From IMG/VR virus record IMGVR_UViG_3300045988_159436: DNA of 64,000 nucleotides. One strand, written 5' to 3'. The translations under genes were made by a program, and so were the position numbers. Shown here piece by piece: positions 1-64,000 of this stretch. The stretch is from a virus. Positions within the stretch are counted from its first letter, which is position 1, and the number at the start of each line of letters is the position of its first letter. The notes under the pieces are model-generated. The model searched no databases. It saw only the letters and a program-made list of their open reading frames with translations, and was not told the DNA's origin.

Positions 1-29
1 TTGACAATTTAGAAGAAATGTGTTATAAT
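1..29 (+). promoter_or_regulatory. sigma-A/sigma-70 consensus promoter
   Basis: TTGACA at 1-6, 17-nt spacer, TATAAT at 24-29. Confidence 0.6.
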
Positions 30-61
30 ATAGTAGTAAAAATGAATAGTGAGGTAAAATA

Positions 62-421
62 ATGTCTAAACAATTACAAATATTAAAACCTAAAGCATAT
101 GAATTTCTTTTAGGAGATAAACAAGTAGCATTATCTTATGATTTAAATGCTTTTGCTCTTTTAGAAGAAGAATATGGTTCTATTGAAGAAGCTTTTGCAA
201 GAATGCAAGGAGCAGAAGGCAAGGGCGTAAAAATAAAAGATACTCTTAATTTTTTAAGAGCAGGATTAATTTCAAGTTGTCCTGATATTACAAATGAAGA
301 AATTGGGGCTTGTTTAAATGCCTCTAATGTTCCTGTATTAATGGAGTATATTTCTGGCGCAGTACAATCTTCTTTACCTTCACAAGATGAAGTAGAAGCT
401 ACACCAGAAGCAAAAAACTAA
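62..421 (+). CDS. tail assembly chaperone (lambda gpG-like)
   Basis: ATG after gaggt RBS; sits immediately upstream of the tape measure gene; ends inside slippery heptamer A_AAA_AAC. Confidence 0.5.
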   Translation: MSKQLQILKPKAYEFLLGDKQVALSYDLNAFALLEEEYGSIEEAFARMQGAEGKGVKIKDTLNFLRAGLISSCPDITNEEIGACLNASNVPVLMEYISGAVQSSLPSQDEVEATPEAKN

Positions 422-720
422 AAACATCTCTCTCCAAAGATAGCGGGGAAGAAGAGGGATGGGATTGGGTAGCATACTATTATTTTTCCAAAAGAATATT
501 ACATTTTAGTGATTATGAATTTTGGAGTAGCACTCCTCGCAAGATATTCGGATTATTGGAATATCATATAAAATATGAAAAAAGCAGAACAGAAATTCCA
601 GAAAATGTGCAACAGGGTATTGGAAAAGGTTCCAAAATTCCTAAAATAAACAATAACACAGTAAAAAAAATGGGAATAGAAGACTTTGTAAAAATGGGTG
701 GAGGAGTTATTAAAAAATAA
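62..720 (+). CDS. tail assembly chaperone -1 frameshift fusion (gpGT-like)
   Basis: slippery A_AAA_AAC at 412-418; the -1 frame stays open for 100 codons (418-720) with no ATG until 670, unusual for AT-rich DNA. Confidence 0.45.
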
Positions 721-736
721 CTCCTTCTTTTTATTT
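702..736 (+). terminator. hairpin plus T-run (putative leaky terminator before tape measure gene)
   Basis: stem aggagtt/aactcct (702-708/719-725), loop 10 nt, followed by tttttattt. Confidence 0.3.
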
Positions 737-752
737 AGAAAGGAAGATACAA

Positions 753-3700
753 GTGAGTGATTATGATGTAGGTAAACTTGTCGCTTCCATTGAGCTAGAT
801 TCTTCGCAAATGGCGAAAGACATAAAAACAATCACTTCACAATTAAAAACTTTAAATACTTCCTTTAATAGTTCAAGCAAAGATATAGATAATGCGATTG
901 GTAAAGTCACACAAGCAGTGACTAAGAATAGTAACTCAATGCGTAGTGGCTTTACTTCTATTTCTAATTCTTATCGAGATACAAGTAAAACAATAACAAC
1001 TTTATCATCTGGTATTAGAACAGCAATGTCTACAATGTCTAGAACAGTTGATATAAGTTTTAAATCTTTGGCTAATACAATAAAAACTAGCAGTGCTTCA
1101 AATGCAAATGCAATAAAAGCGATGAGTAATGCAAATTCTACTGCAATGGCAAGAATGAGCAGTTCTGTAAGTTCTGCTACTGCTACAATGACTAAAGGGT
1201 TTGCAACAATTCAAGCGCAGAGTAAATTAACAACAGAAGCATTAAGAGCGAATGAGCAAACACTTTTAGCCTTAAAAAATTCATATACCGCTTTAGGAGC
1301 TTCAATGACAGCGGGAATGACAAAAGGATTTGCTTCTGTAGCAAGTGCTATGCAACAACAAACACAGGTTATTGTCAGCGCATTAAAGAGTGTACAATTA
1401 CAAGCTGTTGCTACACAAACAAGTTTGAATAGTATAAAAGCACCTAATCTTGATATGTCAAAAGTTGGATATCAAGGAAACGGTGTAAATAGAGTATATG
1501 GAACATTAGGAACAGCACCCAATCAAGTGTTCGGCAATTTAGGCAGAATGGATTCATCAGCGGCAAATATAACAAGTGGATTGAATACTGCTAAAAACGC
1601 AATGAATGGTTTAGCTAGTTCAGCATCAAAAGCTTTTGATGTTTTTGCTAATATATCTTTTAAAGTCTTTTTGCTTGAACAAGGTGTTAGGCAAATTGCC
1701 TCTATTTTTAATTCTCTTATCTCTCCTGGAATGAATTTTGCCTCCTCTATGGAAACACTGAGATTAGGTTATTCTGGTATTATTTCTTCCACATTACAAC
1801 AAGATGAAAAAGATATACCTTTTAATAGAGCATTAGAAATTTCAGATGCTTTATTAATGAAAATGCAGGATGAAGCTTTAAAAACTTCTTTAACAATGGA
1901 AGAATTAGGTGGAGCTTTGCAATCCACAATGGCATTAGGTATAGATGCTGGAATGAGTTTACAGCAAGTTCTTGATTTAACTGTTGTTGGAGCACAGGCT
2001 GTTAAAACATTTGGATTAAGCAATCAACAGGTAGTACAGGAATTAAGAGGATTGATTTCTGGTGAAGCAATCAGACCTGGCGTTGATATGCTTGCTACTG
2101 TTTTGGGATATACAACAGCAACAGTAAATAAACTTCGTGAAGAAGGAACACTTTATGAAGATGTAATGAAACGTATGGCTGGTTTCCAAGCGGCAAGCAA
2201 TGAGTTTCAAAATACTTGGGCAGGCTTAATTTCCAACTTAGATGATGGTATTTCCAGAGTATTCGGAACTGCAATGAAAAGTAGTGGGTTATTTGAAACA
2301 TTTAAAGAGCAAGCATTAAAATTACAACAAGTATTTTTTACTATTAATAAAACTATGGAACAGCAAGATAATGGAGAAATGAAAGAAGTATTTACTACTA
2401 CTTTAAATGAATCCACTTTAAATATTGTAGAAAAAATATATTCTGCTATGGCAAAATTAATAAAAGCACTTTCTCCAATAATAGACCTTTTAGGAAAAAT
2501 TTCTAATATTATATTAACTGGGGTAGCAGATAGTTTAGATTTACTTGCAACTGGATTAGCAGTTATTAGTGCCGCTTTAACTCCTTTATGGACAGGATTA
2601 GGCATAGTTATGGATTTACTTTCTGAGGTTCAAGGTTATTTTACAGAACTTCTTGATGTATTATTAAGTAATACTGATATGCTTGCTGGAATGACATTAG
2701 GGCTTGGAGCTTTAGCTGTTGCTTTATTATTTTTAATAAATCCAATATTAGGTGTTGTAGGGGCTATAGGAGCAATAGGGTTAGCTTGGGATACTTTAAC
2801 AGATACTACTAATTCTTTTGGTGAATACTTTAGATTAAAAATGTCACAATTTGTAGCACAAGCAAAAGCAGTTGGCATGGCAATGAAGGATTTATTCACT
2901 TTAAATTTTTCTGGAAATAGCGATAAGCAGTATCTTCAAGAAGCCGCTGATTATGGTAATGCCGCTGATAAGGCTTGGAAATCAGCGGGAGATGCAATAG
3001 CTGGTAGAATTACAAAAATCAAAGAAGATGCTGAAAAAATGCGTAAGGATGCAGAAGAATTATTTAAAGGATTAAGCAAAAAAAGTTATGGAGACGAAAA
3101 AGCTGGCAAAAAAGGTAAAGGTGCTGGAAAAGAAGCAAGTAATGCTTACAAGTTATTAGATGCTGATTTGAAGAAAGCAAATGCTTCTTTTAAAGCTCAG
3201 TTAAAAGAAATAGAAGATGCCTTTAAAAATAATCAATTATCTACACAGGATTATATAGAGGCATATTTAAAGAATAAACAAGGGCAGATAGATAAACAAA
3301 TTGAAATATTAAAGGCTAAGATAGATATTGCGAAAAGTCTTGGTCAAGAAAATGATGTTGAGAAATTCTCTACAGAGTTGGAGAAGCTTGAAATAGATAG
3401 AGCGGAAGCATTAGCAGAAGCAAATAGAAAACTTGTAGATTCTTATAAGAAGTTACAAGATACATATGATTCGATTTCTAAATCTTATCATGGCTTATAT
3501 GGAGCAACAGAAGCATCAACTACATTAGATATTATCAATGAATTAGGAGACTCCTATACAAGAACTGTTGTAGAGCTTAAAACAGCACAAGAGAGATTAG
3601 CACAAGCAACACAAGAGAGTGATTCAAAACAGATAGAGTTATGGAATAATTGGGTAGAAAAAGGAAAAGAAGCAGAGAAACAGATATTAGCAATAGCAAG

Positions 3701-5243
3701 AGCTAAAAGACAAGAATATGAAATCACACAAGCACAGGCACAAGTGGAAGCTGTTCAACTGCAATCTATAAGAAGAGAGAACGAAATTAATCATCTTGTA
3801 GAGCAGAGTAGAATGGATAGTTTAACAGCAGAAGGAAGAATTTTTTATGAACGTCAGCAATATGTTGATGATTATGTTAAAACTTATGCTAAATTAGTTG
3901 CTTTATATGAAACGGAAGCAGATTATGCCGCTAAAGCAGGAAGCTTAGAAAAACAAAATGAATGGGTAAAAAAAGCAGAAGATGCAAGAGCGGCAATGAA
4001 ATCTATTGTTGAAGAAGTTCCACCATTTCAAAAGAAATTAAGAGAAGGTTTTTCAGATGGCTTGGCAGGAATGTTTGATGATTTAACAGAAGGAAAAAGC
4101 TGGAAAGAATCTTTTCAGAATTTCGCAAGCAATCTTTTAAAAGAATGGGCTTCTATGTGGCATAAAAGATTAGCACAAGATATAACTAATAAATTGTTTG
4201 ATGCGGTTCTTCCAAAAGGGGAAAAAGCATTAACAATAGATACAGAATTTGATGTACAAGTTAATGAGTATAAAGAAGAAATAAAAGCTCAAATGGAACA
4301 GGGCGTACAGGCAGTAACAGAAGGTTCTTTAAATATTAAAGGGCAATTTGATGCTTTGATTCCCACATTACAGCAATTTGGAGAAACTGTTCAAGTAGCA
4401 ATGGCAAAGATGTCTTCTGGCTCTGGTCAAGAAGCTGGTTTAGGTGGAATCGCAACTGGCGCAGGAGGGTTTTCCATAGGAGAATCAATGACTGGCGCAA
4501 ATTATGGTGGGATGTCTTTAGAGAACGAAAGTTTAGTTGATAGCTTAAAAAACCAGTTTAATGGGTTAACACTTACTGCAAAAGATTTTGGTCAGTCAAT
4601 GGGAACTTTAAATGGTTTATTGGCAAAAAATGCAGGAGCGCAAAAATTAGATAATAAATTAACTATGCAAGCTGGATTGCAGGCACTCCCTAATATGTTA
4701 ATGGGGTTAGCTATGGTTTCTGGTAACGAAGGTTTAATGAAATTTGCTATGGCATTACAGGTAGTAATGGCAGTTATTCAAATGATAAATGCTATGAGTA
4801 GTGTGAGCGGATTTGCTACTGGTGGTTATGTTTCTGGCGCAGGAACAGGAACCAGTGATAGTATTCCTGCAATGTTATCAAATGGAGAATATGTTTTAAC
4901 TGCAAAAACAGTGAAACGTCTTGGAGTAGATTATCTTGATAGATTAAATGAAGGTAAAGCACTCGCTCCTTCAATGGCTAAATTGCCTAAGTTTAAATTT
5001 GCAGAAGGAGGATTAGTAGAAGCATCTAAATCACAGGAAAATTTAAATCAAAATCAAGTAACTAAAACGGAAGAAACAGGCGAGGGAATACAAATTACTT
5101 TTGCACCTGTATTTCAATCGCTAGACCCAGAGGCTAACATGAAAGCTTTTGACCAGCAATATCCTTTATTGGAGAAGCGAATAATAGATGCGATGAGAAC
5201 TAAGCAAGTTATGAGACAGGCAGTGAAAGGAGCGGTAACTTAA
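753..5243 (+). CDS. tail tape measure protein
   Basis: 1496 aa, GTG start 9 nt after aggaag RBS; long alpha-helical/Ala-Gln-rich body; C-terminal GGYVSGAGTGTSDSIPAMLSNGEYV motif typical of TMPs. Confidence 0.9.
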   Translation: MSDYDVGKLVASIELDSSQMAKDIKTITSQLKTLNTSFNSSSKDIDNAIGKVTQAVTKNSNSMRSGFTSISNSYRDTSKTITTLSSGIRTAMSTMSRTVDISFKSLANTIKTSSASNANAIKAMSNANSTAMARMSSSVSSATATMTKGFATIQAQSKLTTEALRANEQTLLALKNSYTALGASMTAGMTKGFASVASAMQQQTQVIVSALKSVQLQAVATQTSLNSIKAPNLDMSKVGYQGNGVNRVYGTLGTAPNQVFGNLGRMDSSAANITSGLNTAKNAMNGLASSASKAFDVFANISFKVFLLEQGVRQIASIFNSLISPGMNFASSMETLRLGYSGIISSTLQQDEKDIPFNRALEISDALLMKMQDEALKTSLTMEELGGALQSTMALGIDAGMSLQQVLDLTVVGAQAVKTFGLSNQQVVQELRGLISGEAIRPGVDMLATVLGYTTATVNKLREEGTLYEDVMKRMAGFQAASNEFQNTWAGLISNLDDGISRVFGTAMKSSGLFETFKEQALKLQQVFFTINKTMEQQDNGEMKEVFTTTLNESTLNIVEKIYSAMAKLIKALSPIIDLLGKISNIILTGVADSLDLLATGLAVISAALTPLWTGLGIVMDLLSEVQGYFTELLDVLLSNTDMLAGMTLGLGALAVALLFLINPILGVVGAIGAIGLAWDTLTDTTNSFGEYFRLKMSQFVAQAKAVGMAMKDLFTLNFSGNSDKQYLQEAADYGNAADKAWKSAGDAIAGRITKIKEDAEKMRKDAEELFKGLSKKSYGDEKAGKKGKGAGKEASNAYKLLDADLKKANASFKAQLKEIEDAFKNNQLSTQDYIEAYLKNKQGQIDKQIEILKAKIDIAKSLGQENDVEKFSTELEKLEIDRAEALAEANRKLVDSYKKLQDTYDSISKSYHGLYGATEASTTLDIINELGDSYTRTVVELKTAQERLAQATQESDSKQIELWNNWVEKGKEAEKQILAIARAKRQEYEITQAQAQVEAVQLQSIRRENEINHLVEQSRMDSLTAEGRIFYERQQYVDDYVKTYAKLVALYETEADYAAKAGSLEKQNEWVKKAEDARAAMKSIVEEVPPFQKKLREGFSDGLAGMFDDLTEGKSWKESFQNFASNLLKEWASMWHKRLAQDITNKLFDAVLPKGEKALTIDTEFDVQVNEYKEEIKAQMEQGVQAVTEGSLNIKGQFDALIPTLQQFGETVQVAMAKMSSGSGQEAGLGGIATGAGGFSIGESMTGANYGGMSLENESLVDSLKNQFNGLTLTAKDFGQSMGTLNGLLAKNAGAQKLDNKLTMQAGLQALPNMLMGLAMVSGNEGLMKFAMALQVVMAVIQMINAMSSVSGFATGGYVSGAGTGTSDSIPAMLSNGEYVLTAKTVKRLGVDYLDRLNEGKALAPSMAKLPKFKFAEGGLVEASKSQENLNQNQVTKTEETGEGIQITFAPVFQSLDPEANMKAFDQQYPLLEKRIIDAMRTKQVMRQAVKGAVT

Positions 5244-5671
5244 TGTATAATTTAGATATAAGTACAAATGAAGATTATTATGATTATCTTATAAATGAGC
5301 AAGTTACTGGAATAGCCGCTTTAAAAGTTTATAGTTATACATTATCTTATAATACTTTAATTGATGAAAAATTTACAGGGAATGAACAGCGTAGAGATGT
5401 ATGGTCACAGCCCAGAAGAACTTGGACATTGGAATTTCAAAAATCACCAGAATTAGGGCGTAAATTAGAGGATTTTTTTAAGGCACATTTGGGAAGAAGA
5501 ACAGCTTTTAGATTTAAATGGGTAAAAGAGAATTCTGATGGTGAAGATATGGGCGGCGATGATGAATGGTATTATGTAAGATTCAATACTGATACTTATA
5601 GCACAGATATAGATTATCTTGGGTATAGACACACTACTTTAGAAATAATTGAGGTGAGAAACAATCAATGA
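5243..5671 (+). CDS. minor tail protein (gpM-like)
   Basis: position after TMP in a lambda-like order; size 142 aa. Confidence 0.4.
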   Translation: MYNLDISTNEDYYDYLINEQVTGIAALKVYSYTLSYNTLIDEKFTGNEQRRDVWSQPRRTWTLEFQKSPELGRKLEDFFKAHLGRRTAFRFKWVKENSDGEDMGGDDEWYYVRFNTDTYSTDIDYLGYRHTTLEIIEVRNNQ

Positions 5672-6282
5672 GTATAGGAATACCAGAACAGATTGAACGT
5701 TATCTTGCAGACCCAGAAATAACAACAAGATTATTAGTTGTTATAGAGTATAGTGATGAAAATATTTATAGATTTATAGTGGATGAAAGTGTAGATGAAG
5801 TAATAATAAATGGAGAAACATATTTAAGTGCCGCTATTACAAGAAGTGATAGAGAAGAAAATTCTGATATGTCAATCGAAACCTTAACACTGACAATGTC
5901 TAATCATTGGCAAGGATGGGCGGCAATTTTAGCTAATCAAGGAAATAATTTTATAAATAAACCTTGTAAAATTTACGAATGGATGCCAGAATTTCCAGAA
6001 GAAAAGCCTATATTAATTTATGATGGTGTTCTAGACAATATTAATATGACAGCCAGCACTTTTGAAGTTAAAGTAGTTAGAAGTATGGGTGATTATCAGC
6101 AAGAAAGTCCTAATATGACTTTTGACCCTAATTGCCAGTTTCAATTTAAAGATGAAAGATGTCGATATGTTGGAGAGTATTTTGAATGCGGCAAAACTTT
6201 AGCGGATTGTATGAATAGGCATAATGAAGAGCGTTTTGGGGGACATCCTTCTGTTCCAAGAGAAACGGTAATTCGGAGCTAG
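5668..6282 (+). CDS. minor tail protein (gpL-like, Cys cluster)
   Basis: C-terminal Cys cluster CQFQFKDERCRYVGEYFECGKTLADC resembles the gpL Fe-S region; synteny. Confidence 0.45.
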   Translation: MSIGIPEQIERYLADPEITTRLLVVIEYSDENIYRFIVDESVDEVIINGETYLSAAITRSDREENSDMSIETLTLTMSNHWQGWAAILANQGNNFINKPCKIYEWMPEFPEEKPILIYDGVLDNINMTASTFEVKVVRSMGDYQQESPNMTFDPNCQFQFKDERCRYVGEYFECGKTLADCMNRHNEERFGGHPSVPRETVIRS

Positions 6283-6290
6283 GAGATATT

Positions 6291-6656
6291 ATGATTCCAA
6301 AAGAAGAAGCATATAAATTTGTAGGAAAATCTTTTGTTCAATTCACAGATGATAATAAGGCGTGGGGGTGTCTTGCGCCTTATTATTTAATACATCCAGA
6401 ATTTAAAGATTTTTTTACATTAGAGGATACTAAAGAGTTTTTAAAATTAGCAAAAGAACGTTTTCAAGAAATAAAATTAGAAGATATTAAATATGGTGAT
6501 TTTATAGCCATTTTAATGCCTTTAGGTCTATGGCATATAATGGTTTATATAGACGATGGAAAATATATTCATTGTACAAAAGATACTGGTGTTGTAGTTG
6601 AGAAACTAACACCAGCATATAAAGCTAGGATAAAGGGGGTATTTAGATGGGCGTAG
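6291..6656 (+). CDS. tail protein (gpK-like, possible NlpC/P60 fold)
   Basis: synteny; motif GDFIAIL...HIMVYIDDGKYIHC resembles the NlpC/P60 His region; Cys at WGCLAP. Confidence 0.3.
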   Translation: MIPKEEAYKFVGKSFVQFTDDNKAWGCLAPYYLIHPEFKDFFTLEDTKEFLKLAKERFQEIKLEDIKYGDFIAILMPLGLWHIMVYIDDGKYIHCTKDTGVVVEKLTPAYKARIKGVFRWA

Positions 6657-9625
6657 TTGGAGCTGTACTTGGATTTGTTTTTTCTGTAGCATCTTATGTA
6701 GTTAGTAGACGTGAAATGAAAAAAATGAAAAAGACTGCTAAAAGAACCTATTCTGATACGATGGCTACTGAAACATCTAATACAATGCCTATTCCTATTA
6801 TATATGGGACAGTAAAAAATGCAGGAAATTTAATTTATTCTAAATTATGGGATAATAACCAAAGAGTAGCAAAACTTATAGTATTTTGTGATGGTAAAAT
6901 AAAAGGAATAAGAGATATAAAATTAGATGATATAAATATAAATAGTTCAGATTTTGAAGGTGTAAGTTATAATACTTATATTGGAGATGGTGAGCAACTA
7001 ATTGATAGCAGGGTAGATGGTGTAAATAATTCCCAAAGAGCACAAAAAGTAGGTGGACTGAAATATGATGCTTATTTAGCCTTAGAAGCTAAAGCAAATG
7101 ATAAATTATCGGGCAATTTTAATGTTACAGCAATGATAGATGGTAAGATAGTAAAGTGCTATACATCAGAAACTGACTATTCAGAAAAATGGACTAATAA
7201 TCCTGCTTGGTGTGTGCTAGATTTTTTAACTTGCTATAATGGTGTAGGTCTTAGTATGGATGAGATTGATTTACCAAGTTTTATAGAGGCGGCAAGTTTT
7301 TATGACGAGAAAGACTATACATTAAATATATGTTTAGATGAAACTCAGTCAAGACTTGATTGGGTATCTACTATGTTAAATTGTTGTCGTTCAAGCTTAG
7401 TCTATAAAAATGGAAAATACTCTTTATTTGTTGAAAAGAAAGATGAAGTAGTACAAAGCTTTGACCCTGATTCTATAAATAATTTGGAGATTTGGTGGTC
7501 TCCTATGGAAGACATTCCAGATAGGATTTATGTTCAATATATAGACCCAGAAAATGAATGGGTGAAGGTTAACGCACAAGCAGAGGCAGTTAGTCCTTTG
7601 AGAAAACAGCCTAGAATAGAAACTTATGAATTATATGGTGTCACTAATTTTGACCAAGCTAGCAGATTGGCATGGTTTTATTTAAATCAAGCAATAACTT
7701 GTAAAATGTACGTAAGATTTAGTACAGATAGACGAGCTTTGAATAGAACAGTTGGAGATGTTATCAGTTTAACTGATTATATAACAGAGTTTCAAAATAA
7801 GCAGTTTAGAATTATAAAAATCACAGATAAACAAGATGGTGGAATAGAGCTTACTTGTAGAGAGTATAATCCAAGTATTTATAGTGAAGAAAAAGGAGCA
7901 ACAGAACCTGTAATAAATGATTCTACTTTAGCAGACCCTACAGAACCTCCACCAGCAGTTGTTTATTTAGATAATGAACAAGAATACTATGTACTTCCTG
8001 ATAAAACTGTTGTTTCAAGAATTTTTATTAAATATACATATCCAAGTTATTTTTATTCAAGAGGTGTGAGAGTTTGGTATAGATTGCAGGGGGATGAAAC
8101 TTGGTCATTTGGTGGAATATTTGATGACGGTTCTAATATTGCTGTAATCGAAAATATGGAAATTTTAAAAACTTATGAATTCAAATTAGTACATGAAAAT
8201 AGATATAATAAATTTTCAAATCCAACATATACGCCTTTAATTTTTATAACAGGAAATAATATAGCACCAGATATGCCACAAGATTTTGTTGGTTATGAAG
8301 CAGTAGGTGGGTTTAATTTAAGTTGGTCAGCAAATAAAGAAAGAGATATAGACCATTATGAATTATATTCTGGGGTTGTTTCAGAAAGCACTAAGATAGC
8401 AGATGTTACTGGAACAAGTTATTTTTACTCAACAGGTATGGGAGAATATAGATTCTTATTAATAGCTGTTGATACTATGGGAAATATGTCTGTTCCTGCA
8501 AAATTGGATTTACAAATTGCTAGACCTGCTAATGTTACAGGTTTTGATTGTGTACAAAATGAGCGTAATATAGAGTTTAGATGGAATAAAGTAAAAGGTG
8601 CTACTTATTATATAATAAGAGAGGGCTCTAGTTGGGAATATGGTAATTTTATAGGAAGTAGTGCTGGTCAAACATTTACATTGCCTTTTGCACAGGCAAC
8701 ACAAGTAGATTTTTGGATGAAAGCTTATACAGAATATGGTGTTCCTTGTGAGTTTGCTTCTTATTGTACTGTAAGAATAGCTTCTATTCCTAATAGAAAT
8801 ATGATTTATACTTATGATGCTGTAGAAGATGAGTGGAAAGGTATAAAATCATTTGGGCATATAAATGCTGGAGGATTTCAATTAGATGATAATAATTTAA
8901 GTGCAGAATATATTTATGAGATAGAGTTAGACCAAGAATACTGTTCAAGAAATTGGATAGAAAAAGTTATAAAACCTTTTAATCCAGAGAAGGAACAAAA
9001 ATGGAAAGATTTAAAATTTACTTGGAATTCTGAAACAGCTAAACAAACAACTTGGATGCCAGTTGGTACAGATTTTACTTTTAATAGTTCTACAGAGATT
9101 GCTGTATATTTAGGAGAAAAAGATTCTACATCAGTAGATTATTGGACATTAGATGAAACGCTTTTAAGCAATAAAGGAATTAAACCTAATCCTGATTATG
9201 GTATTGCTACTTATGGAATGGCGAGATTTCATAAAGGGTTATTAATGGATGGAAATAGTATGGTAAAATGGCAGGATATAAATATACCAAAAATATTTTC
9301 TCTTTCTGTTAATGTAAAAATTCCTATTGATTCTGATTATTCATATGCTATTTTAACTTTAAAAAACTCTAAGACTGGGGATTGGATGCTTTTAAGCTAT
9401 AGTAGTGATGGGGATAATTTTGTGTTAACTACTGATACTGGATTAGAAATATCGGCAGGAGACTTTTCATTTCCAAATGATAATTTAACTTTTATTTTAT
9501 CACAAGGAGATGGGTATTTAAATTTGATAGTGTATAGTTCTGTATTTTCTTTATTTAAAAATAATAAAATAGCGTATACAGATTATAAAACTTATGATAG
9601 TATTGCTTTATACAGCGATATTTAA
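6647..9625 (+). CDS. central tail fibre / host specificity protein (gpJ-like)
   Basis: 992 aa; NPAWCVLDFLT motif of Phage-tail_3/J family; FN3-like repeats; synteny. Confidence 0.65.
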   Translation: MGVVGAVLGFVFSVASYVVSRREMKKMKKTAKRTYSDTMATETSNTMPIPIIYGTVKNAGNLIYSKLWDNNQRVAKLIVFCDGKIKGIRDIKLDDININSSDFEGVSYNTYIGDGEQLIDSRVDGVNNSQRAQKVGGLKYDAYLALEAKANDKLSGNFNVTAMIDGKIVKCYTSETDYSEKWTNNPAWCVLDFLTCYNGVGLSMDEIDLPSFIEAASFYDEKDYTLNICLDETQSRLDWVSTMLNCCRSSLVYKNGKYSLFVEKKDEVVQSFDPDSINNLEIWWSPMEDIPDRIYVQYIDPENEWVKVNAQAEAVSPLRKQPRIETYELYGVTNFDQASRLAWFYLNQAITCKMYVRFSTDRRALNRTVGDVISLTDYITEFQNKQFRIIKITDKQDGGIELTCREYNPSIYSEEKGATEPVINDSTLADPTEPPPAVVYLDNEQEYYVLPDKTVVSRIFIKYTYPSYFYSRGVRVWYRLQGDETWSFGGIFDDGSNIAVIENMEILKTYEFKLVHENRYNKFSNPTYTPLIFITGNNIAPDMPQDFVGYEAVGGFNLSWSANKERDIDHYELYSGVVSESTKIADVTGTSYFYSTGMGEYRFLLIAVDTMGNMSVPAKLDLQIARPANVTGFDCVQNERNIEFRWNKVKGATYYIIREGSSWEYGNFIGSSAGQTFTLPFAQATQVDFWMKAYTEYGVPCEFASYCTVRIASIPNRNMIYTYDAVEDEWKGIKSFGHINAGGFQLDDNNLSAEYIYEIELDQEYCSRNWIEKVIKPFNPEKEQKWKDLKFTWNSETAKQTTWMPVGTDFTFNSSTEIAVYLGEKDSTSVDYWTLDETLLSNKGIKPNPDYGIATYGMARFHKGLLMDGNSMVKWQDINIPKIFSLSVNVKIPIDSDYSYAILTLKNSKTGDWMLLSYSSDGDNFVLTTDTGLEISAGDFSFPNDNLTFILSQGDGYLNLIVYSSVFSLFKNNKIAYTDYKTYDSIALYSDI

Positions 9626-9637
9626 GGAGGAAAATTA

Positions 9638-10096
9638 ATGTTTAATGAAAATATAGCTTTAGATTGTTCAATGGTTGGGGAGTTGTTTGATAAAGATGGA
9701 AATTTAAAGCAGTTAGTGGAAAAGCATAATATGATTTTGAATGCTGGATTTGATTTTATTTGTGATTGTATTGGAAAATCTTCTGGTAGACCTACAAATT
9801 TAACACATATTGCTGTAGGGACAGGTAGCGCTAGCACACTAGCTACAGATTTAGGGTTAAAACAAGAGTGTGTAAGAAGCACAGCAACTTATACGCATAC
9901 TAAAGGCACAAAATTTTTCACTATGGTAGCTACTTTTGCCCCTGGGGTTGGAACAGGTTCTTTGACTGAAACTGGGTTATGTAATGCTTCTTCTGGAGGG
10001 GTTACAATGGATAGAGTTGTTTTTCCAGTAGTAAATAAAGAAGCAACAGATACTTTTAAAGTGACATTCCAATTTAAATTAGCAGAAAAGGCATAA
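9638..10096 (+). CDS. hypothetical tail-associated protein
   Basis: ORF with RBS ggagg; synteny. Confidence 0.4.
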   Translation: MFNENIALDCSMVGELFDKDGNLKQLVEKHNMILNAGFDFICDCIGKSSGRPTNLTHIAVGTGSASTLATDLGLKQECVRSTATYTHTKGTKFFTMVATFAPGVGTGSLTETGLCNASSGGVTMDRVVFPVVNKEATDTFKVTFQFKLAEKA

Positions 10097-10100
10097 ATAA

Positions 10101-11168
10101 ATGCCAACAGTAGAGATTTATACAGATGAGCCTAGACAAGCCAGAATAAATGAGATTCCTTTAAAAATTAATACAATACATAAAAAAATCAAGGATTTTA
10201 GATTACAGGATAAGGGCGTAAGAATTGCTTATGATTTAGAGCTTAATGATACAGTATCTCGACAAGTTTCTTTTGAAAGAAGTTTTAAAGAAGAATTAGA
10301 AATAGAAGATAAGATTACTAAATTTTTTGAGAAAAAAACAGTATATAATTTAGAGACAGAAGAAATAGCAGAAAAGTTTACAGAAAAATTCTTTGAAAGC
10401 AGGATAGAAATTCAGGAATCTTTGAATAAAATATACGAATTAAATTTAGTAGAAGAATTAGAAATAGAAGATAAGATTACTAAATTTTTTGAGAAAAAAA
10501 CAGTATATAATTTAGAGACAGAAGAAATAGCAGAAAAGTTTACAGAAAAATTCTTTGAAAGCAGGATAGAAATTCAGGAATCTTTGAATAAAATATACGA
10601 ATTAAATTTAGTAGAAGAATTAGAAATAGAAGAATTAAAAGCTAAAGAATTGAGTAAGACATTTGAAGTATTTGTAGAATTAATAGAGATTTATTTAAGA
10701 CATGCTGGAACTGTATTAAGTGATTTAACTCTTTATAATGTTGCTTTAAATGAAACAAATTTTGACCAAGCAATAACTCCTGCTGGATATGATAGATTTA
10801 AAACAATGTTAACTGGGGATTATATTTACCAAAAAGCTTTATTTAGGTTTATTTTATCCGCTACAACTACAAGCGGTGAAAGACCAAATACAAGGGAGTA
10901 TATGCATAAAGTAGATGTTCCTGATACCTTTGAGACAGGAACAATAGAATTTGAGACTAATTGGAATCCTGCTACATATGAATTTAGTAGAGAATTTCAC
11001 ATTGTGCCAGAAGTTACCTATACTATTATTAGAGTTGAAAATATGGAAGAATTAAATCAAGCAGTAGTTTTACCAATAGAAGTTACAACTAAACATATAA
11101 TCGCACAATTAAAAGTTGGCAGTAAATATGTTAATGGTGCCGTTTCATTTTCTGCTAGAGGATATTAA
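10101..11168 (+). CDS. hypothetical structural protein with 54-aa tandem duplication
   Basis: ORF; contains two exact 162-bp copies. Confidence 0.45.
   Translation: MPTVEIYTDEPRQARINEIPLKINTIHKKIKDFRLQDKGVRIAYDLELNDTVSRQVSFERSFKEELEIEDKITKFFEKKTVYNLETEEIAEKFTEKFFESRIEIQESLNKIYELNLVEELEIEDKITKFFEKKTVYNLETEEIAEKFTEKFFESRIEIQESLNKIYELNLVEELEIEELKAKELSKTFEVFVELIEIYLRHAGTVLSDLTLYNVALNETNFDQAITPAGYDRFKTMLTGDYIYQKALFRFILSATTTSGERPNTREYMHKVDVPDTFETGTIEFETNWNPATYEFSREFHIVPEVTYTIIRVENMEELNQAVVLPIEVTTKHIIAQLKVGSKYVNGAVSFSARGY
10290..10613 (+). repeat. exact in-frame tandem duplication 2 x 162 bp (plus about 20-bp third partial copy)
   Basis: copy 1 10290-10451 equals copy 2 10452-10613. Confidence 0.85.
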
Positions 11169-11179
11169 GGAGGGATAAT

Positions 11180-11788
11180 ATGCAAAAATTAGTTACGATT
11201 GAAGAGGCTTGGACGTTAGCAAATTCATTAGGTTATATAAATGATAATTTTAGAAGTTTATTAACAAATAATGCTGGAACAGCATTTCCTTCTACAGAGT
11301 TAGAGTTAGGGATGTCTTGTTTTCGAACTGACCAGTTAAAAATGTATAATTTAGTAAATGTAGAAAGAGAGATTTGGGTTTTAACAATGGATTTAACTCA
11401 AACATATGTTACTAAAGAATATGTAGATAATATTAAAATACCATTGAGTAGGGTTACGGATTTAATTGATTCTGTTACAAATAAAATTAAAGATAATTTA
11501 ATTAATTCTGGATTAGATAATGGACAAGTAGTTGTGGTTGGGGATGGAAACAAAATTGCTACTTCTTTAATTGATACTGGAACTGCATCTGGACAAATTC
11601 CAATAATCAATAAAAATAATAAAGTTGAAATGGGATTAATTGATACAGGAACAACAGCAGGAAAAATTCCTATGCTTCAAGCCGAAGGTAAATTGCCTGC
11701 ATCTACATTGCCTAACAATTTAGCAACTTTTAATGATGCAGGAGAATTAGTATTTCCAAATAAAAATAGAATATTTGTAGGTAGTTAA
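11180..11788 (+). CDS. tail fibre-like protein (shared N-terminal module)
   Basis: N-terminus NAGTAFPSTELELGM..LVNV homologous to 13093 ORF; RBS aggagg. Confidence 0.45.
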   Translation: MQKLVTIEEAWTLANSLGYINDNFRSLLTNNAGTAFPSTELELGMSCFRTDQLKMYNLVNVEREIWVLTMDLTQTYVTKEYVDNIKIPLSRVTDLIDSVTNKIKDNLINSGLDNGQVVVVGDGNKIATSLIDTGTASGQIPIINKNNKVEMGLIDTGTTAGKIPMLQAEGKLPASTLPNNLATFNDAGELVFPNKNRIFVGS

Positions 11789-11789
11789 T

Positions 11790-13082
11790 ATGTCTAATGT
11801 AGATAGCAAGAATAAATTAAAAATGGTTATAGGGGGCGTTAAATATGGACTCCCTCTTTACGATAGTTATAATGATTTTTATAATAAAAAGTATGCAACA
11901 ATTTTATTGTCAAATGGAGATATCAGGTATATTGGATTGACACCAGATAGGTCAGATTTGACGGTTAATGCAGGATGTTATTTATCAGATAAAAAGCATT
12001 ATTTTCTTATAAGAGAAATAACTTCTAATTCAATTAATGCAGGAGGAAGTTTTTGGCAATATATTGCAAATAGTCAAACATTTCAATACCAGAAAATTAT
12101 TTCTACAATGGCTTATGCCCCTGAAAGCGGAATTTATAGAGTTGTTTTTAAAATAAAATGGTCTGGAAGTTATAATGATTATCATAATTATAGATACAAT
12201 AGTTTCTATAGATTCACTGTAAAACAAGGCGATAAAGTTCTAGCAGATACTGGTGAACATAGTTTAGCAGAAAGTATTTTTTATCCTTATTCTACTGGGA
12301 ATGCCTCACAATCTTCACAGGCAAGTGTTGCTAAATGGATGACATTAGGGGAACAGAGATTGTATTTAAAAGCTGGAAGTAATGCTTTTGATTTATGGTT
12401 AGGAATGCGTTTTGATAATAATAAACATGCCGCCGCATATGTTTCTCCTTTTCAAGTAGAAGCAACATATTTAAATTCTAATCAATTAGATGCTTTTTAT
12501 GATGATGGTATATTTAAATGCCCAGATAATGTTGATAAAATAAATGTTATAATGGCGGGTGGCGGTGGCGGTGGCGGCGCCTTAGTTCGTGTAAAGTATA
12601 AAAGTTATTCTGAACATTCAACTAATGTTTCATATTCTTATGGTTCTAATGATGGAAGTGATGGTCAATTTATAAATCGAGAAATTGCAGTTACTCCAAA
12701 TGCTTCGTATCCTGTTTTTATCGGAAAAGGTGGAGCCGCTAGTACCGATAATTTAAAAATAGAACTTGGAGAATATACTTTTTCCACTCCTGGGAATTAT
12801 GCCGCAGGAGATGGAAAAGATGGAACAGCTACTACTGCCTTTGGGCTTACTGCTAATGGAGGTAAAGGTGGTTATGGAGGACTTTTAACCATTTATGATT
12901 CTCACCGCACAAGAGAATTTATAAAAAGACCCCCAACAACTACAGAAAGTGCTAATGGAGGTAAAGGTGGTTCTTTAGTTACTCAATCATGGGGTGGAAT
13001 ATTTGACAGATATACAGGAGACATGAAAAATGCTTCAAATGGAGGCAATGGATATGTAAAGATAGAGTATTCAAAAAATTGA
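11790..13082 (+). CDS. glycine-rich tail fibre / receptor-binding-like protein
   Basis: Gly runs (GGGGGGGA, NGGKGGYGG); position in the fibre module. Confidence 0.45.
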   Translation: MSNVDSKNKLKMVIGGVKYGLPLYDSYNDFYNKKYATILLSNGDIRYIGLTPDRSDLTVNAGCYLSDKKHYFLIREITSNSINAGGSFWQYIANSQTFQYQKIISTMAYAPESGIYRVVFKIKWSGSYNDYHNYRYNSFYRFTVKQGDKVLADTGEHSLAESIFYPYSTGNASQSSQASVAKWMTLGEQRLYLKAGSNAFDLWLGMRFDNNKHAAAYVSPFQVEATYLNSNQLDAFYDDGIFKCPDNVDKINVIMAGGGGGGGALVRVKYKSYSEHSTNVSYSYGSNDGSDGQFINREIAVTPNASYPVFIGKGGAASTDNLKIELGEYTFSTPGNYAAGDGKDGTATTAFGLTANGGKGGYGGLLTIYDSHRTREFIKRPPTTTESANGGKGGSLVTQSWGGIFDRYTGDMKNASNGGNGYVKIEYSKN

Positions 13083-13092
13083 GGTGATATAG

Positions 13093-13521
13093 TTGGCATA
13101 CCAAAAATTTACTGGTGAAGAATTTATTGATACAGAATTAACACCAAAATTAAATGATAATTTTGATGCTGTACGTTCTGGGAATGCAGGAACAGTTTTC
13201 CCAACAGAAAATTTAGTAATTGGAATGAAATTTTTTGATACAAGTTCAAATAAAGAATATACTTTAGTTAATTTAAATCCTATAGAATGGAAAAAATTAG
13301 GTGGAACAGTAATAAGAAGAACGTTTACTTTAGCAGATTGGGTAAAGAGCGGGAATAATTATATTTATAATCTTGGAGATGGACAGTATTCGGTAACTGG
13401 GGTAGGAGCGCAAAGTGGGAGCTCTTATAAGAGTGTGTTGATAGATGTTACTAATAATAACTTAGTTTCCATATCTGTTTTTAGTGGATACGTAGATTAT
13501 ACAGAATATAATGAAGAGTAG
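13093..13521 (+). CDS. tail fibre N-terminal module protein
   Basis: MAYQKFTGEEFIDTELTPKLNDNF homologous to the N-terminus of 20692 ORF. Confidence 0.45.
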   Translation: MAYQKFTGEEFIDTELTPKLNDNFDAVRSGNAGTVFPTENLVIGMKFFDTSSNKEYTLVNLNPIEWKKLGGTVIRRTFTLADWVKSGNNYIYNLGDGQYSVTGVGAQSGSSYKSVLIDVTNNNLVSISVFSGYVDYTEYNEE

Positions 13522-13533
13522 GAGTGATAATTT

Positions 13534-15348
13534 TTGGAACATATAACTAAACAAGAAGATGTAACAGTAACTAGAATAGTAAGCTCTTTAAATACTTTAG
13601 ATGATGAAAATATGGTGGTAGTGTCCACTACAGAGCCAGAGAAGAAAAAAGATGGATTAATATGGGTTAATCCAAATCAAGAAGAAGCGGAAAAATTGGT
13701 TTATGTAGGACATACAGTTGGTGACATTTATCCCATTAGTTATACAGAGTTAGATTCAGGTCAGTTAATATTAAATGGTCAGTTAATAAGCAGAGAAATA
13801 TATGGTGTGTTATGGGATTGGTTGCAAAAACACCCTAGTTTAATAAAAACAGAAGTAGAGTGGAATGCATATTTAGCATCAACAAATAATGTATGTTGCC
13901 CATATTTTAGTATGGGAACTACTGAAACTAATTTTAGATTGCCTAAATATAGTGGAGTATTTATTAGAGCTGATTCTGATATAACTAAAATTAATCAATT
14001 TAGTGAAGATACACAAAGAAATATTCTTGGACAATTTACAACTTTTCGTACAAGTTGGGATGATGGTACTGGAGAATTACTTTTTGGAGTGAGTGGAGCT
14101 TTTGCAAAAGTAGAAACTGGTAATAATATGGACAGTATTCATCAAGATGGCTCAGACAGACAACAGCAAACTATAAATTTCGACGCTTCACGTTCAGTAG
14201 GCGCAGAGCATACTGGCGAAGAAGTAAAACCTAAATCAATAAATCAAATATGGGTTATTCAAGCTGTAGGAACTATTACTAATCAAACAAGTATTGATGT
14301 AAGTGCTATTCAAGAAGAAGTGCAACAATTAATGGATTTTGGGAATTATCAAGTAGCTTGCATTAAGGATAAATCCAATTATTTTTCAAGAGATAGTTTA
14401 TTTACTTCAAACAAAACGTCTATTGTTATTCCTAAGAATATGCGGATAAATATAAATGGAGAGGCTTATATAAGCACACGTAATGTCACTCTTAATACTT
14501 CAACATTAGGTGAAAATCTAGCGGGTAAAGATGTTTATATTTATGCCTTAGCAGGTTCTGGAACAGAGCCAGATTTTGTATTATCTTTAAATAGTACAGT
14601 TCCTACAGGATATACAGCAGAAAATAGCCGTAAAATAGGTGGTTTTCATTGTTTATGTAAAGATGTTGGGATTATAGAAGGGCATGCTTTATCTGGATAT
14701 GTTGCAGGGGATATCTTACCAGCAACAAGATGGGATTTAGAACACCGCCCAAAAGGAAATCCAGAAGGATTTGCTTATGAAGAATTAACGGATTGTTGGA
14801 TTGCGATTTATCTGCCAAGTTGGGACGGAACTAAATTAGTCAGTGTTTATAATGGAGTTATTGCTGATGGAAGCTCTGCTAAAAAATGGCATGGAGAAGC
14901 TTTTTATGAGCAATTTGTAAAACAAGGAATGCGTTTAGTTTGGCGGCACGAATTTCAAATGGGAGCAAAAGGTTCTAATGAACAAACAAATATTCAAGGT
15001 TCATCTGACCCTAATACTACAGGTGGGCATGTAGATACGGCTGGAAGAAGAATGATTAGTAATATAGGATTAGAAGATTGTTGTGGTGTATTATGGCAAT
15101 TTTCAATGGATTTAGGCTTTGCTGGCGGGTCTGGTTGGACAAATTCTACTTATAACTCTAATGTAGACGATAGAAGTTATGGACGAACATATGGAACGCT
15201 TTATCGCTTGCTGTTGGGTTCTAGCTGGAATGTTGGCTCGTATTGCGGTTCTCGTTCGGCTAATTGCAATGATTCTTCGGCTTATGTGTCTGTCCACAAC
15301 TCTTCTCGTAGTGCGTCTGAGCCGAGAATTGAAAATTTGAGAAACTAA
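13534..15348 (+). CDS. tail fibre / receptor-binding protein, DGR target (C-terminal variable region)
   Basis: 604 aa; last about 38 codons form the VR matching the downstream TR with A-specific differences. Confidence 0.7.
   Translation: MEHITKQEDVTVTRIVSSLNTLDDENMVVVSTTEPEKKKDGLIWVNPNQEEAEKLVYVGHTVGDIYPISYTELDSGQLILNGQLISREIYGVLWDWLQKHPSLIKTEVEWNAYLASTNNVCCPYFSMGTTETNFRLPKYSGVFIRADSDITKINQFSEDTQRNILGQFTTFRTSWDDGTGELLFGVSGAFAKVETGNNMDSIHQDGSDRQQQTINFDASRSVGAEHTGEEVKPKSINQIWVIQAVGTITNQTSIDVSAIQEEVQQLMDFGNYQVACIKDKSNYFSRDSLFTSNKTSIVIPKNMRININGEAYISTRNVTLNTSTLGENLAGKDVYIYALAGSGTEPDFVLSLNSTVPTGYTAENSRKIGGFHCLCKDVGIIEGHALSGYVAGDILPATRWDLEHRPKGNPEGFAYEELTDCWIAIYLPSWDGTKLVSVYNGVIADGSSAKKWHGEAFYEQFVKQGMRLVWRHEFQMGAKGSNEQTNIQGSSDPNTTGGHVDTAGRRMISNIGLEDCCGVLWQFSMDLGFAGGSGWTNSTYNSNVDDRSYGRTYGTLYRLLLGSSWNVGSYCGSRSANCNDSSAYVSVHNSSRSASEPRIENLRN
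15208..15320 (+). repeat. DGR variable region (VR)
   Basis: 113 bp, 99/113 identical to TR; all 14 mismatches are at TR adenines. Confidence 0.85.
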
Positions 15349-15420
15349 GAAACCGAGAAAAAGTTTGGATAGTTGGACAGAGAGGTCTAGAAACCGAGAG
15401 ACCGAGACTAAAATTTTTAG

Positions 15421-15449
15421 TTGTGAGAAAATAAAGAAGATTATATAAT
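15421..15449 (+). promoter_or_regulatory. promoter for DGR TR-RT transcript
   Basis: TTGTGA-17-TATAAT, 47 bp upstream of TR. Confidence 0.45.
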
Positions 15450-15495
15450 AATATTATATAAGGGCATATATGATACTTAGATTGGCAAGATTTTT

Positions 15496-15608
15496 TTGCT
15501 GTTGAGTTCTAACTGGAATAATGGCACGAATTGCAGTTCTCGTTCAGCTAATTGCAATGATTCATCAGCTAATGTGAATGTCAACAACTCTTCTCGTAGT
15601 ACGTCTGA
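15496..15608 (+). repeat. DGR template region (TR)
   Basis: non-coding copy of VR; adenine-rich AAY codons at variable positions. Confidence 0.85.
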
Positions 15609-15759
15609 TACGTGGGTGATTTTAAAGCAGGTGCGGCTTACCCTCGGCTGATTATATATGCCTCACTGAAAAGTGAAATACAAAACAGGGAGAAATAGGG
15701 GCTAGTAAAGTAATTGAACGTCCTTATTTCTAAATTTTATTAAATTAAAAGGATAATTA

Positions 15760-16776
15760 ATGAAAAGAAAAGGAAATTTATGGACTAAAATAATAGACAA
15801 AAGCAATTTATATTTGGCTTTTGAGAAAGCTAAAAGACATAAAAGTTGGCAAAGAAAGGTTAAAATTATAGAAGCAAATTTAGATTATTATATTGAAAAG
15901 TTACAAAATGATTTGATAACAGGTCAATATAAAACTGCTGAATATAAGTTAAAAACAATTTATGAGCCAAAGAAAAGAGATATTTATATTTTGCCATTTT
16001 ATCCAGATAGGATAGTTCATCACGCTATTATGAATGTTTTAGAGCCTATATGGGATAATAGATTTATTTATAATAGTTATGCTTGTCGAAAAAATAAAGG
16101 TCAACATAAAGGCAGTATAAAATGTATGGAATACACTAGAAAGTTTAAATATTGTTTGAAATGTGATATAAGTAAATTTTATCCTTCTATTAATCACAGG
16201 CTTCTAAAGAAAGTGATACGTAAAAAAATAAAATGTAAAAAGACTTTAAATTTATTAGATGAGATAATTGATAGTGTTGATACGCCTGTAAATGTTCCTA
16301 TAGGAAATTATTTAAGTCAGTGGTTTGGAAACTTATATTTAAATGAGTTAGATGTTTTTCTAAAGCAAGAGAATTGTGTAAAAAATTATTTAAGATATTG
16401 CGATGATTTTTTATTATTTTCTGATGATAAAACATATTTAAATAAAATGGCTAAAATAATAAATGAATATGTAGTTAATATTTTAGAATTAAAACTTAGC
16501 AAATGTGTTTTGTTTCCAACAGCACAAGGAGTTGATTTTTTAGGATATAGACATTTCCATGCTGGTTATGTTTTGGTAAGAAAATCAACAGCTAAAAGAA
16601 TGAAGCGTAGGATTAAAAGATTAAAATATGAATTATTAAAGAATAAAATAAGTCAAGATAAGGCTTTATCTGTTGTAGCAAGTTTATCTGGGGGGTTAAG
16701 ATGGGCTAATAGTTACAATTTAAAAATGTCTTTAGAGCTAGAATTATTAAAAAAGGAATTAGGAGGAAACTCTTAG
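15760..16776 (+). CDS. DGR reverse transcriptase
   Basis: 338 aa; motifs PIGNYLSQWFGNLYLNELD and YCDDFLLF (YxDD) typical of DGR RTs. Confidence 0.85.
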   Translation: MKRKGNLWTKIIDKSNLYLAFEKAKRHKSWQRKVKIIEANLDYYIEKLQNDLITGQYKTAEYKLKTIYEPKKRDIYILPFYPDRIVHHAIMNVLEPIWDNRFIYNSYACRKNKGQHKGSIKCMEYTRKFKYCLKCDISKFYPSINHRLLKKVIRKKIKCKKTLNLLDEIIDSVDTPVNVPIGNYLSQWFGNLYLNELDVFLKQENCVKNYLRYCDDFLLFSDDKTYLNKMAKIINEYVVNILELKLSKCVLFPTAQGVDFLGYRHFHAGYVLVRKSTAKRMKRRIKRLKYELLKNKISQDKALSVVASLSGGLRWANSYNLKMSLELELLKKELGGNS

Positions 16777-17055
16777 GTGGACAAGTTCAGTAGTTTTGCA
16801 GAAGAAAGATTAGTTGGAGATAAGGTTAGTGTTTCTGACATTTTAAATAAAGAAATAACAGTTTTATCTTATAAAATAATGAAAAGTAAAATAGAAGATG
16901 ATAATTATGCTCAAATTCAAATTGAAATAAATGGTGAAAAGAAAGTTGTATTTACAAGTTCTAAAGTTTTAAAAGACCAATTAGAAACTTATAAAGACCA
17001 TATTCCTTTTATTGCAACAATAATTAAAACAAGAAAATATTTTTCTTTTAGTTAA
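16777..17055 (+). CDS. hypothetical protein
   Basis: ORF following the RT gene. Confidence 0.4.
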   Translation: MDKFSSFAEERLVGDKVSVSDILNKEITVLSYKIMKSKIEDDNYAQIQIEINGEKKVVFTSSKVLKDQLETYKDHIPFIATIIKTRKYFSFS

Positions 17056-17067
17056 GGGGGAAATGTA

Positions 17068-17355
17068 ATGATAGGCTATCCAAAACATTTAAATACAAAA
17101 GCAGATTATGAATATGTAAAAAGTAATTTTCCAAAGGAAATGTGGGAAAATGATTTTCGTGTTTTATTGGAGACCGCACATGATTGGTTTTTTATTAGAG
17201 AATTAGAAAAAGGAGAGGTTCCTGTATTATTAGAAAATCAAAAGATAGAAAAAACGGAAGAAAAAGATTGTTTATTTGAATATAAATATGATGAAAATTG
17301 CACATTAAATAGATTAGGATTTACAATAGAAGAAATTGAAGAATATTTAAAATAA
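17068..17355 (+). CDS. hypothetical protein
   Basis: ORF with RBS aagggggaa. Confidence 0.45.
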   Translation: MIGYPKHLNTKADYEYVKSNFPKEMWENDFRVLLETAHDWFFIRELEKGEVPVLLENQKIEKTEEKDCLFEYKYDENCTLNRLGFTIEEIEEYLK

Positions 17356-17358
17356 TAG

Positions 17359-17387
17359 TTGACAATTTTTACATAATATGGTATAAT
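17359..17387 (+). promoter_or_regulatory. consensus promoter with extended -10
   Basis: TTGACA-17-TGgTATAAT. Confidence 0.6.
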
Positions 17388-17451
17388 ATTTATAGTGTTC
17401 AGATAACAGCTATGACTGTTAAGTTATTACTTAAAATTTAATAAGTAATGC

Positions 17452-17480
17452 TTGACAGTCTTTTTATTTTATGTTATAAT
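17452..17480 (+). promoter_or_regulatory. consensus promoter
   Basis: TTGACA-17-TATAAT. Confidence 0.6.
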
Positions 17481-17501
17481 AGTATTGAGGTGGAGGAAAT
17501 A

Positions 17502-17699
17502 TTGAAAGATTTTGAGAAACGTTTAAGTAAACAAAATTTTATGTTAATTAAAGTAAATGAATATTATTTTATTAGAAAAAGCAGAGCGTTTAAAAATAGT
17601 TATATGGTATTAGATTCAAAAGGGTATTTGATAGATTGTTTACAAGAAAAAATAGTTCGGCAAGTTTTTTTAGGCATAGATTTGGGGGAATGGGAATGA
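17502..17699 (+). CDS. small early protein, WE-terminal family
   Basis: TTG start after gaggtggagg RBS (the track start 17448 overlaps the promoter); ends ..GEWE. Confidence 0.4.
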   Translation: MKDFEKRLSKQNFMLIKVNEYYFIRKSRAFKNSYMVLDSKGYLIDCLQEKIVRQVFLGIDLGEWE

Positions 17700-17911
17700 T
17701 TAAAAAACCTAATAATAATTGTAAATTATGCAAGTGTCTTCATAACTATAGCTATTTTAAAAAAGGTGAGTATTATTGGGCTGAATTAGGAGAACGTTTT
17801 TTTGCTGGTGCAGTTGTAGTATATTTTGGGAAGGACAGACATAATATGTGCTCTGTGGTTTTTTCCGACTTTTTCATTAAATTTCGATGGGAGGATTCAC
17901 AATGGGAATGA
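17696..17911 (+). CDS. small early protein, WE-terminal family
   Basis: ATG overlaps the upstream stop (gaATGa); ends ..SQWE. Confidence 0.4.
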   Translation: MIKKPNNNCKLCKCLHNYSYFKKGEYYWAELGERFFAGAVVVYFGKDRHNMCSVVFSDFFIKFRWEDSQWE

Positions 17912-18108
17912 GGATAACAGTAACTCCAAAAAGACAACTTATACATTATAATTTAAATGAGCAATATATAGCAGTGCCTGTATTTAGTGTGTATGGAAGT
18001 ATGGAATATAATATTTATAATAAAAAAGGCAATCTTTTAAATTCTTGGGTATCCCAAGAGTCATTATTTAATTTTTTTAAAAAGGTAGTAGATAAAGAAT
18101 GGGAATAA
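17887..18108 (+). CDS. small early protein, WE-terminal family
   Basis: ends ..KEWE; stop overlaps the next start. Confidence 0.4.
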   Translation: MGGFTMGMRITVTPKRQLIHYNLNEQYIAVPVFSVYGSMEYNIYNKKGNLLNSWVSQESLFNFFKKVVDKEWE

Positions 18109-18308
18109 AGTTAGTAAAGGCAAAAGATAATTCGGCTCATTTTAGTCGTGGAGAGTTGTATAAAGTAACCCCATATAAAACTATGTATGGAGAAACAAAA
18201 TATACTATTTATACTGAGAATGGGTGGTTTATAAAAAGTTTTGTAACAGAAGGGGAATTACTTTATTTTTTTGATGTAGTTAATAATTATAATTTTGGAT
18301 GGGAATAA
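18099..18308 (+). CDS. small early protein, WE-terminal family
   Basis: ATGGGAATAA junction; ends ..FGWE. Confidence 0.4.
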   Translation: MGIKLVKAKDNSAHFSRGELYKVTPYKTMYGETKYTIYTENGWFIKSFVTEGELLYFFDVVNNYNFGWE

Positions 18309-18323
18309 AAGGAGGAAATAAAA

Positions 18324-18701
18324 ATGGAACCAATTATTAGTCCGTGGGTATTTTATTTTATTGATAAGTTAGATGAGGTGTCTGGATTGCCTTTATCAAT
18401 TTTTGCTTTTGGAATGTTAACAAATTTTATATTAGTTATGGTTACTGAAACATCAGAAGAGTTTAAAAGGTGGTTTTTTCCAAAAGCGTGGTTAGCACTT
18501 TTTTTGCTATCAGTTATGTTTGTTTTTTTAGTTCCTACAAAAGAAACGGCATACAAAATGATTATAGCAAATTATGTAACGCCTAACAGTATTTCTATAG
18601 TAAAAGAAGCCACAGAAGATAACATTGCTTCTTTAATAGATAAAATAGCAGTTGCTTCACAGGCATTATCAGGAAGGGAGAAAGAATCAAAATCCAAATG
18701 A
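18324..18701 (+). CDS. membrane protein (2 TM)
   Basis: RBS aaggagg; two hydrophobic segments. Confidence 0.45.
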   Translation: MEPIISPWVFYFIDKLDEVSGLPLSIFAFGMLTNFILVMVTETSEEFKRWFFPKAWLALFLLSVMFVFLVPTKETAYKMIIANYVTPNSISIVKEATEDNIASLIDKIAVASQALSGREKESKSK

Positions 18702-18898
18702 AACAGATAGAAAAAGTAAAGAAATTATATAAACCAAAATTTGAAATAGTAAGAGCAGAGAAAGTAAAAGATAATTATATATTATTCTTAGATGATAAAA
18801 ATATTATATTAGAAGAAGATGCTTTTAAATCATTATTTGAGCTTTATAGTGCTTTAGTTTCTTACTATGATGTAAGAAAGGATGAAACAAATGATTGA
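18698..18898 (+). CDS. hypothetical protein
   Basis: ORF overlapping the upstream stop. Confidence 0.35.
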   Translation: MKQIEKVKKLYKPKFEIVRAEKVKDNYILFLDDKNIILEEDAFKSLFELYSALVSYYDVRKDETND

Positions 18899-18952
18899 AT
18901 TATTCAATAGGGATTGTTTTGAAGTAGCAAAACGTAGAATAGAGGAAATAAA

Positions 18953-19486
18953 ATGATTATACGCAAAGATGATTATTTTAAAGTTCGTACTTTTTTTAAG
19001 TATGATGGTAATTCCTTTTTTAAAGGAGATTTATTACGAATAGTAAATAGTTGGTCAGATGAGGAAGCGGACTTTTGTAGTGAGTATTTTGAGTTATTTT
19101 TAAAGAAAAACAATTTAATGTTTAATCAAAAGTTTCAGGTTTTGGATTATGATGGAAAATATGCTGTTGGTAATGGGGCAAAATTTTGGATAGCAGATAA
19201 TAAACTTCATTGTGATAATCCAGAGATGAATACTCGGCTTATTATGTTAGAACTATTTGCTGGTAATTGTAGTGTAAAACAATTTCCTTATTATCCCACA
19301 AATGGTGATGTATATTTTTATGTCTATATGGACGGAAGCAATAATCAGGGAGTTGTATCTAAGGGAGTATTTTATGGTAATTTAGTAGACCAGCTTTTGC
19401 GAAGTTTAGGAAAATGTTATAGAACTAGAAACGAAGCAGAAGAGCATTTAAAAGAGGATGTTAATTTTTTATTAAAAGGAAGATGA
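18953..19486 (+). CDS. hypothetical protein
   Basis: ORF, RBS gaggaaataaaatg. Confidence 0.45.
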   Translation: MIIRKDDYFKVRTFFKYDGNSFFKGDLLRIVNSWSDEEADFCSEYFELFLKKNNLMFNQKFQVLDYDGKYAVGNGAKFWIADNKLHCDNPEMNTRLIMLELFAGNCSVKQFPYYPTNGDVYFYVYMDGSNNQGVVSKGVFYGNLVDQLLRSLGKCYRTRNEAEEHLKEDVNFLLKGR

Positions 19487-19490
19487 AAAA

Positions 19491-19742
19491 ATGGAAACTA
19501 AATTATTAATTATTTTAGAAAGTTTAGAAAACAAAGGGGATATAAATTCTGAAATAGATTTATCTGAAACAGGTTATACTCCAAAAGTTATTAAAGAAGC
19601 ATTACAGTCTTTAGGTTATAAAATGGTTAGTGGTTCTTGGGATTGTTACGATTTTTCAGAGGAATATGAGAAAGAGGGGGCATCAAATGTGGTGCTATCT
19701 TTTAATGCAGAAACTTTTAAATTCACAATAATGGGGGTATAA
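19491..19742 (+). CDS. hypothetical protein
   Basis: ORF. Confidence 0.4.
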   Translation: METKLLIILESLENKGDINSEIDLSETGYTPKVIKEALQSLGYKMVSGSWDCYDFSEEYEKEGASNVVLSFNAETFKFTIMGV

Positions 19743-19768
19743 AAATAACACTAGAAGATATTGCAGTA

Positions 19769-20065
19769 ATGAGCGCAAAAGTTCCGCAAGAATTGTTAAT
19801 TTCTTATATACAAAATGTGTCTTTAATTTATCTTATAGCGATTTTTGTTGGCATCCTTTTCTTGGTATCTGTTATCCTTTTTCTGGCATATTGGTTAAAG
19901 AATGGGTTAGAAACGTTAGATGAGGGGACATTAACTATTATCGCACTTTTTTTAGTAAGCACTTCTCTTTTTACTATTGGAGCTTCTTTTCAGGCTTTTG
20001 AAAGTTTTATTTTTTATTTTAATTGCTATTTTAATCCATTAGTTATGATATTACAGGCGGTGTAA
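19769..20065 (+). CDS. membrane protein
   Basis: three hydrophobic segments. Confidence 0.4.
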   Translation: MSAKVPQELLISYIQNVSLIYLIAIFVGILFLVSVILFLAYWLKNGLETLDEGTLTIIALFLVSTSLFTIGASFQAFESFIFYFNCYFNPLVMILQAV

Positions 20066-20070
20066 AAATA

Positions 20071-20277
20071 ATGTATAAAGTTTGGGTAGTAATAAGTGGA
20101 AAAAAATACTGGATAAAAAGTGCTGATTTTTTCCAAATTAGTGGAACGCAAATTGAAAACTCTGATGATGTAAAAATTTATCTTACTAAGGAAGATGCAG
20201 AAGAGGCATTAAAGCAGGTTCGTATAGATATGAGAGGGACAGCTACAGATTCAGGAATATTAGAAATTATGAAGTAA
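20071..20277 (+). CDS. hypothetical protein (paralog of 20290)
   Basis: MYKVWVVISGKKYWIK vs MAYKVWITARGKKYWVTK. Confidence 0.4.
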   Translation: MYKVWVVISGKKYWIKSADFFQISGTQIENSDDVKIYLTKEDAEEALKQVRIDMRGTATDSGILEIMK

Positions 20278-20289
20278 GAGGTTATAAAA

Positions 20290-20562
20290 ATGGCATATAA
20301 AGTTTGGATAACAGCACGTGGGAAGAAATATTGGGTAACAAAATTTGTAAACATTGCAGGAGTTCTTGAAATTCATTTTACACAAGATATAACAGATAAT
20401 GTAGCTATATATCCCAGTAAGGATATAGCAAGACGAGCATTAATAGCTACTTTAAATCATATACCAGAAGCTGTAGAAGGAGGAATGTTGGAAATTCCTG
20501 CAAAAATAATTAAAAAAAAAAGGTTGACAAAAATCCGAAAGTATGCTATAATAGACATATAA
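20290..20562 (+). CDS. hypothetical protein (paralog of 20071)
   Basis: ORF with RBS gaggttataaaaatg. Confidence 0.4.
   Translation: MAYKVWITARGKKYWVTKFVNIAGVLEIHFTQDITDNVAIYPSKDIARRALIATLNHIPEAVEGGMLEIPAKIIKKKRLTKIRKYAIIDI
20524..20552 (+). promoter_or_regulatory. consensus promoter inside the 3' end of the upstream gene
   Basis: TTGACA-17-TATAAT. Confidence 0.5.
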
Positions 20563-20582
20563 ATAAAGAGTAAAAACAATGG

Positions 20583-20609
20583 GGAAGCTCTGAAAGGGCT
20601 TCCTTTTTA
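20583..20609 (+). terminator. hairpin plus T-run about 30 nt downstream of the promoter
   Basis: ggaagc-9nt-gcttcc then ttttt. Confidence 0.3.
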
Positions 20610-20691
20610 GCATATTGAATGGAGGGTTGAAATGGTAGAGAATAAAATGCCATTATATTTCAATGCTGGGGAATTGGGCGGGGTGAGATGA

Positions 20692-22569
20692 ATGGCTTAT
20701 GAAGCTTTCACTGGTGAAGAGTATATAGATACAGATTTAGTAGCGAAACTAAATCAAAATTATGATGCTTGCGGAAAACTGGCAAGTAAAAACACATGGT
20801 CAGCAGATAATGACTTTACAGCAGGTTTGACAGTAAACAAAACTCCTACAGTAAATACTGATGTATCGAATAAAAAATATGTAGATGATAGTATAGCTAA
20901 CGGAGATGTAAATTCGGCTAAATATTTAAACATAACGAATTTTATCCCTTCAAATAGCGATTTTAATGATTACAAAACTCCTGGAAAATATCAAGTACAA
21001 AGCTATACAGTAGCAAGCACAATGGCAAATATCCCCACTAGCTATAATGATGCAACGCCAAGGAGCGGTGTATTAAGTGTATTGATTGGATTTAATGCCC
21101 TTAGAACAAGTTTAGTCCAGATTTATCGAACTTATGGGAGTAGTTATGTAGTTTCAAGAACGTATCAACGCTGTTTTTACCATGAAAATAGTCGTTGGAC
21201 TGCATGGCGAGAAATTGCTTGTACTGATGAAGTAGGCTTATTAAATCAAGCAAATACCTATACAGCATTAAATATTTTCAGGGCAAATATTGGCGTATCT
21301 AACGGAACTGCGGCAGGTAGCAGTGGTACTGTAAGTTTTGGTGTTTCTCCGACAGGTGAAACAGTACAAGCAAGAATTGGAACAGATAATTTAGGTGGAT
21401 TATTTTATTACGCAAGCACAAATCAACCTCATGTATTTAGAGTTGGAACGAATAATAATGTGTTTGTCATACGTGACGATAATACAAAAGTAACTTTTTC
21501 TAGCAATAATAAGTCCTTTGCAACGGTCACACATGATGGTGTTGCAAAATGGTTAGGTAATGCTAATACAGCAACAAAGTTACAAACCGCACGCACAATA
21601 AATGGAGTATCTTTTGATGGCACAGCAAACATTACAATAGCTGACTCTACAAAGCTCCCTATTGCTGGTGGAACAATGACAGGTAATTTAACACTTAAAG
21701 GCAATCCAACAGCAGATTTGATGGCGGCTACAAAAAAATATGTAGATGATAGTGTTGCAAGTGCAACAGCTGGTTTACTGAGTTCTAACAATATTTGGAC
21801 TGGCAGTAATACATATAATAGGGATATTCATATAACAAATGGTTCGTCCGCTGGTTCGAGTGGTACGTTATATTTAGGTGTTAAACCTGCGAATGAAACA
21901 GTACAAGCAAGAATTGGAACAGATAATTTAGGTGGATTATTTTATTACGCAAGCACAAATCAACCTCATGTATTTAGAGTTGGAACGAATAATAATGTGT
22001 TTGTCATACGTGACGATAATACAAAAGTAACTTTTTCTAGCAATAATAAGTCCTTTGCAACGGTCACACATGATGGTGTTGCAAAATGGTTAGGTAATTC
22101 TGCCACAGCAACAAAACTAGCAACTGCAAGGACTATCACAGCAAATCTTGCAAGTAGCACTGCTGGTAGCTTTGACGGCTCGGCAAATATAACAGTCGGA
22201 GTTACTGGTACTTTACCAATCGCAAATGGTGGAACAGGTTTAACTTCTGCTCCTTCTATGTTAGTAAACCTTGCTAGTACAACAGCCACATCTCCGTTAC
22301 AGGCATCTCCACGTCCAGGTGTGACAGGGACTTTACCGATAGCAAACGGCGGCACTGGACAGACAACAGCGGCAGGAGTAAGAAATGCTTTAGGGCTGGG
22401 AAACACGACAGGAGCAGTTCCTATAGCAAATGGAGGAACAGGTGCAACAACAGCCGCCGCCGCAAGGACTGCATTAGGATGTGCACCTGCATATACCTAT
22501 AGTACAACTGATTTAACCGCTGGAAGCTCTAAATTAACCACAGGCACACTTTATATTGTGTATGAATAA
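20692..22569 (+). CDS. tail fibre protein with repeated domains
   Basis: 625 aa; N-terminus like 13093; three GTLPIANGGTG motifs; exact 205-bp internal repeat. Confidence 0.6.
   Translation: MAYEAFTGEEYIDTDLVAKLNQNYDACGKLASKNTWSADNDFTAGLTVNKTPTVNTDVSNKKYVDDSIANGDVNSAKYLNITNFIPSNSDFNDYKTPGKYQVQSYTVASTMANIPTSYNDATPRSGVLSVLIGFNALRTSLVQIYRTYGSSYVVSRTYQRCFYHENSRWTAWREIACTDEVGLLNQANTYTALNIFRANIGVSNGTAAGSSGTVSFGVSPTGETVQARIGTDNLGGLFYYASTNQPHVFRVGTNNNVFVIRDDNTKVTFSSNNKSFATVTHDGVAKWLGNANTATKLQTARTINGVSFDGTANITIADSTKLPIAGGTMTGNLTLKGNPTADLMAATKKYVDDSVASATAGLLSSNNIWTGSNTYNRDIHITNGSSAGSSGTLYLGVKPANETVQARIGTDNLGGLFYYASTNQPHVFRVGTNNNVFVIRDDNTKVTFSSNNKSFATVTHDGVAKWLGNSATATKLATARTITANLASSTAGSFDGSANITVGVTGTLPIANGGTGLTSAPSMLVNLASTTATSPLQASPRPGVTGTLPIANGGTGQTTAAGVRNALGLGNTTGAVPIANGGTGATTAAAARTALGCAPAYTYSTTDLTAGSSKLTTGTLYIVYE
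21357..21561 (+). repeat. 205-bp exact repeat copy 1 (copy 2 at 21896-22100)
   Basis: identical sequence, in frame, 539 bp apart. Confidence 0.85.
21896..22100 (+). repeat. 205-bp exact repeat copy 2
   Basis: identical to 21357-21561. Confidence 0.85.
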
Positions 22570-22581
22570 AGAGGTGCGAAA

Positions 22582-23193
22582 ATGGCAAAAAGCATTTATA
22601 TAGGTGTAGATGGTAAAGCAAGAAAAGCAAAGAATATATACATTGGAGTAGACGGCAAGGCAAGAAAAGTCAAAAAAATGTATATAGGAGTAAATGGCGT
22701 AGCAAGATTATGTTACACGTCCGAAGTAACAGTAACGGTCACAATCGTACAATCAGCAAATCAAACAATAACAGTAATTTGCAATGGCAATTCATATACA
22801 TCAACATTCACAGCAGAAGCAGGGTCAACTTATACGGCAAGTATATCAGCAAGTACAGGTTATAATGCAGGCACATTAAGCAGTACAAGTGGAACATTGA
22901 CAGATAATATCACTATTAGTGCAACAGCCGCTACCTTGAAAACCTATACTTATACGATTAATCAGCCTACAGGTGGAACGATTACTGTTACAGTTGATGG
23001 AGTTGCATATACATCAACCTTTACTGTTCAGCATGGCAAAACTGCAAGCAATTTGTGTACGCCGAATAGTGGATACACCTTTAAGACATTTACATTGTCA
23101 GGAAGCTATCAAACTGCAAGCGCAAATACATTAGCAATAAATGGCGATGCTGAAATTGGAGCTGTATTAGAAAAGGAGGACGAAGATGTTTAA
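22582..23193 (+). CDS. hypothetical fibre-associated protein with 3 N-terminal IYIGVDGKARK repeats
   Basis: ORF, RBS agaggtg; Thr/Ser-rich. Confidence 0.4.
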   Translation: MAKSIYIGVDGKARKAKNIYIGVDGKARKVKKMYIGVNGVARLCYTSEVTVTVTIVQSANQTITVICNGNSYTSTFTAEAGSTYTASISASTGYNAGTLSSTSGTLTDNITISATAATLKTYTYTINQPTGGTITVTVDGVAYTSTFTVQHGKTASNLCTPNSGYTFKTFTLSGSYQTASANTLAINGDAEIGAVLEKEDEDV

Positions 23194-23461
23194 TTGGTTG
23201 ATAAAATTATTAGGCGGGAAAACAAAATCGGAATATGAAGATATGCAAAAAGAACTAAATGAAAAATGTGCTAAATTATCAAACACATTAGACAGTTATG
23301 CGAATCTTGATTTTGTTGCAAGTGGTGAATATTCTTTTAGTGTAAAAGCAAATTCACCTTATAGTATTTTAGTTAAAAAAGGTCAAAATCTTATAATCAC
23401 TGGTTATAACAAAGATGGAGAGCTTTTAGAAAAAATTGATGTAAATAAGGAGGACGAATAA
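23186..23461 (+). CDS. hypothetical protein
   Basis: ORF with RBS aaggagg. Confidence 0.4.
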   Translation: MFNWLIKLLGGKTKSEYEDMQKELNEKCAKLSNTLDSYANLDFVASGEYSFSVKANSPYSILVKKGQNLIITGYNKDGELLEKIDVNKEDE

Positions 23462-23481
23462 AATGTTTAATAAATTAATTA

Positions 23482-23490
23482 GGGGGGGGG
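23482..23490 (+). repeat. G9 homopolymeric tract (possible slipped-strand switch)
   Basis: 9 consecutive G between ATG 23463 and the body of the downstream paralog. Confidence 0.6.
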
Positions 23491-23505
23491 CAGGCAGATA
23501 AAGAA

Positions 23506-23997
23506 TTGTCTGTCAGCCGTCTTCCAAAATTACAATTACACGCACTAACTGATAATCCTATGAATATTACAGTCACAGGGAATATTACGGTTAGTGCGAC
23601 ACTAGAAAATAGTGGACAAATAGGTTTAACGGTCGGTCAATATACTTATGGCGGAAATCATTGGCAGTACGGTTATAGTAGCGCAGACTATGCATCAGAT
23701 CAAGTATATGGCAGTCTAAGTCCTGATACGTTCTATGGAATTAAAATAACTTCATTAATCGCAGGATTAATAGTTGATCCTAGTAGTCAGCAGCCTTTGC
23801 TACATATACTATTGATATCTTTTGCTAATAGTTTAAGTCAGAGTTCGATAAAAGTGACAATTAATAATAAGACTTATACGCTTAGTGCCCCTAATGGAAG
23901 CGCCTATTATTATGTAAATTTACCTGATAATGATACATCATTAGTGATGTGGTTACAATCACAGGTAGGTAAGACCATAACTGTAAACCTAGAGTAG
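23506..23997 (+). CDS. fibre-tip-like paralog 1 (ALTDNPM family)
   Basis: conserved ALTDNPMNITVTGN N-region; in the current G9 state it lacks a canonical ATG/RBS. Confidence 0.45.
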   Translation: MSVSRLPKLQLHALTDNPMNITVTGNITVSATLENSGQIGLTVGQYTYGGNHWQYGYSSADYASDQVYGSLSPDTFYGIKITSLIAGLIVDPSSQQPLLHILLISFANSLSQSSIKVTINNKTYTLSAPNGSAYYYVNLPDNDTSLVMWLQSQVGKTITVNLE

Positions 23998-24025
23998 CAT
24001 TATTTTCAATATGTAATATTCCTCT

Positions 24026-24466
24026 GTGAGAAATCGGAGGAAAAAGATGGCTTTGACAGACAATCCTATGAGTTTAGTGGTTACAGGCAATGTAACAGTT
24101 GGGGCAACATTAGAAGCAAGTGTACCGACTACTGAAACAAGATTGTTGAGTACTATGGATGTGAATACAACGGTTACTATTACAGTGCCTGCGGGTGTAA
24201 AAGTATTAAAAGTATCAGGTGCTGTAGACCATGAACACGAAGGTGAAGTAGCTTTAGATGTATATTCAGTAAATAGCAAAAAATATTGGTTATCTGTATA
24301 TAATTACGGATATGCTAGTGATATTTGGTATGTAGGAGTTACACCCAATAAAAGTTATACATTAAAGTTATCAACTGATAGCGAAACTGGCACTGAATCT
24401 GGAAGTGTAACTATTAGTTATTCACAATCAATTAACAATCAAACGCCTAAAGTAACCGATTACTAA
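24026..24466 (+). CDS. fibre-tip-like paralog 2
   Basis: RBS ggagg; MALTDNPMSLVVTGNVTVGATLEAS; ends ..VTDY. Confidence 0.5.
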   Translation: MRNRRKKMALTDNPMSLVVTGNVTVGATLEASVPTTETRLLSTMDVNTTVTITVPAGVKVLKVSGAVDHEHEGEVALDVYSVNSKKYWLSVYNYGYASDIWYVGVTPNKSYTLKLSTDSETGTESGSVTISYSQSINNQTPKVTDY

Positions 24467-24487
24467 ACTCAAAATCTGCCGTATATT

Positions 24488-24901
24488 ATGGCTTTAACTG
24501 ATAATCCAATGTCAATTATCGTGACAGGCAATGTCACCATAGGAGCTAGCTTAGAGGCTAGTATTCCTAGTGGGGAAGTTACTTTAGCACATGGCAGTAC
24601 CTTTACAGTTCCCGCAGGAATAACAGTATTAAGAGCTTCATTTAATCAATCTGGATATTTAAGTTTGATTACGTATGTAGGTGTAACACCCAATAAATCC
24701 TATAAATTGTATTCTAATTGGACTGAATATAATTATGGAGAAGGTGAAGAATACTTGTTGTATAATGCTAACAATAATAAATCTTGGATTGATTATACTA
24801 TAGGCAATTTAGATGTTGATACTGGTTACACTGAGCTGAATTTTAAACTCGAATGGTCGCCTACTATCAATTCACACGCAGTAGAAGTTACAGACTATTA
24901 A
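24488..24901 (+). CDS. fibre-tip-like paralog 3
   Basis: MALTDNPMSIIVTGNVTIGASLEASIP; ends ..VTDY. Confidence 0.5.
   Translation: MALTDNPMSIIVTGNVTIGASLEASIPSGEVTLAHGSTFTVPAGITVLRASFNQSGYLSLITYVGVTPNKSYKLYSNWTEYNYGEGEEYLLYNANNNKSWIDYTIGNLDVDTGYTELNFKLEWSPTINSHAVEVTDY
24534..24569 (+). repeat. 36-bp inverted repeat, left copy
   Basis: exactly reverse-complementary to 25203-25238. Confidence 0.8.
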
Positions 24902-25353
24902 TAATCAGTAATATTAGGAGATTTCGCATTAATAGTTGGAGACCAAGATATCAAAATTCTAGCTCTATCATCCCTAGCACTTATCCAATATTTACTAGAG
25001 CTAGAATAATAGCAATAATAAAAATCATTGCTACCAACCACGACTGTTAACGTATATGTTTTTCCACCAGTTACTCCTACATAATTAGGAGATTTTTCCC
25101 CCACATCCTGAACTTCAACAACTTTTATATTAGTGGGTATAGTCACACTCCATTTATTTGTAGAGCCCGGCGATGAATATGTAGGAGATTGTACACTTCC
25201 TGTAGGAATACTAGCCTCTAAGCTAGCTCCTATGGTGAGGGGATTTAAGAAAGGAATTGTAGATGGTAAAAATACTAATAATGGTACTATTTTTCTTGTT
25301 CCCCACATTAGCGGATGCTCATGTTGTAATGGGTGGTGATAGGGGAGAAACAA
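24898..25353 (-). CDS. fibre-tip-like paralog 4, inverted (N-terminus degenerate; alternative start 25308)
   Basis: reverse-strand ORF sharing TIGASLEASIP and C-terminal ..ITDY; tail-to-tail with paralog 3. Confidence 0.45.
   Translation of the reverse strand: MFLPYHHPLQHEHPLMWGTRKIVPLLVFLPSTIPFLNPLTIGASLEASIPTGSVQSPTYSSPGSTNKWSVTIPTNIKVVEVQDVGEKSPNYVGVTGGKTYTLTVVVGSNDFYYCYYSSSSKYWISARDDRARILISWSPTINAKSPNITDY
25203..25238 (-). repeat. 36-bp inverted repeat, right copy
   Basis: reverse complement of 24534-24569 within otherwise diverged paralogs. Confidence 0.8.
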
Positions 25354-25850
25354 TGAAGAATATAAAAATAGTAGAAAATTATTTTAAAAATAATTTTAAT
25401 TTAACTTTACATAGAGATGTTGCTGTTATTAATGTTGGTTCAGTAAAAGAATATGCGGATTTGTTAAAATACTTTAAAATAAATAATGCAGAAGAAATAG
25501 CTCAAAAAAGTGGAGCGGTAACATCTCGAAATTCTGTAATAGTTATAAATACTGCTGGAACAGATAAGAGTGATAGATTGTTTCTTTTAGCGCATGAAAT
25601 GACACATCAATATCAGTTCCAGCAGAAGGGAAAAGCGGCTACAGAAGATATGGCAATGCTTGAAGGATTTGCTGATTTAATAGCCAATGACATAAGTGGA
25701 GCTTACATATCTATTGAAAATTATGGAATAAAGCGGGAAGATTTAAAGAGTTATTCAGATTTCAACGAAGCACAAAAACAGTATGGAAATAAGGTATATG
25801 AACAGGCAAGATATTATGCAAGAAAAGAGAAGTTTTTAGATTATTACTAA
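25263..25850 (+). CDS. secreted zinc metallopeptidase-like protein (HExxH)
   Basis: N-terminal signal-like hydrophobic segment; LLAHEMTHQ motif. Confidence 0.4.
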   Translation: MVKILIMVLFFLFPTLADAHVVMGGDRGETMKNIKIVENYFKNNFNLTLHRDVAVINVGSVKEYADLLKYFKINNAEEIAQKSGAVTSRNSVIVINTAGTDKSDRLFLLAHEMTHQYQFQQKGKAATEDMAMLEGFADLIANDISGAYISIENYGIKREDLKSYSDFNEAQKQYGNKVYEQARYYARKEKFLDYY

Positions 25851-25913
25851 GGAGCGTATAAAATGACTCATAGTGTGGGGAAAGTTGATAAAAAATAAGG
25901 AGGATGCTTTATC

Positions 25914-26129
25914 TTGAAAATTGTAGATAAGTTTTATATTCGGTGTGTTAGTTATTTTGCACAAGAAGAGTGTGAAGAGTTGTGTTTACAGTTATTTCAA
26001 TTAAGTGATGAAGTTCTTGCCTTATCAAATGAAGTAAACATAATGCTATTTGATTGTTTTGATTTAAAGAAAGTATACTTAAATCAACGAGCATTAAATT
26101 GTTTAAGGAAAGCGGAAATTTGTCCGTAA
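25914..26129 (+). CDS. hypothetical protein
   Basis: RBS aaggagg. Confidence 0.4.
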   Translation: MKIVDKFYIRCVSYFAQEECEELCLQLFQLSDEVLALSNEVNIMLFDCFDLKKVYLNQRALNCLRKAEICP

Positions 26130-26482
26130 GAAATGAGGTTAATATGAAGGAATATCTATATAAGATATTTAAATTAGTTTTTAAAAATCGTTATGATAAA
26201 GATGTATTAAAACTAAAAGATGAAATTTATGAATTACGCAAAGAAAAGGTAGAAAAAGTTAGAGAATGTGAACAAGTTAGACGTGAATTAATGGGAGTTA
26301 AAAAAAGAATGTCAGCTTTAGATAATTCTAGATTAGAAGATGAAGTAAAGGTAAATGAATTAATAGCCCATTTAAAAGAATGTGAAGAACAAATAGAAGA
26401 ATTAAATGAAAAAGTAAAGAATCTTCAAAGTAAAAATAAAGGCTTAACAACACAGATAAAAAACATGAAAGAAGGAAAATAA
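26099..26482 (+). CDS. coiled-coil protein
   Basis: charged heptad-like sequence. Confidence 0.35.
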   Translation: MFKESGNLSVRNEVNMKEYLYKIFKLVFKNRYDKDVLKLKDEIYELRKEKVEKVRECEQVRRELMGVKKRMSALDNSRLEDEVKVNELIAHLKECEEQIEELNEKVKNLQSKNKGLTTQIKNMKEGK

Positions 26483-26585
26483 TATGGGACTCTACACAAA
26501 ACTAAAGAATGCGGCAAATAATTTCATAGAGGTTATGTGTAGAGGTTTGGAACGTCTACACTATCTGTAAGAACGGAGGGGTGTA

Positions 26586-26897
26586 GTGAATAGGGATTTT
26601 GAGACAGAATTAAGAGAAGATTTAGCAGTAATAAAAACAAAGCAACAAAGCAACTCAGAAAGTCTTGGAGTGTTCTTAGAAAAAACACAAACACAAGAAG
26701 TAGAATTAAAGACAGTAGAAAATAATATAAAGACAATTTTCAAAAGATTAGATGAAATGAGAGCAGAAGCAAAGGAAAATAAAGTAGAGCTAAATAAAGT
26801 TATAGATGATAAGTGTTCTGATATTTTTAGATTAGCAACATTTTTATCAGGAATAATAAGTATGTTTATAAGCATACTTGCACTTATTTTAAAGTAA
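26586..26897 (+). CDS. membrane-anchored protein (holin/antiholin candidate)
   Basis: GTG after ggagggg RBS; single C-terminal TM. Confidence 0.35.
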   Translation: MNRDFETELREDLAVIKTKQQSNSESLGVFLEKTQTQEVELKTVENNIKTIFKRLDEMRAEAKENKVELNKVIDDKCSDIFRLATFLSGIISMFISILALILK

Positions 26898-26909
26898 TGG
26901 GGTTTTATA

Positions 26910-27251
26910 ATGTTTGAGAAGCTAAAGAATATTATCAAATCAAAAATTCTTGTAAAGCCTAGAATTGCTGGTGGGAGTTTAAAGCTTCTCTATATAATGA
27001 TTGCATTAATAATAACAACTGTTTTAGCTTATATATTTGCTTGGGCATACCAAGCGATATTTAAAGGCGTAATAGCATTACCTGATTTATTAGCCTTAAC
27101 GAAAGTTTTATTCTCCCCAGAAGCAATCGCCGCTATATTCTTTTATGGGGCATCCATAATAGATAAAGACGGAGATGGAGAGAGCGACAAATTAGAAAAA
27201 GAAGCACAGAAGGAAGATAAAAAAGAAGGTGGATGTAATGTACGAAAGTAA
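26910..27251 (+). CDS. holin (2 TM, charged C-terminus)
   Basis: two TM segments plus DGDGESDKLEKEAQKEDKKE tail; immediately upstream of the endolysin. Confidence 0.55.
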   Translation: MFEKLKNIIKSKILVKPRIAGGSLKLLYIMIALIITTVLAYIFAWAYQAIFKGVIALPDLLALTKVLFSPEAIAAIFFYGASIIDKDGDGESDKLEKEAQKEDKKEGGCNVRK

Positions 27252-27690
27252 ACATTGGAGCGTAACAGAATGGGATTGTTGGCGCAGAAACAGTAATGAA
27301 TATGCGTGGGACAATGAAAATGGGAAGTTATGCACGAATAATGAAAAAACAGCAAATTTATTTAAAATATTAGATATGCTGAGAGATTGGAATTTTAATT
27401 GGGTAGTAAATACTACAGTTTATCACTCTGAGTATGGAACAGATTTCAAATCTGGTTATAGAACTGTAGACGATGGCGTTAATGCGGCGTGTGGTGGAGC
27501 ATTAGGAAGTTATCACACGAAAGGATGTGCCGCAGATATTCATATCGCTGGTCAAGATGATACTGATACTGCTTTAGCAGACACCGTTTTAGCGGCGGCA
27601 AAAGCGTGGGGATTAGAAGACCAGTTAGGAATAGGTTATTATGGTGATTGGATTCATATAGATACCAGAGGAGTAACTTCGAGATGGTAA
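27229..27690 (+). CDS. endolysin, peptidase M15 (L-alanyl-D-glutamate / D-Ala-D-Ala peptidase family)
   Basis: SYHTKGCAADIHI ... DWIHIDTR zinc-binding His/Asp motifs. Confidence 0.65.
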   Translation: MDVMYESKHWSVTEWDCWRRNSNEYAWDNENGKLCTNNEKTANLFKILDMLRDWNFNWVVNTTVYHSEYGTDFKSGYRTVDDGVNAACGGALGSYHTKGCAADIHIAGQDDTDTALADTVLAAAKAWGLEDQLGIGYYGDWIHIDTRGVTSRW

Positions 27691-27728
27691 TAGGAGGAAC
27701 TGCAAGAATAGTCTTGTAGGAAAGAAAT

Positions 27729-28043
27729 ATGGTTAGTACAATTACAGTAGATAATTTTAAGTGTAAATGTTGTGGGGCAACGCCTAAAGTGAGTAAACGG
27801 CTGTTGAAAATATTGAATGATATACAGACAAACGTTGGCTCTGAATTAACAATATTATCACCTACTTGTAAAGACCAAGAATTTAAAAAGTTATTAAAAG
27901 CTTGTGTCATTTTAGTTCCTAAACTTTATACTGTTGATGATTTAGCGGACTTAGCGATACTGTATAACGCAGATGGTATAAGAAGGTTATATAAATATAA
28001 AGCAGTATATGTAGATGTTTTAGGAAATAAAATGGATTATTAA
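27729..28043 (+). CDS. hypothetical protein
   Basis: ORF, RBS aggaaag. Confidence 0.4.
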   Translation: MVSTITVDNFKCKCCGATPKVSKRLLKILNDIQTNVGSELTILSPTCKDQEFKKLLKACVILVPKLYTVDDLADLAILYNADGIRRLYKYKAVYVDVLGNKMDY

Positions 28044-28070
28044 TCCCTTACTAAGTAAGGGATTTTTTTT
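28043..28070 (+). terminator. rho-independent terminator
   Basis: atcccttac-taa-gtaagggat followed by T8. Confidence 0.6.
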
Positions 28071-28072
28071 AT

Positions 28073-28100
28073 TGACAAAATTAAAAAAGTATGGTATAAT
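28073..28100 (+). promoter_or_regulatory. consensus promoter (16-nt spacer, TGn)
   Basis: TTGACA-16-TGgTATAAT. Confidence 0.55.
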
Positions 28101-28112
28101 AGATTTAACGAG

Positions 28113-28376
28113 GTGATAGTAATGGAAATGTTGGCATTGAAAAGTGGCGTAGATTATCGAACGTTTAGGTTTATATTTGGAACTGACAAACTTTCTTATA
28201 AAGCTTCTCATAATCTTTGGAAAAAGCTTTCTACTGGTGTATCAAAAAAGCATTTAAACTTAGAATCAGTTGAAGGTGTACTAATTTATAATTTTGAATA
28301 CTCTAATGGAAAGTATTGTTATTTTCCTGAGTTTTGGTTTGAAGAAGTTAGGTATTCTGATATTGAATGGGAGTAA
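28113..28376 (+). CDS. small early protein, WE-terminal family
   Basis: ends ..DIEWE. Confidence 0.4.
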   Translation: MIVMEMLALKSGVDYRTFRFIFGTDKLSYKASHNLWKKLSTGVSKKHLNLESVEGVLIYNFEYSNGKYCYFPEFWFEEVRYSDIEWE

Positions 28377-28379
28377 AAA

Positions 28380-28622
28380 ATGGTAAAATTAAAGGAAGGA
28401 TTAAGGCATGCTGAGTGGCTTTGGTTTATGCACAATTCAATACAGTTTAGAAATGCTTGTTATGTAGATGCTAATATATTATGGAATATGTTAAAAGATG
28501 GGGTTTCAGAAGATGCCTTAAAAATCAGAGATGATAGTACAGGTTATAAAGAAATCTGTTATAAAGAAGTTAAATATGCCTTACCTATAAAGTGGTGTTT
28601 GCCAATTTTTGAATGGGAATAA
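28380..28622 (+). CDS. small early protein, WE-terminal family
   Basis: ends ..IFEWE. Confidence 0.4.
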   Translation: MVKLKEGLRHAEWLWFMHNSIQFRNACYVDANILWNMLKDGVSEDALKIRDDSTGYKEICYKEVKYALPIKWCLPIFEWE

Positions 28623-28629
28623 AAAACAC

Positions 28630-28658
28630 TTGACAAAAGGAAAAAAGTGTGGTATAAT
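28630..28658 (+). promoter_or_regulatory. consensus promoter
   Basis: TTGACA-17-TATAAT. Confidence 0.6.
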
Positions 28659-28683
28659 AGTATAAAAGATAGGAGATGGTTTA

Positions 28684-29001
28684 ATGAGTTTATTAGTGGA
28701 TATGTACGAATTAAAAACAGAGGAATATATTAAGACGAGAAAACAAACAGCAGAAGTTATTGAGACTTTAAGAGCATTAAGGGATACAAATACAAATCCT
28801 TTATATCGTAAAGCAATGAATGAGGCTATTAGGGAAATTAAGCAAATTGGATTTGCAAGAAAAGGTAAAATTACAAACTGTTTGGGAAAACTTTTTGAAG
28901 AGGAATCCGCAGAATATAGACGTAAACTTAGCGATATTGAAACTGAGGACTCTATACGTACATTAGAGTCTATTTCTTGTAGACATTTTCAGGGTTTTTG
29001 A
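28684..29001 (+). CDS. hypothetical protein
   Basis: RBS aggagatgg. Confidence 0.4.
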   Translation: MSLLVDMYELKTEEYIKTRKQTAEVIETLRALRDTNTNPLYRKAMNEAIREIKQIGFARKGKITNCLGKLFEEESAEYRRKLSDIETEDSIRTLESISCRHFQGF

Positions 29002-29010
29002 TTAATAAAA

Positions 29011-30501
29011 ATGGCTATTAAAGTTTTTATAAGTAACTCTCAATTATTAAAAAACTTAACAGATATAGAAAAAGAACGAATAAAAAAAGATTTAACTTTT
29101 AAAAATCCTGAATATGAAAGTATTCTTAAATTCTCTAGATGGGGTAGCACTAAAGTTCCAGAATTTCTTTATTATTATAAAGAAGTAGGGGATAGCTTAG
29201 AAGTTCCTAGAGGATATAAGATACCTTTTAATTATGAAGTAGTAGAAGATACCTCAATTAGTTTTAATAATATAGAATATCCATCAGTACAAATCCAGCC
29301 TAGAAAAGTACAACAGGTAGCAATAGAGCATTTCACTGATAATACTGGAACACTTGTTATAAATACAGGGTTAGGTAAGTCAATAATTGGTTTGATGCTG
29401 GCAGGAAAGCTAAAAGAAAGGGTATTAATTATAGTTAATAAAGACGATTTAATAGATGGTTGGCAAAAAGATGCTCTGTTGTGCTATGGGGAAATAGAAA
29501 TAGGTTTAGTAAAAGGCAAGGTTTTCAATATAGGAAAACAAATTACTTTAACTACGATACAGACTCTTTCTAGGCTAGGTGACGAAAAGCTTGATAAATT
29601 AAAAGAAAGTATATCAATGTTAATTTGTGATGAATGTCATAGGTGTTCTGCTAAGATATACAGTGTTCTGAATGGCTTTCCTGCCAGATATCGTTTAGGG
29701 TTAACAGCAACTAAAATGAGAAATGATGGATTAGCAGATGTATTAGATTTAATTTGTGGGCATACATTGTATGAATACAAAGGAGAATTTGAAACTTCTG
29801 ATATTATAGATACAAAAGACATTTTTGTAATAAAGAGAGAGAGTCAGTTGAAATGGAATCCAGTGATTGATTATTACTGGACGAAAAGCGGAGCAAAAGT
29901 AAAAGCATTAGTATATAAAGATAAAGTATTTGCGCCACATACGCCAGAATGGAAAGCTTTAATAACACAGTTATTAAGTACAAAAGAAGTTGATAGTTTA
30001 CCTGTTAATTTACAGGAAGCTTATAAAACTGTATCAGAAGATTTAACATTTAACAGATTAGTTGTTGAAGATATTATAAAAGAATATAATTCAGGAAAAT
30101 CTTGTATAGTGTTTTGTAAAGAGAAAGAGCATATAAATTTATTGTATGATATGTTGGTAGATATATGTCCAAGAATACAAAAATACTATGGAGATATGAA
30201 AGAAACAAAAGCAGAAATAAAAGAAAAAGCAGAAACAAAAGAAGCATTAATTACATTAGCTACTATTTCTATTAGTTGTGAAGGAACTAACGTAAAATCA
30301 TGGGAGAGAGGATTTCTTGTATCTACAGTGGCAAACAAGAAAGATTTAATACAGATTTTAGGAAGGTTACGAAGAACTAAAGATGGTAAGACTAATGTAT
30401 TTTTTTATGATTACAGACATCCTTTTATGGCAATTTTTAATAAGCATGGAGTAAAGAGGGATAAGTGGTATAGAGAAATAGGAATTACAAAAATTATTTA
30501 A
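29011..30501 (+). CDS. SF2 DNA helicase (DEAD/DEAH-like)
   Basis: Walker A NTGLGKS, DECH box, LGLTAT, QILGRLRR motifs. Confidence 0.7.
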   Translation: MAIKVFISNSQLLKNLTDIEKERIKKDLTFKNPEYESILKFSRWGSTKVPEFLYYYKEVGDSLEVPRGYKIPFNYEVVEDTSISFNNIEYPSVQIQPRKVQQVAIEHFTDNTGTLVINTGLGKSIIGLMLAGKLKERVLIIVNKDDLIDGWQKDALLCYGEIEIGLVKGKVFNIGKQITLTTIQTLSRLGDEKLDKLKESISMLICDECHRCSAKIYSVLNGFPARYRLGLTATKMRNDGLADVLDLICGHTLYEYKGEFETSDIIDTKDIFVIKRESQLKWNPVIDYYWTKSGAKVKALVYKDKVFAPHTPEWKALITQLLSTKEVDSLPVNLQEAYKTVSEDLTFNRLVVEDIIKEYNSGKSCIVFCKEKEHINLLYDMLVDICPRIQKYYGDMKETKAEIKEKAETKEALITLATISISCEGTNVKSWERGFLVSTVANKKDLIQILGRLRRTKDGKTNVFFYDYRHPFMAIFNKHGVKRDKWYREIGITKII

Positions 30502-30507
30502 AAATGC

Positions 30508-30536
30508 TTGACAAAATTAAAAAAGTATGATATAAT
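30508..30536 (+). promoter_or_regulatory. consensus promoter
   Basis: TTGACA-17-TATAAT. Confidence 0.6.
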
Positions 30537-30551
30537 GTTAAGACTTAAAGA

Positions 30552-31034
30552 ATGGATGATAAAATGGTTGAATGTAAAATTATAGACTTTTCAGAAGCAG
30601 AGATAGATGATTCACGTTTCAAAGAATTAGCTATGCAGTATGATATGTATAGAAAGACAAAGCTTGAAGCGGAAAAAAGAGTGAAAGAATTAAAAGAACA
30701 GCTAGATGCTTATGTAGAGTCTAATGGCAAAAGTGATTTAAATGGTAATAAGTATTTACCTTTTTTAGATAATAAATATCTAAAAAGAGAGGTAAGAAAA
30801 AGCTATGATGTAATACCTTATATGGCTGAAAGTATTTTGAGAGACTATGGTGTTTTAGATAAAGTTTTAAAGTATGAAGCTTATTATGATATGGAAGTAT
30901 TGGAACATCTTATCGCAGATGGAGTAATACCATTAGAGGTAGCAGAGAAAATGTTTAAAGAAAAATTAAGTTATTCAACTAAAATAGTAGATTTAAAGGA
31001 TGTGAGCGAGGATGCCGAGAAAGAGGAAAGCTAA
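30552..31034 (+). CDS. hypothetical protein
   Basis: ORF. Confidence 0.4.
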   Translation: MDDKMVECKIIDFSEAEIDDSRFKELAMQYDMYRKTKLEAEKRVKELKEQLDAYVESNGKSDLNGNKYLPFLDNKYLKREVRKSYDVIPYMAESILRDYGVLDKVLKYEAYYDMEVLEHLIADGVIPLEVAEKMFKEKLSYSTKIVDLKDVSEDAEKEES

Positions 31035-31395
31035 AAGAGGCAGACCCGCAGGGCAAATATTACAGGGAAAATTATTTAAAATAAATGGCAAGATACTACG
31101 ATTATATACAAGAGCAAAATTAATAGAAGCTTTTAAATTGGCTGGTATTCCTAGAGGTTCATTAACTTTACGTAATTGGGAAAATACAGGTATTTTACCT
31201 CCTGCCCTAGTGAGAGTAAATAATATTTGTTATTACACACAGGAACAAATAAATGCTATTGTTAGAGTAGCTTTAGAGTGTGGAGTTAGGAGAGGTTTTC
31301 CTATTGAAAAGACTGGATTTTCTGAACGAGTAAAAATTGCTTTACAAAAAGTAAATGAAAGATTGTTTATGCCAGATAAAGAAATGGAGGAATAA
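31012..31395 (+). CDS. putative DNA-binding protein (basic N-terminus RKRKAKRGRPAG)
   Basis: AT-hook-like N-terminus. Confidence 0.35.
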   Translation: MPRKRKAKRGRPAGQILQGKLFKINGKILRLYTRAKLIEAFKLAGIPRGSLTLRNWENTGILPPALVRVNNICYYTQEQINAIVRVALECGVRRGFPIEKTGFSERVKIALQKVNERLFMPDKEMEE

Positions 31396-31396
31396 A

Positions 31397-31600
31397 ATGG
31401 AAACAATAAAAGTAGGTTTATCAAAAGGTGTAACATTGAATTTAGGTAATTATGAAAGTGCAAAATTTGATTGTTGGATGGAAGCAGAAGTATTAGAAAA
31501 AGAAAGAGATACAACATTAGATTTGTTTTCAGAACTTATTGATAATCGTTTAGAACAAGAAGCAAAGGAACTAGAACGTTCCATAGCAAAACGTAAATGA
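31397..31600 (+). CDS. hypothetical protein
   Basis: ATG after ggagg RBS (the track start 31355 is probably an extension). Confidence 0.4.
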   Translation: METIKVGLSKGVTLNLGNYESAKFDCWMEAEVLEKERDTTLDLFSELIDNRLEQEAKELERSIAKRK

Positions 31601-32040
31601 TAGTAACAAAAGCACAGGCAAAGAAGTTATTTGGTGGAGCAATAGTAACTTCTGATAAAAGTGGAATTGTAAAATCAACAGAAGATTATAGTAAGTTCAA
31701 ATCTAATGATTGGATAAAATATTTTTCAGATAAAGCAAAAGAACATGATGTAAAGTATCAAGTAGTTAAATATAAAGATACCTCTGTAATTAAATCATTA
31801 ATGGCTACATATCCAAGTGATGAAATAAAAAAGATAATTGATTTCCTTTGGGATTCTGATTACCGTTTTAAAGCAGGTGGCAGGGAAAAAACCTTTATGG
31901 AATATGGCATTTATTTAATGTCAAATGCTTGGTTGAGCAGTTATTATAATTTAGCAATAGCTTATACAGGAGAGAGTTTAACTCCTAAGCGGGGTTGGAA
32001 AGAGGAATCTGAGAATGGTGGGATAGAAATTGACATCTGA
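31597..32040 (+). CDS. hypothetical protein
   Basis: ORF. Confidence 0.4.
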   Translation: MIVTKAQAKKLFGGAIVTSDKSGIVKSTEDYSKFKSNDWIKYFSDKAKEHDVKYQVVKYKDTSVIKSLMATYPSDEIKKIIDFLWDSDYRFKAGGREKTFMEYGIYLMSNAWLSSYYNLAIAYTGESLTPKRGWKEESENGGIEIDI

Positions 32041-32656
32041 TTTACCAACAAGAGAAGGGAAAATGCGTGAATATATAAGCAAAGAGTCTTTATATTTAAT
32101 GGGAATACCTAGTGGCTATCAGGGTAAGTTTTTATCTGACTATCATTTTGCAGAGCCTAAATTAAAGAGTATTATACAAGGCTATGTAACTAATCCTAGA
32201 GATATGTTAAATGATTGTGTTAATCTATTATTTAGGGGGCAAAATGGAGCGGGGAAAAGTTTCTTAGCTTCCATTATTTTACAAGAATTGTATATTCGTT
32301 ACTATTCTGGTTATTTAGTTACTTTTAATGAAATTATAAGAAAAACATATAGCCAACAAGATGTAAGTTCTGTTTATGATTCAGAATTTTTAGTAATAGA
32401 TGAATTAGGTGCGGAAGTTGATACAGCAAAAGGAGCAGAAAAAGCTTTATTAGAAAACATATTAAAGATAAGGGATACAAAAGGATTACCAACAATAATT
32501 TGCACTAATTTAAAGCAGGAAGAATTAACTAAAAGATATGGATATACTATTGACAGTATGCTAAATCTTTTCATTCAGGTTACTTTTACTACTAATGATG
32601 GTAGGAGAGAAGCTTTTAGAAATAAAGATGCCATAAAGAAATTACGACAGGGGTGA
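32030..32656 (+). CDS. DnaC/IstB-like AAA+ ATPase (helicase loader)
   Basis: Walker A GQNGAGKS, Walker B LVIDELG. Confidence 0.55.
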   Translation: MTSDLPTREGKMREYISKESLYLMGIPSGYQGKFLSDYHFAEPKLKSIIQGYVTNPRDMLNDCVNLLFRGQNGAGKSFLASIILQELYIRYYSGYLVTFNEIIRKTYSQQDVSSVYDSEFLVIDELGAEVDTAKGAEKALLENILKIRDTKGLPTIICTNLKQEELTKRYGYTIDSMLNLFIQVTFTTNDGRREAFRNKDAIKKLRQG

Positions 32657-32660
32657 TAAA

Positions 32661-32840
32661 GTGGATTTAGATAACGTAAAGAGTGACCACTGCATTAATT
32701 GTAACTCTGTAGAAGTATTTGCATATGTGGAATACGACCATTTGCCATTGTGCAGAAATTGTTATAAGTTATATGATAAGGGTGAAATTAATGCGGGACA
32801 GTTAAGGGAGAAAAGACGTGAAAAGAGGGCAACTAACTAA
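32661..32840 (+). CDS. small zinc-ribbon protein (59 aa)
   Basis: GTG start; CINC..17..CRNC; below the track size cutoff. Confidence 0.3.
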   Translation: MDLDNVKSDHCINCNSVEVFAYVEYDHLPLCRNCYKLYDKGEINAGQLREKRREKRATN

Positions 32841-33228
32841 TCAATCTCTTCCAATTATCGCCTTTAACTTAGAGAGTTGTTTTTTTAACAATAAAACAAC
32901 GTTTGTTAATGAATTATTTAAAGATAAATATGAAATTTTGGGGATGCAGTATAACCCTCAACATTTAGATACTGTTATGAAGATTTGGAAAAGCGGAAAA
33001 TACTCAATTCATTTAGTGACTTATAAAGACCCAGATGAATGGAAAGAGCTTGAAGGATTTTTATTTGAAAAGTATTTATATTTTAACAATCTAGAATTTA
33101 TTGAGGGCTTTAAGGAATTGAAGAGATTTTGTGAATTAAAGTATCTTTATTATGTAGACGATGGAGATAGATTATTTTTACCTAAGAACGCTGTTTCAAT
33201 GCAAGAGTTTTTAGGGGTGATGAAATGA
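32818..33228 (+). CDS. hypothetical protein
   Basis: ORF. Confidence 0.4.
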   Translation: MKRGQLTNQSLPIIAFNLESCFFNNKTTFVNELFKDKYEILGMQYNPQHLDTVMKIWKSGKYSIHLVTYKDPDEWKELEGFLFEKYLYFNNLEFIEGFKELKRFCELKYLYYVDDGDRLFLPKNAVSMQEFLGVMK

Positions 33229-34472
33229 GCGTAGATTCTAATTTTATTTTAAAATTATTAGAAACTAAGGATTGGAAAACAGTAGCGGAGAAAAGAATAT
33301 CTGCCAAGTTTTTCAACCCAGCTTATAAGAGAGTGTTTAATTATATTTCAGACTTTAAAATCAAATATGGTGATATCCCTAGTGCAGAGTCATTAAAAGC
33401 AAGATTTCCAGAGCTTGACTTTACTGGAAGGGTAGCAGAGCCATTTGAATTTTATTGTGATGAATTAAGAAATAAAGTTAAGCATAATTTATTAAGGGAC
33501 ACAATACTTTCTGTGCAAACAGATATAAACTCATTGAATACAGAAGAAGCAGTTAAGAAGTTACAGAAACTAATACAAAATATTGATTCTGAAATTGTTC
33601 TTAACGATACCTGTAAAATAGGTGAAAGAACAGAAGAGCGTTTTGAGCAGTACAAAGAGCGGCAAAAAACAGGTGGCATTTCTGGGATGCCTATAGGTTT
33701 ATTGCCGATAGATAAACAGATAGGTGGGGTTAAAGAATTAGACCTTATAACTTTCTTAGGATACACAGGAACTGGTAAAACGTGGCTCTTGTGCATTATT
33801 GCTGTAGCAATGGCAAAAATGGGATATAAGGTTTTGTTTTTAACTAAAGAAATGTTGCCAGCTCAATTAATAGACAGAATTGATGCAGTATGGTCAGGGA
33901 TAAGCTACTCTCGTATTAAAGATGGTCAGTTATCGCCACAAGAAGAAGAGAAGTATTATAAGTATCTTTTAGAAGAAGCACCAAAATATAAAGATAAGTT
34001 AATTGTTGAATTAGTCGAGGGCGGTGTAATATCTTGTGGAAGTTCCATTGATTTACATAAGCCAGATGTCTGTTTAATTGATGGTGGTTATTTAATGGCT
34101 GATGATTCTGAGGATGATGACTGGCGGGGAATTTTAGAAGTATGGAGAGGATTTAAAGCATTAGCTCGAAACAGAAAAGTCCCAATTCTTTGCACCTCAC
34201 AGTTAAAGGGAGAGACTGCGACATTAAGTAATATTTCTTATGTCAAAGCCTTAGCCCAAGAAGCGGATGCTGTTTATGGTTTAGAGCAAGATAAAACAGA
34301 TAAGGCGGAGAAAGAGATAAAAATAGTAACTTTAAAAGTGCGTGATGGCGAATGGAAACCACCTTTTAAAATGAGTTGGGATTTTACTGAAATGAAACAT
34401 GATTTATTATATGTGGAAGAAGAAAAGAAAAGGACACCAATAGCGGTAAAACAAATACAAAGGATTGAGTAG
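33225..34472 (+). CDS. DnaB-like replicative helicase
   Basis: Walker A GYTGTGKT in the C-terminal RecA-like domain; N-terminal DnaB-like helical region. Confidence 0.6.
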   Translation: MSVDSNFILKLLETKDWKTVAEKRISAKFFNPAYKRVFNYISDFKIKYGDIPSAESLKARFPELDFTGRVAEPFEFYCDELRNKVKHNLLRDTILSVQTDINSLNTEEAVKKLQKLIQNIDSEIVLNDTCKIGERTEERFEQYKERQKTGGISGMPIGLLPIDKQIGGVKELDLITFLGYTGTGKTWLLCIIAVAMAKMGYKVLFLTKEMLPAQLIDRIDAVWSGISYSRIKDGQLSPQEEEKYYKYLLEEAPKYKDKLIVELVEGGVISCGSSIDLHKPDVCLIDGGYLMADDSEDDDWRGILEVWRGFKALARNRKVPILCTSQLKGETATLSNISYVKALAQEADAVYGLEQDKTDKAEKEIKIVTLKVRDGEWKPPFKMSWDFTEMKHDLLYVEEEKKRTPIAVKQIQRIE

Positions 34473-35445
34473 TATGAGAATAGAAGAACTTTTAACTGTA
34501 TGCGAAGCATTAAATATAAAGAATATCAAAGTAGTAGGTAATGATATTATGGCATCTTGTTGTTTTCATCAAGATACAAGACCTTCTTTCGGTTTAAACG
34601 CTGAAAAAGAATGTTATCATTGTTTTGGCTGTGGTGAGAGCGGAACAATAATTGGCTTAATAGCAAAATGTTTAAACATCTCATATGCCGAAGCTAGGTT
34701 AAAGCTTGATGAAATAATTGGAGAACAGGCGCAGAAAGTTGAAGAAGTTCCTTTACGAGAATACGAAGAAGTTCCAGAGCAAGAGGAAAGATTTGTTTTA
34801 TCTAATTCTTCATTGGGGGCGTTTCACAGCGGGCAAGTATTCCATAAATACTTTATTGAAAGAGGATTTAGCCCAGAAGACCAACAAAGGTTTTTATTTG
34901 GCTGGGATTCGCAAAAGAAAAGAATTACTATTCCTGTATTTTGGGAAGATGGGCAATTATGTGGGTTTATAGGTAGAGCAGTGCTTAATGATAAAACACA
35001 AGAATATGCGAATATTTATGGTAAAGCCCCTAAATATTATGTATATGATAATTTCCCACGTTCAGGAATTTTGTTTCCTTTGAATTTGTTTAGACCTATC
35101 AATGATACTGTCATTTTAGTAGAAGGAGTATTAGATGCTCTATGGCTACAAAAACATGGTTACGCAAATGCTTTAGCCATATTAACTTGTAGTATCTCAG
35201 ACGCTCAAATTTCACTTCTGAGGAGTTTTAATATTAAAAAGGTAATATTAGCCTTAGACGGAGATAAAGCTGGTCAGAACGGCTGTAAACGCATATACGA
35301 CCTATGTAAGAATGAGTTTGTGTTTAGTATTGTGAATTACCCAGAAAATTGTAAAGATGTTCAAGACATGAATAAAGAACAGTTAGATTATATGTTTACT
35401 AATTTAGAGATGTATCCAAGATTAAAATTAAGAAAAATAGAATAG
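34465..35445 (+). CDS. DnaG-like DNA primase
   Basis: zinc finger CCFHQDTRPSF..CYHCFGCGESG; Toprim EGVLDA...LDGDKAG. Confidence 0.7.
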   Translation: MSSMRIEELLTVCEALNIKNIKVVGNDIMASCCFHQDTRPSFGLNAEKECYHCFGCGESGTIIGLIAKCLNISYAEARLKLDEIIGEQAQKVEEVPLREYEEVPEQEERFVLSNSSLGAFHSGQVFHKYFIERGFSPEDQQRFLFGWDSQKKRITIPVFWEDGQLCGFIGRAVLNDKTQEYANIYGKAPKYYVYDNFPRSGILFPLNLFRPINDTVILVEGVLDALWLQKHGYANALAILTCSISDAQISLLRSFNIKKVILALDGDKAGQNGCKRIYDLCKNEFVFSIVNYPENCKDVQDMNKEQLDYMFTNLEMYPRLKLRKIE

Positions 35446-35454
35446 GAGAAAAGA

Positions 35455-36186
35455 ATGGTAGCTTCAATTTTTAAAAGAGGATTTCAGGCAAGGGCAGAAG
35501 TAGAAAAGACCACTAAAAAAGGTGGGTATATTAAAGATTATTTTTTAACAGCGAGGGATAATCCTGATGCGCCAGTTAGATTTTTAACTGATGAACCTAT
35601 CAGTTTTTGGAGTCACAATGTTCAAGAAGGTGGCAGATACAATAACTATGCTTGCACTTGTGAACCAGATTGTCCATTGTGTCAGGCGGGAGCACCTAGA
35701 AGCTTCAAATCAGCTTATTTAGTAGTAGATGGCAGACAAGGTAGCTATATCAGCAAAAAAACAGGGGAAAAAGTGGAGTTTGATAAAGCGGTGGCTGTCC
35801 TTTTAAGGGGTAACGATTGCGGCATTATTGAGCGTAATAGACAGCGTTATGGGCTGTTAGATGCGCCTTATTACGCAACACGTATGGGACAGAAACCAAG
35901 TATTTCTTATTTGTTTGACAAAGCAGGAGCAGAGATTTTTGAGAAATATCCATATTTGGATAAAGATATTTTTGCTATTGGAGAGTTAAACGAAGCGGCG
36001 AAAGAAAAGATTCAGGAATTACTGCCTGATAAATATAGAGGGCTTGATTATTATGAAATCATTGAAAAGAAATTCCCATTTTATGGTGTTGAAGACACTT
36101 CTTTCGATACTGCAACAGTTTTGGAAGAGCCAGAGCCTATTCGTCCAGCAGGATTTAGCAGAGTTCTGATAAGGGAAGTGGATTAA
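35455..36186 (+). CDS. hypothetical protein (Cys-rich CTCEPDCPLC)
   Basis: ORF with RBS aggagaa. Confidence 0.4.
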   Translation: MVASIFKRGFQARAEVEKTTKKGGYIKDYFLTARDNPDAPVRFLTDEPISFWSHNVQEGGRYNNYACTCEPDCPLCQAGAPRSFKSAYLVVDGRQGSYISKKTGEKVEFDKAVAVLLRGNDCGIIERNRQRYGLLDAPYYATRMGQKPSISYLFDKAGAEIFEKYPYLDKDIFAIGELNEAAKEKIQELLPDKYRGLDYYEIIEKKFPFYGVEDTSFDTATVLEEPEPIRPAGFSRVLIREVD

Positions 36187-36587
36187 TGGCTAAATGGTCT
36201 CAAAAAGCATTAGATTCTTGTATGAAGTATTGGCAGAAAATTTTAGGACTTAGTCATTGGGATATAGTTATTACATATGCAAATAATAGGGATATTGAAT
36301 ATTTATTGGGCTACCCAGCATTAGCAAGTATTTCTTCTAGCCCTTCTATGGAGAGGGCAATAATTCGGATAAACAGTAATCCTGAGCTTGACGAAGATGC
36401 TATTATAAATGGCAGTGATGATGTTGAGTGGAGTATACTTCACGAATTATTGCATCTTTATTACCTAGATTTATATATAAATAAAGAAGATAAAGCACAA
36501 ACAGAATTGATAGAAAAAATTATCAATAAGACTTGTAAAGCATTATTGACTACAGGAAGGTTTAGAAATGGGCGCAATAGCAGATAG
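36186..36587 (+). CDS. hypothetical protein with HExxH motif (HELLH)
   Basis: ILHELLHLYY. Confidence 0.35.
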   Translation: MAKWSQKALDSCMKYWQKILGLSHWDIVITYANNRDIEYLLGYPALASISSSPSMERAIIRINSNPELDEDAIINGSDDVEWSILHELLHLYYLDLYINKEDKAQTELIEKIINKTCKALLTTGRFRNGRNSR

Positions 36588-36858
36588 ACAAACTTTAATT
36601 AATAAAATAGCAGAGCAAAATAATATTACTTCAACAGAGGCAAATAATATTATTAAGATGTTTTGTAAAGGCGTAGAAGGAGTTTTAGAAGAATATGCTG
36701 GATTAGTTTTGCCTAGATATTTTTCTTTAGTATCTAGACAACAAGATATAAAAACTTCTTATAACATTCATACTAAGACTTTTCAAGATAGAAAACCTTT
36801 TAACAGGTTTGTTTTCAAGCCAAGTAAAAAATGGAAGAAGTTAATTAATAAGGAGTGA
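36568..36858 (+). CDS. HU/IHF-like DNA-binding protein
   Basis: 96 aa; pattern of N-terminal helix and beta-arm similar to HU. Confidence 0.45.
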   Translation: MGAIADRQTLINKIAEQNNITSTEANNIIKMFCKGVEGVLEEYAGLVLPRYFSLVSRQQDIKTSYNIHTKTFQDRKPFNRFVFKPSKKWKKLINKE

Positions 36859-36862
36859 TTAT

Positions 36863-39386
36863 TTGTTTCATCAAAGATTCTTTAAATTAACTATTGTCAA
36901 TAAAGAGAATGTTGATAGATTTTTTGAGGAATATGAACGAGCGAAACAAATTTTCTTTGACTTTGAAACTTCTGGATTAGATGTAAGATATAAGGGGAAA
37001 GATTATGCAGTAGGATTAACAGTAGCCTTTGAAGATAGTGTCAGTAAGGAAGTATACTATATTCCTTTCAGACACTATTTTGAAGGTAGCTATATTGGTT
37101 GTGGGAGACTCGATTACCGTAAAAACACTGCGGTTTTTGATGATGCTAAAAATTTTCCTGATTTTTTACCAGAAAAGTTTTCAGGAGAATATTATAATAT
37201 GGATATTGTTGATTTTATGGAACGATTGAAGCCTTTAATGGAAAATGGCGGGAAAGAGTATATAGCCCATCATATTTCATTTGACTTACATTTATTTGCA
37301 AATGAAGGTGTAGATATAGTAAAAGTGTTTGAAACAAATACTTTTACTGATACACAAATAGCTGTACATACTTTAGATGAAGAACAAGAGAAGAATTTAG
37401 AAGCAGTAACTGAAACAATTTTCTCTGTAAAAAAATCTCATTTTAAAGATACTATTATGACAGTTACTAAAGAGGAAAAGAAACTTTTGGGATTAGCTTC
37501 TAATAGTAATGCTAGTTTTCAACACGTTCAGATTCCAATAGGAGCACAATATTCAGCAGAAGATGTATATTTTATGAAAGAAATGTATGAGCCAATTCTT
37601 AATGCGTTAAGAGAAGATGGTGGTTACGAATATTTTAGAGAAGTACGAATGCCATATATGAAAGTTTTGTGGAAAATGGAACGTAATGGAATCAAAGTTG
37701 ACATAGAAAAACTTGAAGGTATGATAAAATTAGCAGAAGAAAAATTGGAAGAATTAACATACAAAATATATGAAGTAGTAGGAGCTAAATTTAATATTAA
37801 CAGTGGTCAACAGTTATTTGAGATATTATATGGTTTTAAAAAGAAATTAAAGGATAAGAAAACAGGGGAATATAAAGAGTCTTTTAATGAAGATTTAGTA
37901 GCATTAAATTTTGGTTTTAAGCCTATCGCATGGACAGAGGGCGGGAAATCAAGAGATATGGTATTAAGAACACCAAAAACAGATAAAGATGCGCTAAAGA
38001 AATTATTAAGACAAACTCCTAAAAGAGAAGATGGGCATAAATTAATTAAACTTCTACAAGATTATTTTAAATTAACAAAATTGTATACAGCATTTATGCT
38101 GGGTATAAAAGAAAAAATATATTGTGATGGAAAAGTACATCCAAGCTTCAACCAAAATGGTTGTCTTGTAGCAAACACTTTAATTCCTACAGATAGGGGA
38201 TTGTTCCGCATTCAGGATTTAGTAACAGATGCTTTAGTTGATGGTGAATTTGTTTCTAAAACCTATACGCTATTAAATCGAAATTTAGAACCTGAAAAGA
38301 CTTCCCATATAGTTAAATATGAGAATAGGAATACTATAAAAATTCGTACTGCTTTAGGGGTTACTATCGAAGGAACTGAAAATCACCCAATAATATGTAA
38401 TAAATATTCTTCAAAAGATTTATACCTTAATAGGAATAGTTGTCGTTTTAAAAATTTATATAAGAAAAAGGATGCTCAAATTTTCAAGCGTTTAGATGAG
38501 ATAAATACTGAAACTTATGTAGCAGTCCCTTATGGTTATAATTTTTTTGCTAAAGATTATCAGAAACTTGAATATGAATATGTTGCAATGCGTAGTGGAT
38601 TTAAGCAAGTTAAATTACCAGAAATTTTAGATGAAGATGTGGCAGAGTTTATGGGGATGTATTATGCAGATGGGTGTTTATCAGACACAAATGGTACTTT
38701 TACTATTTGCTTTACTAATGGAGATTCCTGTGTAATAAATCGTATACAAGAATTGTCTTTAAGACTTTTTGGAATAAAAGCACATGTTCGTGACTGTCAT
38801 CCTCATAGAAATTCTTTGGATATTAGAATTAGTGCTAAAAGACTTGCTAGTATTGAGAAAGCTTTTCAGCTTAAAAGAGGATGCACAAACAAAGTTATTC
38901 CTGATATTATTTTACAGTCCCCAAGAAGTGTTGTAATAGCTTTCATAAAAGGAATGACATTAGATAGTTATTTTGTAGAAGAATCTAATAAAAAACAGCT
39001 AAGATTTACTGTTTCAAATGAGCAAAGTCTTTTTCAACTTCAAACATTGCTATTGAATTTAGGTATTATTGGTGGGGCAAGACATCTCAATACTTATACT
39101 GGAAATGTTTATATGCTAACATTAACTAATGGAGAATATTTAAAGTTTAGAGATATCGTAGGATTTGTTCAAAAGAAAAAGTATAAAGATTTTGAGTATC
39201 AAAGAATTTCTGGTCAATATTTAGTAGATGAAGGTAATTCATTAATTTGGGTAAAGGTTAAAGAAATAGATAAAGGAAGGGCAGATGTTTATGACTTTAC
39301 TCTACCCGAAACACATAGTTTTATTTCAAATGGGTTTATTAGTCATAATACATCATCATTTAGGCTAAGTTGTTCTGACCCGAACT
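36863..39386 (+). CDS. polA: DNA polymerase I (family A) exon 1: 3'-5' exo plus N-terminal pol region, interrupted by intein
   Basis: Exo I FDFETSGLD; region ..SFNQNG[intein]TSSFRLSCSDPN aligns with Taq RFNQTATATGRLSSSDPN; the ORF stops right after DPN. Confidence 0.75.
38162..39349 (+). mobile_element. intein with LAGLIDADG homing endonuclease domain (in frame in polA)
   Basis: starts CLVANTLIPTDRG (block A), ends FISHN followed by Thr (+1); internal MGMYYADGCLSD and IAFIKGMTLDSYF LAGLIDADG-like motifs; 396 aa. Confidence 0.75.
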
Positions 39387-39652
39387 AAACAGATGGTTCG
39401 CTAGGCAAGAAATTCCTAGAAAAATTAACTGCTCTAACTCGGTGAAACTCCACCAATAAAAGGACAACACCGAACTAAGTTAGTTAGCGATAACTAAAAA
39501 GTGTAACGACTAGAGAAAGTAGGCTATATTAGTCGAAATCTCCACGAATGGGCAGAGCCTAAACCGAAAGGCATGGCTAAGATATAGTCTGAACTCCGTA
39601 CAATGGTAAAGACGGAGAAGCGGGGATAAAGAGCCCCGTGATAACATAATTG
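39387..39652 (+). ncRNA. group I intron 1 in polA (boundaries about +-5 nt)
   Basis: no ORF; S-element AAGAUAUAGUCU at 39579-39590; ends ..gataacataattG; the flanking exons restore ..SDPN|(F)QQLPKP.. Confidence 0.55.
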
Positions 39653-39987
39653 TTCAACAGCTTCCTAAGCCTTTAGAAGAGCCTAAAGATGGTGAAGATA
39701 GAAGTTACTATGATTTTTGGATACAATTTGAAATAAGAAGTTTAATGATAGCTGACAATGAAGACGAAGTAATTGTTGCGGCAGATTATCATGCTCTGGA
39801 AAAGTTTTTAACAGCGCATTTTTCAAAAGACCCATTGTTGATTAAAATGCTAAAAGAGAAACTTGACCCACATGGAACAGTAGCAACAATTATTTTTCCA
39901 GAATTAGCAGATGCAGACCCAAATTCAATTAAGAAGTTAGCACCACATAAAAGAAATGTGGCTAAGACTGTAGGTTTCGCTCAAATC
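39653..39987 (+). CDS. polA: DNA polymerase I exon 2 (motif A to motif B)
   Basis: VIVAADYHALEKFLTAHF (motif A DYSQIELR-like) ... KRNVAKTVGFAQ (motif B). Confidence 0.6.
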
Positions 39988-40185
39988 TAGGGTGAAGTAA
40001 AATCCCTCTCAAAACGGTGAAAGCCTAACAGGTTAATACCGTGCCGAACTCTGTGAAAACAGCGGTGTAGAGACTTATAATGTATCGGCTATGTTAAAAC
40101 ATAAATCAATCGAATACATTTAATGGGGGATAGGAGCAAGCTCCTAAAGGTATAGTCCGACACTCTTGGCAACAGGAGAAAACAG
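39988..40185 (+). ncRNA. group I intron 2 in polA (boundaries uncertain by about +-10 nt)
   Basis: R-like gtgtagagactta 40065-40077; S-element AAGGUAUAGUCCGAC 40147-40161 (compare Tetrahymena AAGAUAUAGUCGGAC); no ORF. Confidence 0.5.
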
Positions 40186-40549
40186 AATGGTAGATTATGG
40201 CGGTTCAAAAATAGCGGTAGCAAGAAATCTAGAGATAGATGAAAAGACCGCACAAGAATATATAGATAGATATTTTGAAGGTTTTGCAGGGTTAAGAAAA
40301 TACGATAGAGATTTAATTCAATTTGCTAGAAAGAATGGTTATATAGAAACATTATTTTCTGGGCATAAACGTCACTTGTGGGGGATAAATTCCCAAGATG
40401 GCAGAACACGTTCATATTATGAGCGGCTAGCAGTTAATTCAAAATCACAAGGGGCGGCGGCAGATTGCACAACATTAGCACAGATAGATGTGGATAATGA
40501 TGTAGTATTAAAATCTATTGGTGCAAGACAAATACTTAATGTACACGAT
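40186..40549 (+). CDS. polA: DNA polymerase I exon 3 (motif B tail to motif C)
   Basis: DYGGSKIAVARNLEIDEKTAQEYIDRYF aligns with YGMSAHRLSQELAIPYEEAQAFIERYF; ends ..ILNVHD. Confidence 0.6.
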
Positions 40550-40866
40550 AAACTTTAGTCAAATAACTTGTCGTGTTTAAACTCTTCGATATGCTGGAAC
40601 GCAAAAATACAGTATTACCAAAGAGTGACAATATACTGTATATCACGAAAGTGTGTAGCCAATCAGCAGGGAGGAAATGAGAGCATTTCACCCTCACAGA
40701 CTAACAAAAGCATAGAATAGTAGGAACTGCACATTACTACTATTTGAGAAGTGAGTAGAGTACGGCTTTGTTGAGATACAAAGTGGGTTGACATCCTTAA
40801 ATGGAAGCGGGGAGGCATAGTGCAGATGTATGATATAGTCGAGTGTGTTTTTAAGCATACGTTATG
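40550..40866 (+). ncRNA. group I intron 3 in polA
   Basis: Q AAUCAGCAGG exact at 40661-40670; R UCACAGACUAAC 40694-40705; S GAUAUAGUCG 40832-40841; 5' splice after U40549, omega-G 40866; the junction gives NVHD|EIVMVCPKK matching QVHDELVLEAPKE. Confidence 0.65.
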
Positions 40867-41022
40867 GAGATAGTCATGGTTTGTCCTAAAAAGTTTGCAG
40901 AATTATGCAAGCAGAGATTAACTTTTCATATGGAAAATTGTTTACCAAGCAGGGGTATAAATTTAACAATTCCATTAGAAGCCGTAGGAGATATAGGTAG
41001 AACTTATAGTGAAGCAAAATAA
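40867..41022 (+). CDS. polA: DNA polymerase I exon 4 (C-terminal 51 aa)
   Basis: EIVMVCPKKFAELCKQ...TIPLEAVGDIGRTYSEAK matches the Pol I C-terminus ..VPLEVEVGIGxxWxxAK. Confidence 0.6.
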   Translation, partial: EIVMVCPKKFAELCKQRLTFHMENCLPSRGINLTIPLEAVGDIGRTYSEAK

Positions 41023-41025
41023 TGC

Positions 41026-41054
41026 TTGACAAAAATAAGATTATGTGGTATAAT
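41026..41054 (+). promoter_or_regulatory. consensus promoter overlapping the polA 3' end
   Basis: TTGACA-17-TGgTATAAT. Confidence 0.55.
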
Positions 41055-41069
41055 AAGGAGGTAAAGAAT

Positions 41070-41444
41070 ATGACAATTAAAGTAGGTGGACAGATGGCAG
41101 ATGATTTAGTTTACCGAGGAGATGCTTCTTCTTCTAAAACATCTTCTGGTGAATATGAAGAAGTTTTAAAACTTTTAGAAGCTCAGGTAGGAATGCTTGA
41201 AGACATAAATAATCGTTTACAAAAGTGTGTTGTTGGGGAGACCATTTCAGTTGAAAGTGTAGCCCCAGAAGGGTTAGTACCAAATGTTCTTGGTATACGT
41301 TTAAGTAGATTAGAGGATAAGTTAGAAGTTATTATTAGAGATTATTCTGATTGTGTTGATGTAATTGAAGAGAAATTAGGCAAGATGACATTACAGGGGG
41401 GATACTTTGCCAGATTTAAAGCAGTTAGTAAAGACTATAAATAA
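41070..41444 (+). CDS. hypothetical protein
   Basis: ATG after aaggagg RBS (the track start 41022 overlaps the promoter). Confidence 0.45.
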   Translation: MTIKVGGQMADDLVYRGDASSSKTSSGEYEEVLKLLEAQVGMLEDINNRLQKCVVGETISVESVAPEGLVPNVLGIRLSRLEDKLEVIIRDYSDCVDVIEEKLGKMTLQGGYFARFKAVSKDYK

Positions 41445-42498
41445 AGCGCATGGTAAGAACGCTATACGTTTAGGGGCAACTATTAAAGAGCAGATGTCCT
41501 ATAAGATTTCAACAGGTAGTGTGGCTTTAGATTATGTAATTGGTGGTGGAATACCTTCTGGAAGATTAATAACTATTGCAGGAGCTTATTCTACTGGTAA
41601 ATCATTATTAGCTTATAAGATGATTGCTAATGTTCAAAAAATGAAAAAGAAACTTGTTACAGTTGATGGCGAAGATATAGAAATTGTAGCAGAAGATGGT
41701 GATATTCCTTTAACTTGTGCTTTGATACAAACGGAACAAGGTAGTCTTACAAAAGAATGGGCAATAGAAAACGGCATAGATTTAGAGTCACTTTTATTTT
41801 GCCAACCTGATGGAATGGAAGAAGCTTTAGATATAGCTATAGCCTTGCAGAGAGCAGGAGTAGAATTGATTGTTATTGATTCTTATGCCGCTTTACTACC
41901 TACTAAAGTATTAACTTCTGACTTTGATGAAAGCTATCAAATGGGAATCAAGCCTAAAATGTTAGGTGAGTATCATGGTAAATTTCAGTTGTTTAATAAT
42001 GCATTAGAGCGAGAAGGAAAACTTCCTTCTACGGTTGTTGCAATTAATCAGTTGAGAGAGAAAATTGGCGTGATGTATGGAAGTCCAGAGTATACAACAG
42101 GTGGTAGAAGCACTGGATTTACAAATACTTTAGAGATTAGATTACGTATGGGTGATACTATTGCAGTAGGTAGTGGAGAAACAAAAAGAATTGTAGGTAA
42201 GACAATCAAATTTAGAATCGAGAAAAATAAAGCTGGCGTTCCTTATGGAACAGGTGAGTATGATATTTATACAGACACTTGTGATTATATTCAAAGAGGG
42301 GATATTGATAACGAAAAAGCATTAATTATGATTGCAGTATTGTTAGGAATAGTTGAGCGCAGAGGTGGCTGGTATTACTATAATGGTGAGCAGTTATCAC
42401 AGGGGCAAGATAATTTAATTAAATTATTGCGTTCTAACAGAGCTTTATTTGAAGAGATAAGGGAAAAGGTGTTAACATCAGATGAGCATATACAATAG
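41407..42498 (+). CDS. RecA-family recombinase (UvsX/Sak4-like)
   Basis: Walker A GAYSTGKS; ELIVIDSYAALLP Walker B region; RecA-like N-terminal AHGKNAIRLG. Confidence 0.6.
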   Translation: MPDLKQLVKTINKAHGKNAIRLGATIKEQMSYKISTGSVALDYVIGGGIPSGRLITIAGAYSTGKSLLAYKMIANVQKMKKKLVTVDGEDIEIVAEDGDIPLTCALIQTEQGSLTKEWAIENGIDLESLLFCQPDGMEEALDIAIALQRAGVELIVIDSYAALLPTKVLTSDFDESYQMGIKPKMLGEYHGKFQLFNNALEREGKLPSTVVAINQLREKIGVMYGSPEYTTGGRSTGFTNTLEIRLRMGDTIAVGSGETKRIVGKTIKFRIEKNKAGVPYGTGEYDIYTDTCDYIQRGDIDNEKALIMIAVLLGIVERRGGWYYYNGEQLSQGQDNLIKLLRSNRALFEEIREKVLTSDEHIQ

Positions 42499-42682
42499 AG
42501 GCTATAACTCTTTTTTATATGATATTCTGGTAAGGCGAGGGTATTATACAGCTTCTTGTCATAATTGTTGGTTTTATGACAGAGGCTGTATTAATACAGA
42601 TGTTACAGAGTATGATTTAATTAAGGGTGAAGAAACATATTGTATCTTTTGGAAGCCACCACCAGTACAAGGGAATAGGTGA
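42482..42682 (+). CDS. hypothetical Cys-containing protein
   Basis: ORF. Confidence 0.3.
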   Translation: MSIYNRGYNSFLYDILVRRGYYTASCHNCWFYDRGCINTDVTEYDLIKGEETYCIFWKPPPVQGNR

Positions 42683-43215
42683 TAAAAAGCATGGTGAGAA
42701 AAGGAACAACAAAGTACAAAAGTAACAAACAAGAAAAAGATGTAGCAAAAATATTAGGTGGAAAAACAGTAATGGCTAGTGGCTCTTTATGGCAAGCTAA
42801 GGGTGATGTAAGAACATCAAGATACTTAGTTGAGTGTAAGACTACTGATAAAGATTTCTATAAGCTGGAACAAAAGATTTTAGCTAAAATTGCAAAGGAA
42901 GCTATAAAGGACGGACTAAGAAGCCCTCTATTAGTTTTTGATTGCAAGAATGAGAGATTTGTAGTCTTTAGAGTAAAGGACTGTTCGTTAAAAGCCTCTT
43001 TAATCTTTAAATTATTTAAAGTAAAGGTTATTGATACTTTAGTAAAAGGTAGAAGTATAGCTTTAGACTATAAAGAAGATTTAAAGAGTTTAAATAAAAA
43101 TGAGAATGCTATAGGATTTAGTGTTCATAACTATAGATTAGTTCCTGAAACTTGGTTTTTAGTTTCAGAAGAAGTATTCTTAAAAAATGAAAGAGTATTA
43201 TACGAGGTTATGTAA
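42679..43215 (+). CDS. PD-(D/E)xK nuclease, Hjc-type Holliday junction resolvase-like
   Basis: E..VAKILGG...SGS...KGDV..(8)..LVECKTT pattern. Confidence 0.4.
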   Translation: MIKSMVRKGTTKYKSNKQEKDVAKILGGKTVMASGSLWQAKGDVRTSRYLVECKTTDKDFYKLEQKILAKIAKEAIKDGLRSPLLVFDCKNERFVVFRVKDCSLKASLIFKLFKVKVIDTLVKGRSIALDYKEDLKSLNKNENAIGFSVHNYRLVPETWFLVSEEVFLKNERVLYEVM

Positions 43216-44081
43216 TGAAGCGGTTAAAAGTAAGAGGTTCAGCTACTAGCCTGTTTTCTATTATGAAGGGGTCAAATTGCCCTTTAACAACAGCAATAGA
43301 CTCTTATTTATTAACTGAAAAAGATGATGAAGGAAGAAAACATGGCTTTAATAGTCCTAGTGGGATAAAAGATTGTGTAAGGTCTCTTTATTATGTTAGA
43401 AAGTCTTATGATTGCACAAATGTAATTAAGCCAAGAACAAAACGAGTGTTTCATAATGGCAAAGATGTTCACACTAGGATACAGAATTGTTTAGTAAGGT
43501 CTGGGTTATTGTTGCAAGAAGAACCACCAGTATTTAATGTAGAGCTACAAATATTAGGAAATGCAGATGGATTGGCTTTGATTAATGGACGTTTAGGTGT
43601 ATTAGAAATAAAGTCAATTAATCATTGTGAATATGTAGGGTTAATAGAGCCAAAACCAGAGCATATAAGACAGGCTTCAATTTATATGTATTGTTTTGAG
43701 ACGATAAGGCAAGCAATGCAGAGCGAGGATTTTTGTGGAGAAGAACTTGCTAATAAATATTACTTATCTTTAGATAAATCTTTAAAAGTAAAAGAGCGGA
43801 AGAGCAGGAAACAGGGATTTTTAAGAATGTTAGGTCTTATAGAAGACTACAAAGACACTCCAATAGATAGTATTGATTTTTTGTACGAGAATAAAAACAC
43901 ACAAGAGATTAAAGAATTTATTGTTTATTGGGATGAAAATATCATGCAAGAGATAAAAAATAAATACACATTTTTGAATGAGTGTGTAGCAAAAAACAAA
44001 ATACCTGATAGACCAGAAGGTAGTACCAAAAGCGGTAGTTGTAAAAACTGTAAATATAAAGGAGTGTGTTATAGTGAATAA
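43215..44081 (+). CDS. RecB-family/Cas4-like exonuclease with Fe-S Cys cluster
   Basis: ADGLAL..GVLEIKS (D..ExK) plus N-terminal Cys and C-terminal CKNCKYKGVC. Confidence 0.5.
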   Translation: MKRLKVRGSATSLFSIMKGSNCPLTTAIDSYLLTEKDDEGRKHGFNSPSGIKDCVRSLYYVRKSYDCTNVIKPRTKRVFHNGKDVHTRIQNCLVRSGLLLQEEPPVFNVELQILGNADGLALINGRLGVLEIKSINHCEYVGLIEPKPEHIRQASIYMYCFETIRQAMQSEDFCGEELANKYYLSLDKSLKVKERKSRKQGFLRMLGLIEDYKDTPIDSIDFLYENKNTQEIKEFIVYWDENIMQEIKNKYTFLNECVAKNKIPDRPEGSTKSGSCKNCKYKGVCYSE

Positions 44082-44313
44082 AATTCTTTCTAAGGTATTT
44101 TATGGATTAGGCATGTTATTAGGGGTAATAGTAATGTCTATTGTTTGTGTGGCTTTCAGTTTTTGTTTCTGTGTAGTGCCTTATTTAATATATACTTTTT
44201 TGCCAGTAACACTTAGTCCAGTTTTAATTTGGCTATTTGGCGCAATTTATTTAGTTACTGCTTTTTTATGCCTTTATAACTTTATGGTTCGGGGCAAAGC
44301 TTTTAACTTATGA
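44074..44313 (+). CDS. membrane protein
   Basis: two hydrophobic segments. Confidence 0.35.
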   Translation: MNKILSKVFYGLGMLLGVIVMSIVCVAFSFCFCVVPYLIYTFLPVTLSPVLIWLFGAIYLVTAFLCLYNFMVRGKAFNL

Positions 44314-44861
44314 AAGTATGGCAAATATTTAAAGAGTATGCTTGGATATTATGCATTTTTTTAAGTGTAGCGTGTTTTTATTTTTATAACAAACCGCCAG
44401 AGATTATTTATAAATCAGCAGTAAATATTGATAATGGCGAATTAACAGTTGAGGATATAAAACGTCCTCAAATTACATTAGATTCAAGTATTAAGGAACA
44501 AGCGAAAGTTCAAGTAATAGAAAAAAAAGATGAAACAGAAGCGGATTTAAATATAAAAGATAATTATAAATTTAAAGCTAATATAAATGGTAAAGAGATT
44601 GAAATTGTTCCTGATACTAAAGAAAATTTTGAGTTTAAAAAAGATGCTGTTAATATAGATAGAGATATAGAGATAGAATATAAAATTAAGACAACAACAT
44701 TACAGCCTAATTTTGGTTTAGGATTGGGAATTGATTTTAATGGGAATCCAGCAATGAGTGCAAACGTGAAGCTTAAAAAAGCACCAGTATACTTTTGGGG
44801 AGCATCAAACTTCAAAGATTCGCATATGATAGGAGTAGGTATTTATGGTGACTTTAATTGA
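44310..44861 (+). CDS. hypothetical protein (N-terminal TM)
   Basis: ORF. Confidence 0.4.
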   Translation: MKVWQIFKEYAWILCIFLSVACFYFYNKPPEIIYKSAVNIDNGELTVEDIKRPQITLDSSIKEQAKVQVIEKKDETEADLNIKDNYKFKANINGKEIEIVPDTKENFEFKKDAVNIDRDIEIEYKIKTTTLQPNFGLGLGIDFNGNPAMSANVKLKKAPVYFWGASNFKDSHMIGVGIYGDFN

Positions 44862-45327
44862 CAAGATTGAAAATCAACTTTCACAAGAAGGTGTACCCCC
44901 TTTCTCCAATGAGAATATTGAAAGAGACTATTTAAAATTGCCAAGATATTTAGATGAGTTACCTGCCGCTGAAATAGGAAGGTATCTTCATGCTACAGTA
45001 CAGCAAAGGGTATATGTAAGAACGCTTATATCTCAAACAAGAGCGTATTTAAGGGAAGCACAGAGTCAGTTAAATATGGAAAAAGCTTTAATTTATAAAA
45101 GTTTTCCAGTAAAAATGAGTCTTACAGAAAAAGAATTAAAACTTGCAGAATATCCTTCCGCTAAAGAGGCAATGGAAAGGGTGATATATTTGCAAGAAAG
45201 ACTTGATTATTTAAAAGATGTATTAGATAGCTTAGAAGATTTAAAATTTAATATTAGTAGAGAGTTGTCTAGACGTGGAGTAGACTTTACAGATGCCAAC
45301 AGAAGTGCTAGGGTTGGTGTAGAGTGA
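44845..45327 (+). CDS. hypothetical protein
   Basis: ORF. Confidence 0.4.
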   Translation: MVTLIDKIENQLSQEGVPPFSNENIERDYLKLPRYLDELPAAEIGRYLHATVQQRVYVRTLISQTRAYLREAQSQLNMEKALIYKSFPVKMSLTEKELKLAEYPSAKEAMERVIYLQERLDYLKDVLDSLEDLKFNISRELSRRGVDFTDANRSARVGVE

Positions 45328-45854
45328 AGCAAGTAGATGTTCTTAAAGAACGGTTAGAACTTTTAAAAAGATATGAACCTGATTCGAAAGAAATAGTAGA
45401 GTTAGAAAATCGGATTAAATTAAGCAAAAAAGCTAAATCCAGTAGGAGAAAAGGGGCATCTTATGAATCAAAGGTAAGGAAGCTTTTGGGCGAAAGATTT
45501 CCTGATTTAGATTTTTCAAGAGTTCCTTCCAGTGGTGGATTTCAAAAATCCTCAGCCAATACTTTGTTAAGAGGGGACTTAGTTAATCTAAATGAAGATT
45601 ATGATTTCAAATTACATTTAGAACTAAAAAATCAAAATAGATGGCAAGTTAATACATGGTTTGAGCAAGCTGAAAGCGATTGTATTGAAGGTAAATTACC
45701 TATAGTTATTATGCATAGAACGCAGAAAAATGAAAATGGCAAGCGAATAGCAGAAGCAGATGATTTTGTATTTTTACGTTTAAAAGATTTTTTAGATATT
45801 TTAGATGATGGAAAAATAATCAAAAAATGTCTTGACAAAAAGACAAAAATGTGA
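45324..45854 (+). CDS. PD-(D/E)xK nuclease, Hjc-type resolvase-like
   Basis: KGASYESKVRKLLGERF (Hjc N-motif KGSxxERxLVxxLxxxGF) ... GDLV ... LELKNQ. Confidence 0.45.
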   Translation: MKQVDVLKERLELLKRYEPDSKEIVELENRIKLSKKAKSSRRKGASYESKVRKLLGERFPDLDFSRVPSSGGFQKSSANTLLRGDLVNLNEDYDFKLHLELKNQNRWQVNTWFEQAESDCIEGKLPIVIMHRTQKNENGKRIAEADDFVFLRLKDFLDILDDGKIIKKCLDKKTKM

Positions 45855-45860
45855 TATAAT
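45832..45860 (+). promoter_or_regulatory. consensus promoter
   Basis: TTGACA-17-TATAAT. Confidence 0.6.
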
Positions 45861-45921
45861 AACATTTGTAATAATTTTAAAAAAGCCTATAAAGGGCTAT
45901 AAAAGGAAAGAGGAAGATAGA

Positions 45922-46053
45922 ATGGAAAAAACAGCTTTATTTAAAGTTTCTTCAACAAGTAATGCAAAAAGTGTAGCAGGCTCAATCAGCCACACATTGA
46001 AAGGTGACGGAGATACAGCACCAAAAGATGTAGTATTGCAAGCAATCGGAGCT
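45922..46053 (+). CDS. SpoVS-like protein exon 1
   Basis: ATG after aaaggaaagaggaag; MEKTALFKVSSTSNAKSVAGSISHTL...VVLQAIGA resembles the SpoVS N-terminal half; the continuous ORF would stop at 46062. Confidence 0.5.
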
Positions 46054-46329
46054 AAAGGCTAATTGGCTCCCATCACAGTGATGTGATGAAAAATAGCGGG
46101 GAAGAAAACTGGAAAGCTGAGAAGCTAATCAGATTGGAAGGTTTAGTTTAAAAGCTAAACCACAAGCAGAGCATAGACAGTGAACCTCTTAGAGAATATA
46201 ATCTGTCCACGAGTCCCCGCCGCTTATAACGAGGTTATTCGAGCGTTATAAGATGAAAAGATATGCCGAACTAACAGGAAACGAACTGTTAGAAGTAGAG
46301 GATAAAAAGCCTTTACGATAACATAATTG
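46054..46329 (+). ncRNA. intron in SpoVS-like gene (probable group I; class unverified)
   Basis: no ORF; 3' end cgataacataattG is identical over 13 nt to the polA intron 1 3' end; Q-like aatcagattgg; the exon junction restores QAIGA|SAINQTCKAIAISRG. Confidence 0.45.
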
Positions 46330-46482
46330 AGTGCCATTAATCAAACATGTAAAGCTATTGCTATTTCAAGAGGGCATTTAGCTGTGGCAGGATACGATGT
46401 AGTTACTAGAATTGGATTTGACGTTGTTGAAATTGATGGTGAAGAACGTACAATTTTGAAATTCTTCGTATCATTGAGATAA
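46330..46482 (+). CDS. SpoVS-like protein exon 2
   Basis: SAINQTCKAIAISRGHLAVAGYDVVTRIGFDVVEIDGEERTILKFFVSLR matches the SpoVS C-terminal half. Confidence 0.5.
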   Translation, partial: SAINQTCKAIAISRGHLAVAGYDVVTRIGFDVVEIDGEERTILKFFVSLR

Positions 46483-46548
46483 CTCTGACTAGAGTATAAC
46501 AGTCATAGCCCACCTAAATGGTGGGCTTTTATTTTAAGGAGGCATACT

Positions 46549-46932
46549 ATGAACCAAGAACTCACATTAGCAGTTAGCAGTAGTTTTGAAGCCGCTCATC
46601 ATTTAGTAAATCCAACAGCATTTAATGAAAAATGCCTTAAACTACATGGACATTCTTATAAGTATACTATCTTTTTAAAAGGAGAAGTACAAGATGGTGG
46701 TATGGTAGAAGATTTTGGAGCTATAAAGAGATATATTATAAATGAAATAACAAAGCTCTATGACCATTCAGATTTAAACAGATTTTTTTATAATCCTACC
46801 GCAGAAATGTTAGTTTTAGATATGGCATGGAGAGTAGAAGCCTTAATAGAGGATAATAGTTTAAAAGTTAAACTGACCAAAATAGAATTAGCCGAAACGG
46901 ATAATAATAGGGTAATATGGGAGTCACAGTAA
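46549..46932 (+). CDS. queD: 6-carboxy-5,6,7,8-tetrahydropterin synthase
   Basis: CLKLHGHSY motif (CxxxHGH), about 125 aa. Confidence 0.7.
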   Translation: MNQELTLAVSSSFEAAHHLVNPTAFNEKCLKLHGHSYKYTIFLKGEVQDGGMVEDFGAIKRYIINEITKLYDHSDLNRFFYNPTAEMLVLDMAWRVEALIEDNSLKVKLTKIELAETDNNRVIWESQ

Positions 46933-47589
46933 ATGTATATTACAGAGATTTTTAGTAGTATTCAAGGTGAGGGGAAGTATACAGGCTATCCTACTACCTT
47001 TGTTAGATTATTTGGTTGCAATTTATTTGAGATGTCTCCTAGCTATGCTTGTAAGTATTGTGATGAGAAACATTCAATGACAGGCAAACGAATAAAGATG
47101 CATTTAGGATTGGTAATGGATAAGATAGGGGCATTAGGAAATAAATATGTTTGTATTACAGGTGGAGAACCTTTAATGCAGGAAGAAACTATGCCTTTAG
47201 TTTATGAATTATTGTATAATGATTATATTGTTACAGTAGAAACAAATGGGACAATTCCTATAGAGCATTGTGAATATGTAAGAAGTTATTCATATTGTAT
47301 GGATGTTAAATTACCTAGTAGCAGAACAGTATTAGCACCAGATTTAAATTGTTATAAGAATTTAGGAGAGCTAAAAGTAAATGATGAAGTTAAGTTTGTT
47401 ATTTCTAATATCCATGATTATGAAGAAGCAAAACGGATTTTAAAGAAATATAAAACTAAAGCAAGCCTTATTTTTTCTCCTGTGAATTGTGATTTAGAAT
47501 TAGCAAGAGAAATAATGGGTTGGTTAATGAAAGATAAACTAAAAGCTAAATTAGGATTACAAATACATAAATTATTAGAAATTAAATAG
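46933..47589 (+). CDS. queE: 7-carboxy-7-deazaguanine synthase (radical SAM)
   Basis: IFSSIQGEGKYTGYPTTFVRLFGCNL N-terminus typical of QueE. Confidence 0.65.
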   Translation: MYITEIFSSIQGEGKYTGYPTTFVRLFGCNLFEMSPSYACKYCDEKHSMTGKRIKMHLGLVMDKIGALGNKYVCITGGEPLMQEETMPLVYELLYNDYIVTVETNGTIPIEHCEYVRSYSYCMDVKLPSSRTVLAPDLNCYKNLGELKVNDEVKFVISNIHDYEEAKRILKKYKTKASLIFSPVNCDLELAREIMGWLMKDKLKAKLGLQIHKLLEIK

Positions 47590-47599
47590 TAAAAATCTG

Positions 47600-47628
47600 T
47601 TGACAAATATGGATTTTTATGGTATAAT
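47600..47628 (+). promoter_or_regulatory. consensus promoter
   Basis: TTGACA-17-TGgTATAAT. Confidence 0.6.
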
Positions 47629-47639
47629 GGGAGTATAGT

Positions 47640-47918
47640 ATGAAGATAGAAAATGTTAGAATATATGGTTTGCCAGAGAGCTTAATAGCCTCTGGCTATC
47701 CTATGTTATCTACAGAATTAAATGAAGAGGAATTTTTAAAGGAAGTAGAAGCGACAGAAAAAATAATTAAAAATAAATCTGGTAGTAATAAACATATAGA
47801 AAGAGGTATTAGATTAGGCAATTCTCCTTTAGGTAGCGGACATAATTGTGCTTTAAAGGGAATTACAGTACAATTTGATTTAACTTTGCCTCAGTATACA
47901 TGGCAACAGTTACAAAGA
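47640..47918 (+). CDS. thyX: Thy1/ThyX-like (flavin-dependent thymidylate synthase family) exon 1 (3' boundary approximate)
   Basis: GNSPLGSGH..ITVQFDLTLPQYTWQQLQR aligns with ThyX HETPFEH..FTFHVKAPIFVARQWFR; the continuous ORF stops at 47972. Confidence 0.4.
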
Positions 47919-49206
47919 TATCACTATATTGATTTTATAAGCTCAATGGGCGTTTTAGGCAGTAATGCCTAAAATTATCAGACGGAGAACCTGTAAATGC
48001 AGGGTGTCAGAAATGGCTAACGGTTCAGAACTAGAGATAGTTTATGAGTAAGGGAAGCTAAACCTTTCGAGGCAAGCTAATACCGTGCTGTATAAATTTG
48101 AAAAGGAAATTATTATGGAAAAAATTGAAGATATGATTATTTTAGAGTATTTACCACTTCAAAAAGTAAGAGTGAGATGCTCTATTTGTGGAAAAGAAAG
48201 AATAGTATCTTTAAGAAATTTAAGGAGAAAAGGCAATAGACATACTATAAATACTTGTAAAGAATCTTTTGTTAATTTACTAATAGGAAAAGAGCTAGGC
48301 GATTATGTTGTTTCTGGTTCTGCTCCTAAAAATAAAATAGAATTAAGCTGTAAGATATGTGGGCATAAAACGTCTTGTTATGAAAGTGGGCTAACCCCAA
48401 GATTCCATAATGGTAGCACTTGTAAAGAAGATTTTGCTAAAAGTTTTCTAGGAAAATCTACAGATGCTTTTAAGATAGTTGATTATTTTAAAAAGGGACA
48501 ACAGTATCAATTAGTGTTAGAATGTTTATCCTGTGCAACACGAAGGAATATACCTATTAATAAAATAGATACATATTCTTTTTCTCATAAAGATTGTTTT
48601 TATTTTCTTCCTAATGATAACATAAAGAAAACTATAAGTTATCGTTGGGAGGGGATAAATCAACGTGTTTTTAATCCTAACAATAATAACTATACGTATT
48701 ATGGAGCAAGAGGTGTGCAGAATAAATTCAAAGATAAAGTTGATTTCTATTATCATTTTTATCCCGAATTATCTAAAAATTCTTCTCTAACTATAGATAG
48801 AATAGATGTTAATGGGGATTATAGCAAAGAAAATACAAGACTAATTACAATAAAAGAACAGCAGTCTAATAAAAGAGAAACTCATTATTTTATAGCACAA
48901 GCTGGTGATAAATGCTATGTTTCTAATAACACTATGGAATTTGGAAAAAGATTTGGCATAAATGGTAGAAGCATAGGAAATTGTTTGAGAGGACAATCTA
49001 AAACTGCTGGTGGCTTTAAATTCAAAGAAATTACAAAAGAGCAATTTGAGAATTTATGTAGTGTAACGACTAAAGGGATAATTGTTATCCAAGAGGTTGT
49101 AGGTGAAATTCCTACGCTGTAGCACCGTCCCCCTGAAAAGGGTGAAGAGATAGTCTATTCCCTTCAAATACGCCGAAAGGCGGGGTATAAAGCAATGTCA
49201 AAAATG
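47919..49206 (+). mobile_element. group I intron with HNH homing endonuclease ORF (boundaries approximate)
   Basis: R-like GUUCAGAACUAGAG 48023-48036, S-like GAGAUAGUCUAUUCC about 49147-49160, omega-G 49206; shares uaauaccgugc with polA intron 2; the junction ..LQR|HRIT.. recreates the ThyX RHR motif. Confidence 0.45.
48115..49122 (+). CDS. HNH homing endonuclease (intron-encoded)
   Basis: YRWEGINQRVFNPNNNNYTYYGARGV...IDRIDVNGDYSKENTRLIT matches the phage HNH_3 pattern (W..M..RC.NP....Y..YGGRGI / DRIDNNGNYEPGNCRW); ATG after aaggaaa. Confidence 0.6.
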   Translation: MEKIEDMIILEYLPLQKVRVRCSICGKERIVSLRNLRRKGNRHTINTCKESFVNLLIGKELGDYVVSGSAPKNKIELSCKICGHKTSCYESGLTPRFHNGSTCKEDFAKSFLGKSTDAFKIVDYFKKGQQYQLVLECLSCATRRNIPINKIDTYSFSHKDCFYFLPNDNIKKTISYRWEGINQRVFNPNNNNYTYYGARGVQNKFKDKVDFYYHFYPELSKNSSLTIDRIDVNGDYSKENTRLITIKEQQSNKRETHYFIAQAGDKCYVSNNTMEFGKRFGINGRSIGNCLRGQSKTAGGFKFKEITKEQFENLCSVTTKGIIVIQEVVGEIPTL

Positions 49207-49500
49207 CATCGTATTACAATGCTTGATTTAGATAAACATTGTCCTTTAGTGGATAATGAATTATTAAAAATTTCACAAAGATATGTAAATGCTTATAAAA
49301 AAGGTGAGATTGGCATAGATGCTTGTTTATCTAATATTCCTATGGGATTACAGATGACAGCACGAATGACTACAAACTATTTACAACTATTATCTATTTA
49401 TCATCAGAGAAATACCCATCGTTCAGATGAATGGAAAGAATTTTGTTCTTGGGTAAAAACACTGCCTATGTTTAAAGAGTTGTGTTTAAAAGGAGAATAA
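49207..49500 (+). CDS. thyX: Thy1/ThyX-like exon 2
   Basis: HRIT..NELLKISQRY (RHR..S..RY motif region) and ACLSNIPMGLQMTARMTTNYLQLL...DEWK resemble the ThyX C-terminal half. Confidence 0.4.
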   Translation, partial: HRITMLDLDKHCPLVDNELLKISQRYVNAYKKGEIGIDACLSNIPMGLQMTARMTTNYLQLLSIYHQRNTHRSDEWKEFCSWVKTLPMFKELCLKGE

Positions 49501-49504
49501 ATGT

Positions 49505-49924
49505 ATGGATTTAAACTCTGTTAATATAACAGCTACACAAGTAGCTAAAAATTATTTTTCAGCTTATGTTGAAAATGGCTTTATTTATTCTTATAGTGTA
49601 TATGGTGAAAGACAACAAGTTGGTGTTACAAATGATGCTTATACTGCTTTACAGAAGACAGCGCAAGAAGCTTTAGATAAAGCTGAAAAGTATTATCAAC
49701 GATTAGTAGAGTTAGGAGATATAGTACCTCCTAAAACATCAGAAGAAACTATTGCAGAATTGATGTCTGTAGTTAGTGAATTACGTAATGAGATAAGAGA
49801 AATGAAGACAGTTCAACATAAGGGGGATTCAAATGAATCTATTAAGTATACTGAAAGCTCTGGGAATAAAAATTTCCCCACAAATAGAGGAAGCTATAGC
49901 AAAGGCACAGCAACTGGCAAATAA
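49505..49924 (+). CDS. hypothetical protein
   Basis: ORF; its 3' end overlaps the next ORF. Confidence 0.35.
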   Translation: MDLNSVNITATQVAKNYFSAYVENGFIYSYSVYGERQQVGVTNDAYTALQKTAQEALDKAEKYYQRLVELGDIVPPKTSEETIAELMSVVSELRNEIREMKTVQHKGDSNESIKYTESSGNKNFPTNRGSYSKGTATGK

Positions 49925-50183
49925 CTATGGCAATTCTAAAGAGGGCTTTATAAAAGCAGTTAATGAAAATGGTGGAACAGAATCTTTAACAAAAGCCTTA
50001 GCAACATTAGATAATCCAAATGTTGCTAGAGTTTTAACAGCGTTAGGGCACCCGCCAGAGTCTATAAAACAAGCAGTTAATAGTCTTGGAGCAATAGCTC
50101 CTACGCCACGACAAACTCCTAATAATCAAAATATTTCTAATGAGATTAGGTCTTTTGAAGAAAGGCTTAAAAGATTAAAGTAG
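49833..50183 (+). CDS. hypothetical protein
   Basis: ATG after aagggggatt. Confidence 0.4.
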   Translation: MNLLSILKALGIKISPQIEEAIAKAQQLANNYGNSKEGFIKAVNENGGTESLTKALATLDNPNVARVLTALGHPPESIKQAVNSLGAIAPTPRQTPNNQNISNEIRSFEERLKRLK

Positions 50184-50220
50184 TAATGCTTTAGTTATAT
50201 ATTTTAAGGAGTGATTTTAA

Positions 50221-50718
50221 GTGGATGAAAAAATGAATTGGGGCTTTATCATTCTTATCTTCTTGTTCTTTATGATTTTTGGAGGATGGGGTAATGGTGG
50301 TCTGTTTGGTGGCAGAGGTGGAGAATGCGCTGGTTGTGGTGTAGTTTCTAATTGTCAAGTAGAAAAACAGCAAATCATTGATACAGCTAGAACTCAATAC
50401 ATGATTGAAAACACTGCAAAACAAACTCAAGAACAGGCAATGGCTTTAGCTAATGCTCTTGGAACTAAAATTGATTTCTATGAATATCAAAATCTGCGTG
50501 ACCAACTGGCACAAGAAAGAACTAAAAATGTGGTTCTGGAAAATCGTGTCTATAGTGATGCTAAATTTAATGCACTGGAAAGACAGAACGAAGCTATGTT
50601 TGGCGTATTAAAATCTGAAATTGCAGACTTGTCTTGCAATGTTCCGAAACGTCCTCCATACTATGCACAAGGTTTTGTAACTTGTGGTTCTCCAATTCCT
50701 AATGGATGTTGCAACTAA
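50221..50718 (+). CDS. membrane-anchored Gly/Cys-rich coiled-coil protein with atypical codon usage
   Basis: GTG 10 nt after aaggag; N-terminal TM; CTG/CGT-rich codons unlike the rest of the window. Confidence 0.4.
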   Translation: MDEKMNWGFIILIFLFFMIFGGWGNGGLFGGRGGECAGCGVVSNCQVEKQQIIDTARTQYMIENTAKQTQEQAMALANALGTKIDFYEYQNLRDQLAQERTKNVVLENRVYSDAKFNALERQNEAMFGVLKSEIADLSCNVPKRPPYYAQGFVTCGSPIPNGCCN

Positions 50719-50748
50719 TCTTTTGAAGTTCCGCTTATTTGCGTGATT

Positions 50749-50781
50749 GAGGGGTAGGCGGTATGCCTACCTCTCTTTTTA
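50749..50781 (+). terminator. rho-independent terminator
   Basis: gaggggtaggc-ggtat-gcctacctctc then T5. Confidence 0.6.
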
Positions 50782-50800
50782 TATTAAGGAGCGATTATTA

Positions 50801-51181
50801 ATGAATTGTAATTGTACAAATATTTTAGCCTCTACTTCTATTACATCAGAAGCTAATGATATTGATATCGTGGTTCCAAGCAGAACTATTTATAATGGTC
50901 AATGTGAGAAGTTATTAATACAACAGGCAATTCCTGTAAGTACAAATGGAAATGCAGTTCCTGTAAAATTAACTATTGGCGATGCTTCTGTTTTATTATT
51001 AGACCGTTGTGGAAACGCTGTTTTTTCTGACCAATTAAAATCAAGAAAAATCTATGATATCAGATTTCACACAACAGCTTTAACAGCTACTATTCTGTGT
51101 TCTATTCCAAACTGTACTAGCGGAGTAAATACTGTATTTAATCCTGCAACACCTCCTTCTGAGCCTGTTCCAAGTAATTAA
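50801..51181 (+). CDS. Cys-rich hypothetical protein
   Basis: ATG after ttaaggagcg (the track start 50747 overlaps the terminator). Confidence 0.4.
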   Translation: MNCNCTNILASTSITSEANDIDIVVPSRTIYNGQCEKLLIQQAIPVSTNGNAVPVKLTIGDASVLLLDRCGNAVFSDQLKSRKIYDIRFHTTALTATILCSIPNCTSGVNTVFNPATPPSEPVPSN

Positions 51182-51199
51182 TAGACAGGAGGATTAGCT

Positions 51200-51430
51200 A
51201 TGAAACTAGATTTAGTGTCCTTAATGTTAGGTTTTGGTGTTGGTTATCTAGCATTGACAGAATCAGGTAGAAAACAGTTAATAAAAGTAAGCAATCAAGG
51301 TGGGGAATTAGTAAATAAGCTTACAGATAAGTATATAGGCGAGCCTATCAGTAAAGCATTAGGGGGAATAGAAAGTGTCACACATGAAGAAGTCGTTAAT
51401 GCATCTGACGAAGAAGCAAAACTGGATTGA
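51200..51430 (+). CDS. hypothetical protein (N-terminal TM)
   Basis: RBS caggagg. Confidence 0.4.
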   Translation: MKLDLVSLMLGFGVGYLALTESGRKQLIKVSNQGGELVNKLTDKYIGEPISKALGGIESVTHEEVVNASDEEAKLD

Positions 51431-51830
51431 TGATTTAGTTGAAATATTAAAATGTAGATTAAAATATCCTACAACAGATTTAAAAGAAGTTTATGAAGAT
51501 ATAGAAGAAGACATTTATTTATGTGTTAATGGCGAGCATTTTGATGAGGACTTAGCGAAACAAGCCGTTAGTGAGATGATAAATGCAGGTGGTACAACTG
51601 GCGAGAAATGGAGCAAGGAGCGTACTGATGAGGCTGCTAGGATTGTCGGCATCACTGAAAACCTCTGGGATTTTTACTATGTTATTAATATGTACTACAG
51701 CGATTACAACACAGTTATCGGTGAAGATATTACAATGGCGGCGAAACTCTCTAAAGCGTTCATTGAGGATGTAGATGTTCCAGAAGGAAAGGCTTATAGA
51801 TACTACAAATATGTAGTTAAAGATGAATAA
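51375..51830 (+). CDS. hypothetical protein (true start possibly ATG 51399)
   Basis: ORF. Confidence 0.35.
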   Translation: MSHMKKSLMHLTKKQNWIDDLVEILKCRLKYPTTDLKEVYEDIEEDIYLCVNGEHFDEDLAKQAVSEMINAGGTTGEKWSKERTDEAARIVGITENLWDFYYVINMYYSDYNTVIGEDITMAAKLSKAFIEDVDVPEGKAYRYYKYVVKDE

Positions 51831-52041
51831 TAACAGAAATAATAATAGTCTTCTGGATACTTTAGGAGCTTTGGGTGATTTATTAGGCATATTAAACTAC
51901 ATAGAAAATTTACAACAAACTAAAAATGATGTTATAATGAAAGAACTAAGAAAGCAGGATAGTGTATATTTTAAGCAAATATTAGAGAATCAAGCAAGAA
52001 TTGAAGAAAAGTTAGATAAGTTACTTGACAAGCAAGAGTAG
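51823..52041 (+). CDS. hypothetical protein
   Basis: ORF. Confidence 0.35.
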   Translation: MNNNRNNNSLLDTLGALGDLLGILNYIENLQQTKNDVIMKELRKQDSVYFKQILENQARIEEKLDKLLDKQE

Positions 52042-52053
52042 TTATGATATAAT
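52025..52053 (+). promoter_or_regulatory. consensus promoter followed by hairpin/T-run (52054-52088)
   Basis: TTGACA-17-TATAAT; then tagaggtgtagtc..ggctacgcctcta tttta. Confidence 0.5.
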
Positions 52054-52103
52054 AGAGGTGTAGTCAAGGCTACGCCTCTATTTTAATTATAAGGAAGATT
52101 AAA

Positions 52104-52367
52104 ATGCAGAAATTTAAATTGAGAAGTAACGACCTAGATACTTTATATAGTATCTTTAAACATAGTTCATTAACTCCCTTAGATATAAAGCAGTTAAGAC
52201 AAAATAAATTTTTCTATACTTATACGCCACGAAGAGCAATGGAAAGAAATGAAAGAGTTTTTGTTAGAGTGGCAGATACTTTTGACTGTCCAATATTGTT
52301 TAATATGGCAGGTAGAAACTTTCTATATTTTTTTAAGGAAGTTAATGATAGGGATGAGTGGGAATGA
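52104..52367 (+). CDS. small protein, WE-terminal family
   Basis: ends ..RDEWE; RBS aaggaag. Confidence 0.4.
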   Translation: MQKFKLRSNDLDTLYSIFKHSSLTPLDIKQLRQNKFFYTYTPRRAMERNERVFVRVADTFDCPILFNMAGRNFLYFFKEVNDRDEWE

Positions 52368-52423
52368 TAAAAAATAAAATTAGCAAAGAATTTAAGGAAT
52401 TTTATGGATGGGAGTAATAAAAC

Positions 52424-52912
52424 ATGAAAATTATAGCAGTAGATTTTGATGGAACATTATGTGAAAATAAGTATCCAGAAATAGGTGAGCCTGTTACTGG
52501 GTATTATCGAGGGTGGAAAGGTGATAAATATTTTTCTTGTCGTTTTAATTTTATTAAGCTTTTAATAGCTTTGCAAGAAATGGGAAATAAAATAATTCTT
52601 TTTACTTGCAGAGGTGGTGAACAATTAGAAGAAGCTGTAAGTTGGTGCAATAACCTATTTGGATTAAAATTTGATGCAGTTAATAATGATGTAGAAGAAA
52701 CTTTACAAAGGTATGCTCCGACTCTTGAATTAAGAAATCAATTATCTGCTACAAGAAAGATTTATGCAGATGTTTATATAGATGACAGAAATTTAAATGC
52801 AGATGAATATTTAGAGAAGAATTTAATTTTATTAGATGCAAAATCTTTATATGATATGGGGATAACAGAAAATGCTACAGAATTTTTAATTGAAAGGGTG
52901 TTGAATAAATGA
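52424..52912 (+). CDS. HAD-superfamily phosphatase/nucleotidase-like
   Basis: IIAVDFDGTL (HAD motif I DxDGT). Confidence 0.45.
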   Translation: MKIIAVDFDGTLCENKYPEIGEPVTGYYRGWKGDKYFSCRFNFIKLLIALQEMGNKIILFTCRGGEQLEEAVSWCNNLFGLKFDAVNNDVEETLQRYAPTLELRNQLSATRKIYADVYIDDRNLNADEYLEKNLILLDAKSLYDMGITENATEFLIERVLNK

Positions 52913-53271
52913 GAAAAATAGTTGTGGCTGGTACAAGAGAATTTAATGATTATAGATTATTATGTGATGTTTTAGATTTTCATATAAATGGTGAACAAGT
53001 AATTATAATTAGTGGTAATGCTAAAGGAGCAGATTCAATGGGAGAGGTTTATGCTTCTTCTCATAATTTGAAATGTGTAAAATTTCCCCCTGATTATGAA
53101 ACTTATCCCTCTAAAGTAGCTCCATTAAAAAGGAACGAGGAAATGGCAAAGGAAGCTACAGAAGGAATTATATTTTGGGATGGTGTTTCAAGAGGTACTT
53201 GGAATATGATTCAGCAATTAAGAAAATATAAGAAAAAAGTAACTATTATTAACTATAGGAAGTTGGCATAA
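52909..53271 (+). CDS. SLOG/DUF2493 (YpsA-like) domain protein
   Basis: IVVAGTREFNDY...IISGNAKGAD pattern. Confidence 0.4.
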   Translation: MRKIVVAGTREFNDYRLLCDVLDFHINGEQVIIISGNAKGADSMGEVYASSHNLKCVKFPPDYETYPSKVAPLKRNEEMAKEATEGIIFWDGVSRGTWNMIQQLRKYKKKVTIINYRKLA

Positions 53272-53272
53272 A

Positions 53273-53881
53273 ATGGATAATTGCGAATTTTATTTATTAT
53301 ATAGCGGTGGGTATGATAGCACTGTGTTGCTTTATGATTTTATTGATAAATTACCTAATAAATTGACGGTAATACATATTGTTACTCAGTATAATCAAGA
53401 AGAAACAAAAGCGGCAAGAAAAATAATTGAATTAGTAAAAGATAAAATTCTTAACTATATTGAATTAGAAATGCCTGTTTACAAAACAGAAATAGAATAC
53501 ATTCCTTATAGAAATGCTCAATTTATATTAAGAGCACTTTCAACCTTGACAATTAAAGCAAGATGTGCTATAATATTATTAGGGTTGATAAAGGTAGAGG
53601 AACCTTTCCCTGATTGCACACAATATTGGTTAAAAACAATGGAGAAATTAGTTCAAGTAGAAAATCCTCATATTGGATTAGAGGCACCTTATATCAATAA
53701 TACTAAAGATGAAATTTATACCGTAGGATGCAAGTTTAAGGTTCCTTTAAGAAATACTTTTAGTTGTAACTTTCCTGTAGATGGTGCAGAATGCGGGGAA
53801 TGTGGAAACTGTAAATGGAAAGCAAAACATAAATATCCTAATTATTTTAGAGTTATAGAAGGAGGTAAAAACAATGTTTAA
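53273..53881 (+). CDS. queC: 7-cyano-7-deazaguanine synthase
   Basis: PP-loop LYSGGYDS; C-terminal Cys cluster CNFPVDGAECGECGNC. Confidence 0.65.
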   Translation: MDNCEFYLLYSGGYDSTVLLYDFIDKLPNKLTVIHIVTQYNQEETKAARKIIELVKDKILNYIELEMPVYKTEIEYIPYRNAQFILRALSTLTIKARCAIILLGLIKVEEPFPDCTQYWLKTMEKLVQVENPHIGLEAPYINNTKDEIYTVGCKFKVPLRNTFSCNFPVDGAECGECGNCKWKAKHKYPNYFRVIEGGKNNV

Positions 53882-54074
53882 AATTATTAATGGTAAGGGA
53901 ACAGGTTCTAACACGCAAAAGAGTGCAGTGAATACCTCCCCACAAGTAAAGATTACTAGCCCAGCAACAAGAAGAAGTTTATCTTGGCTTAGAAGGGTGC
54001 AAACAAGTTTAACTCCAAGAACAAAAAAAGCTTTGGATTGGTTAGAAGCCAATAGTGTTAGATTACCTAAATAA
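53874..54074 (+). CDS. hypothetical basic protein
   Basis: ORF. Confidence 0.3.
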   Translation: MFKIINGKGTGSNTQKSAVNTSPQVKITSPATRRSLSWLRRVQTSLTPRTKKALDWLEANSVRLPK

Positions 54075-54089
54075 TAGGAGAATTAGTTA

Positions 54090-55931
54090 ATGAAAAATGG
54101 ATATACGTTATTTCTTTCTGGCGTTGAACCAGAAGAAAATTTCTATACTGCAATAGACGTTACTTCTAGTCTATTGCAGTCTTATTGGTATATAAAGCGG
54201 CGTGGAAAAGATAAAATTGTAGAACGTTTTGATAAAGTTAAGAAGAACTCTTTGTTAATTGATAGTGGAGCACATACCTTTCTCACTTTAGCAGAATATC
54301 AAGATAAGACAGTAGATTATTGGGAAGAGTATATAAAAGGGTATATAGCTTTTGTAAGAAAACATAGAGAAAAAGTATTTGCTTGTGTTGAAATGGATAT
54401 AGATACTTTAGTAGGAACAGAACAAGTAAATAAATGGAGAGAAGAATACTTTCATTCTTTAGAGGAAGAGGGCATTCCTGTTATTTATGTTTATCATGCA
54501 GAAAAAGGATTGGAAGAGTGGGAAAGAATGTGTAAAGCATATCCCTATGTAGGATTCTCTTATAATGAATTTGAAGATGCTATTTTAATTGATAAATTAT
54601 TTGAAATAGCAATGGAATATAAAACTAAAGTACATGGTTTTGCAGTATCGGGGTATAGGGAATTATTAAAACATGAGTATTATACAAGTGACAGTACAAG
54701 CTGGATTACAGGAGCTCAATATGGAGAATTAAACTATTTTGAAGGTGGAAAATTAAAGCGGTTAACAAAAGAGAAATGGAAAAATGAATATTATGCAAAA
54801 ATACTTGATTTATGCACAAGTAAAAAGTTACTAGAAGCAGAGGCTCCTTATGAATTAATGCGTATTAGTGCTTTAAGCTATAAGAAATTAGAAGAGCATG
54901 TAAATGATATATTTAGAGGTAAAAGATATTGGGTTGGAAGAAAGGAAGTGTCTAAAGTAGCGAGTAAGGAAAATTTACCGCCAGTAGAATGGTTTTCAAC
55001 TGATATGGAAGATTGGCAAGAATGGGCACAGAAATTAAATATAGATACTAACCTTCCTGATGAAGCAGGTAAATCATTAGTTGTTGCCTGTTACAATTTT
55101 GTGACAGATAATCCTATTATAAATGAGTATCCTCTTGAAGAGTTAATTGATTTATGTGGGCTTTTTGGTGATAAGAAGTCAAATACTCTTACCAAGTGCC
55201 GAAAAGCCCTTAAAGAGCACTTTACAGCTCTCTTAAAGGGCAGTATGGATTTATCCACTTTGACAGAAGAAGAAGTAGAAGAGAAAAAAAATGTAGCTCC
55301 AAAAGAGCGGGAAGAGTATGTTCAAGAAAAAGAGTATGTAGAATGTACTGTTAGCAAGGAAGAGTGTCAAGGTTTATTAAAAGGATTATTAACTTCTGGT
55401 GTGACAGATGAAGCAGAGAAAGCTTTAATTGAACAGGGAATAGAGCCTATTTATGATGAGAATGGAAATATTAAAGCAGGTATTAAACGAATAAAGAAAA
55501 GAAAATCTTTAAGTTCAAGTGTGATGCCAGAGTTAAGTTGCAATATTTGTACTAAAGCACGGAGATGTCCTTTATATGAAGAAGGAATGCTTTGTGCTTA
55601 TAATAAAATGTTTAAGCAATTTGATACAAGAAATCCCGAAGATGTAGTAGATGCTATGAGCAGTATTGCAAATTTAAGTTTAGAAAGATTATCAAGGGCT
55701 GTAACATTTGAAAAGTTAGATGGTGGCTTAAATACTAAAGAAGTAACAGAGACAATGGCAGAAGCATGGAAATATCTTGAAAAGATACAAGAAATTCAAA
55801 CAAAGAGTGATAAAGTTATAGCAGAGCGTAGAGTTGTAACTTCTTCTAATGGCGATGTAGAAGTAAGAGAAAGTGTAACAGGAAATCCGCAAGGTTTATT
55901 GTCTGAGATTCTAAAAACAAAAAAAAGTTGA
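54090..55931 (+). CDS. dpdA: DpdA-like (tRNA-guanine transglycosylase family) DNA 7-deazaguanine transglycosylase with C-terminal extension
   Basis: LLIDSGAHTFLTL resembles TGT ILTDSGGFQVFSL; genomic association with queD/E/C. Confidence 0.4.
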   Translation: MKNGYTLFLSGVEPEENFYTAIDVTSSLLQSYWYIKRRGKDKIVERFDKVKKNSLLIDSGAHTFLTLAEYQDKTVDYWEEYIKGYIAFVRKHREKVFACVEMDIDTLVGTEQVNKWREEYFHSLEEEGIPVIYVYHAEKGLEEWERMCKAYPYVGFSYNEFEDAILIDKLFEIAMEYKTKVHGFAVSGYRELLKHEYYTSDSTSWITGAQYGELNYFEGGKLKRLTKEKWKNEYYAKILDLCTSKKLLEAEAPYELMRISALSYKKLEEHVNDIFRGKRYWVGRKEVSKVASKENLPPVEWFSTDMEDWQEWAQKLNIDTNLPDEAGKSLVVACYNFVTDNPIINEYPLEELIDLCGLFGDKKSNTLTKCRKALKEHFTALLKGSMDLSTLTEEEVEEKKNVAPKEREEYVQEKEYVECTVSKEECQGLLKGLLTSGVTDEAEKALIEQGIEPIYDENGNIKAGIKRIKKRKSLSSSVMPELSCNICTKARRCPLYEEGMLCAYNKMFKQFDTRNPEDVVDAMSSIANLSLERLSRAVTFEKLDGGLNTKEVTETMAEAWKYLEKIQEIQTKSDKVIAERRVVTSSNGDVEVRESVTGNPQGLLSEILKTKKS

Positions 55932-55955
55932 CAATAATCCCTTAATATGGTATAA
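55927..55955 (+). promoter_or_regulatory. consensus promoter embedded in a terminator hairpin (55935-55981)
   Basis: TTGACA-17-TATAAT; inverted repeat aatcccttaatat / atattaagggatt flanks the -10, then T8. Confidence 0.5.
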
Positions 55956-55996
55956 TAAAACTATATTAAGGGATTTTTTTTAAGAGGTGGCAATAA

Positions 55997-56314
55997 ATGA
56001 AGATAATTAGTTATGGAAAAAGATTTAGATTATTAGAAAAAGGGTATATTGGAGACAGGTTGTTTTCTAAAGGGTCAATATTTATGGCTACAGGATTAAT
56101 TAGTTTTAAGGGTAATAATCTGTTCCGTGTTTATAATCCTGATGGCAGTTTAAAACAAAATTTGCATACTGGTAATGGACATGTAAATTTTTCTTTAAGT
56201 TTATCTCCTATATCAAAAGATGAGCTTTTAGCATCAGAAGAATGTTATTGGTTTTTAAATGATAGAGAATTAAGAATTTATTTTAAAGAAATTGTCTATG
56301 AGGAATGGGAGTAA
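55997..56314 (+). CDS. small protein, WE-terminal family
   Basis: ends ..YEEWE. Confidence 0.4.
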   Translation: MKIISYGKRFRLLEKGYIGDRLFSKGSIFMATGLISFKGNNLFRVYNPDGSLKQNLHTGNGHVNFSLSLSPISKDELLASEECYWFLNDRELRIYFKEIVYEEWE

Positions 56315-56628
56315 GAGTTATGAAAAAATACAAAGAAACTTTTATAACAAAAAGTCAGTTTTCTGATGGATTAAGGACTTTTCCTAAAGGAACAATATTT
56401 GAAAGCACAGGAGTTTTTTGTGGCAGTGAAACACTTTTTTGTGTTTACTATCCCGATGGCTCTCCTTATACTTGTTTACATGATGGCAATAGTGCTCAAA
56501 TAATGCTTTTTAATAGTACACCTATAACATTAGCTGAAATTCGAGCACAAGGTGATTGTCATTGGTGGGTTAAAGATTCTGATATTAATGAATATTTTAT
56601 ACCAAAATCATCTTTAGAATGGGAGTGA
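56305..56628 (+). CDS. small protein, WE-terminal family
   Basis: ATGGGAGTAA junction; ends ..SLEWE. Confidence 0.4.
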   Translation: MGVRVMKKYKETFITKSQFSDGLRTFPKGTIFESTGVFCGSETLFCVYYPDGSPYTCLHDGNSAQIMLFNSTPITLAEIRAQGDCHWWVKDSDINEYFIPKSSLEWE

Positions 56629-56897
56629 AAAAATTGAGCATAACACTAGGAGAGTATTTTATAGTTACTAGTCCTTTCAAACATGATGGTAATGTATTTC
56701 ACAGAGGTGATTTATTGCGGGTAATTAAAATATATGATAGTTGGTCTAAAGTTTTAGTTTCCAACAAATCTTGGATAACAACTAAAGCAGGGCATACAGA
56801 CACAGAAAATCAATATAGTTTTGGTAGGGGAACAAATTGGAATATTGATATAGAGTATTTATTTGAAAATTGTGTTTGCAGGTCAGAATGGGAGTAG
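56619..56897 (+). CDS. small protein, WE-terminal family
   Basis: ATGGGAGTGA junction; ends ..RSEWE. Confidence 0.4.
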   Translation: MGVKKLSITLGEYFIVTSPFKHDGNVFHRGDLLRVIKIYDSWSKVLVSNKSWITTKAGHTDTENQYSFGRGTNWNIDIEYLFENCVCRSEWE

Positions 56898-57259
56898 TGG
56901 AGATAAGATATAAAGCAGGAGATGTAGTAAAAATTGACAAAACAAGATTTGTTATAGAAAGAGTTACTAAAAAAGGCTATATTTTATTTCCTCATATAGG
57001 ATTTTTCGTAAAGGATTGCCAAATAAATAAAAAAATTAAAGTGAAGAAATCTTATGAATTAGGAGATAAATTTAAATGTCTATGTGACTTTAGTTCAGGG
57101 ACTTCTGTGGCGAAAAAAGACAAACATTATATTTGTACACAGAAATTTTCAGATGGCACATATATGCTTACAAGAATAAAAAATAAAGAAGAGAAATTAA
57201 GAGTGAATACAAATCAGATTCATGCTTATTTTAGACATTATTTTGGAGGTTGGGAATAG
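56870..57259 (+). CDS. small protein, WE-terminal family
   Basis: ATGGGAGTAG junction; ends ..FGGWE. Confidence 0.4.
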   Translation: MCLQVRMGVVEIRYKAGDVVKIDKTRFVIERVTKKGYILFPHIGFFVKDCQINKKIKVKKSYELGDKFKCLCDFSSGTSVAKKDKHYICTQKFSDGTYMLTRIKNKEEKLRVNTNQIHAYFRHYFGGWE

Positions 57260-57462
57260 TGCCAATAGGAACAAGAGTAAGAATAAGAGAAGATTTAAAA
57301 ACTACAGAAACTTATGGTGGTGTAAGAGTTATAGAAGATATGCTAGTTTATGCAGGTAAAGAAACAACAATAATTTGGCATGAAGCTAATGTATATCATA
57401 TACTTTTAGATGATGGTTTTTACTATTGGACAGATGGAATGTTTATTAGTGAATGGGAATAA
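57250..57462 (+). CDS. small protein, WE-terminal family (close paralog of 60441)
   Basis: TTG start overlapping the stop; YYWTDGMFISEWE C-terminus. Confidence 0.4.
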   Translation: MGIVPIGTRVRIREDLKTTETYGGVRVIEDMLVYAGKETTIIWHEANVYHILLDDGFYYWTDGMFISEWE

Positions 57463-57469
57463 AAAAGTC

Positions 57470-57498
57470 TTGACAAAATAAAATAGTTGTGGTATAAT
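57470..57498 (+). promoter_or_regulatory. consensus promoter (36-bp element identical to 58325-58360)
   Basis: TTGACA-17-TGgTATAAT. Confidence 0.6.
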
Positions 57499-57531
57499 AA
57501 GTGCATAAGATATTGAAAGAGAGGTTATAAC

Positions 57532-58323
57532 ATGTGTATTATAATTTATAAACCAGCAAAAGCTACACTAAAAAAAGAAACATTAAAAACAGCATTTGAA
57601 AACAATCCTGATGGTGCAGGATTTATGTACCAATCTGATTTACTTGAAGCTCCTAAAATGCAAAAGGGATTTTTTGATTTTGATAAATTTTATGAGGCAT
57701 ATGAGAAAGTGGCTGAAAGTGATAAAGGTTATAATATTGCTGTTCATTTTAGAATTGCAACGCATGGAGCTGTTAATAGTTTAAACTGTCATCCTTTTAT
57801 TGTTAAAGAAAGTGTTGAAAAAACTATTAGCGAAAAAGGACAGTATAGTTCTTTATTTATGCAAAATGGTGTTATTAAAAGTATTTCTGTAAATAAGAAA
57901 GATAAATATAGTGATACTTGTAATTTCACCTATAAAATTATGTCTAAAATTAAAACATTAACAAGCATGAAGATAAAAGATATTCTGGAAACTATTGAAT
58001 CTCCAAGTAGATTTTGTTTAATGCAAGAAGGGCGAAAACCTTTATTGATTGGTAGTTTCAAAAAAGATGGTGGAGTAAGTTTTAGTAATGAATCCTATAA
58101 AGAAATAAAAACTGCTATTTCTTATCCTACTACTTTTGAAACTTATTTACTTGCATTCGAAGATTGCGATGCAAAAGATATTAGAGATATTGAAACAGAA
58201 CTTAAAGATGACCAATGTGGAATTATTGATGCTTATAATGTAGGAGATGTAACTTTCTTTGAAACGAACTATCTCCCTATTAGAGAAAAGATTGCAGGTA
58301 AAGAATTTCGATGTTATCGTTGA
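57532..58323 (+). CDS. class-II (Ntn) glutamine amidotransferase-like protein, paralog A
   Basis: Met-Cys N-terminus MCIIIYKP; NNPDGAGF; HFRIATHG; NCHPF; paralog of 61935. Confidence 0.5.
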   Translation: MCIIIYKPAKATLKKETLKTAFENNPDGAGFMYQSDLLEAPKMQKGFFDFDKFYEAYEKVAESDKGYNIAVHFRIATHGAVNSLNCHPFIVKESVEKTISEKGQYSSLFMQNGVIKSISVNKKDKYSDTCNFTYKIMSKIKTLTSMKIKDILETIESPSRFCLMQEGRKPLLIGSFKKDGGVSFSNESYKEIKTAISYPTTFETYLLAFEDCDAKDIRDIETELKDDQCGIIDAYNVGDVTFFETNYLPIREKIAGKEFRCYR

Positions 58324-58329
58324 AAAGTC

Positions 58330-58358
58330 TTGACAAAATAAAATAGTTGTGGTATAAT
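58330..58358 (+). promoter_or_regulatory. consensus promoter (duplicate of 57470)
   Basis: identical TTGACAAAATAAAATAGTTGTGGTATAAT. Confidence 0.6.
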
Positions 58359-58390
58359 ATAAATACACTAAAAATAAAGGAGATAATAGT

Positions 58391-58783
58391 ATGAATTTTC
58401 GCATTAACGATGTAGTAACATTAAAACAAGGATTGACAGGTGAAAAAGAAAAGTATAGCGGCAAGACTTTAATGATTCGAGCTATTTCCGAAGGGCATTA
58501 CATTATGAAAGTACCTAATAAAACTGCACCAAAAGATAATCGTGAACTTATGGATGTAAGTTTTAATGATGCTGATATTCAATTAAATCCTTTAGAAGTA
58601 AAGGTAGAAACTGAATCTGATGGAATTATTGATATTATGGCTAAAAATTCAAAAGATGAATGGATTGCAATTTTACGGTTACAGGATGGAGAATTATTGC
58701 GTAAAAAAGATTTAGCAAAACAAGGTTTTTCTGGCTTGAAGTTAGACTTTAAAGGAAGACTTCGGTTAGTAACCAGTTATTAA
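58391..58783 (+). CDS. hypothetical protein
   Basis: RBS aaggag. Confidence 0.4.
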   Translation: MNFRINDVVTLKQGLTGEKEKYSGKTLMIRAISEGHYIMKVPNKTAPKDNRELMDVSFNDADIQLNPLEVKVETESDGIIDIMAKNSKDEWIAILRLQDGELLRKKDLAKQGFSGLKLDFKGRLRLVTSY

Positions 58784-59091
58784 TGTTACCTGAATATATA
58801 AGTGCTGAAAATGGAATAAAGTATGTGCCTTTTACTGGCAATATTTTATTCCTTAAAAGTATATTATATGAACACAATAATTTTCCAATAAGATTACTTT
58901 TAGAAGAAGAACAATTATCCGCTTTTATCATTGTTTATGTAACAGCAAAGAACTTAATTTGTGTGGATACAAGTTCAGAAGGTAAATTGTTTGAAAGTAT
59001 TTTAAAAATACCTGTTAGCACTTTAAAAGAGCGTGTGTTTGAGGGAATAAATTATGAAATTTACATTAAACAAACTGCTTTAGGAGAGTAG
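58783..59091 (+). CDS. hypothetical protein
   Basis: ORF. Confidence 0.35.
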   Translation: MLPEYISAENGIKYVPFTGNILFLKSILYEHNNFPIRLLLEEEQLSAFIIVYVTAKNLICVDTSSEGKLFESILKIPVSTLKERVFEGINYEIYIKQTALGE

Positions 59092-59094
59092 CCA

Positions 59095-59430
59095 ATGAAA
59101 AGATATCACATAGCAGTAAAATTTGATAAAGAAAAGATAGCAAATATAGATTTCTGTAAATTACATTTAATATTTACTAAACATTTTAAACAAAGAGCAT
59201 GTTTAAAAAGGATTCCTAAGCCTTATAAAGCTCTGTTAAAAAGGGGTAAGATTTTTGAGTATCATACAGATGATAATGAAAATTTGCTTAAATTTGTCAT
59301 ACGTTGTAAATACAACGAAAATTGTGATGTTTGTTATGTGTTAACTCCTACTGGCAGGGTTATTACTGGTTGGTGGCAAGATACAAATGATAGTCATTCA
59401 ACATTAAAAATAAATTTATATGAAAGGTGA
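59095..59430 (+). CDS. hypothetical protein
   Basis: ORF. Confidence 0.35.
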   Translation: MKRYHIAVKFDKEKIANIDFCKLHLIFTKHFKQRACLKRIPKPYKALLKRGKIFEYHTDDNENLLKFVIRCKYNENCDVCYVLTPTGRVITGWWQDTNDSHSTLKINLYER

Positions 59431-59971
59431 TAAGAATATGAATAAGAAAACTGATGAAATCAAAAAAAGTGGAGATGAAGATTTTCAAGCATTTGTAGAC
59501 CTTTGTTCTGCTATTATGCTTGGTGAGGATAAGAGAGCAGAATCAGTAATGAGAAAAGCAGTAAAGAAAGCGACTAAAGAACTTGATAATATTGATATCC
59601 CTAAAGGTTATACTATTGATACTGAACGTTGGAAGCAATTTCCTCAATTAGAATCAGGAATGCTGGTTTTTGTTTCAAATGGTTGCTGGGGCAAAATTTC
59701 TGAAGATTACGAAACTGGTCGTCTTTATTTTTATCGTAAAGGAGGAGCAATTTCTTTAGGTGAATTGCAAAAACAAACTGGAAAAGGTTTAGAAGAATTA
59801 TTTATAGAAGTATACGTTCCTAAGAATCAGTTTGCAATTCATTCATACAATCCTGAGAATTTTAATTTGCATTATACTTGTTTGAAAAAGAAACCTGAAA
59901 AAGTGCGTATTTCTTTAGCAGAATTGTTGAAAAGAGCGGGGTTAGAAGGAAAGGAAGTTGAAATTCATTAA
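59420..59971 (+). CDS. hypothetical protein
   Basis: ORF. Confidence 0.4.
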   Translation: MKGDKNMNKKTDEIKKSGDEDFQAFVDLCSAIMLGEDKRAESVMRKAVKKATKELDNIDIPKGYTIDTERWKQFPQLESGMLVFVSNGCWGKISEDYETGRLYFYRKGGAISLGELQKQTGKGLEELFIEVYVPKNQFAIHSYNPENFNLHYTCLKKKPEKVRISLAELLKRAGLEGKEVEIH

Positions 59972-60195
59972 TGTTTGGATGTGCGGCTTGTTTAACGATT
60001 TTTTTATTCACTATTAACTTATTAGGCTATGTCTCTTTAAGTTATTGGATTATTTTCGCACCAGTTATTTTTGCCTTTGGCATTACAGCTCTTTTTGGAC
60101 TATTTGCAGTAGGTATTATAGCGACAATGGATTATATTGTTACATCAGAAAGGTTTAAGGAATGGAAGGACTTACACAAACAAGAAAAGAATTAA
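59971..60195 (+). CDS. membrane protein (2 TM)
   Basis: hydrophobic. Confidence 0.35.
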   Translation: MFGCAACLTIFLFTINLLGYVSLSYWIIFAPVIFAFGITALFGLFAVGIIATMDYIVTSERFKEWKDLHKQEKN

Positions 60196-60374
60196 TAGAA
60201 TCTGCTATTAAGCTTCTTTTAGATTGCGATGATTATGAAGGTTTAAATTTTAAAGAATATGATACGACACAAGAAATAGTAGAAATTCCAAGTAAAGAAT
60301 TTGAGCTTTTACACAAACTTTCCCGAATTGGAAGTTTGTTTGTACTTTCTATTTTAGAGAGTGAGCAAAAATAG
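60162..60374 (+). CDS. hypothetical protein
   Basis: ORF. Confidence 0.3.
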   Translation: MEGLTQTRKELIESAIKLLLDCDDYEGLNFKEYDTTQEIVEIPSKEFELLHKLSRIGSLFVLSILESEQK

Positions 60375-60375
60375 T

Positions 60376-60404
60376 TTGACAAAATCCCTTACATGTGATA
60401 TAAT
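60376..60404 (+). promoter_or_regulatory. consensus promoter embedded in a hairpin/T-run
   Basis: TTGACA-17-TATAAT; aatcccttacat..atgtaagggatt inverted repeat around the -10, then ttttt. Confidence 0.5.
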
Positions 60405-60440
60405 GCATATGTAAGGGATTTTTACTAAGGGGGCTTACAA

Positions 60441-60659
60441 ATGATGCCAATAGGAGCAGAAGTAAAAATAAGAAAAGATTTAAAATTAGGTGTACTTTAT
60501 AAAAACAGAAATAATAAACGTGCTATGCATGCTTGTAGAGGCATGTTATTATTGGCAGGTAAAAAAGCGTTTATAACAAATAATGTTAATAATATTTACT
60601 CTATAGATAATAGTTTTTATTATTGGACAGATGGAATGTTTGAAACTGAATGGGAATAA
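60441..60659 (+). CDS. small protein, WE-terminal family
   Basis: YYWTDGMFETEWE; paralog of 57250. Confidence 0.4.
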   Translation: MMPIGAEVKIRKDLKLGVLYKNRNNKRAMHACRGMLLLAGKKAFITNNVNNIYSIDNSFYYWTDGMFETEWE

Positions 60660-60666
60660 AAAAGTC

Positions 60667-60695
60667 TTGACAAATTTAAAAGAAAATGATATAAT
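60667..60695 (+). promoter_or_regulatory. consensus promoter
   Basis: TTGACA-17-TATAAT. Confidence 0.6.
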
Positions 60696-60725
60696 ACATT
60701 TATCAAATCAAAAGGAGATGTAAAA

Positions 60726-61898
60726 ATGTTAAATTGCAAAATTTGTGGTAATGAAATTAGTGGAACTTATACAATTTATCAAAAAGACGGAGTAGAATAT
60801 CCAGCACATATTGAATGCGTTGAAGAAAATAAGCAACATTGTGATGAGTGCAATAAATTTTTTGATAGAGAAGATTTAAAAACTACAACATTAGGAAACC
60901 ATTATTGCCCAGATTGTTTGTCTGAAAAAACTGTAGTTTGTGGAAAATGTGGTAAACACGTAGAAAATGCACCATTGAAAAGAGTAAATAGTGTATCTTA
61001 TTGTCAAGAATGTTTTGAACAGAAATGGGTATATTGTGCAAAATGTGGTAAAAGGGTTTTAAGAAGTAGAGCAAAAAATTTAAATAATACACATTATTGC
61101 GCTTCATGTGCTAGTTCTGTTGTTAAGGTAGAAAATTATAGTTACAAACCTACCCCTATATTTTGTGGTGTAGATAGTTCTCGTTATTTTGGTATTGAAG
61201 TCGAAACTGAGGGCAGAGAAAATAATCTTTATGCGGAAGAAATTATTGGAGATTCAAAAATTTTCTATGCAAAACATGATGGCAGTTTAAATGACGGAAT
61301 TGAATTTGTAAGTCATCCTTGCACTCTTAACTATTGGAGAGAGGAATCCAAGCTTGATGAATTTTGCAAAAGGGCGATTGGTTTAGGGTTTAATTCTCAT
61401 AAAACTACTTCTTGTGGATTGCATGTTCATATTACTAAATCTACAGTAGAAAGGGAAGCTTTTGAAAAAGTGCTTCTGTTTTTGAGTAATAACTGGGATG
61501 ATGTGGTGAAATTTACCCGCCGCAAAAGTTCCAGCATTAATAGATGGGCGGCTAATAATTTAGGGGATGCGCCAATGATTAAAACTTGTACTCTTGCACA
61601 AAAAATGAAATTAGTAAAAGAGTATTCTTCTGGCAGTCGTTATGTAGCAGTAAATGAAACATCTAAAACATATGAATTTCGTATTTTTAGGGGAACTTTA
61701 AAACCTGAAACTATTTTAGCTTGTATTGAGTTTTGCGATGCTCTTATCAATTTATGTGCTAGTTTGCCTTTTGCAAACATTGAAACAGCTAATTTTAATA
61801 CTTTAATGGAATTTGCAAAACCTAAAGGATGCTATAAAGAGCTTGTAGAATATTGGGAAACTCGAACAATGAAGAAAAAGGATGTTGTTCTTGGATAA
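60726..61898 (+). CDS. zinc-ribbon-fused amidoligase (glutamine synthetase-like COOH-NH2 ligase family)
   Basis: four CxxC..CxxC ribbons at the N-terminus; YFGIEVETEG, HDGSLNDGIEFVSHP, GLHVHIT motifs; adjacent to the GATase paralogs. Confidence 0.45.
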   Translation: MLNCKICGNEISGTYTIYQKDGVEYPAHIECVEENKQHCDECNKFFDREDLKTTTLGNHYCPDCLSEKTVVCGKCGKHVENAPLKRVNSVSYCQECFEQKWVYCAKCGKRVLRSRAKNLNNTHYCASCASSVVKVENYSYKPTPIFCGVDSSRYFGIEVETEGRENNLYAEEIIGDSKIFYAKHDGSLNDGIEFVSHPCTLNYWREESKLDEFCKRAIGLGFNSHKTTSCGLHVHITKSTVEREAFEKVLLFLSNNWDDVVKFTRRKSSSINRWAANNLGDAPMIKTCTLAQKMKLVKEYSSGSRYVAVNETSKTYEFRIFRGTLKPETILACIEFCDALINLCASLPFANIETANFNTLMEFAKPKGCYKELVEYWETRTMKKKDVVLG

Positions 61899-61934
61899 AA
61901 AACTTTTATAATTAAAGAAAGCAGAGTGATATAA

Positions 61935-62543
61935 ATGTGTATTGTAATTTACCAACCTAAAGGAAAGCAAGTGCAAAAAGCAATTTTACAGAAAGCATTT
62001 GAAAACAATCCTGATGGTGCAGGATTTATGGTTCAAAAAGATAAAGAAGCACCATATATGATGAAGGGATTTTTTGATTTTGATAAATTTTATAAATCAT
62101 ATCTTCCATTTTCTAAAGGGGATTATAACGTAGCAATTCATTTTAGAATTGCTACACATGGAACAGTAAACAAAGATAACTGTCATCCATTTAAAATTTC
62201 TTCTGATATTGCTGATACTGTTTTATTTAATGGCAGGGCAGATTCGCTGATAATGCATAATGGCATTATTAGTAGCATTATGACACCAAGAAATCTGCCA
62301 TATAGTGATACAATGAATTTTATTGCAAAGATTTTATGTTGGATGAAAGACCTTAAATCTAAAGATTTGACAGAAGTATTAGAAAACCTCGAAAGTTATT
62401 CAAAGTTTTGTATAATGAGAAAAGGATTTGACCCCATTCTAGCGGGGCTTTTTATTGAAGATAGAGGTATTTTTTATAGCAATTCAACTTATAAATATAG
62501 TTATGTTAATACTTTTCAAAATTGTAAAACTTATTTAAATTAA
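61935..62543 (+). CDS. class-II (Ntn) glutamine amidotransferase-like protein, paralog B
   Basis: MCIVIYQP, NNPDGAGF, HFRIATHG, NCHPF. Confidence 0.5.
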   Translation: MCIVIYQPKGKQVQKAILQKAFENNPDGAGFMVQKDKEAPYMMKGFFDFDKFYKSYLPFSKGDYNVAIHFRIATHGTVNKDNCHPFKISSDIADTVLFNGRADSLIMHNGIISSIMTPRNLPYSDTMNFIAKILCWMKDLKSKDLTEVLENLESYSKFCIMRKGFDPILAGLFIEDRGIFYSNSTYKYSYVNTFQNCKTYLN

Positions 62544-62554
62544 GGAGGGTAAAA

Positions 62555-62857
62555 ATGGAAACGAGAAATTATATAAGCGAAGAGCTTTTTCAAAAAATGA
62601 AAGAAGCTTTAACTAAAAATGATGATACATTTTGTGATTTTTCCAGTGATGTAACTGTTATGTTAACTGTTCCAAAAACTTTAAGTAAATTTACAGTTTC
62701 CAAGAAAGTATTTCGTATTCGTATTAAAGATAATTGGTTTAGTGTAGATGCAAAAAGATTAAAAAGTCTCTCCTATGCGATACTAAATAAAAGATTAAAT
62801 AGAACAATATTAGCGGCAGAAGATGCTCCTGATGAAATCATTGCTTTTTGCGAATGA
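62555..62857 (+). CDS. hypothetical protein
   Basis: RBS aaggaggg. Confidence 0.4.
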   Translation: METRNYISEELFQKMKEALTKNDDTFCDFSSDVTVMLTVPKTLSKFTVSKKVFRIRIKDNWFSVDAKRLKSLSYAILNKRLNRTILAAEDAPDEIIAFCE

Positions 62858-63300
62858 AAACATTTAGAGGAATAATGGAAGTATCGTCACAAGTGTGCAT
62901 AGGGGATATTTTTAATCCAAATCTTGTATTTGATACTTCCAAAGGTATTTATAAATGTTATGTAGAAGAAGAAAATGCTGAAATTATAGCAATATATCTA
63001 ATAAAAGAAGGATATAAAAATCCTGAAATAACAAATAACTATTCTATCATTCTTAGTCCTTCAACTTTTATTGGATTTTTTAACAACGACTACAGTACAA
63101 AAAAAGCACAAAATATTAAAGAAGCAAGTCAATATGAATTACCTAAAGAATATGTAATAGAAAACGCATTAAAAAATTCAATTATAAATTTGCCTATTGT
63201 AACTTTAAAATATTTTGTAGCCTGTTTAAAAACAAAAAATTATGTATTATATAGAGGCAAGCATGGATTTAAAATAGCGAAATTGGAGGAGTGCTTATGA
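62848..63300 (+). CDS. hypothetical protein
   Basis: ORF. Confidence 0.35.
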   Translation: MRMKTFRGIMEVSSQVCIGDIFNPNLVFDTSKGIYKCYVEEENAEIIAIYLIKEGYKNPEITNNYSIILSPSTFIGFFNNDYSTKKAQNIKEASQYELPKEYVIENALKNSIINLPIVTLKYFVACLKTKNYVLYRGKHGFKIAKLEECL

Positions 63301-63704
63301 TAGAAACTTATCAAAGCTCAAATGACATTAGTTTTGGAGATGTATTTAAATTTGTAAAAGATTGCTATTATAAAGGCATGAGAATTCCTAAAGGGACTTT
63401 AGCTACAGTAACTTTTTCTATACCTTATAAGGGTTATTGGACAGTAAAAGTAAATGAAGTAATGGTTCAAGTCAGAGAAGATGATATAGTTTTCCATGCT
63501 TCTTTGAAGGATTGTTTAAAAGTAGGGACAGTAGTATCATTTTACAATATGGGTAAAAAAGTAAAAGGAGTAATTGAGAATTTAGAAAATACTAAAGAGG
63601 CTAAGATTATTACAGGACATAATTGTTATGTCGTTTTACCTCTTACAAGACTTTCTTTACTTCTACCAAGAACTAAAGATTGGTCTTACGTAAAAAAAGA
63701 TTAA
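63291..63704 (+). CDS. hypothetical protein
   Basis: ORF. Confidence 0.35.
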   Translation: MLMIETYQSSNDISFGDVFKFVKDCYYKGMRIPKGTLATVTFSIPYKGYWTVKVNEVMVQVREDDIVFHASLKDCLKVGTVVSFYNMGKKVKGVIENLENTKEAKIITGHNCYVVLPLTRLSLLLPRTKDWSYVKKD

Positions 63705-63738
63705 TTATACAGCAAATAAAGATTATTATTAAAGTATC

Positions 63739-63766
63739 TAATACACATTATAGACGTGTATTTTAA
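63739..63766 (+). terminator. hairpin plus T-run
   Basis: taatacac-9nt-gtgtatt tt. Confidence 0.35.
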
Positions 63767-63964
63767 AACTTAATAAATTTAATCTTTATTTGCTGTTTTT
63801 ATTTTTATTAAAATGGAGCAGAAAATAACAAATGCACATTATTTTAAACATACCTTTCAGACGCATATATTTGACCTCTGAGGAGTTTTATAGAGTTTTA
63901 GGGAGGATTACTCTTGCGAAGAATAAAACTCCTCAGAAGTGAAATTTGAGCATTAAATTAAAAG

Positions 63965-63993
63965 TTGACAATAGAAATTGAGTATGGTATAAT
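63965..63993 (+). promoter_or_regulatory. consensus promoter
   Basis: TTGACA-17-TGgTATAAT. Confidence 0.6.
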
Positions 63994-64000
63994 AAAGGCG

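Follow-up and report, generated by a model that had tools for sequence, protein, structure and literature searches.

Evidence for a complete, currently active diversity-generating retroelement without Avd in a phage of about 99 kb

The question raised by this locus is whether a tail-fiber gene, a pair of similar repeats, and a reverse transcriptase (RT) gene that lie together in a viral genome make up a complete diversity-generating retroelement (DGR), and, if they do, whether the element is still at work and what might serve its RT in place of Avd. The DNA analyzed, referred to here as the window, is a 64-kb stretch (64,000 nucleotides) of a ~99-kb phage (IMG/VR record IMGVR_UViG_3300045988_159436), and all features described below are on its + strand. 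We consider it very probable that this phage carries a complete and currently active DGR in the order target with variable repeat (VR), template repeat (TR), and RT, lacking Avd and equipped with a folded TR-spacer RNA. Such a system is of a known kind; unusual are the absence of Avd and the presence of a conserved, uncharacterized OB-fold gene beside the RT gene. A megablast search with positions 13000 to 17500 returned no match among deposited phages, and the window yielded no tRNA with ARAGORN and no Rfam family, group II intron and retron RNAs included.

The repeat pair and its target gene

The VR (15208 to 15320) and the intergenic TR (15496 to 15608) are 113 nt each at an offset of 288 nt, and the coordinates given in an earlier note, made by reading the raw sequence without tools, proved exact on re-check. 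Aligning the two repeats, as that note had proposed, gave 15 mismatches instead of the 14 it had counted, and every one is an adenine in the TR (8 A>G, 5 A>T, and 2 A>C), so the restriction of differences to TR adenines stands on recount. For 14 mismatches, a restriction to A has a computed probability of ~5e-10, and for 15 the value is lower still. The TR holds 30 adenines and 10 AAY codons; its translation in the VR frame (LLLSSNWNNGTNCSS...) is AAY rich, as had been described, and the VR itself translates to LLLGSSWNVGSYCGS.... When all adenines of the TR were treated as N, the resulting pattern matched the window with zero mismatches at the TR and VR sites alone and had no match in shuffled sequence. 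DGRs have been defined by at least 75% of TR/VR differences falling on TR adenines (Roux et al. 2021); here the count is 15/15, and 13 further VR alleles carry 18 to 22 differences at A and 0 to 2 at non-A positions.

The target gene (13534 to 15348) encodes a 604-amino-acid (aa) tail-fiber protein with a Mtd-like C-terminal half. Residues 291 to 401 match Pfam mtd_2nd (PF21916; E = 7e-20), the protein matches PHROG tail and tail-fiber families, and Mtd in the PDB (1yu4) aligns to residues 299 to 583 (E = 2e-13). A profile built from relatives of the target matches Mtd alone (E = 3e-24; Mtd residues 68 to 377), and this alignment takes in Mtd residues 323 to 377, which hold the VR of Mtd itself. 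Judged by these alignments, the target is a Mtd homolog through the VR, with its VR aligned to the C-type-lectin VR of Mtd, and homology thereby places a C-terminal VR in a C-type-lectin fold; a single-sequence AF2 model of the C terminus (pLDDT 29) was too low in confidence to use. The identical 604-aa gene call was made on other contigs. The tail-fiber assignment and the C-terminal position of the VR agree with the earlier reading, except that the VR, at residues 559 to 596 of 604, does not occupy the last codons of the gene, as 8 codons and the stop remain 3' of it. No open reading frame (ORF) is present in the interval between VR and TR.

The reverse transcriptase

The RT gene (15760 to 16776) encodes 338 aa. 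Among PDB entries it matches the Bordetella phage DGR RT best (8ub7; E = 1e-45, 159 bits, residues 2 to 324), whereas group II intron and retron RTs score at most 69 bits in the same search, and it matches phrog_1423 with E = 2e-111. Motif IGNYLSQWFGNLYLNELD lies at residues 181 to 198 and YCDD at residues 213 to 216, and the motif 4 signature of the DGR clade, [I/V]GxxxSQ, is present as IGNYLSQ at residues 181 to 187. Residues aligned with D138, R74, I181, G182, Q187, and D215/D216 of the Bordetella RT (bRT), which cover catalytic and adenine-mutagenesis positions, are conserved. The enzyme therefore groups, by sequence comparison, with the Bordetella phage DGR RT; a grouping with group II intron or retron RTs, which would have spoken against the DGR-type RT proposed earlier, is not seen. 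NCBIfam ranks a group II intron RT/maturase model first (TIGR04416, 122.8 bits against a cutoff of 300), and retron_St85_RT reaches 56.6 bits against a cutoff of 235. We attribute the rank of the group II model to the content of that library, which returned no DGR RT match. No maturase or endonuclease extension is found in the 338-aa protein.

Diversification in natural populations

Between near-identical contigs the VR is hypervariable, with its changes nearly confined to TR-A columns. Compared with the window, contig L148 has 7 differences in 4,683 positions outside the VR and 18 in the 113 positions inside it, and contig L149 has 5 in 4,190 and 20 in 113, respectively; 18/18 and 19/20 of the VR differences fall on TR-A columns (Fisher p = 5e-25 and 2e-28). 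Between L148 and L149 themselves there are 10 differences, of which 9 lie in the VR. Differences are thus enriched 127- to 180-fold in the VR of contigs that are ~0.1% divergent elsewhere. Among relatives that are 2 to 4% divergent, the TR shows 1 or 2 differences and the VR 15 or 16, and 24 of the 27 variable VR columns correspond to TR adenines; across relatives generally, the TR is near constant (1 or 2 differences) where the VR has 15 to 20. Ongoing diversification of a VR against a constant TR is what marks a working DGR, and this DGR is active in nature. The population comparison suggested by the earlier note accordingly came out as it had predicted, with VR polymorphism almost only at TR-A columns.

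Two other accounts of the repeats were weighed against these data. The pair could have arisen by simple duplication, with later divergence through point mutation or recombination among fiber alleles, and the RT beside it could be a group II intron or retron enzyme with no connection to the repeats; the top-ranking NCBIfam match to a group II intron RT/maturase could be cited in favor of this account. But all 15 of 15 differences lie on TR adenines, the same pattern recurs when a constant TR is compared with 8 distinct VR alleles, the RT reaches 159 bits with a DGR RT but no more than 69 with the proposed relatives, whose extensions it lacks, and VRs are hypervariable between near-identical contigs; we regard the duplication as refuted and give it practically no weight. 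A fossil element, in which the TR/VR pair and the RT are remnants and VR diversification has ended, would suit the RT of one related locus (L009), which is split over two frames, and the many members of the RT cluster that are fragments of 109 to 261 aa. Against it, the RT of the window is intact and an identical RT is found on 23 contigs, the VRs of genomes with ~0.1% divergence differ at 16 to 18% of positions, almost only at TR adenines, and a G>A change at 15564, where the TRs of relatives have G, is private to the TR of the window and is matched by a T at the corresponding VR site (15276). A fossil is thus very improbable.

The substitutions themselves follow a bias. [quoted passage not shown] Dislocation (template slippage) was rejected as a source of AG>GG, since A before C lacks the corresponding C and the neighboring bases of the template disagree with it. 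The RT of this lineage seems to read a template A before G almost deterministically as G.

Junctions, repeats, and a promoter-like site

The VR-side junction (GAGCCGAGAA, 15319 to 15328) is a candidate initiation site of mutagenic homing (IMH), with GC at 15321-15322 where the TR has TA; the TR-side junction (15607 to 15616), GATAC followed by CGTGGG, is the candidate IMH*. GATAC is kept in 7 lineages, as is the GA|GC|C (VR) versus GA|TA|C (TR) difference, in sequences that otherwise differ. By analogy, this difference probably sets the direction of transfer, which would be one-way because the VR has GAGCC and the TR has GATAC. In contrast to BPP-1, no GC-rich (G/C)14 IMH is evident at this locus, where GAGCC versus GATAC would be the discriminator.

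The earlier note also pointed to three repeats 3' of the VR as possible cis homing signals. The three GAAACCGAGA-like copies exist (15349 to 15407), two exact at 15349 and 15390 and one with a single mismatch at 15398, and occur nowhere else in the 64 kb; the clade of locus L007 has two copies of a similar motif, GAAAACGAG. The GAAACCGAGA motif is absent, however, from 5 other related lineages, in two of which the VR-TR gap is merely 47 to 55 nt, and the repeats are for this reason not a general cis signal. The promoter-like TTGTGA-17-TATAAT proposed for the TR RNA is where it had been placed (15421 to 15449, ending 47 nt before the TR) and matches the consensus at 10 of 12 positions; in the AT-rich DNA of the window, however, matches of this quality show no enrichment (19 found versus 14.6 expected). 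The start that it would predict, near 15456 and just 5' of the upstream duplex strand described below, fits the RNA model.

A structured TR-spacer RNA

The roles that we assign to RNA elements follow the model of the Bordetella DGR RNA (10.1101/2023.10.23.563531). A sequence upstream of the TR (15461 to 15475) is predicted to form a 13-bp duplex with a spacer strand (ATTATATATGCCT, 15651 to 15663), the counterpart of the Bordetella cPRT Stop (RNAduplex, -16.5 kcal/mol; z = -5.0 versus shuffles). This duplex was found with RNAduplex limited to the segment after GGCTG; without that limit, the pairing chosen between the upstream region and the full spacer was an AT-rich artifact. Stop-type duplexes of 12 to 13 bp but of unrelated sequence occur in 6 of 7 lineages (z = -3.2 to -5.0). 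Ahead of the spacer strand, CCCTCG with the conserved GGCTG (15641 to 15650; a conserved block in alignment A4) is a candidate primer strand, for which the CGTGGG 3' of the TR-side GATAC is, by analogy, a candidate template strand. The TR 3' flank pairs with the spacer CCCTCG, and the pairing is compensated in related loci (CGAGGG:CCCTCG in L007, CAGGG:CCCTG in L010, and CAGAG:CTCTG in L065 and L132). In an alternative pairing, CCCT would pair with AGGG at 15687 to 15690 (helix 1, 77% of alignment cells paired).

Further 3', a CACT-GAAA-AGTG hairpin with a GNRA tetraloop (15664 to 15675) is paired in 100% of cells, with compensatory changes in 4 of 4 pairs among 11 sequences. The A-rich unpaired stretch that follows (AAATACAAAAC, 15676 to 15686), a near-invariant AAAA(T/C)ACA block in alignment A4, is a possible counterpart of the Bordetella A-minor and thumb-ring segment. 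A long stem-loop (15691 to 15731) with invariant GGCTAGTA (15700 to 15707) and GAACGTC (15716 to 15722) has compensatory changes in 9 of 12 stem pairs and in both apical pairs; the two-part motif lies directly 5' of 33 RT genes whose products are 22 to 99% identical to the window RT, and the stem-loop is probably an RT-binding element. An ungapped count of stem pairs beside GGCTAGTA...GAACGTC separated RT-linked copies from chance weakly (5.8 versus 4.6 of 8), and alignment-based pair counting was used in its place. By that measure, 80% of cells in the spacer RNA are paired, compared with 40 to 49% in slid controls, with compensatory changes in 17 of 22 pairs and a score reached by 0 of 500 shuffles. 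Covariation thus supports the structured spacer RNA that characterizes BPP-1-type DGRs, and priming from it would follow by analogy.

In the model that we propose, which draws on the Bordetella phage for cis-priming, the RNA element roles, the promoter, and the direction signal, an RNA starting a few bases before 15461 and running through the TR and the 151-nt spacer would fold into a defined structure. The 13-bp duplex would clamp the TR-upstream sequence to the spacer, a short duplex would join the TR 3' flank to the spacer CCCTCG, and the GNRA hairpin would lead into unpaired adenosines and the long stem-loop with its invariant internal loops. The RT would bind this TR-spacer RNA, probably prime on it in cis, and, with misincorporation at adenines, copy the TR into cDNA, which would then replace the VR in the C-type-lectin tip of the Mtd-like fiber, a replacement that may change receptor specificity.

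The absence of Avd and a conserved neighbor of the RT

No match to bAvd (PF22296) or 23S_rRNA_IVP (PF05635) was found among the cassette genes and nearly all selected ORFs of ~60 to 260 aa in the 64 kb of the ~99-kb genome that the window covers, and the Pfam bAvd model does detect Avd in a related locus (L045; E = 1e-20). The four-helix-bundle Avd of the canonical BPP-1-type DGR (architecture B, avd-TR-RT) was therefore not found here. The earlier note had remarked on the missing avd-like ORF between target and TR as atypical; the absence holds, but the layout is a described minority. Avd-less target-TR-RT cassettes account for 29% of DGRs (PMC5758913) and include that of crAssphage LMMB (PMC7290462), whose layout is like that of the window, and no accessory gene is named for them in either study. 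The "architecture A/lineage 3" DGRs (PMC5758913), ordered target-VR-TR-RT with a phage tail protein as target, are likened to the window by layout. The CH1 candidates listed are 160 to 169 aa long and thus unlikely to correspond to the 92-aa or 95-aa products discussed next.

Two small genes follow the RT. ORF92 (16777 to 17055) encodes a 92-aa protein with a predicted OB fold and is a candidate DGR accessory factor, and ORF95 (17068 to 17355) encodes an acidic 95-aa protein (pI 4.7) that gene order in relatives marks as a possible cassette member. The ORF92 family comprises at least 1,257 cluster representatives at 50% identity and has no sequence similarity to bona fide Avd. Homologs of ORF95, which has no family match in Pfam or PHROG, come after the OB gene in four related loci (L010, L018, L044, and L098) and directly after the RT in two (L065 and L132); being conserved and acidic, ORF95 may act with the ORF92 family.

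That ORF92, perhaps with ORF95, is a partner of the RT in place of Avd is in our judgment an even prospect. Both may instead be ordinary phage genes (e.g., SSB-like) that share a conserved order and nothing more, with the RT acting alone or with a host factor, an account that we think somewhat short of even in probability. It agrees with the 29% of DGRs described without an accessory gene (Wu et al., PMC5758913), with the absence of the OB gene from some loci (L012/13, L065, and L132), with the modest similarity of ORF92 to OB folds, and with its lack of a Pfam or NCBIfam family. It does not readily accommodate the position of the OB gene, which in 12 of 15 lineages of the RT subclade shares the strand of the RT and lies at a distance of -67 to +104 nt from it or is separated from it by one ORF, and this in lineages that include the archaeal viruses ANMV-1 and vir525, whose other genes are different. 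In-frame RT-OB fusion proteins occur in three clusters, the best structural matches of ORF92 in BFVD are phage proteins annotated as RTs, and OB identity declines in parallel with RT identity. Taken together with the substitution bias, the partner reading describes a large Avd-less DGR lineage with an obligatory OB-fold RT partner that replaces Avd and near-deterministic AG->GG conversion, which we advance tentatively, as just under an even chance; such a lineage may span metagenomic phages and archaeal viruses, the published ANMV-1 element included.

Comparison with known elements

[quoted passage not shown] In both elements, too, the spacer RNA is structured: it forms a duplex with upstream sequence, carries a tetraloop hairpin with adenosines after it, and includes a long stem-loop. 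Unlike BPP-1, the window locus has no avd, and its 175-nt VR-TR gap has no room for one; it has instead the OB-fold gene and the acidic ORF 3' of the RT.

The archaeal virus ANMV-1 DGR (adtA-TR-RT; Paul et al. 2015, PMC4372165) has the same order of target, TR, RT, and small ORF, but its host belongs to another domain and its RT is more distant (187 bits). Its 98-aa ORF, which starts 3 nt after the RT, is a member of the ORF92 family (A3 HMM, E = 2e-34) and has no bAvd match. A figure in that study marks an "Avd" ORF, and the "Avd" ORFs of nanoarchaeal DGRs were picked there by pI and mass (PMC4372165).

Implications

The DGR itself is one more well-documented case among tens of thousands, and its recovery demonstrates that a reading of raw sequence without tools can recognize such an element. 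Its cassette is compact (~3.8 kb) and comes with a natural allele series, which makes it suited to reconstitution. If the AG->GG regularity is true, it would keep A in the TR at scaffold glycine codons and silent sites, and it bears on predicting which residues truly vary and on engineering DGR-based mutagenesis. The stem-loop motif, probably RT-binding and common to Avd-type and Avd-less DGRs, helps to tell RT-specific from cofactor-specific RNA elements. How Avd-less DGRs work was left open by Wu et al. 2018 (PMC5758913), and the conserved OB-fold gene, still without a name and either fused to the RT or coupled to it in translation, offers that mechanism a concrete candidate.

A template-variable repeat pair and its Mtd-like tail fiber target

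A repeat search recovered a single 113-nt direct repeat, with its variable copy (VR) at 15208 to 15320 and its template copy (TR) at 15496 to 15608, an offset of 288 nt. Compared base by base, the two copies differ at 15 positions, and TR has adenine at all of them (8 A>G, 5 A>T, and 2 A>C); the repeat length, offset, and adenine-only differences described in an earlier note therefore stand, whereas its count of 14 mismatches does not. Adenines make up 30 of the 113 TR bases, and the probability that 14 mismatches would all fall on them is about 5e-10, and lower still for 15. With every A replaced by N, the TR pattern matches exactly two sites in 64 kb and none in shuffled sequences, so this TR has one VR within the window. 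In the target reading frame, TR translates as LLLSSNWNNGTNCSSRSANCNDSSANVNVNNSSRSTS, containing 10 AAY codons, and VR as LLLGSSWNVGSYCGSRSANCNDSSAYVSVHNSSRSAS. VR spans residues 559 to 596 of the 604-aa tail fiber gene (13534 to 15348, + strand) and thus lies near the gene end as noted earlier but does not form the last codons, since another eight codons separate it from the stop. The note had also correctly placed the promoter-like site, the RT motifs, and the three repeat copies.

The target matches the Pfam "Mtd second domain" (E 7e-20), PHROG tail fiber families, and solved structures of Mtd, the Bordetella phage target protein (E 2e-13), with the last alignment extending through VR. For a profile built from seven diverse targets, Mtd was the only PDB match (E 3e-24, Mtd residues 68 to 319 and 323 to 377). 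A direct single-sequence model of the target C terminus was unusable (pLDDT 29). By homology, the VR region would be of the C-type-lectin type, and this earlier expectation gains support from the Mtd homology running through VR.

The 338-aa reverse transcriptase (RT; 15760 to 16776, + strand) has as its best solved-structure match the Bordetella phage DGR RT (8ub7; E 1e-45, 159 bits, residues 2 to 324), versus at most 69 bits for group II intron and retron RTs, so that a grouping with the latter enzymes was checked and dismissed in favor of a DGR-type RT. Positions aligned with D138, D215/D216, R74, I181, G182, and Q187 of the Bordetella enzyme, which are catalytic or contact the template or incoming nucleotide in its cryo-EM structure (10.1101/2023.10.23.563531), are conserved in the 8ub7 alignment. 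The top NCBIfam match is a group II intron model at 122.8, far below its cut-off of 300, and the PHROGs match is phrog_1423, "Reverse transcriptase" (E 2e-111).

Cassette architecture without Avd

The order VR-TR-RT holds in every relative with enough upstream sequence, with no gene between VR and TR and a VR-to-TR offset of 184 to 327 nt. Among the cassette ORFs and nearly all small window ORFs, scanned as a concatenation, there was no Pfam match to bAvd (PF22296) or 23S_rRNA_IVP (PF05635); the genome measures roughly 99 kb, of which the window spans about two thirds, and a remote avd might lie outside it. This negative is meaningful because the same library detects the accessory protein Avd in the distant locus L045 (2967 to 3329, − strand of the stored locus; bAvd, E 1e-20), where it sits between VR and TR. 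The reported lack of an avd-like ORF between target and TR was thus borne out. Its description as atypical holds only in that such DGRs are a minority: the architecture is documented, as TR-RT without an accessory gene (architecture A) accounts for 29% of 372 DGRs, with lineage 3 lacking avd (Wu et al., PMC5758913), and the crAssphage LMMB DGR has the same TG-VR-TR-RT order without avd (PMC7290462). About 31,000 DGRs have been catalogued, many in phage tail genes (PMC8144416). The earlier identification of a complete DGR targeting a tail fiber C terminus holds in its essentials: the DGR is complete and active, lacks Avd, and acts on an Mtd-like tail fiber, and it belongs to a kind of system already well known.

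Candidate homing signals and the spacer RNA

In seven lineages, the TR/VR homology ends in ...GA, followed by TA-C in TR versus GC-C in VR. By analogy, this conserved two-base difference is likely the counterpart of the homing signals IMH* (TR side) and IMH (VR side). The repeats after VR had been proposed as cis homing signals. Copies of GAAACCGAGA are confined to 15349 to 15407 within the window, and the L007 clade carries two copies of the similar GAAAACGAG. Five other lineages have no such motif, and in two of these VR and TR lie just 47 to 55 nt apart, so DGRs do not in general require the repeats.

The 151-nt TR-RT spacer contains blocks conserved across diverged relatives. Its motif GGCTAGTA-N(4-26)-GAACGTC has 120 matches in viral contigs, 33 of them directly upstream of RT genes that are 22 to 99% identical to the window RT. 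The motif is also present in L045 with its true Avd, making the RNA element common to Avd-type and Avd-less DGRs. Covariation analysis of an 11-sequence alignment by RNAalifold and explicit pair counting supported three elements: a fully paired GNRA hairpin (15664 to 15675; compensatory changes in four of four pairs), a long stem-loop built on invariant GGC...GTC (15691 to 15731), and, more weakly, a long-range CCCT:AGGG helix. Across the alignment, 80% of cells were paired versus 40 to 49% in slid controls, with compensatory changes in 17 of 22 pairs and a score reached by none of 500 shuffles.

A predicted stop-type duplex joins 15651 to 15663, the 13 nt after a conserved GGCTG, to 15461 to 15475 upstream of TR (z = −5.0), and equivalent 12- to 13-bp duplexes of unrelated sequence occur in six of seven lineages. 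A candidate primer duplex pairs CGTGGG in the TR flank (15611 to 15616) with spacer CCCTCG (15641 to 15646); it has one mismatch in the window and compensatory changes in other lineages. These features map onto the Bordetella DGR RNA, whose described elements are a "cPRT Stop" duplex between upstream and spacer sequence, a hairpin with a tetraloop and adenosines after it, a single-stranded segment termed the "thumb ring," and a long stem-loop that binds the RT (10.1101/2023.10.23.563531). The promoter match is not significant by itself; the RNA start that it predicts, near 15456 and just ahead of the stop-type duplex strand, fits this RNA model.

VR diversification in nature

The window and five relatives with RTs 97 to 99% identical have an almost constant TR and VRs that are all different, each with 18 to 22 mismatches at TR adenines versus 0 to 2 elsewhere. 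Among these relatives, VR showed 15 to 16 differences per 113 nt versus 1 to 2 in TR; other 113-nt windows averaged 2.3 to 4.4, and the flanks diverged by 2 to 4% per base. Contigs carrying exactly this RT provide a cleaner test of activity. One, L142, matches the window exactly and belongs to a 99,054-bp scaffold. For L148 and L149, comparison with the window shows 7 differences in 4,683 positions and 5 in 4,190, respectively, outside VR, and 18 and 20 in the 113 positions of VR; 18 of 18 (Fisher p 5e-25) and 19 of 20 (p 2e-28) of the VR differences are in TR-adenine columns. Between L148 and L149 there are 10 differences, with 9 falling in VR. Furthermore, the window TR has a private G>A change at 15564, a column that is G in the TRs and VRs of relatives, and the matching VR position, 15276, is T, as expected if homing followed the TR change. 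The population check proposed earlier, for VR polymorphism at TR adenines, is thus answered among near-identical contigs, and this signature shows that the DGR was active very recently.

Some close relatives carry a broken RT gene, either divided between reading frames or truncated (L009:1594-2608; the cluster of P0016, with RT fragments of 109 to 261 aa on contigs of about 95 kb), which suggests recurrent DGR inactivation within the phage population.

At five TR adenines, all of the six VRs compared first have G, and G is the next base at four of these five. In the window, TR adenines followed by G lie at 15505, 15535, 15546, and 15567. Adenines in this context read as G in VR in 28 of 30 cases for the window clade and 57 of 77 for the other DGRs examined, versus 14 to 40% in other contexts. 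The pattern also involves loci L007, L010, L044, L053, L065, L098, L132, and L051; distant DGRs lack it. Selection at the protein level is ruled out as the cause, since G stands at 17 of the 20 AG sites that fall on third codon positions in the nine lineages closest to the window, all of them silent changes (TCA>TCG, TTA>TTG, GCA>GCG, and GGA>GGG). Context-dependent dCTP insertion and editing of the TR RNA are both possible causes. Context-dependent misincorporation with a dominant 3' neighbor was reported for the Bordetella RT in 2026 (PMC12875486), but its spectrum differs, as A followed by C rarely becomes C here.

Other genes in the window

QueD-like (PTPS), radical-SAM (QueE-like), and QueC-like proteins are encoded at 46549 to 47589 and 53273 to 53881, which hints at 7-deazaguanine modification of phage DNA. 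The residues ...WE (EWE, GWE, or QWE) terminate at least a dozen small ORFs, immediately ahead of or overlapping the start codon that follows (17636 to 18308, 28113 to 28622, 52104 to 52367, 55997 to 57462, and 60441 to 60659). Because TGG-GAG contains GGAG, these ends may also serve as ribosome-binding sites for the next gene; alternatively, the ORFs may form a paralogous family. In the 355-aa ORF at 10101 to 11168, a stretch of about 50 residues (LEIEDKITKFFEKKTVYNLETEEIAEKFTEKFFESRIEIQESLNKIYELNLVEE) is present in two exact tandem copies. A match to DNA polymerase A extends over two adjacent ORFs of 81 and 130 aa (39745 to 40558), suggesting a split or interrupted polA gene.

A predicted OB-fold family beside the RT

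ORF92 (16777 to 17055), a 92-aa predicted OB-fold protein, starts with GTG in the RT frame directly after the RT TAG stop, with AGGAGG 8 nt upstream of its start. Its identity among relatives is 45 to 61% where that of the RT is 54 to 66%. Profile searching yielded 111 relatives from one database and, at E ≤0.001, 1,257 cluster representatives from another, none with a Pfam domain or an informative name. Homologues annotated as hypothetical proteins occur in a Methanosarcinales virus and in the DGR of archaeal virus ANMV-1, where the gene starts 3 nt after the RT. A figure in the ANMV-1 paper marks an "Avd" ORF, and the nanoarchaeal "Avd" ORFs in the same paper were picked by pI and mass (PMC4372165). 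The ORF92 family is mildly basic (mean pI 8.3) and has no sequence relationship to Avd. Our literature search found no paper tying DGRs to an OB-fold accessory protein.

That ORF92 adjoins the RT through synteny alone is a live alternative to a functional association. All four blindly picked distant members lie just downstream of an RVT_1 gene, two with Mtd-type targets upstream. Within the RT subclade closest to the window, an HMM detected the gene in 12 of 15 lineages, always on the RT strand and either −67 to +104 nt from the RT or separated from it by a single ORF; the gene is absent from every more distant DGR RT with room downstream. In-frame RT-ORF92 fusions occur in three protein clusters (P0247, P0332, and P0350). 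We infer that the family is probably a DGR-specific RT partner. The 79-aa metagenomic protein P0128 joins the RT N terminus (MKRYGNLWDKI...) directly to the C-terminal half of the family and is either a deletion variant or an assembly artifact.

The next gene, ORF95 (17068 to 17355), encodes 95 aa with an acidic pI of 4.7, and the product matches no family. It has a conserved place behind the OB gene in L010, L018, L044, and L098 and comes directly after the RT in L065 and L132, both without the OB gene. ORF95 may be a further member of the cassette. Three features merit follow-up: the family of OB-fold genes next to the RT, ORF95 itself, and the AG-to-GG regularity.

Follow-up and report, generated by a model that had tools for sequence, protein, structure and literature searches.

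Three predicted group I introns and a putative intein in the family-A DNA polymerase gene of an uncultured phage

The window, the whole 64,000-nucleotide stretch of viral DNA analysed here (IMG/VR record IMGVR_UViG_3300045988_159436), contains a region of DNA polymerase homology that gene callers give as four ORFs, one of them of 841 aa with an intein buried in it, and each homologous piece is followed by an in-frame stop codon. This raises the question of whether the pieces still specify one polymerase. A first, sequence-only reading had proposed a PolA gene with one intein and three group I introns, a proposal borne out by empty alleles, covariation, intein models and purifying selection. 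We consider it very probable that the pieces form a single functional gene, encoding a replicative family-A polymerase of an uncultured tailed phage and invaded by four independent selfish elements, all of them at highly conserved catalytic motifs.

Gene layout and element boundaries

Each of the four elements is precisely absent, in many combinations, from metagenomic alleles that are 94-99% identical at the nucleotide level, and therefore every element boundary is fixed to the base (Table 1). Empty sites for intron 1 were found in L020 and L029, and the joined exon flanks of L007-type alleles give the intron-less sequence exactly. Exact empty junctions are present for intron 2 in L024, L028 and L029, as well as in L005, a 79%-identical relative, and for intron 3 in L030, L032, L034 and L036. 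The intein is missing from L002-4, L020, L024, L026, L028, L029, L032 and L036, intein-less alleles lacking exactly 1188 nt next to an N-extein flank that is ~95-98% identical. Intron 1 lies within the codon after SDPN, intron 2 inside motif B, where homologs read GFA↓VDYGG and intron-less alleles GGTTTCGCT↓GTAGATTATGG (↓, junction), intron 3 between the Asp and Glu of motif C (HD↓E), and the intein before the T of TSSFRLS. The N-extein part comprises the 3'-5' exonuclease domain and the N-terminal polymerase domain, with Exo I (FDFETSGLD) lying in exon 1.

Most of the boundaries in the sequence-only reading agree with these junctions: exon 1, with Exo I and its SDPN end, and exon 4 (EIVMVCP...TYSEAK) were correctly placed, as were the start of exon 2 and its motifs (AADYHALE, KRNVAKTVGFA) and the end of exon 3 (DYGGSKIA...NVHD). 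The end of exon 2, however, had been put at 39987 and is really at 39981 after GCT (6 nt off), and the start of exon 3 had been put at 40186 and is really at 40190 (GTA, 4 nt off). Splicing of intron 3 after U40549, with G40866 as its last base, matches the exact junction of the intron-less alleles, and the core elements that had been named could be read directly, namely Q (40661-40670), R (40694-40705) and S (40832-40841) of intron 3 and the S elements of intron 1 (39579-39589) and intron 2 (40147-40157).

Table 1. Features of the polymerase gene and paired elements of its introns (window positions).
Feature	Position	Strand	Remarks
Family-A DNA polymerase gene, whole	36863..41022	+	TTG start; TAA stop 41020-41022
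Exon 1	36863-39386	+	intein inside; ends SDPN, then TAA
Exon 1, N-extein part	36863..38161	+	ends ...SFNQNG; Pfam DNA_pol_A_exo1 and DNA_pol_A; intein-less alleles join 38161 to 39350
LAGLIDADG intein (predicted)	38162..39349	+	in-frame, 396 aa; reads CLVANTLIPTDRG...FISHN↓T
Exon 1, C-extein part	39350..39386	+	TSSFRLSCSDPN and T (first base) of split Phe codon
Intron 1	39387..39652	+	266 nt, no ORF; terminal G 39652
Intron 1 P1	39381-86/39395-400		U39386.G39395; CGAACU/GGUUCG
Intron 1 core	P3 39429-34/39550-55; P4 39439-44/39468-73; P6 39480-85/39492-97; P7 39508-12/39585-89
Intron 1 rest	P7.1 39513-16/39539-42; P7.2 39522-26/39530-34; P9 39594-99/39612-17; P9.1 39620-25/39634-39
Exon 2	39653..39981	+	...(F)QQLPKPLEEP..., motif A (ADYHALE), first half of motif B (KRNVAKTVGFA)
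Intron 2	39982..40189	+	208 nt, no ORF, no P2; terminal G 40189
Intron 2 P1	39976-81/39991-96		U39981.G39991; UUCGCU/GGUGAA
Intron 2 core	P3 40003-08/40125-30; P4 40014-19/40037-42; P6 40043-46/40063-66 and 40051-54/40059-62
Intron 2 P7	40070 and 40072-75 with 40154-58
Intron 2 rest	P7.1 40079-85/40114-20; P7.2 40091-95/40098-102; P8 40133-37/40140-44; P9 40163-68/40173-78
Exon 3	40190..40549	+	VDYGGSKIA... (second half of motif B) to ...ILNVHD (first half of motif C)
Intron 3	40550..40866	+	317 nt, no ORF; terminal G 40866
Intron 3 P1	40543-49/40570-76		U40549.G40570; ACACGAU/GUCGUGU
Intron 3 core	P3 40582-87/40809-14; P4 40592-97/40663-68; P5a 40607-15/40633-41; P6 40671-79/40684-95
Intron 3 P7	40697 and 40699-703 with 40836-41
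Intron 3 rest	P7.1 40717-23/40737-43; P7.2 40766-71/40778-83; P9 40843-48/40855-60
Exon 4	40867..41022	+	EIVMVCP... (Glu of motif C) to ...GRTYSEAK, then stop codon

Intron structures and predicted splicing

In the hand-built structures, the 5' splice site of each of the three introns is marked by a U.G wobble and the last base is a G; P1 is paired in all cells, and a P3/P7 pseudoknot is present together with the helices P7.1/P7.2 between P7 and the 3' strand of P3. The structure of intron 1 has 63 pairs (99.5% of cells paired, 17 pairs with compensatory double changes), that of intron 2 has 57 (97.7% paired, 9 pairs with such changes) and that of intron 3 has 70 (100% paired, 11 such pairs, with exon-guide covariation in P1 among them), compared with 0-3 double changes in register-shifted controls. 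P7.1 covaries in introns 1 and 3, and P7.2 covaries by eye in intron 2, where MAFFT mis-registers this helix. For each intron, a single divergent lineage (L005 or L013/L031) supplies essentially all of the covariation, which therefore reflects few independent events. In intron 3, P8 is very short (3 bp), and a large insertion on the periphery separates P7 from P3'.

As anticipated in the sequence-only reading, the Rfam model Intron_gpI (RF00028) was detected in all three gaps in a targeted 1.7-kb scan, with 40.5 bits (E 1.9e-8) for intron 1, 38.4 bits (E 7.7e-8) for intron 2 and 21.7 bits (E 7.8e-3) for intron 3, but none of these matches reached the curated gathering score of 50 bits; whole-window Rfam scans gave no Intron_gpI matches. 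The minimum-free-energy fold of intron 1 has a z of -3.3, and that of intron 3 is no better than shuffles (z -0.71). Assignment of the three introns to subgroup IA-type group I ribozymes is supported, and self-splicing is predicted for them.

According to the proposed explanation, the gene would be transcribed as a single pre-mRNA, from which the three ORF-less introns would excise themselves by guanosine-initiated two-step transesterification, joining 39386 to 39653, 39981 to 40190 and 40549 to 40867. Translation of the spliced mRNA would give a precursor of 1122 aa, and self-removal of the class-1 LAGLIDADG intein by protein splicing would then leave a mature polymerase of 726 aa, both lengths being those of conceptual products. 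We infer both the RNA splicing and the protein splicing of this gene from its sequence.

The folds could also be real while at least one intron is inefficient, conditional or dependent on a host or phage protein as cofactor, in which case splicing would limit or time polymerase output. Intron 3 would be the most likely candidate, considering its weak Rfam score, its unremarkable folding energy, the 3-bp P8 and the large P7-P3' insertion, and delayed in vivo splicing has been reported for some Bastillevirinae introns (PMC11878797). Nevertheless, we regard this possibility as unlikely, given that intron 3 is fully paired with its 11 compensatory changes, that it is 99.4-100% identical in most carriers (96-97% in L018, L021, L024, L025 and L027, and 93.7% in L029) and that purifying selection persists on exon 4, downstream of it.

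It is very improbable that each piece is translated on its own and the products join non-covalently, as in some split phage polymerases, the intervening RNA being inert. Intron 2 does end in AGGAGAAAACAGAATG↓GTA, that is, a Shine-Dalgarno-like AGGAG and an ATG in frame with exon 3, and ATG↓GAG at the end of intron 3 is in frame with exon 4, but L013 has CTG in place of the terminal ATG of intron 2, so this ATG is not conserved, and exon 2 begins mid-codon with neither a start codon nor a ribosome-binding site. Moreover, with motif B itself interrupted and the two catalytic acids of motif C parted from each other, non-covalent assembly from four pieces is implausible, and conserved ribozyme structures with P1 exon-guide covariation would have no role.

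The spliced polymerase and the intein

In agreement with the predicted splicing into a single polymerase, the spliced, intein-free product is colinear end to end with uninterrupted homologs, as the sequence-only reading had led us to expect, with 65% identity to P0001 and 33% to the polymerase of Bacillus phage BCD7. It matches Pfam DNA_pol_A (254.9 bits, scanned with a 728-aa draft carrying two extra junction residues) and DNA_pol_A_exo1 (35.4 bits), both above gathering scores. Exo I and motifs A, B and C are intact after conceptual splicing, with none of the invariant residues (D33/E35, D490, R546/K550/F554/Y558 and D675/E676) missing. The residues flanking the junctions are invariant among homologs at the intein (G433↓T434) and at intron 3 (D675↓E676), and invariant or at least 90% conserved at introns 1 and 2 (N445/Q447 and F554/A555). 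The intron 1 junction leaves a Phe where most homologs have Leu or Tyr, an observation that we counted against the main explanation.

Between the window and L005, both of which carry introns 1 and 3, exons 2-4 have a dN/dS of 0.081 and the N-extein one of 0.063. Beyond the first in-frame stop, exon values range from 0.05 to 0.12, the same as upstream; a dN/dS of 0.08 past that stop therefore indicates that the gene is not a pseudogene. The idea that the insertions broke the gene and that functional enzyme is no longer made, to which the stop after each exon, the division into four ORFs and the Rfam matches under the gathering score would lend themselves, is strongly disfavoured and has next to no probability, since the exons are free of frameshifts and internal stops and the catalytic residues are intact, at least 10 independent contigs share the interrupted allele, base pairing in the introns is maintained by compensatory changes and no further polymerase gene was seen in the window's replication module.

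The 396-aa insertion had been described as ending in FISHN↓T and containing two LAGLIDADG-like motifs, and both this description and the expected domain matches hold. Its translation scores above the curated cut-offs of Pfam Intein_splicing (51.7 bits, cut-off 35.8) and LAGLIDADG_3 (46, cut-off 22.5) and of NCBIfam intein_Nterm (34.1, cut-off 24.5) and intein_Cterm (31.8, cut-off 15.6). The signature consists of Cys1, block B GTENHP (TxxH), block F DVYDF..ETHSF, the terminal His-Asn (SHN) and a +1 Thr, and each of the two LAGLIDADG motifs (FMGMYYADG and FIKGMTLDS) has an acidic residue. All splicing blocks and signature residues, including those at the termini, are kept among eight allelic inteins (that of the window and seven aligned to it). 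The element is thus supported as a class-1 intein with a LAGLIDADG homing endonuclease domain, for which splicing and cleavage activity are predicted.

Related alleles and known systems

The intein is 99.5-100% conserved and the flanking exons ~96-99%; because the intein, and mostly also intron 3, is more conserved than the surrounding exons, recent spread of the intein, and of intron 3 in most carriers, is suggested, and we take these elements to be younger than their flanks. A PolA protein from a Bacillota MAG contig (35% identical) has a 46%-identical intein at the same site, which we count in favour of a possible transfer across lineages. The window's own three introns hold no homing endonuclease gene and therefore cannot home by themselves, a point that we counted against the main explanation. 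The same introns in relatives do have endonuclease genes, located in the loop of P8 or P6; that of intron 1 is a GIY-YIG-like ORF of 190 aa, and those of introns 2 and 3 are of the HNH and LAGLIDADG_2 types, respectively. The elements would have spread by endonuclease-mediated homing, for which the ORF-less introns would need endonucleases from intron copies in co-infecting relatives, flanking recombination being an alternative route.

Related genomes (94-99%) show many of the 16 possible presence/absence combinations, and introns both with and without endonuclease genes. It is conceivable, at a little under even chances, that the four homing elements are actively cycling through one natural gut-phage population; if so, this would be a natural system in which the homing cycle and the interference of adjacent selfish elements could be studied. 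For each site, the related contigs comprise empty, ORF-less and ORF-bearing states, and the locus is therefore useful for work on homing dynamics. With the exact exon and extein coordinates, the four unrelated ORFs of gene callers can be corrected to the 726-aa product, a correction that applies to uncultured phages of a widespread family whose genomes are ~100 kb in size, and the compact ORF-less introns (208-317 nt) could be small ribozyme scaffolds.

Phage T4 provides the archetypes of subgroup IA2 in its td, nrdB and nrdD (sunY) introns, which, like those of the window, have a U.G in P1, a P3/P7 pseudoknot and P7.1/P7.2 between P7 and P3', ORF-bearing versions having endonuclease ORFs looped out of peripheral stems. 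The T4 introns, however, lie in different host genes, one per gene, and for the window introns P7.1/P7.2 supports an assignment at the level of subgroup IA.

The sequence-only reading had called four elements in one gene unusually dense, which is overstated. An intein together with a group I intron has been described in the Pol I of phages Romulus and Remus (PMC7497331), Bastillevirinae polymerase genes contain up to three group I introns, with splicing shown in vitro and in vivo (PMC11878797), and crAss-like phages have a higher element density per genome (PMC7886860). The window has no detectable nucleotide similarity to any cultured phage. The Silviavirus phages Romulus, Remus and KSAP7/11 likewise combine, in a family-A polymerase, a LAGLIDADG intein next to T(G/S)RLSS with a group I intron around motif B. 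Their intein, annotated 'putative intein' in NC_020877, is homologous to that of the window (29% identity over 396 aa) and is inserted after the A of GTA↓TSR, placing it two residues further downstream than at G↓TSSFR in the window, whereas their single intron, compared with three in the window, carries a homing endonuclease gene (I-RoReV) and follows FGLIYG, four residues downstream of the intron 2 site. In Bastillevirinae/SPO1 phages (I-BasI, I-HmuI type), family-A polymerase genes are also split by one to three introns, but these average ~800 nt and most have endonuclease genes; one member of Bastillevirinae, Bacillus phage Eldridge, also has a polymerase intein homologous to that of the window (30% identity). 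Among cultured phages, the intein most similar to it is that of Clostridium phage CS19 (35% identity over the full length), which is also in a PolA gene, there a single CDS with no introns annotated, and lies at GAK↓TGRFSS, two residues downstream of the window site. With the site used in cultured phages two residues away, the window intein would represent a separate insertion allele. The Delta and Zeta groups of crAss-like phages are uncultured gut phages too, and several group I introns and inteins interrupt their core genes, but these phages belong to another lineage with mostly another polymerase family, and their elements were recognised via encoded protein domains, not as ORF-less ribozymes. 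Against these systems, the accumulation of selfish elements in this one essential phage gene is well supported but has precedents; it does not overturn current understanding and gives another heavily invaded case of the known tendency of selfish splicing elements to target the most conserved motifs in phage replication genes.

A polymerase gene in four exons, with and without its insertions

Polymerase-like coding sequence runs through 36863-41022 in four ORF pieces that lie in differing frames and are separated by ORF-less gaps. Joined at the boundaries listed below, the pieces give an open frame of 1122 codons, and removal of the in-frame intein block leaves a product of 726 aa that is colinear, without a break, with uninterrupted homologs, including one of 736 aa from metagenomes (65% identity), a large group about 751 aa long (55-56%) and the polymerase of Bacillus phage BCD7 (33%). 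In the homolog alignment the residues flanking the intein (G433↓T434) and intron 3 (D675↓E676) are invariant, and those at intron 1 (N445-x-Q447) and intron 2 (F554-A555↓x-D557) either do not vary or are conserved to 90% or more. The expected Pol I identity was borne out by this uninterrupted alignment and by a Pfam DNA_pol_A match of 254.9 bits, besides 35.4 bits for the 3'-5' exonuclease domain, in a scan of a draft product carrying two extra junction residues.

Every sequence feature quoted in the sequence-only reading was found where it had been placed and its four pieces do join, but its exon 2 end (39987) is 6 nt off and its exon 3 start (40186) 4 nt off. An intron 2 splice model 39988↓40191, giving GFAQILDYGG, was discarded, since homologs and intron-less alleles read GFA↓VDYGG. 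Shifting the intron 1 boundaries by +1, which gives Tyr as in relatives, was rejected, since it deprives the intron of its final G and the exon of its final U.

Positions of features in the window
Feature	Position	Strand
Polymerase exon 1	36863-39386	+
Intein (within exon 1)	38162-39349	+
Intron 1	39387-39652	+
Exon 2	39653-39981	+
Intron 2	39982-40189	+
Exon 3	40190-40549	+
Intron 3	40550-40866	+
Exon 4	40867-41022	+
Helicase	29011-30501	+
DnaB	33225-34472	+
Primase	34465-35445	+
SSB-like	35455-36186	+
HU-like	36568-36858	+
RecA/UvsX	41407-42498	+
Diversity-generating retroelement	13534-16776	
Retroelement target ORF	13534-15348	
Variable repeat	15208-15320	
Template repeat	15496-15608	
Reverse transcriptase ORF	15760-16776	
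Putative 7-deazaguanine-type modification genes	46933-47589, 54090-55931, 60726-61898	

The polymerase gene family is abundant among public metagenome and IMG/VR contigs (L-numbers), and BLAST maps and junction read-outs showed each element to be precisely absent, in many combinations, from genomes 94-99% identical to the window, which fixes the boundaries. For intron 1, the exact position follows from intron-bearing alleles of the L007 type, whose flanks are exactly those of the intron-less alleles. All four elements are present, as in the window, in L007-L010, L012 and L022, and none of the four in L006, a 65%-identical relative. The IMG/VR relatives were retrieved by DNA patterns from the intron cores; a scan of IMG/VR proteins with the single protein P0001, an uninterrupted PolA homolog, returned nothing, and megablast and blastn of 50,697 cultured-phage records with the gene or the introns gave no match. 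The predicted ligated exon junctions are CCCGAACT↓TTCAACAGC for intron 1 and, for introns 2 and 3, those tabulated for the empty alleles; the intron 1 junction, looked for in its spliced form among JGI metagenome contigs, gave only an unrelated chance match.

Alleles lacking each element, and support for the intron structures
Element	Absent from	Empty junction	Pairs	Cells paired	Pairs changed on both sides	Shuffles reaching
Intein	L002-4, L020, L024, L026, L028, L029, L032, L036	AATGG(C/A)↓ACATCA, 38161↓39350				
Intron 1	L020, L029	CCGAACT↓ACCAACAG, 39386↓39653	63	99.5%	17	0/500
Intron 2	L024, L028, L029 and the more distant L005 (79% nt)	GGTTTCGCT↓GTAGATTATGG, 39981↓40190	57	97.7%	9	2/500
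Intron 3	L030, L032, L034, L036	GTACACGAT↓GAGATAGTC, 40549↓40867	70	100%	11	0/500

Exons 2-4 all lie downstream of the first in-frame stop, and between the window and L005, which share introns 1 and 3, their dN/dS is 0.081, so that they must be translated within a selected protein. This requires either splicing or separate translation of the exon pieces followed by assembly, and the latter is much less plausible than splicing. A pseudogene is strongly disfavoured by the same value, together with a dN/dS of 0.063 in the N-extein.

Structure of the introns and the intein

The gaps had been proposed as group I introns to be checked with Rfam, and a targeted scan of 39300-41000 (1.7 kb) placed Intron_gpI in each, with 40.5, 38.4 and 21.7 bits (E-values 1.9e-8, 7.7e-8 and 7.8e-3) for introns 1-3, but all three lie below the curated gathering score of 50 and would not count as members by that single criterion. 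The structures were therefore built by hand and tested on alignments of distinct alleles. In every intron P1 places a U.G wobble at the splice site, and the final nucleotide is G. Helices P3 to P9 are present, including the P3/P7 pseudoknot, P7 has one bulged nucleotide, and the stretch from P7 to the 3' strand of P3 holds the additional hairpins P7.1/P7.2, the hallmark of subgroup IA. The pairs changed on both sides come from one divergent lineage per intron (L005 for introns 1 and 3, L013/L031 for intron 2), against 0-3 double changes in register-shifted controls for all three. The first P1 pair of intron 3 shows exon-guide covariation (A-U, C-G, G.U), and the 5' strand of its P3 changes in concert with GGGGAG at 40809-14. 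On these structures, the three gaps are confidently predicted to be group I ribozymes. By minimum free energy, introns 1 and 2 fold into most of these helices (z -3.3 and -2.1); for intron 3 the calculation is not informative (z -0.7).

In intron 3, GAGAAG (40749-54) and GUAGAGU (40759-65) were considered as the 3' side of P3 and discarded, as were a stem ACAUC/GAUGU and a pairing AAAGC/GCUUU, none of which L005 keeps; the P5b hairpin (CAC/GUG) of this intron was left out of the pair count, MAFFT aligning it non-structurally. Whole-window Rfam scans returned no introns at either threshold, gathering score or E<=1, and missed the three targeted matches too; their speed filters become stricter on longer sequences, so that they do not establish the absence of other introns. 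A core-motif search and tblastn with the intein and five endonucleases of relatives found no further elements in the window.

An in-frame stop lies within three codons of the 5' splice site of each intron (39386-39388, 39988-39990 and 40556-40558), and such stops would halt ribosomes short of the ribozyme core; the early stop is not universal, that of intron 3 in L005 lying about 20 codons in. The end of intron 2 (40173-40192), AGGAGAAAACAGAATG↓GTA, holds a Shine-Dalgarno-like sequence and an ATG in frame with exon 3, a combination that is probably incidental, the ATG being CTG in L013. Intron 3 ends in ATG↓GAG (40861-40869), in frame with exon 4.

The 396-aa block had been read as a LAGLIDADG intein, an assignment that holds on three counts: Pfam Intein_splicing and LAGLIDADG_3 and NCBIfam intein_Nterm and intein_Cterm all score above their curated cut-offs, the splice-site residues are conserved, and close alleles lack the block precisely. 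An alignment with seven same-site inteins of relatives keeps Cys1, block B (G-T/S-x-x-H-P), block F, the terminal His-Asn followed by Thr, and both LAGLIDADG motifs with their Asp residues. Of proteins with solved structures, archaeal V-ATPase inteins and PI-PkoII are its nearest relatives.

Homing genes and genome setting

None of the three introns in the window contains an ORF. In relatives the same introns are longer by 520-580 nt, inserted in a peripheral loop: in intron 1 a 190-aa ORF (L011) between 39562 and 39573, with no Pfam match and an N-terminus GIY-YIG-like by eye, in intron 2 an HNH ORF (L013) in the P8 loop, and in intron 3 a LAGLIDADG_2 ORF (L005) in the P6 loop. By comparison with these alleles, the window's copies are recognizable as putative ORF-less forms of mobile introns. 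At the intron 1 position where others have a 574-nt endonuclease ORF, L028 has a 209-nt insert (1690-1899), possibly what decay has left of that gene. In more distant relatives the polymerase has a fourth intron site, after ...VNVMSQG and before SAAD, with a GIY-YIG/NUMOD1 endonuclease ORF (L016 7023-7887, L017); the window has no insertion there.

Among carriers that match the window at about 96-99% in the flanking exons, intein identity is 99.5-100%. Intron 3 is 99.4-100% identical in most carriers, 96-97% in L018, L021, L024, L025 and L027, and 93.7% in L029. A host search of bacterial and archaeal genomes returned only a Bacillota MAG contig, whose PolA is 35% identical and has, at the corresponding position, an intein of 46% identity. 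The identities of elements and flanks are what homing-driven horizontal spread might produce, as is this intein.

The window comes from the large genome of a tailed phage. Its long ORFs all lie on the + strand, and a module of tape-measure and tail genes precedes a replication module comprising the tabulated helicase, DnaB, primase, SSB-like, HU-like, polymerase and RecA/UvsX genes. The recA/uvsX gene, uninterrupted in the window, is split in L005 (9727-11108), L018, L021, L024, L025, L027, L029 and L034; the L005 insert matches Rfam Intron_gpI at 10410-10700 (23.5 bits, E 8e-4) and has a 61-nt stretch 84% identical to window intron 3 (40749-40809). DnaB, intact in the window, is broken in the otherwise near-identical relatives L007 and L009 (1349-3611) by an insert of about 1 kb encoding a LAGLIDADG_3 protein, and Rfam gave no match on the L007 insertion. 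Elsewhere in the window, the retroelement has an Mtd-like target (Pfam mtd_2nd, 7e-20) and a 113-nt template repeat 87% identical to the variable repeat, with 15/15 mismatches at template adenines. A radical SAM protein, a queuine tRNA-ribosyltransferase/DpdA-like protein and an amidoligase-like protein are suggestive of 7-deazaguanine-type DNA or tRNA modification; the DpdA-like protein (613 aa, phrog_887 5e-55) extends about 130 aa beyond the profile length and has no Pfam match.

Comparison with known polymerase insertions

Empty alleles, ribozyme structures and intein models together support, with corrected boundaries, the interpretation of a PolA gene split by one intein and three group I introns. 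The main value of this result is a correct polymerase annotation, besides a natural population that contains the four homing sites in empty, ORF-less and ORF-bearing form.

No explicit description of one intein plus three introns in one PolA was found in the literature. Intein homologs occur in family-A polymerases of cultured phages, namely Clostridium phage CS19 (35%), Bacillus phage Eldridge (30%) and the Silviavirus group Romulus/Remus/KSAP7 (29%), where a putative intein is annotated. The window intein sits at G↓TSSFR (38161/38162), two residues upstream of xA↓T(G/S)R or K↓T in CS19, Eldridge and Romulus (loci L150, L151, L152), and these are distinct insertion points next to each other. 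Pol I inteins are listed in bacteria as well (PMC4760082). The Pol I of Romulus and Remus also has a group I intron with an endonuclease gene (PMC7497331), four residues from the intron 2 site of the window, and polymerase genes of Bastillevirinae have as many as three group I introns whose splicing was shown by experiment (PMC11878797). Selfish splicing elements in phage PolA are a well-known kind of arrangement.

Follow-up and report, generated by a model that had tools for sequence, protein, structure and literature searches.

The orf142 gene of Staphylococcus phage Twort carries three introns, for one of which (I2) a crystal structure has been reported. The lysin-gene group I intron of Streptococcus thermophilus phages, described by Foley and co-workers in 2000 (cited in PMC11878797), reportedly has three deletion derivatives. 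The three Twort introns (I1–I3) belong to group IA2 (Landthaler & Shub 1999, PMC22036). A survey of the Bastillevirinae found that ORF-less and ORF-bearing versions of an intron coexist, and that the intron host genes are only those for DNA polymerase, terminase large subunit, thymidylate synthase and ribonucleotide reductase (PMC11878797). SpoVS is predicted to have an Alba fold, and its homologues are also present in non-sporulating lineages (PMC2732212). They turn up in phages of Stenotrophomonas and Streptomyces, and phage homologues are not rare (PMC6172770), which agrees with the phage records matched here.

In the window (the whole 64,000-nt stretch of viral DNA that was analysed), a spoVS-like phage gene is interrupted at 46054–46329. 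The interruption, which separates codons 44 and 45 in phase 0, is very likely a self-splicing intron of group I (putatively IA2-like), an assignment that, because the Rfam model RF00028 gives no match, rests on the manual anatomy, covariation and our own models. As a mobile element the intron is a clear case, but of an ordinary and well-known kind, and its host gene seems not to have been described as a target before. The original prediction had called a SpoVS gene with an intron in a phage unusual; the presence of SpoVS in a phage is not, while an intron within such a homologue seems to have no earlier report in the literature.

The interrupted spoVS-like gene and its empty site

Past exon 1 (Table 1), the reading frame continues as AAA GGC TAA and stops at 46060–46062. 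Exon 2 has no credible start codon, the only candidate being a TTG at 46327. When T46053 is joined to A46330, the frame is kept through QAIGA/SAINQ and a product of 94 aa is obtained. The joined product matches the Pfam SpoVS family PF04232 with E=5.4e-22 and 77.8 bits (cutoff 24) over profile positions 3–82 of 83, and each exon's half separately matches the corresponding half of the profile. It also aligns without gaps across the junction to the SpoVS-related protein of PDB entry 2EH1 (E=2e-14), and without gaps to the uninterrupted SpoVS genes of 11 phage records. The insertion point lies in the most conserved motif of the SpoVS family, QAIGA/xAxNQ. The protein probably binds nucleic acid via an Alba fold, by analogy with SpoVS. 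The sigma-70-type promoter upstream matches the consensus at all 12 positions and is predicted to be functional.

The exact empty site was found in two near-identical phage contigs (L002 and L003), in which the gene is uninterrupted and reads exactly ...GGAGCT/AGTGCC..., with 700-nt flanks on either side that are about 98–99% identical to those of the window and free of indels. Since A is the first base of both the intron and exon 2, the DNA comparison with the empty site leaves a 1-nt ambiguity of the boundaries. What group I introns require, a U preceding the 5' splice site and a G as the final intron base, selects 46054–46329 with G46329 as the terminal G (omega-G). The tail ...UUG is conserved in the window, in the closest divergent homologue (L016), in another relative (L001) and in polA intron 1. 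The G+C content of the intron is 0.40, compared with 0.25–0.35 in the flanks. The split gene and its seamless in-frame junction had been proposed in the original prediction with correct coordinates, with which the empty-site alleles agree, and the SpoVS identity of the product also held; only its length, given as 95 aa, had to be corrected.

Table 1. Predicted features of the interrupted spoVS-like gene, its proposed intron and the comparison intron in polA (percentages of paired cells are inflated for all helices but P7 by an alignment fitted to our own model)
Feature	Position	Strand	Description
Sigma-70-type promoter, spoVS-like gene	45832..45860	+	TTGACA, 17-nt spacer, TATAAT, extended -10 TG
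Ribosome-binding site (GGAAAGAGGAAG)	45905..45916	+	5' of ATG at 45922, read from sequence
Exon 1, spoVS-like gene	45922..46053	+	132 nt = 44 codons, ends ...QAIGA; ATG at 45922
Group I intron (IA2-like), very likely	46054..46329	+	276 nt, phase 0, without ORF; models, covariation, MFE, empty-site alleles
P1	46048..46070	+	exon GGAGCU and intron AA (46048-46055) with UUGGCUCC (46063-46070)
P2 hairpin	46071..46088	+	7 bp, GUGA (GNRA) tetraloop; 96.3% of cells paired, 7/7 pairs covary
P3 5' strand GCGGGG	46096..46101	+	partner 46215-46220; 97.4% of cells paired, 6/6 covary
P4 and P5	46109..46132	+	P4 46109-46112/46129-46132, encloses P5 46115-46118/46123-46126
P6 hairpin	46140..46161	+	7 bp; 98.3% of cells paired, 7/7 pairs covary
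P7 5' strand G(A)GCAU	46169..46174	+	R element CAGAGCAUAG, bulged A46170
P7.1	46176..46207	+	46176-46180/46203-46207, inner 3-bp stem 46186-46188/46192-46194
P3 3' strand CCCCGC	46215..46220	+	partner of P3 5' strand
P8	46223..46252	+	46223-46231 with 46244-46252; loop L8 46232-46243
J8/7 and P7 3' strand (AUGAAAAGAUAUGCC)	46253..46267	+	pair list, model, covariation
P9 hairpin	46271..46292	+	7 bp; 98.7% of cells paired
P9.1 hairpin	46295..46316	+	7 bp, conserved loop AUAAAAAG; 98.7% of cells paired
3' tail CGAUAACAUAAUUG	46317..46329	+	ends in omega-G; 13 nt identical to polA intron 1 end
Exon 2, spoVS-like gene	46330..46482	+	50 codons (SAINQ...FFVSLR), stop TAA 46480-46482
Intrinsic terminator	46507..46537	+	8-bp stem, 6 G-C pairs, then T-run
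polA intron 1 (comparison)	39387..39652	+	group I, same P1-P9.1 layout, common 3' module

Secondary structure and covariation

U46053, the last base of exon 1, pairs with G46065 as U•G within P1 and marks the 5' splice site. Of the 52 aligned relatives with letters in this column, 30 have U•G, and several of the others look misaligned. The in-frame stop TAA falls within loop L1. A P10 pairing is possible between AUU 46062–46064 and the 3' exon AGU 46330–46332; in L016 the guide is GUU and the 3' exon AGC, which is a compensatory change. The P4/P5 region, with L5 being GAGA and AA junctions on either side of P5, corresponds to the classical P and Q elements. P4 is paired in 99.1% of cells, and a U-A pair of the window is G-C in L016. 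The 5' strand of P7 pairs with AUGCC 46263–46267, which belongs to the S element AAGAUAUGCC. Although P7 was absent from the covariance model used for aligning, it is paired in 99.6% of cells, with covariation in 4 of its 5 pairs. Of 51 relatives, 50 have G-C at the pair G46171-C46266, which adjoins the bulged A46170 and, by analogy with known group I introns, is the candidate guanosine-binding pair. P7.1 (99.7% of cells paired; 98.1% for the inner 3-bp stem) resembles the IA-type extension between P7 and P3', but forms one composite hairpin rather than two separate ones.

Across 65 distinct relatives, 92.8% of the pair cells are paired, compared with 66.5% for shuffles and 32–43% for slid partners, with the counts inflated by an alignment that was fitted to our own model for all helices but P7. 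Changes on both sides were observed in 70 of the 72 pairs. P3, P4, P6, P7 and P7.1 are paired in 97–99.7% of cells with nearly every pair changed on both sides, while the closing pair of P5 and the outer pairs of P8 are poorly conserved in the family (78% of cells paired). An unconstrained minimum free energy fold recovers P2, P3, P4, P5, P6, P8, P9 and P9.1 (z=-5.2). L016 carries compensatory changes in P2, P4, P6, P7, P7.1, P8, P9, P9.1 and P10. The few strain-level substitutions either keep the pairing (C-G to U•G, G-C to G•U and U-A to U•G) or are located in a junction. The intron class had been regarded as uncertain; with the R and S elements recognisable and P3 to P9.1 covarying, this doubt is no longer warranted, and the class is in all likelihood group I, putatively IA2-like.

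Alleles at the site and loss of the endonuclease gene

Near-identical IMG/VR phages, with flanks about 98–99% identical, carry 0, 276, 419 or 887 nt at this site. The 887-nt allele is the same intron with an ORF for a 207-aa HNH endonuclease in the P8 loop; this ORF of the relatives matches HNH_3 (E=7e-12) and gives weak HTH matches. The 419-nt allele has an in-frame deletion of the ORF between AAAAGAA repeats. The 276-nt allele of the window equals the 887-nt allele minus 611 nt, with an identical prefix of 185 nt and an identical suffix of 92 nt. The deletion is clean and begins at the ATG of the ORF. Its scar in L8 keeps a Shine-Dalgarno-like GAGG (G46231, which closes P8, and AGG 46232–46234), a deletion junction after 46238 and the final ORF codons CGA GCG TTA TAA. 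No endonuclease ORF is present in the window copy of the intron, and a tblastn search of the window with the HNH protein of the relatives found no paralogue. The intron of the window is an ORF-less derivative of an HNH-bearing mobile intron. Both the activity of the endonuclease and its target are predicted from sequence.

A promoter-like match inside the intron, TAGACA-17-TATAAT at 46174–46202 (11 of 12 positions), was judged coincidental, because its -35 part is the covarying 5' strand of P7.1 and its -10 part is the family-wide conserved core motif GAAUAUAAU. The -35 part reads TAGGCA in L016 and TAGGAA in L001. In the ORF-bearing alleles, this match could serve the endonuclease ORF.

The ribozyme core left by the deletion does not differ from the core in the ORF-bearing alleles (100% identity), every helix is intact, and the strain-level substitutions in helices keep pairing. 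The exons are undamaged and encode a protein sequence identical to that of the intronless allele, and a perfect promoter, ribosome-binding site and terminator are kept. These features argue against a decayed intron whose splicing is lost or too poor, with a spoVS-like pseudogene that yields only the 46-aa N-terminal fragment. Such decay is very improbable, even though the loss of the endonuclease ORF is a late stage of the homing cycle, the intronless alleles mean that the gene can do without the intron, and splicing competence is predicted here from the sequence.

Relationship to polA intron 1 and to other phage introns

RF00028 did not match the SpoVS intron at the gathering score in the whole window or at E<=10 in slices of 501 nt and 301 nt, and an Rfam search of six relatives gave no intron match at E<=1. 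This model is documented to miss phage variants (PMC11878797), and the miss characterises the database model and is not part of what defines the group I class. Two covariance models were built for the purpose, R1 from the whole intron without polA, and R2 from the 5' core of the family only. Among the covariance-model searches of 46054–46329 suggested earlier, those with RF00028 and with group II models were negative, and the purpose-built model was positive.

The last 13 nt of the SpoVS intron (46317–46329) are identical to 39640–39652, the end of polA intron 1, just as the original prediction stated. A 12-mer with one mismatch was matched by 49 of 100 shuffles, which is not above chance; it is the structural context that makes the 13-nt identity meaningful. 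R1 found polA intron 1 at full length with 38.3 bits (E=5e-10; R1 and R2 E-values come from a shortened calibration and are rough) and no other intron in the window. With R2, polA intron 1 reached 30.9 bits and the Twort orf142 introns 30.0, 26.2 and 19.5 bits. As these scores are similar, the specific kinship with polA lies in the 3' module, which comprises the P9.1 loop AUAAARAG and the tail GAUAACAUAAUUG; in polA intron 1, the loop sits on a different, compensated stem. Consistently, a blastn search of the window with the SpoVS intron matched only its last 13–39 nt to polA intron 1. The lineage shared with polA intron 1 that had been proposed was thus supported by R1 and by the 3' module, but not by the 5' core, which is no closer than that of Twort.

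Both introns have the same helix order P1–P9.1 and neither has an ORF. In contrast to the SpoVS intron, polA intron 1 has a sub-threshold RF00028 match: the scores of polA introns 1–3 are 40.5, 38.4 and 21.7 bits, with E=2e-8 for intron 1, which is below the gathering score of 50. For polA introns 2 and 3, and likewise for the insertion with an ORF at about 47973–49194, neither R1 (E<=10) nor R2 gave a match. A 66% blastn match at 62957–63033 and a weak R1 match at 62975–63026 were judged to be chance, because they lie inside the ORF 62848–63300.

Much closer relatives of the SpoVS intron were found in terminase, tape-measure, gyrase and polymerase genes of other phages. They include introns in a gut-phage terminase (MT835481.1), the gyrase A of Yersinia phage phiR1-37, the tape-measure gene of Clostridium phage phiCD211 and the DNA polymerase of Alicyclobacillus phage MMB025, which belong to the same family and score 88–245 bits with R1. 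These four share the P4–P6 block, the P7.1 region and the 3' module with the SpoVS intron, while their host genes and insertion sites are unlike its own. None of the copies is annotated as an intron in these records; in phiCD211, an Intron_gpI annotation covers only an adjacent stretch. The host genes of the other family members were taken from the record annotations, and a Pfam search of 160-aa fragments from the junctions put a name to just one of them, the phiCD211 tail protein. A search of a genome collection for a host or prophage gave no relative, and a search of a phage collection turned up nothing closely related to the window.

That members of this family interrupt many other genes at in-frame positions, and that the 5' core matches the Twort group I introns, argues against an insert that is no intron, be it a small mobile element or what is left of a free-standing HNH endonuclease cassette, with the two ORFs expressed separately or not at all. 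The missing Rfam intron match would fit such an insert, and the TTG at 46327 could formally start the second half, but no Shine-Dalgarno sequence precedes it, and the fold of the insert is a complete group I structure that covaries and has the correct nucleotides at the splice sites. It is extremely improbable that this is a non-intron insert. The least credible of all, with a probability close to nil, are a group II intron, an intein and a translational bypass element, for which only the interruption of the gene speaks. A group II intron would be much longer than 276 nt, and Rfam has no group II match here; the stop that ends the frame after two codons of the insert excludes an intein; and the structure and boundaries fit group I.

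Discussion

For the group I intron, the following course is proposed. Transcription of the spoVS-like gene would start at its own consensus promoter and end at its own terminator. P1 would form in the RNA by pairing of the guide UUGGCUCC with the exon end GGAGCU and the first two intron bases, so that the cleavage site lies at U46053•G46065. P7 would bind an external guanosine at G46171-C46266, adjoining the bulged A46170, and this guanosine would attack after U46053. G46329 would then enter the G site, while the guide AUU holds the 3' exon AGU as P10, and ligation of the exons would yield an mRNA for the 94-aa SpoVS/Alba-fold protein. The in-frame TAA two codons into the intron would halt ribosomes before they reach the ribozyme core. 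Splicing is thus expected from sequence features. The intron is seen as a degenerate mobile element, whose ancestor would have carried the 207-aa HNH gene in the P8 loop, as still kept in sister phages, and the window copy would have lost it by one clean 611-nt deletion. It may now spread only by recombination or with the endonuclease of a co-infecting relative.

A wider reading is that the SpoVS intron belongs to an uncatalogued sub-lineage of phage IA-type introns, and that its ORF-less copy is more than a relic. We regard this reading as rather unlikely. At least 65 distinct copies of the family were found in IMG/VR and GenBank phages, and the lineage is marked by an invariant P4–P5 block, the composite P7.1 hairpin and a 3' domain with the loop AUAAAAAG and the tail GAUAACA. 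The 3' domain is 80–86% identical across Staphylococcus, Streptococcus, Clostridioides, Alicyclobacillus and Arcanobacterium phages and is common to polA intron 1; it may be a module exchanged between otherwise different introns. One conceivable reason for keeping the ORF-less copy is that a nucleoid-type protein has its expression gated by splicing. Another is that a site already occupied could be shielded from the endonuclease that co-infecting sister phages bring along; intron-mediated competition has been described for PhiPA3 (PMC11620839).

On the reading as an ordinary group I intron, the locus matters for annotation: where there is one SpoVS-like protein, gene callers would list two orphan peptides of 46 and 51 aa, and a standard Rfam scan overlooks this intron together with dozens of relatives that sit in the terminase, tape-measure, gyrase and polymerase genes of gut and other phages. 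The known targets of phage group I introns gain a sporulation-type regulator that is small and has an Alba fold. One phage species also provides a natural series of empty, intact HNH-bearing, in-frame-deleted and cleanly excised alleles, which covers the homing cycle of gain, decay and loss. The understanding of how group I introns function is unchanged.

Among the named systems, the Twort orf142 introns are likewise short phage group I introns in a protein-coding gene, and the putative IA-type extension of the SpoVS intron between P7 and P3' has its counterpart in them. The R2 match to all three is modest (about 20–30 bits), and R1 gave no match to the Twort orf142 region at E<=1. In contrast to the SpoVS family, the Twort introns lack the 3' module (P9, the P9.1 loop AUAAAAAG and the tail GAUAACA), and their host gene differs. 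The Bacillus phage HNH introns, of the SPO1 I-HmuI type, are IA-type ribozymes with an HNH nuclease encoded in a loop. They are not located in spoVS, and the window copy, unlike the ORF-bearing ones, has no ORF; the ORF of its relatives matches HNH_3 with weak HTH matches, not the NUMOD architecture. The S. thermophilus lysin intron differs from the SpoVS intron in host gene and intron family: R1 did not match the DT1 lysin-intron region, and R2 scored the DT1 lysin intron at 15.6 bits (rough E=0.14). Its alleles nevertheless provide a counterpart to those described here, as intronless, full-length and internally deleted versions occur at one site, as in the 0/887/419/276-nt alleles of the spoVS-like gene.

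Split spoVS-like gene and its joined product

The spoVS-like gene is encoded in two frames on either side of a 276-nt insert, the SpoVS intron (Table). Past T46053, the frame of exon 1 continues AAA GGC TAA and stops at 46060–46062. Re-reading of the sequence gave the start, frames and stops as the original prediction had described them. Joining T46053 to A46330 in silico generated a 94-aa protein, which covers positions 3–82 of the 83 in the Pfam SpoVS profile (PF04232, E=5.4e-22), and each half of the profile is matched by the corresponding half of the split gene product. The joined protein aligns with 2EH1, a solved SpoVS-related protein, without gap over the junction (E=2e-14), and uninterrupted SpoVS genes in 11 phage records, among them Bacillus phage BCD7 and Lysinibacillus, Stenotrophomonas and Streptomyces phages, also align gaplessly with it. 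Both the SpoVS identity and the seamless in-frame junction that had been proposed are therefore borne out. An Alba fold and nucleic-acid binding are predicted for SpoVS (PMC2732212), and spoVS is listed among viral auxiliary genes (PMC6172770); the function of the window protein is presumptive.

The upstream neighbour (45324–45854) is a phage PDDEXK endonuclease gene (PF24608, E=7e-20). Directly 3′ of the spoVS-like gene, 46549–47589 contains a QueD-like gene (PTPS, E=7e-21) followed by a QueE-looking radical-SAM gene, which suggests that the phage may make 7-deazaguanine DNA modification.

Table. Features of the split spoVS-like gene, its intron and related elements (slash, splice site)
Feature	Position	Strand	Description
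Predicted sigma-70 promoter, spoVS-like gene	45832–45860	+	perfect TTGACA-17-TATAAT, extended -10 TG
Ribosome-binding site	upstream of ATG 45922	+	GGAAAGAGGA; sequence
Exon 1 frame	ATG 45922 to T46053	+	encodes MEKTALFKVSSTSNAKSVAGSISHTLKGDGDTAPKDVVLQAIGA
SpoVS intron	46054–46329		276 nt
Exon 2 frame	46330, stop 46480–46482	+	encodes SAINQTCKAIAISRG...FFVSLR; no credible start
Predicted intrinsic terminator, spoVS-like gene	46507–46527	+	sequence
P1	U46053•G46065 at splice site		GGAGCU/AA with UUGGCUCC
P2			GUGA tetraloop
P3			GCGGGG with CCCCGC
P4			CUGG with UCAG
P5			GAGA loop
P6			hairpin
P7			G(A)GCAU with AUGCC; bulged A; pseudoknot with P3
P7.1	between P7 and P3′		stem and small inner stem
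P8			endonuclease scar in loop
P9, P9.1	after P8		P9.1 loop AUAAAAAG
3′ tail	after P9.1, last base G46329		CGAUAACAUAAUUG
polA intron 1	39387–39652		comparison intron
polA fragments	39745–39990; 40166–40558; 40864–41022		around the RF00028 matches
3′-module-only matches	L075 6247–6310; L061 172–234; L092 4305–4367; L045 629–691		examples in family loci

Empty site and intron alleles

Scanning IMG/VR with the joined protein gave 16 loci. In L002 and L003 the spoVS-like gene is uninterrupted and reads exactly GGAGCT/AGTGCC. The 276-nt insert is identical in L007 and L014 and carries one substitution in L004; a 419-nt version is present in L005, L009, L011, L012 and L013, and an 887-nt version in L006, L008, L010 and L015. 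The more distant L016 (exon 2 protein identity 86%) has a diverged 893-nt insert at the same site. Because the 700-nt flanks on either side of the site in L002–L015 (L016 excluded) match the window at about 98–99% identity and contain no indels, the differences represent presence/absence and length polymorphism inside one phage species.

A 207-aa ORF within the 887-nt form has an HNH_3 match (E=7e-12) and weak helix-turn-helix matches, and this endonuclease of the sister alleles is presumably active. A single clean deletion of 611 nt separates the 276-nt form of the window from the 887-nt form. Its left edge is exactly the ATG of the ORF (after window 46238), its right edge is 14 nt short of the ORF's stop, and the 185 + 92 nt outside it are the same in both forms. 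In the 419-nt form, 468 nt have been deleted in frame, between AAAAGAA repeats. No endonuclease paralogue was found in the 64-kb window. The insertion site lies within the most conserved SpoVS motif in the 2EH1 alignment (QAIGA/xAxNQ), and sites in highly conserved motifs are typical targets of homing endonucleases.

The window intron is thus a derivative of late stage, in which the ribozyme is intact and the endonuclease gene has been lost. A dead intron, leaving a spoVS-like pseudogene in the window phage, is possible but unlikely, since its core does not differ from that in the ORF-bearing alleles, and neither the exons nor the predicted expression signals are damaged.

Group I fold and predicted splicing

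Inspection of the SpoVS intron revealed the full group I layout (Table), including the classical R (CAGAGCAUAG) and S (AAGAUAUGCC) elements. In a possible P10, the guide AUU adjoining the P1 strand pairs with the first exon-2 bases AGU; the partners in L016 are GUU and AGC, a compensatory change. An unconstrained MFE fold recovered P2, P3, P4, P5, P6, P8, P9 and P9.1, with −76.2 kcal/mol versus a shuffle mean of −52.0 (z=−5.2). Among the near-identical strains, 3/3 helix substitutions keep pairing (C-G to U•G in P2, G-C to G•U in P6, U-A to U•G in P9.1), and the sole further substitution falls in J3/4.

That the insert is not an intron and two peptides are expressed separately is contradicted by the group I fold, by splice-site nucleotides that fit group I and by the missing start signal of the second frame. 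A group II intron, an intein and translational bypass are excluded by size, in-frame stop and structure.

The standard group I pathway is the best-supported reading for the SpoVS intron, whose splicing we infer. It would open with formation of P1, after which exogenous guanosine bound in P7 would attack 3′ of U46053. G46329 would then occupy the G site, and the exons would be aligned by P10 and ligated. Ribosomes would be kept out of the ribozyme core by the TAA that follows the first two intron codons.

A promoter-like TAGACA-17-TATAAT (11/12 matches) lies inside the intron at 46174–46202, and in alleles retaining the endonuclease ORF it is directly upstream of the ORF. It is probably a coincidence, because its −10 part is a core motif conserved throughout the family and its −35 part is one strand of a helix that covaries.

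Intron family

By blastn, the SpoVS intron core is similar to an insertion within the terminase gene of a gut phage (MT835481.1) and to the unannotated sequence that separates the two parts of the split gyrase gene in Yersinia phage phiR1-37. Over its last ~75 nt, the SpoVS intron shows 80–86% identity to sequences within split terminase, tape-measure and polymerase genes of Staphylococcus, Streptococcus, Clostridioides, Alicyclobacillus and Arcanobacterium phages. A whole-intron covariance model (R1) was built from three introns, those of the window, of L016 (ORF removed) and of MT835481, with P7 unpaired, and 77 IMG/VR loci were fetched by a P4–P5 block pattern. R1 gave 88 matches, 65 of them distinct, and the distinct matches were aligned for covariation with P7 restored as a pseudoknot. 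Standard pairs occupied 92.8% of pair cells versus 66.5% in column shuffles and 32–43% with partners slid by 1–3 columns, and 70 of 72 pairs had changes on both sides, counts that are flattered because the model fitted all helices except P7. P7, absent from the aligning model, was 99.6% paired and 4/5 of its pairs covary.

The family comprises at least 65 distinct introns across IMG/VR (L035–L099) and GenBank (L001, L030–L034) loci, many of them in terminase-large-subunit-looking genes at several different sites. Some contigs carry two copies in one gene (for example L001, 1456–1720 and 2477–2662; also L058 and L069). In the five GenBank records inspected, the family copies carry no intron annotation. 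In Clostridium phage phiCD211 (L033; 1287–1580 and 1604–1869), an R1 match is directly upstream of the record's Intron_gpI, and two tail/tape-measure CDSs enclose both. The pair could be tandem introns with a very short exon between, or a single mis-delimited intron. At several loci, matches to the 3′ module only (model positions ~206–268, 48–56 bits) occur ~1 kb from intron 5′ halves (Table), which fits ORF-bearing introns; the 3′ module may also be exchanged between different intron cores.

Class assignment and relation to polA intron 1

The covariance-model check proposed with the original prediction gave no match to the SpoVS intron in Rfam, neither in the whole window at gathering score nor in 501-nt and 301-nt slices at E≤10. 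RF00028 gave no intron match at E≤1 in the six GenBank relatives (L001, L030–L034). According to a recent survey, Rfam and GISSD models may miss phage introns (PMC11878797). To link the family with validated introns, a 5′-core model (R2, P1 to P8) was built from 34 diverse members. R2 matched the three orf142 introns of phage Twort (30.0, 26.2 and 19.5 bits, E=5e-5 to 0.017), polA intron 1 (30.9 bits, E=3e-5) and, weakly, the lysin intron of S. thermophilus phage DT1 (15.6 bits). These matches and the P7.1 extension place the family, provisionally as to exact subgroup, among IA2-like phage introns.

R1, built without polA, matched polA intron 1 over its full length (39381–39652, 38.3 bits, E=5e-10) and none of the other window introns. 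Helix order in the R1 alignment is the same, the P9.1 loop is shared (AUAAAGAG in polA intron 1) and the 13-nt tail after P9.1 is identical, whereas the P9.1 stems are entirely different but compensated (GCGGGG/CCCCGU in polA intron 1, GUAGAGG/CCUUUAC in the SpoVS intron). Without the 3′ module, the score of polA intron 1 is not above that of Twort, so the two introns belong to the same broad class with a specific 3′ module in common and are not close overall. The proposed kinship thus holds, with its specific part in the 3′ module. Judged by sequence, the nearest kin of the SpoVS intron are introns in other phages, not polA intron 1.

Other insertions in the window

RF00028 scored 40.5, 38.4 and 21.7 bits on polA introns 1, 2 and 3, all under its gathering score of 50; the latter two matches (39954–40179 and 40500–40862) lie between polA fragments. 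The DNA polymerase gene appears to carry three group I introns, and these two belong to other families because neither R1 nor R2 matches them. By eye, the first polA ORF (36863–39388) has an intein-like insert at ~38100–39350, starting ...NQNG/CLVANT... and ending ...FISHN/TSS right before polymerase motif RLSCSDPN, with LAGLIDADG-like blocks MGMYYADGCLSD and FIKGMTLDSYF.

At 47640–49500, ORFs 47640–47972 and 49195–49500, which Pfam did not identify, flank a 345-aa ORF (48085–49122) with a weak I-HmuI NUMOD-like match (E=0.0035). R1 and R2 gave no match in this region, which appears to hold a further gene interrupted by an insertion that carries an endonuclease.

Comparison with known introns

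The 5′ core of the Twort orf142 introns is matched by R2, whereas R1 found nothing at E≤1 in the Twort and DT1 regions. A full-text literature search for SpoVS, phage and intron gave no relevant paper. In a Bastillevirinae survey, the intron host genes were only polymerase, terminase, thymidylate synthase and ribonucleotide reductase (PMC11878797). The SpoVS intron helps annotation, serves as a natural allele series and reveals a gap in Rfam coverage, with no mechanistic surprise. Group I introns that carry HNH genes are a classic feature of phages, and Foley et al. 2000 reportedly provide a precedent for an intron allele series with deletion derivatives.
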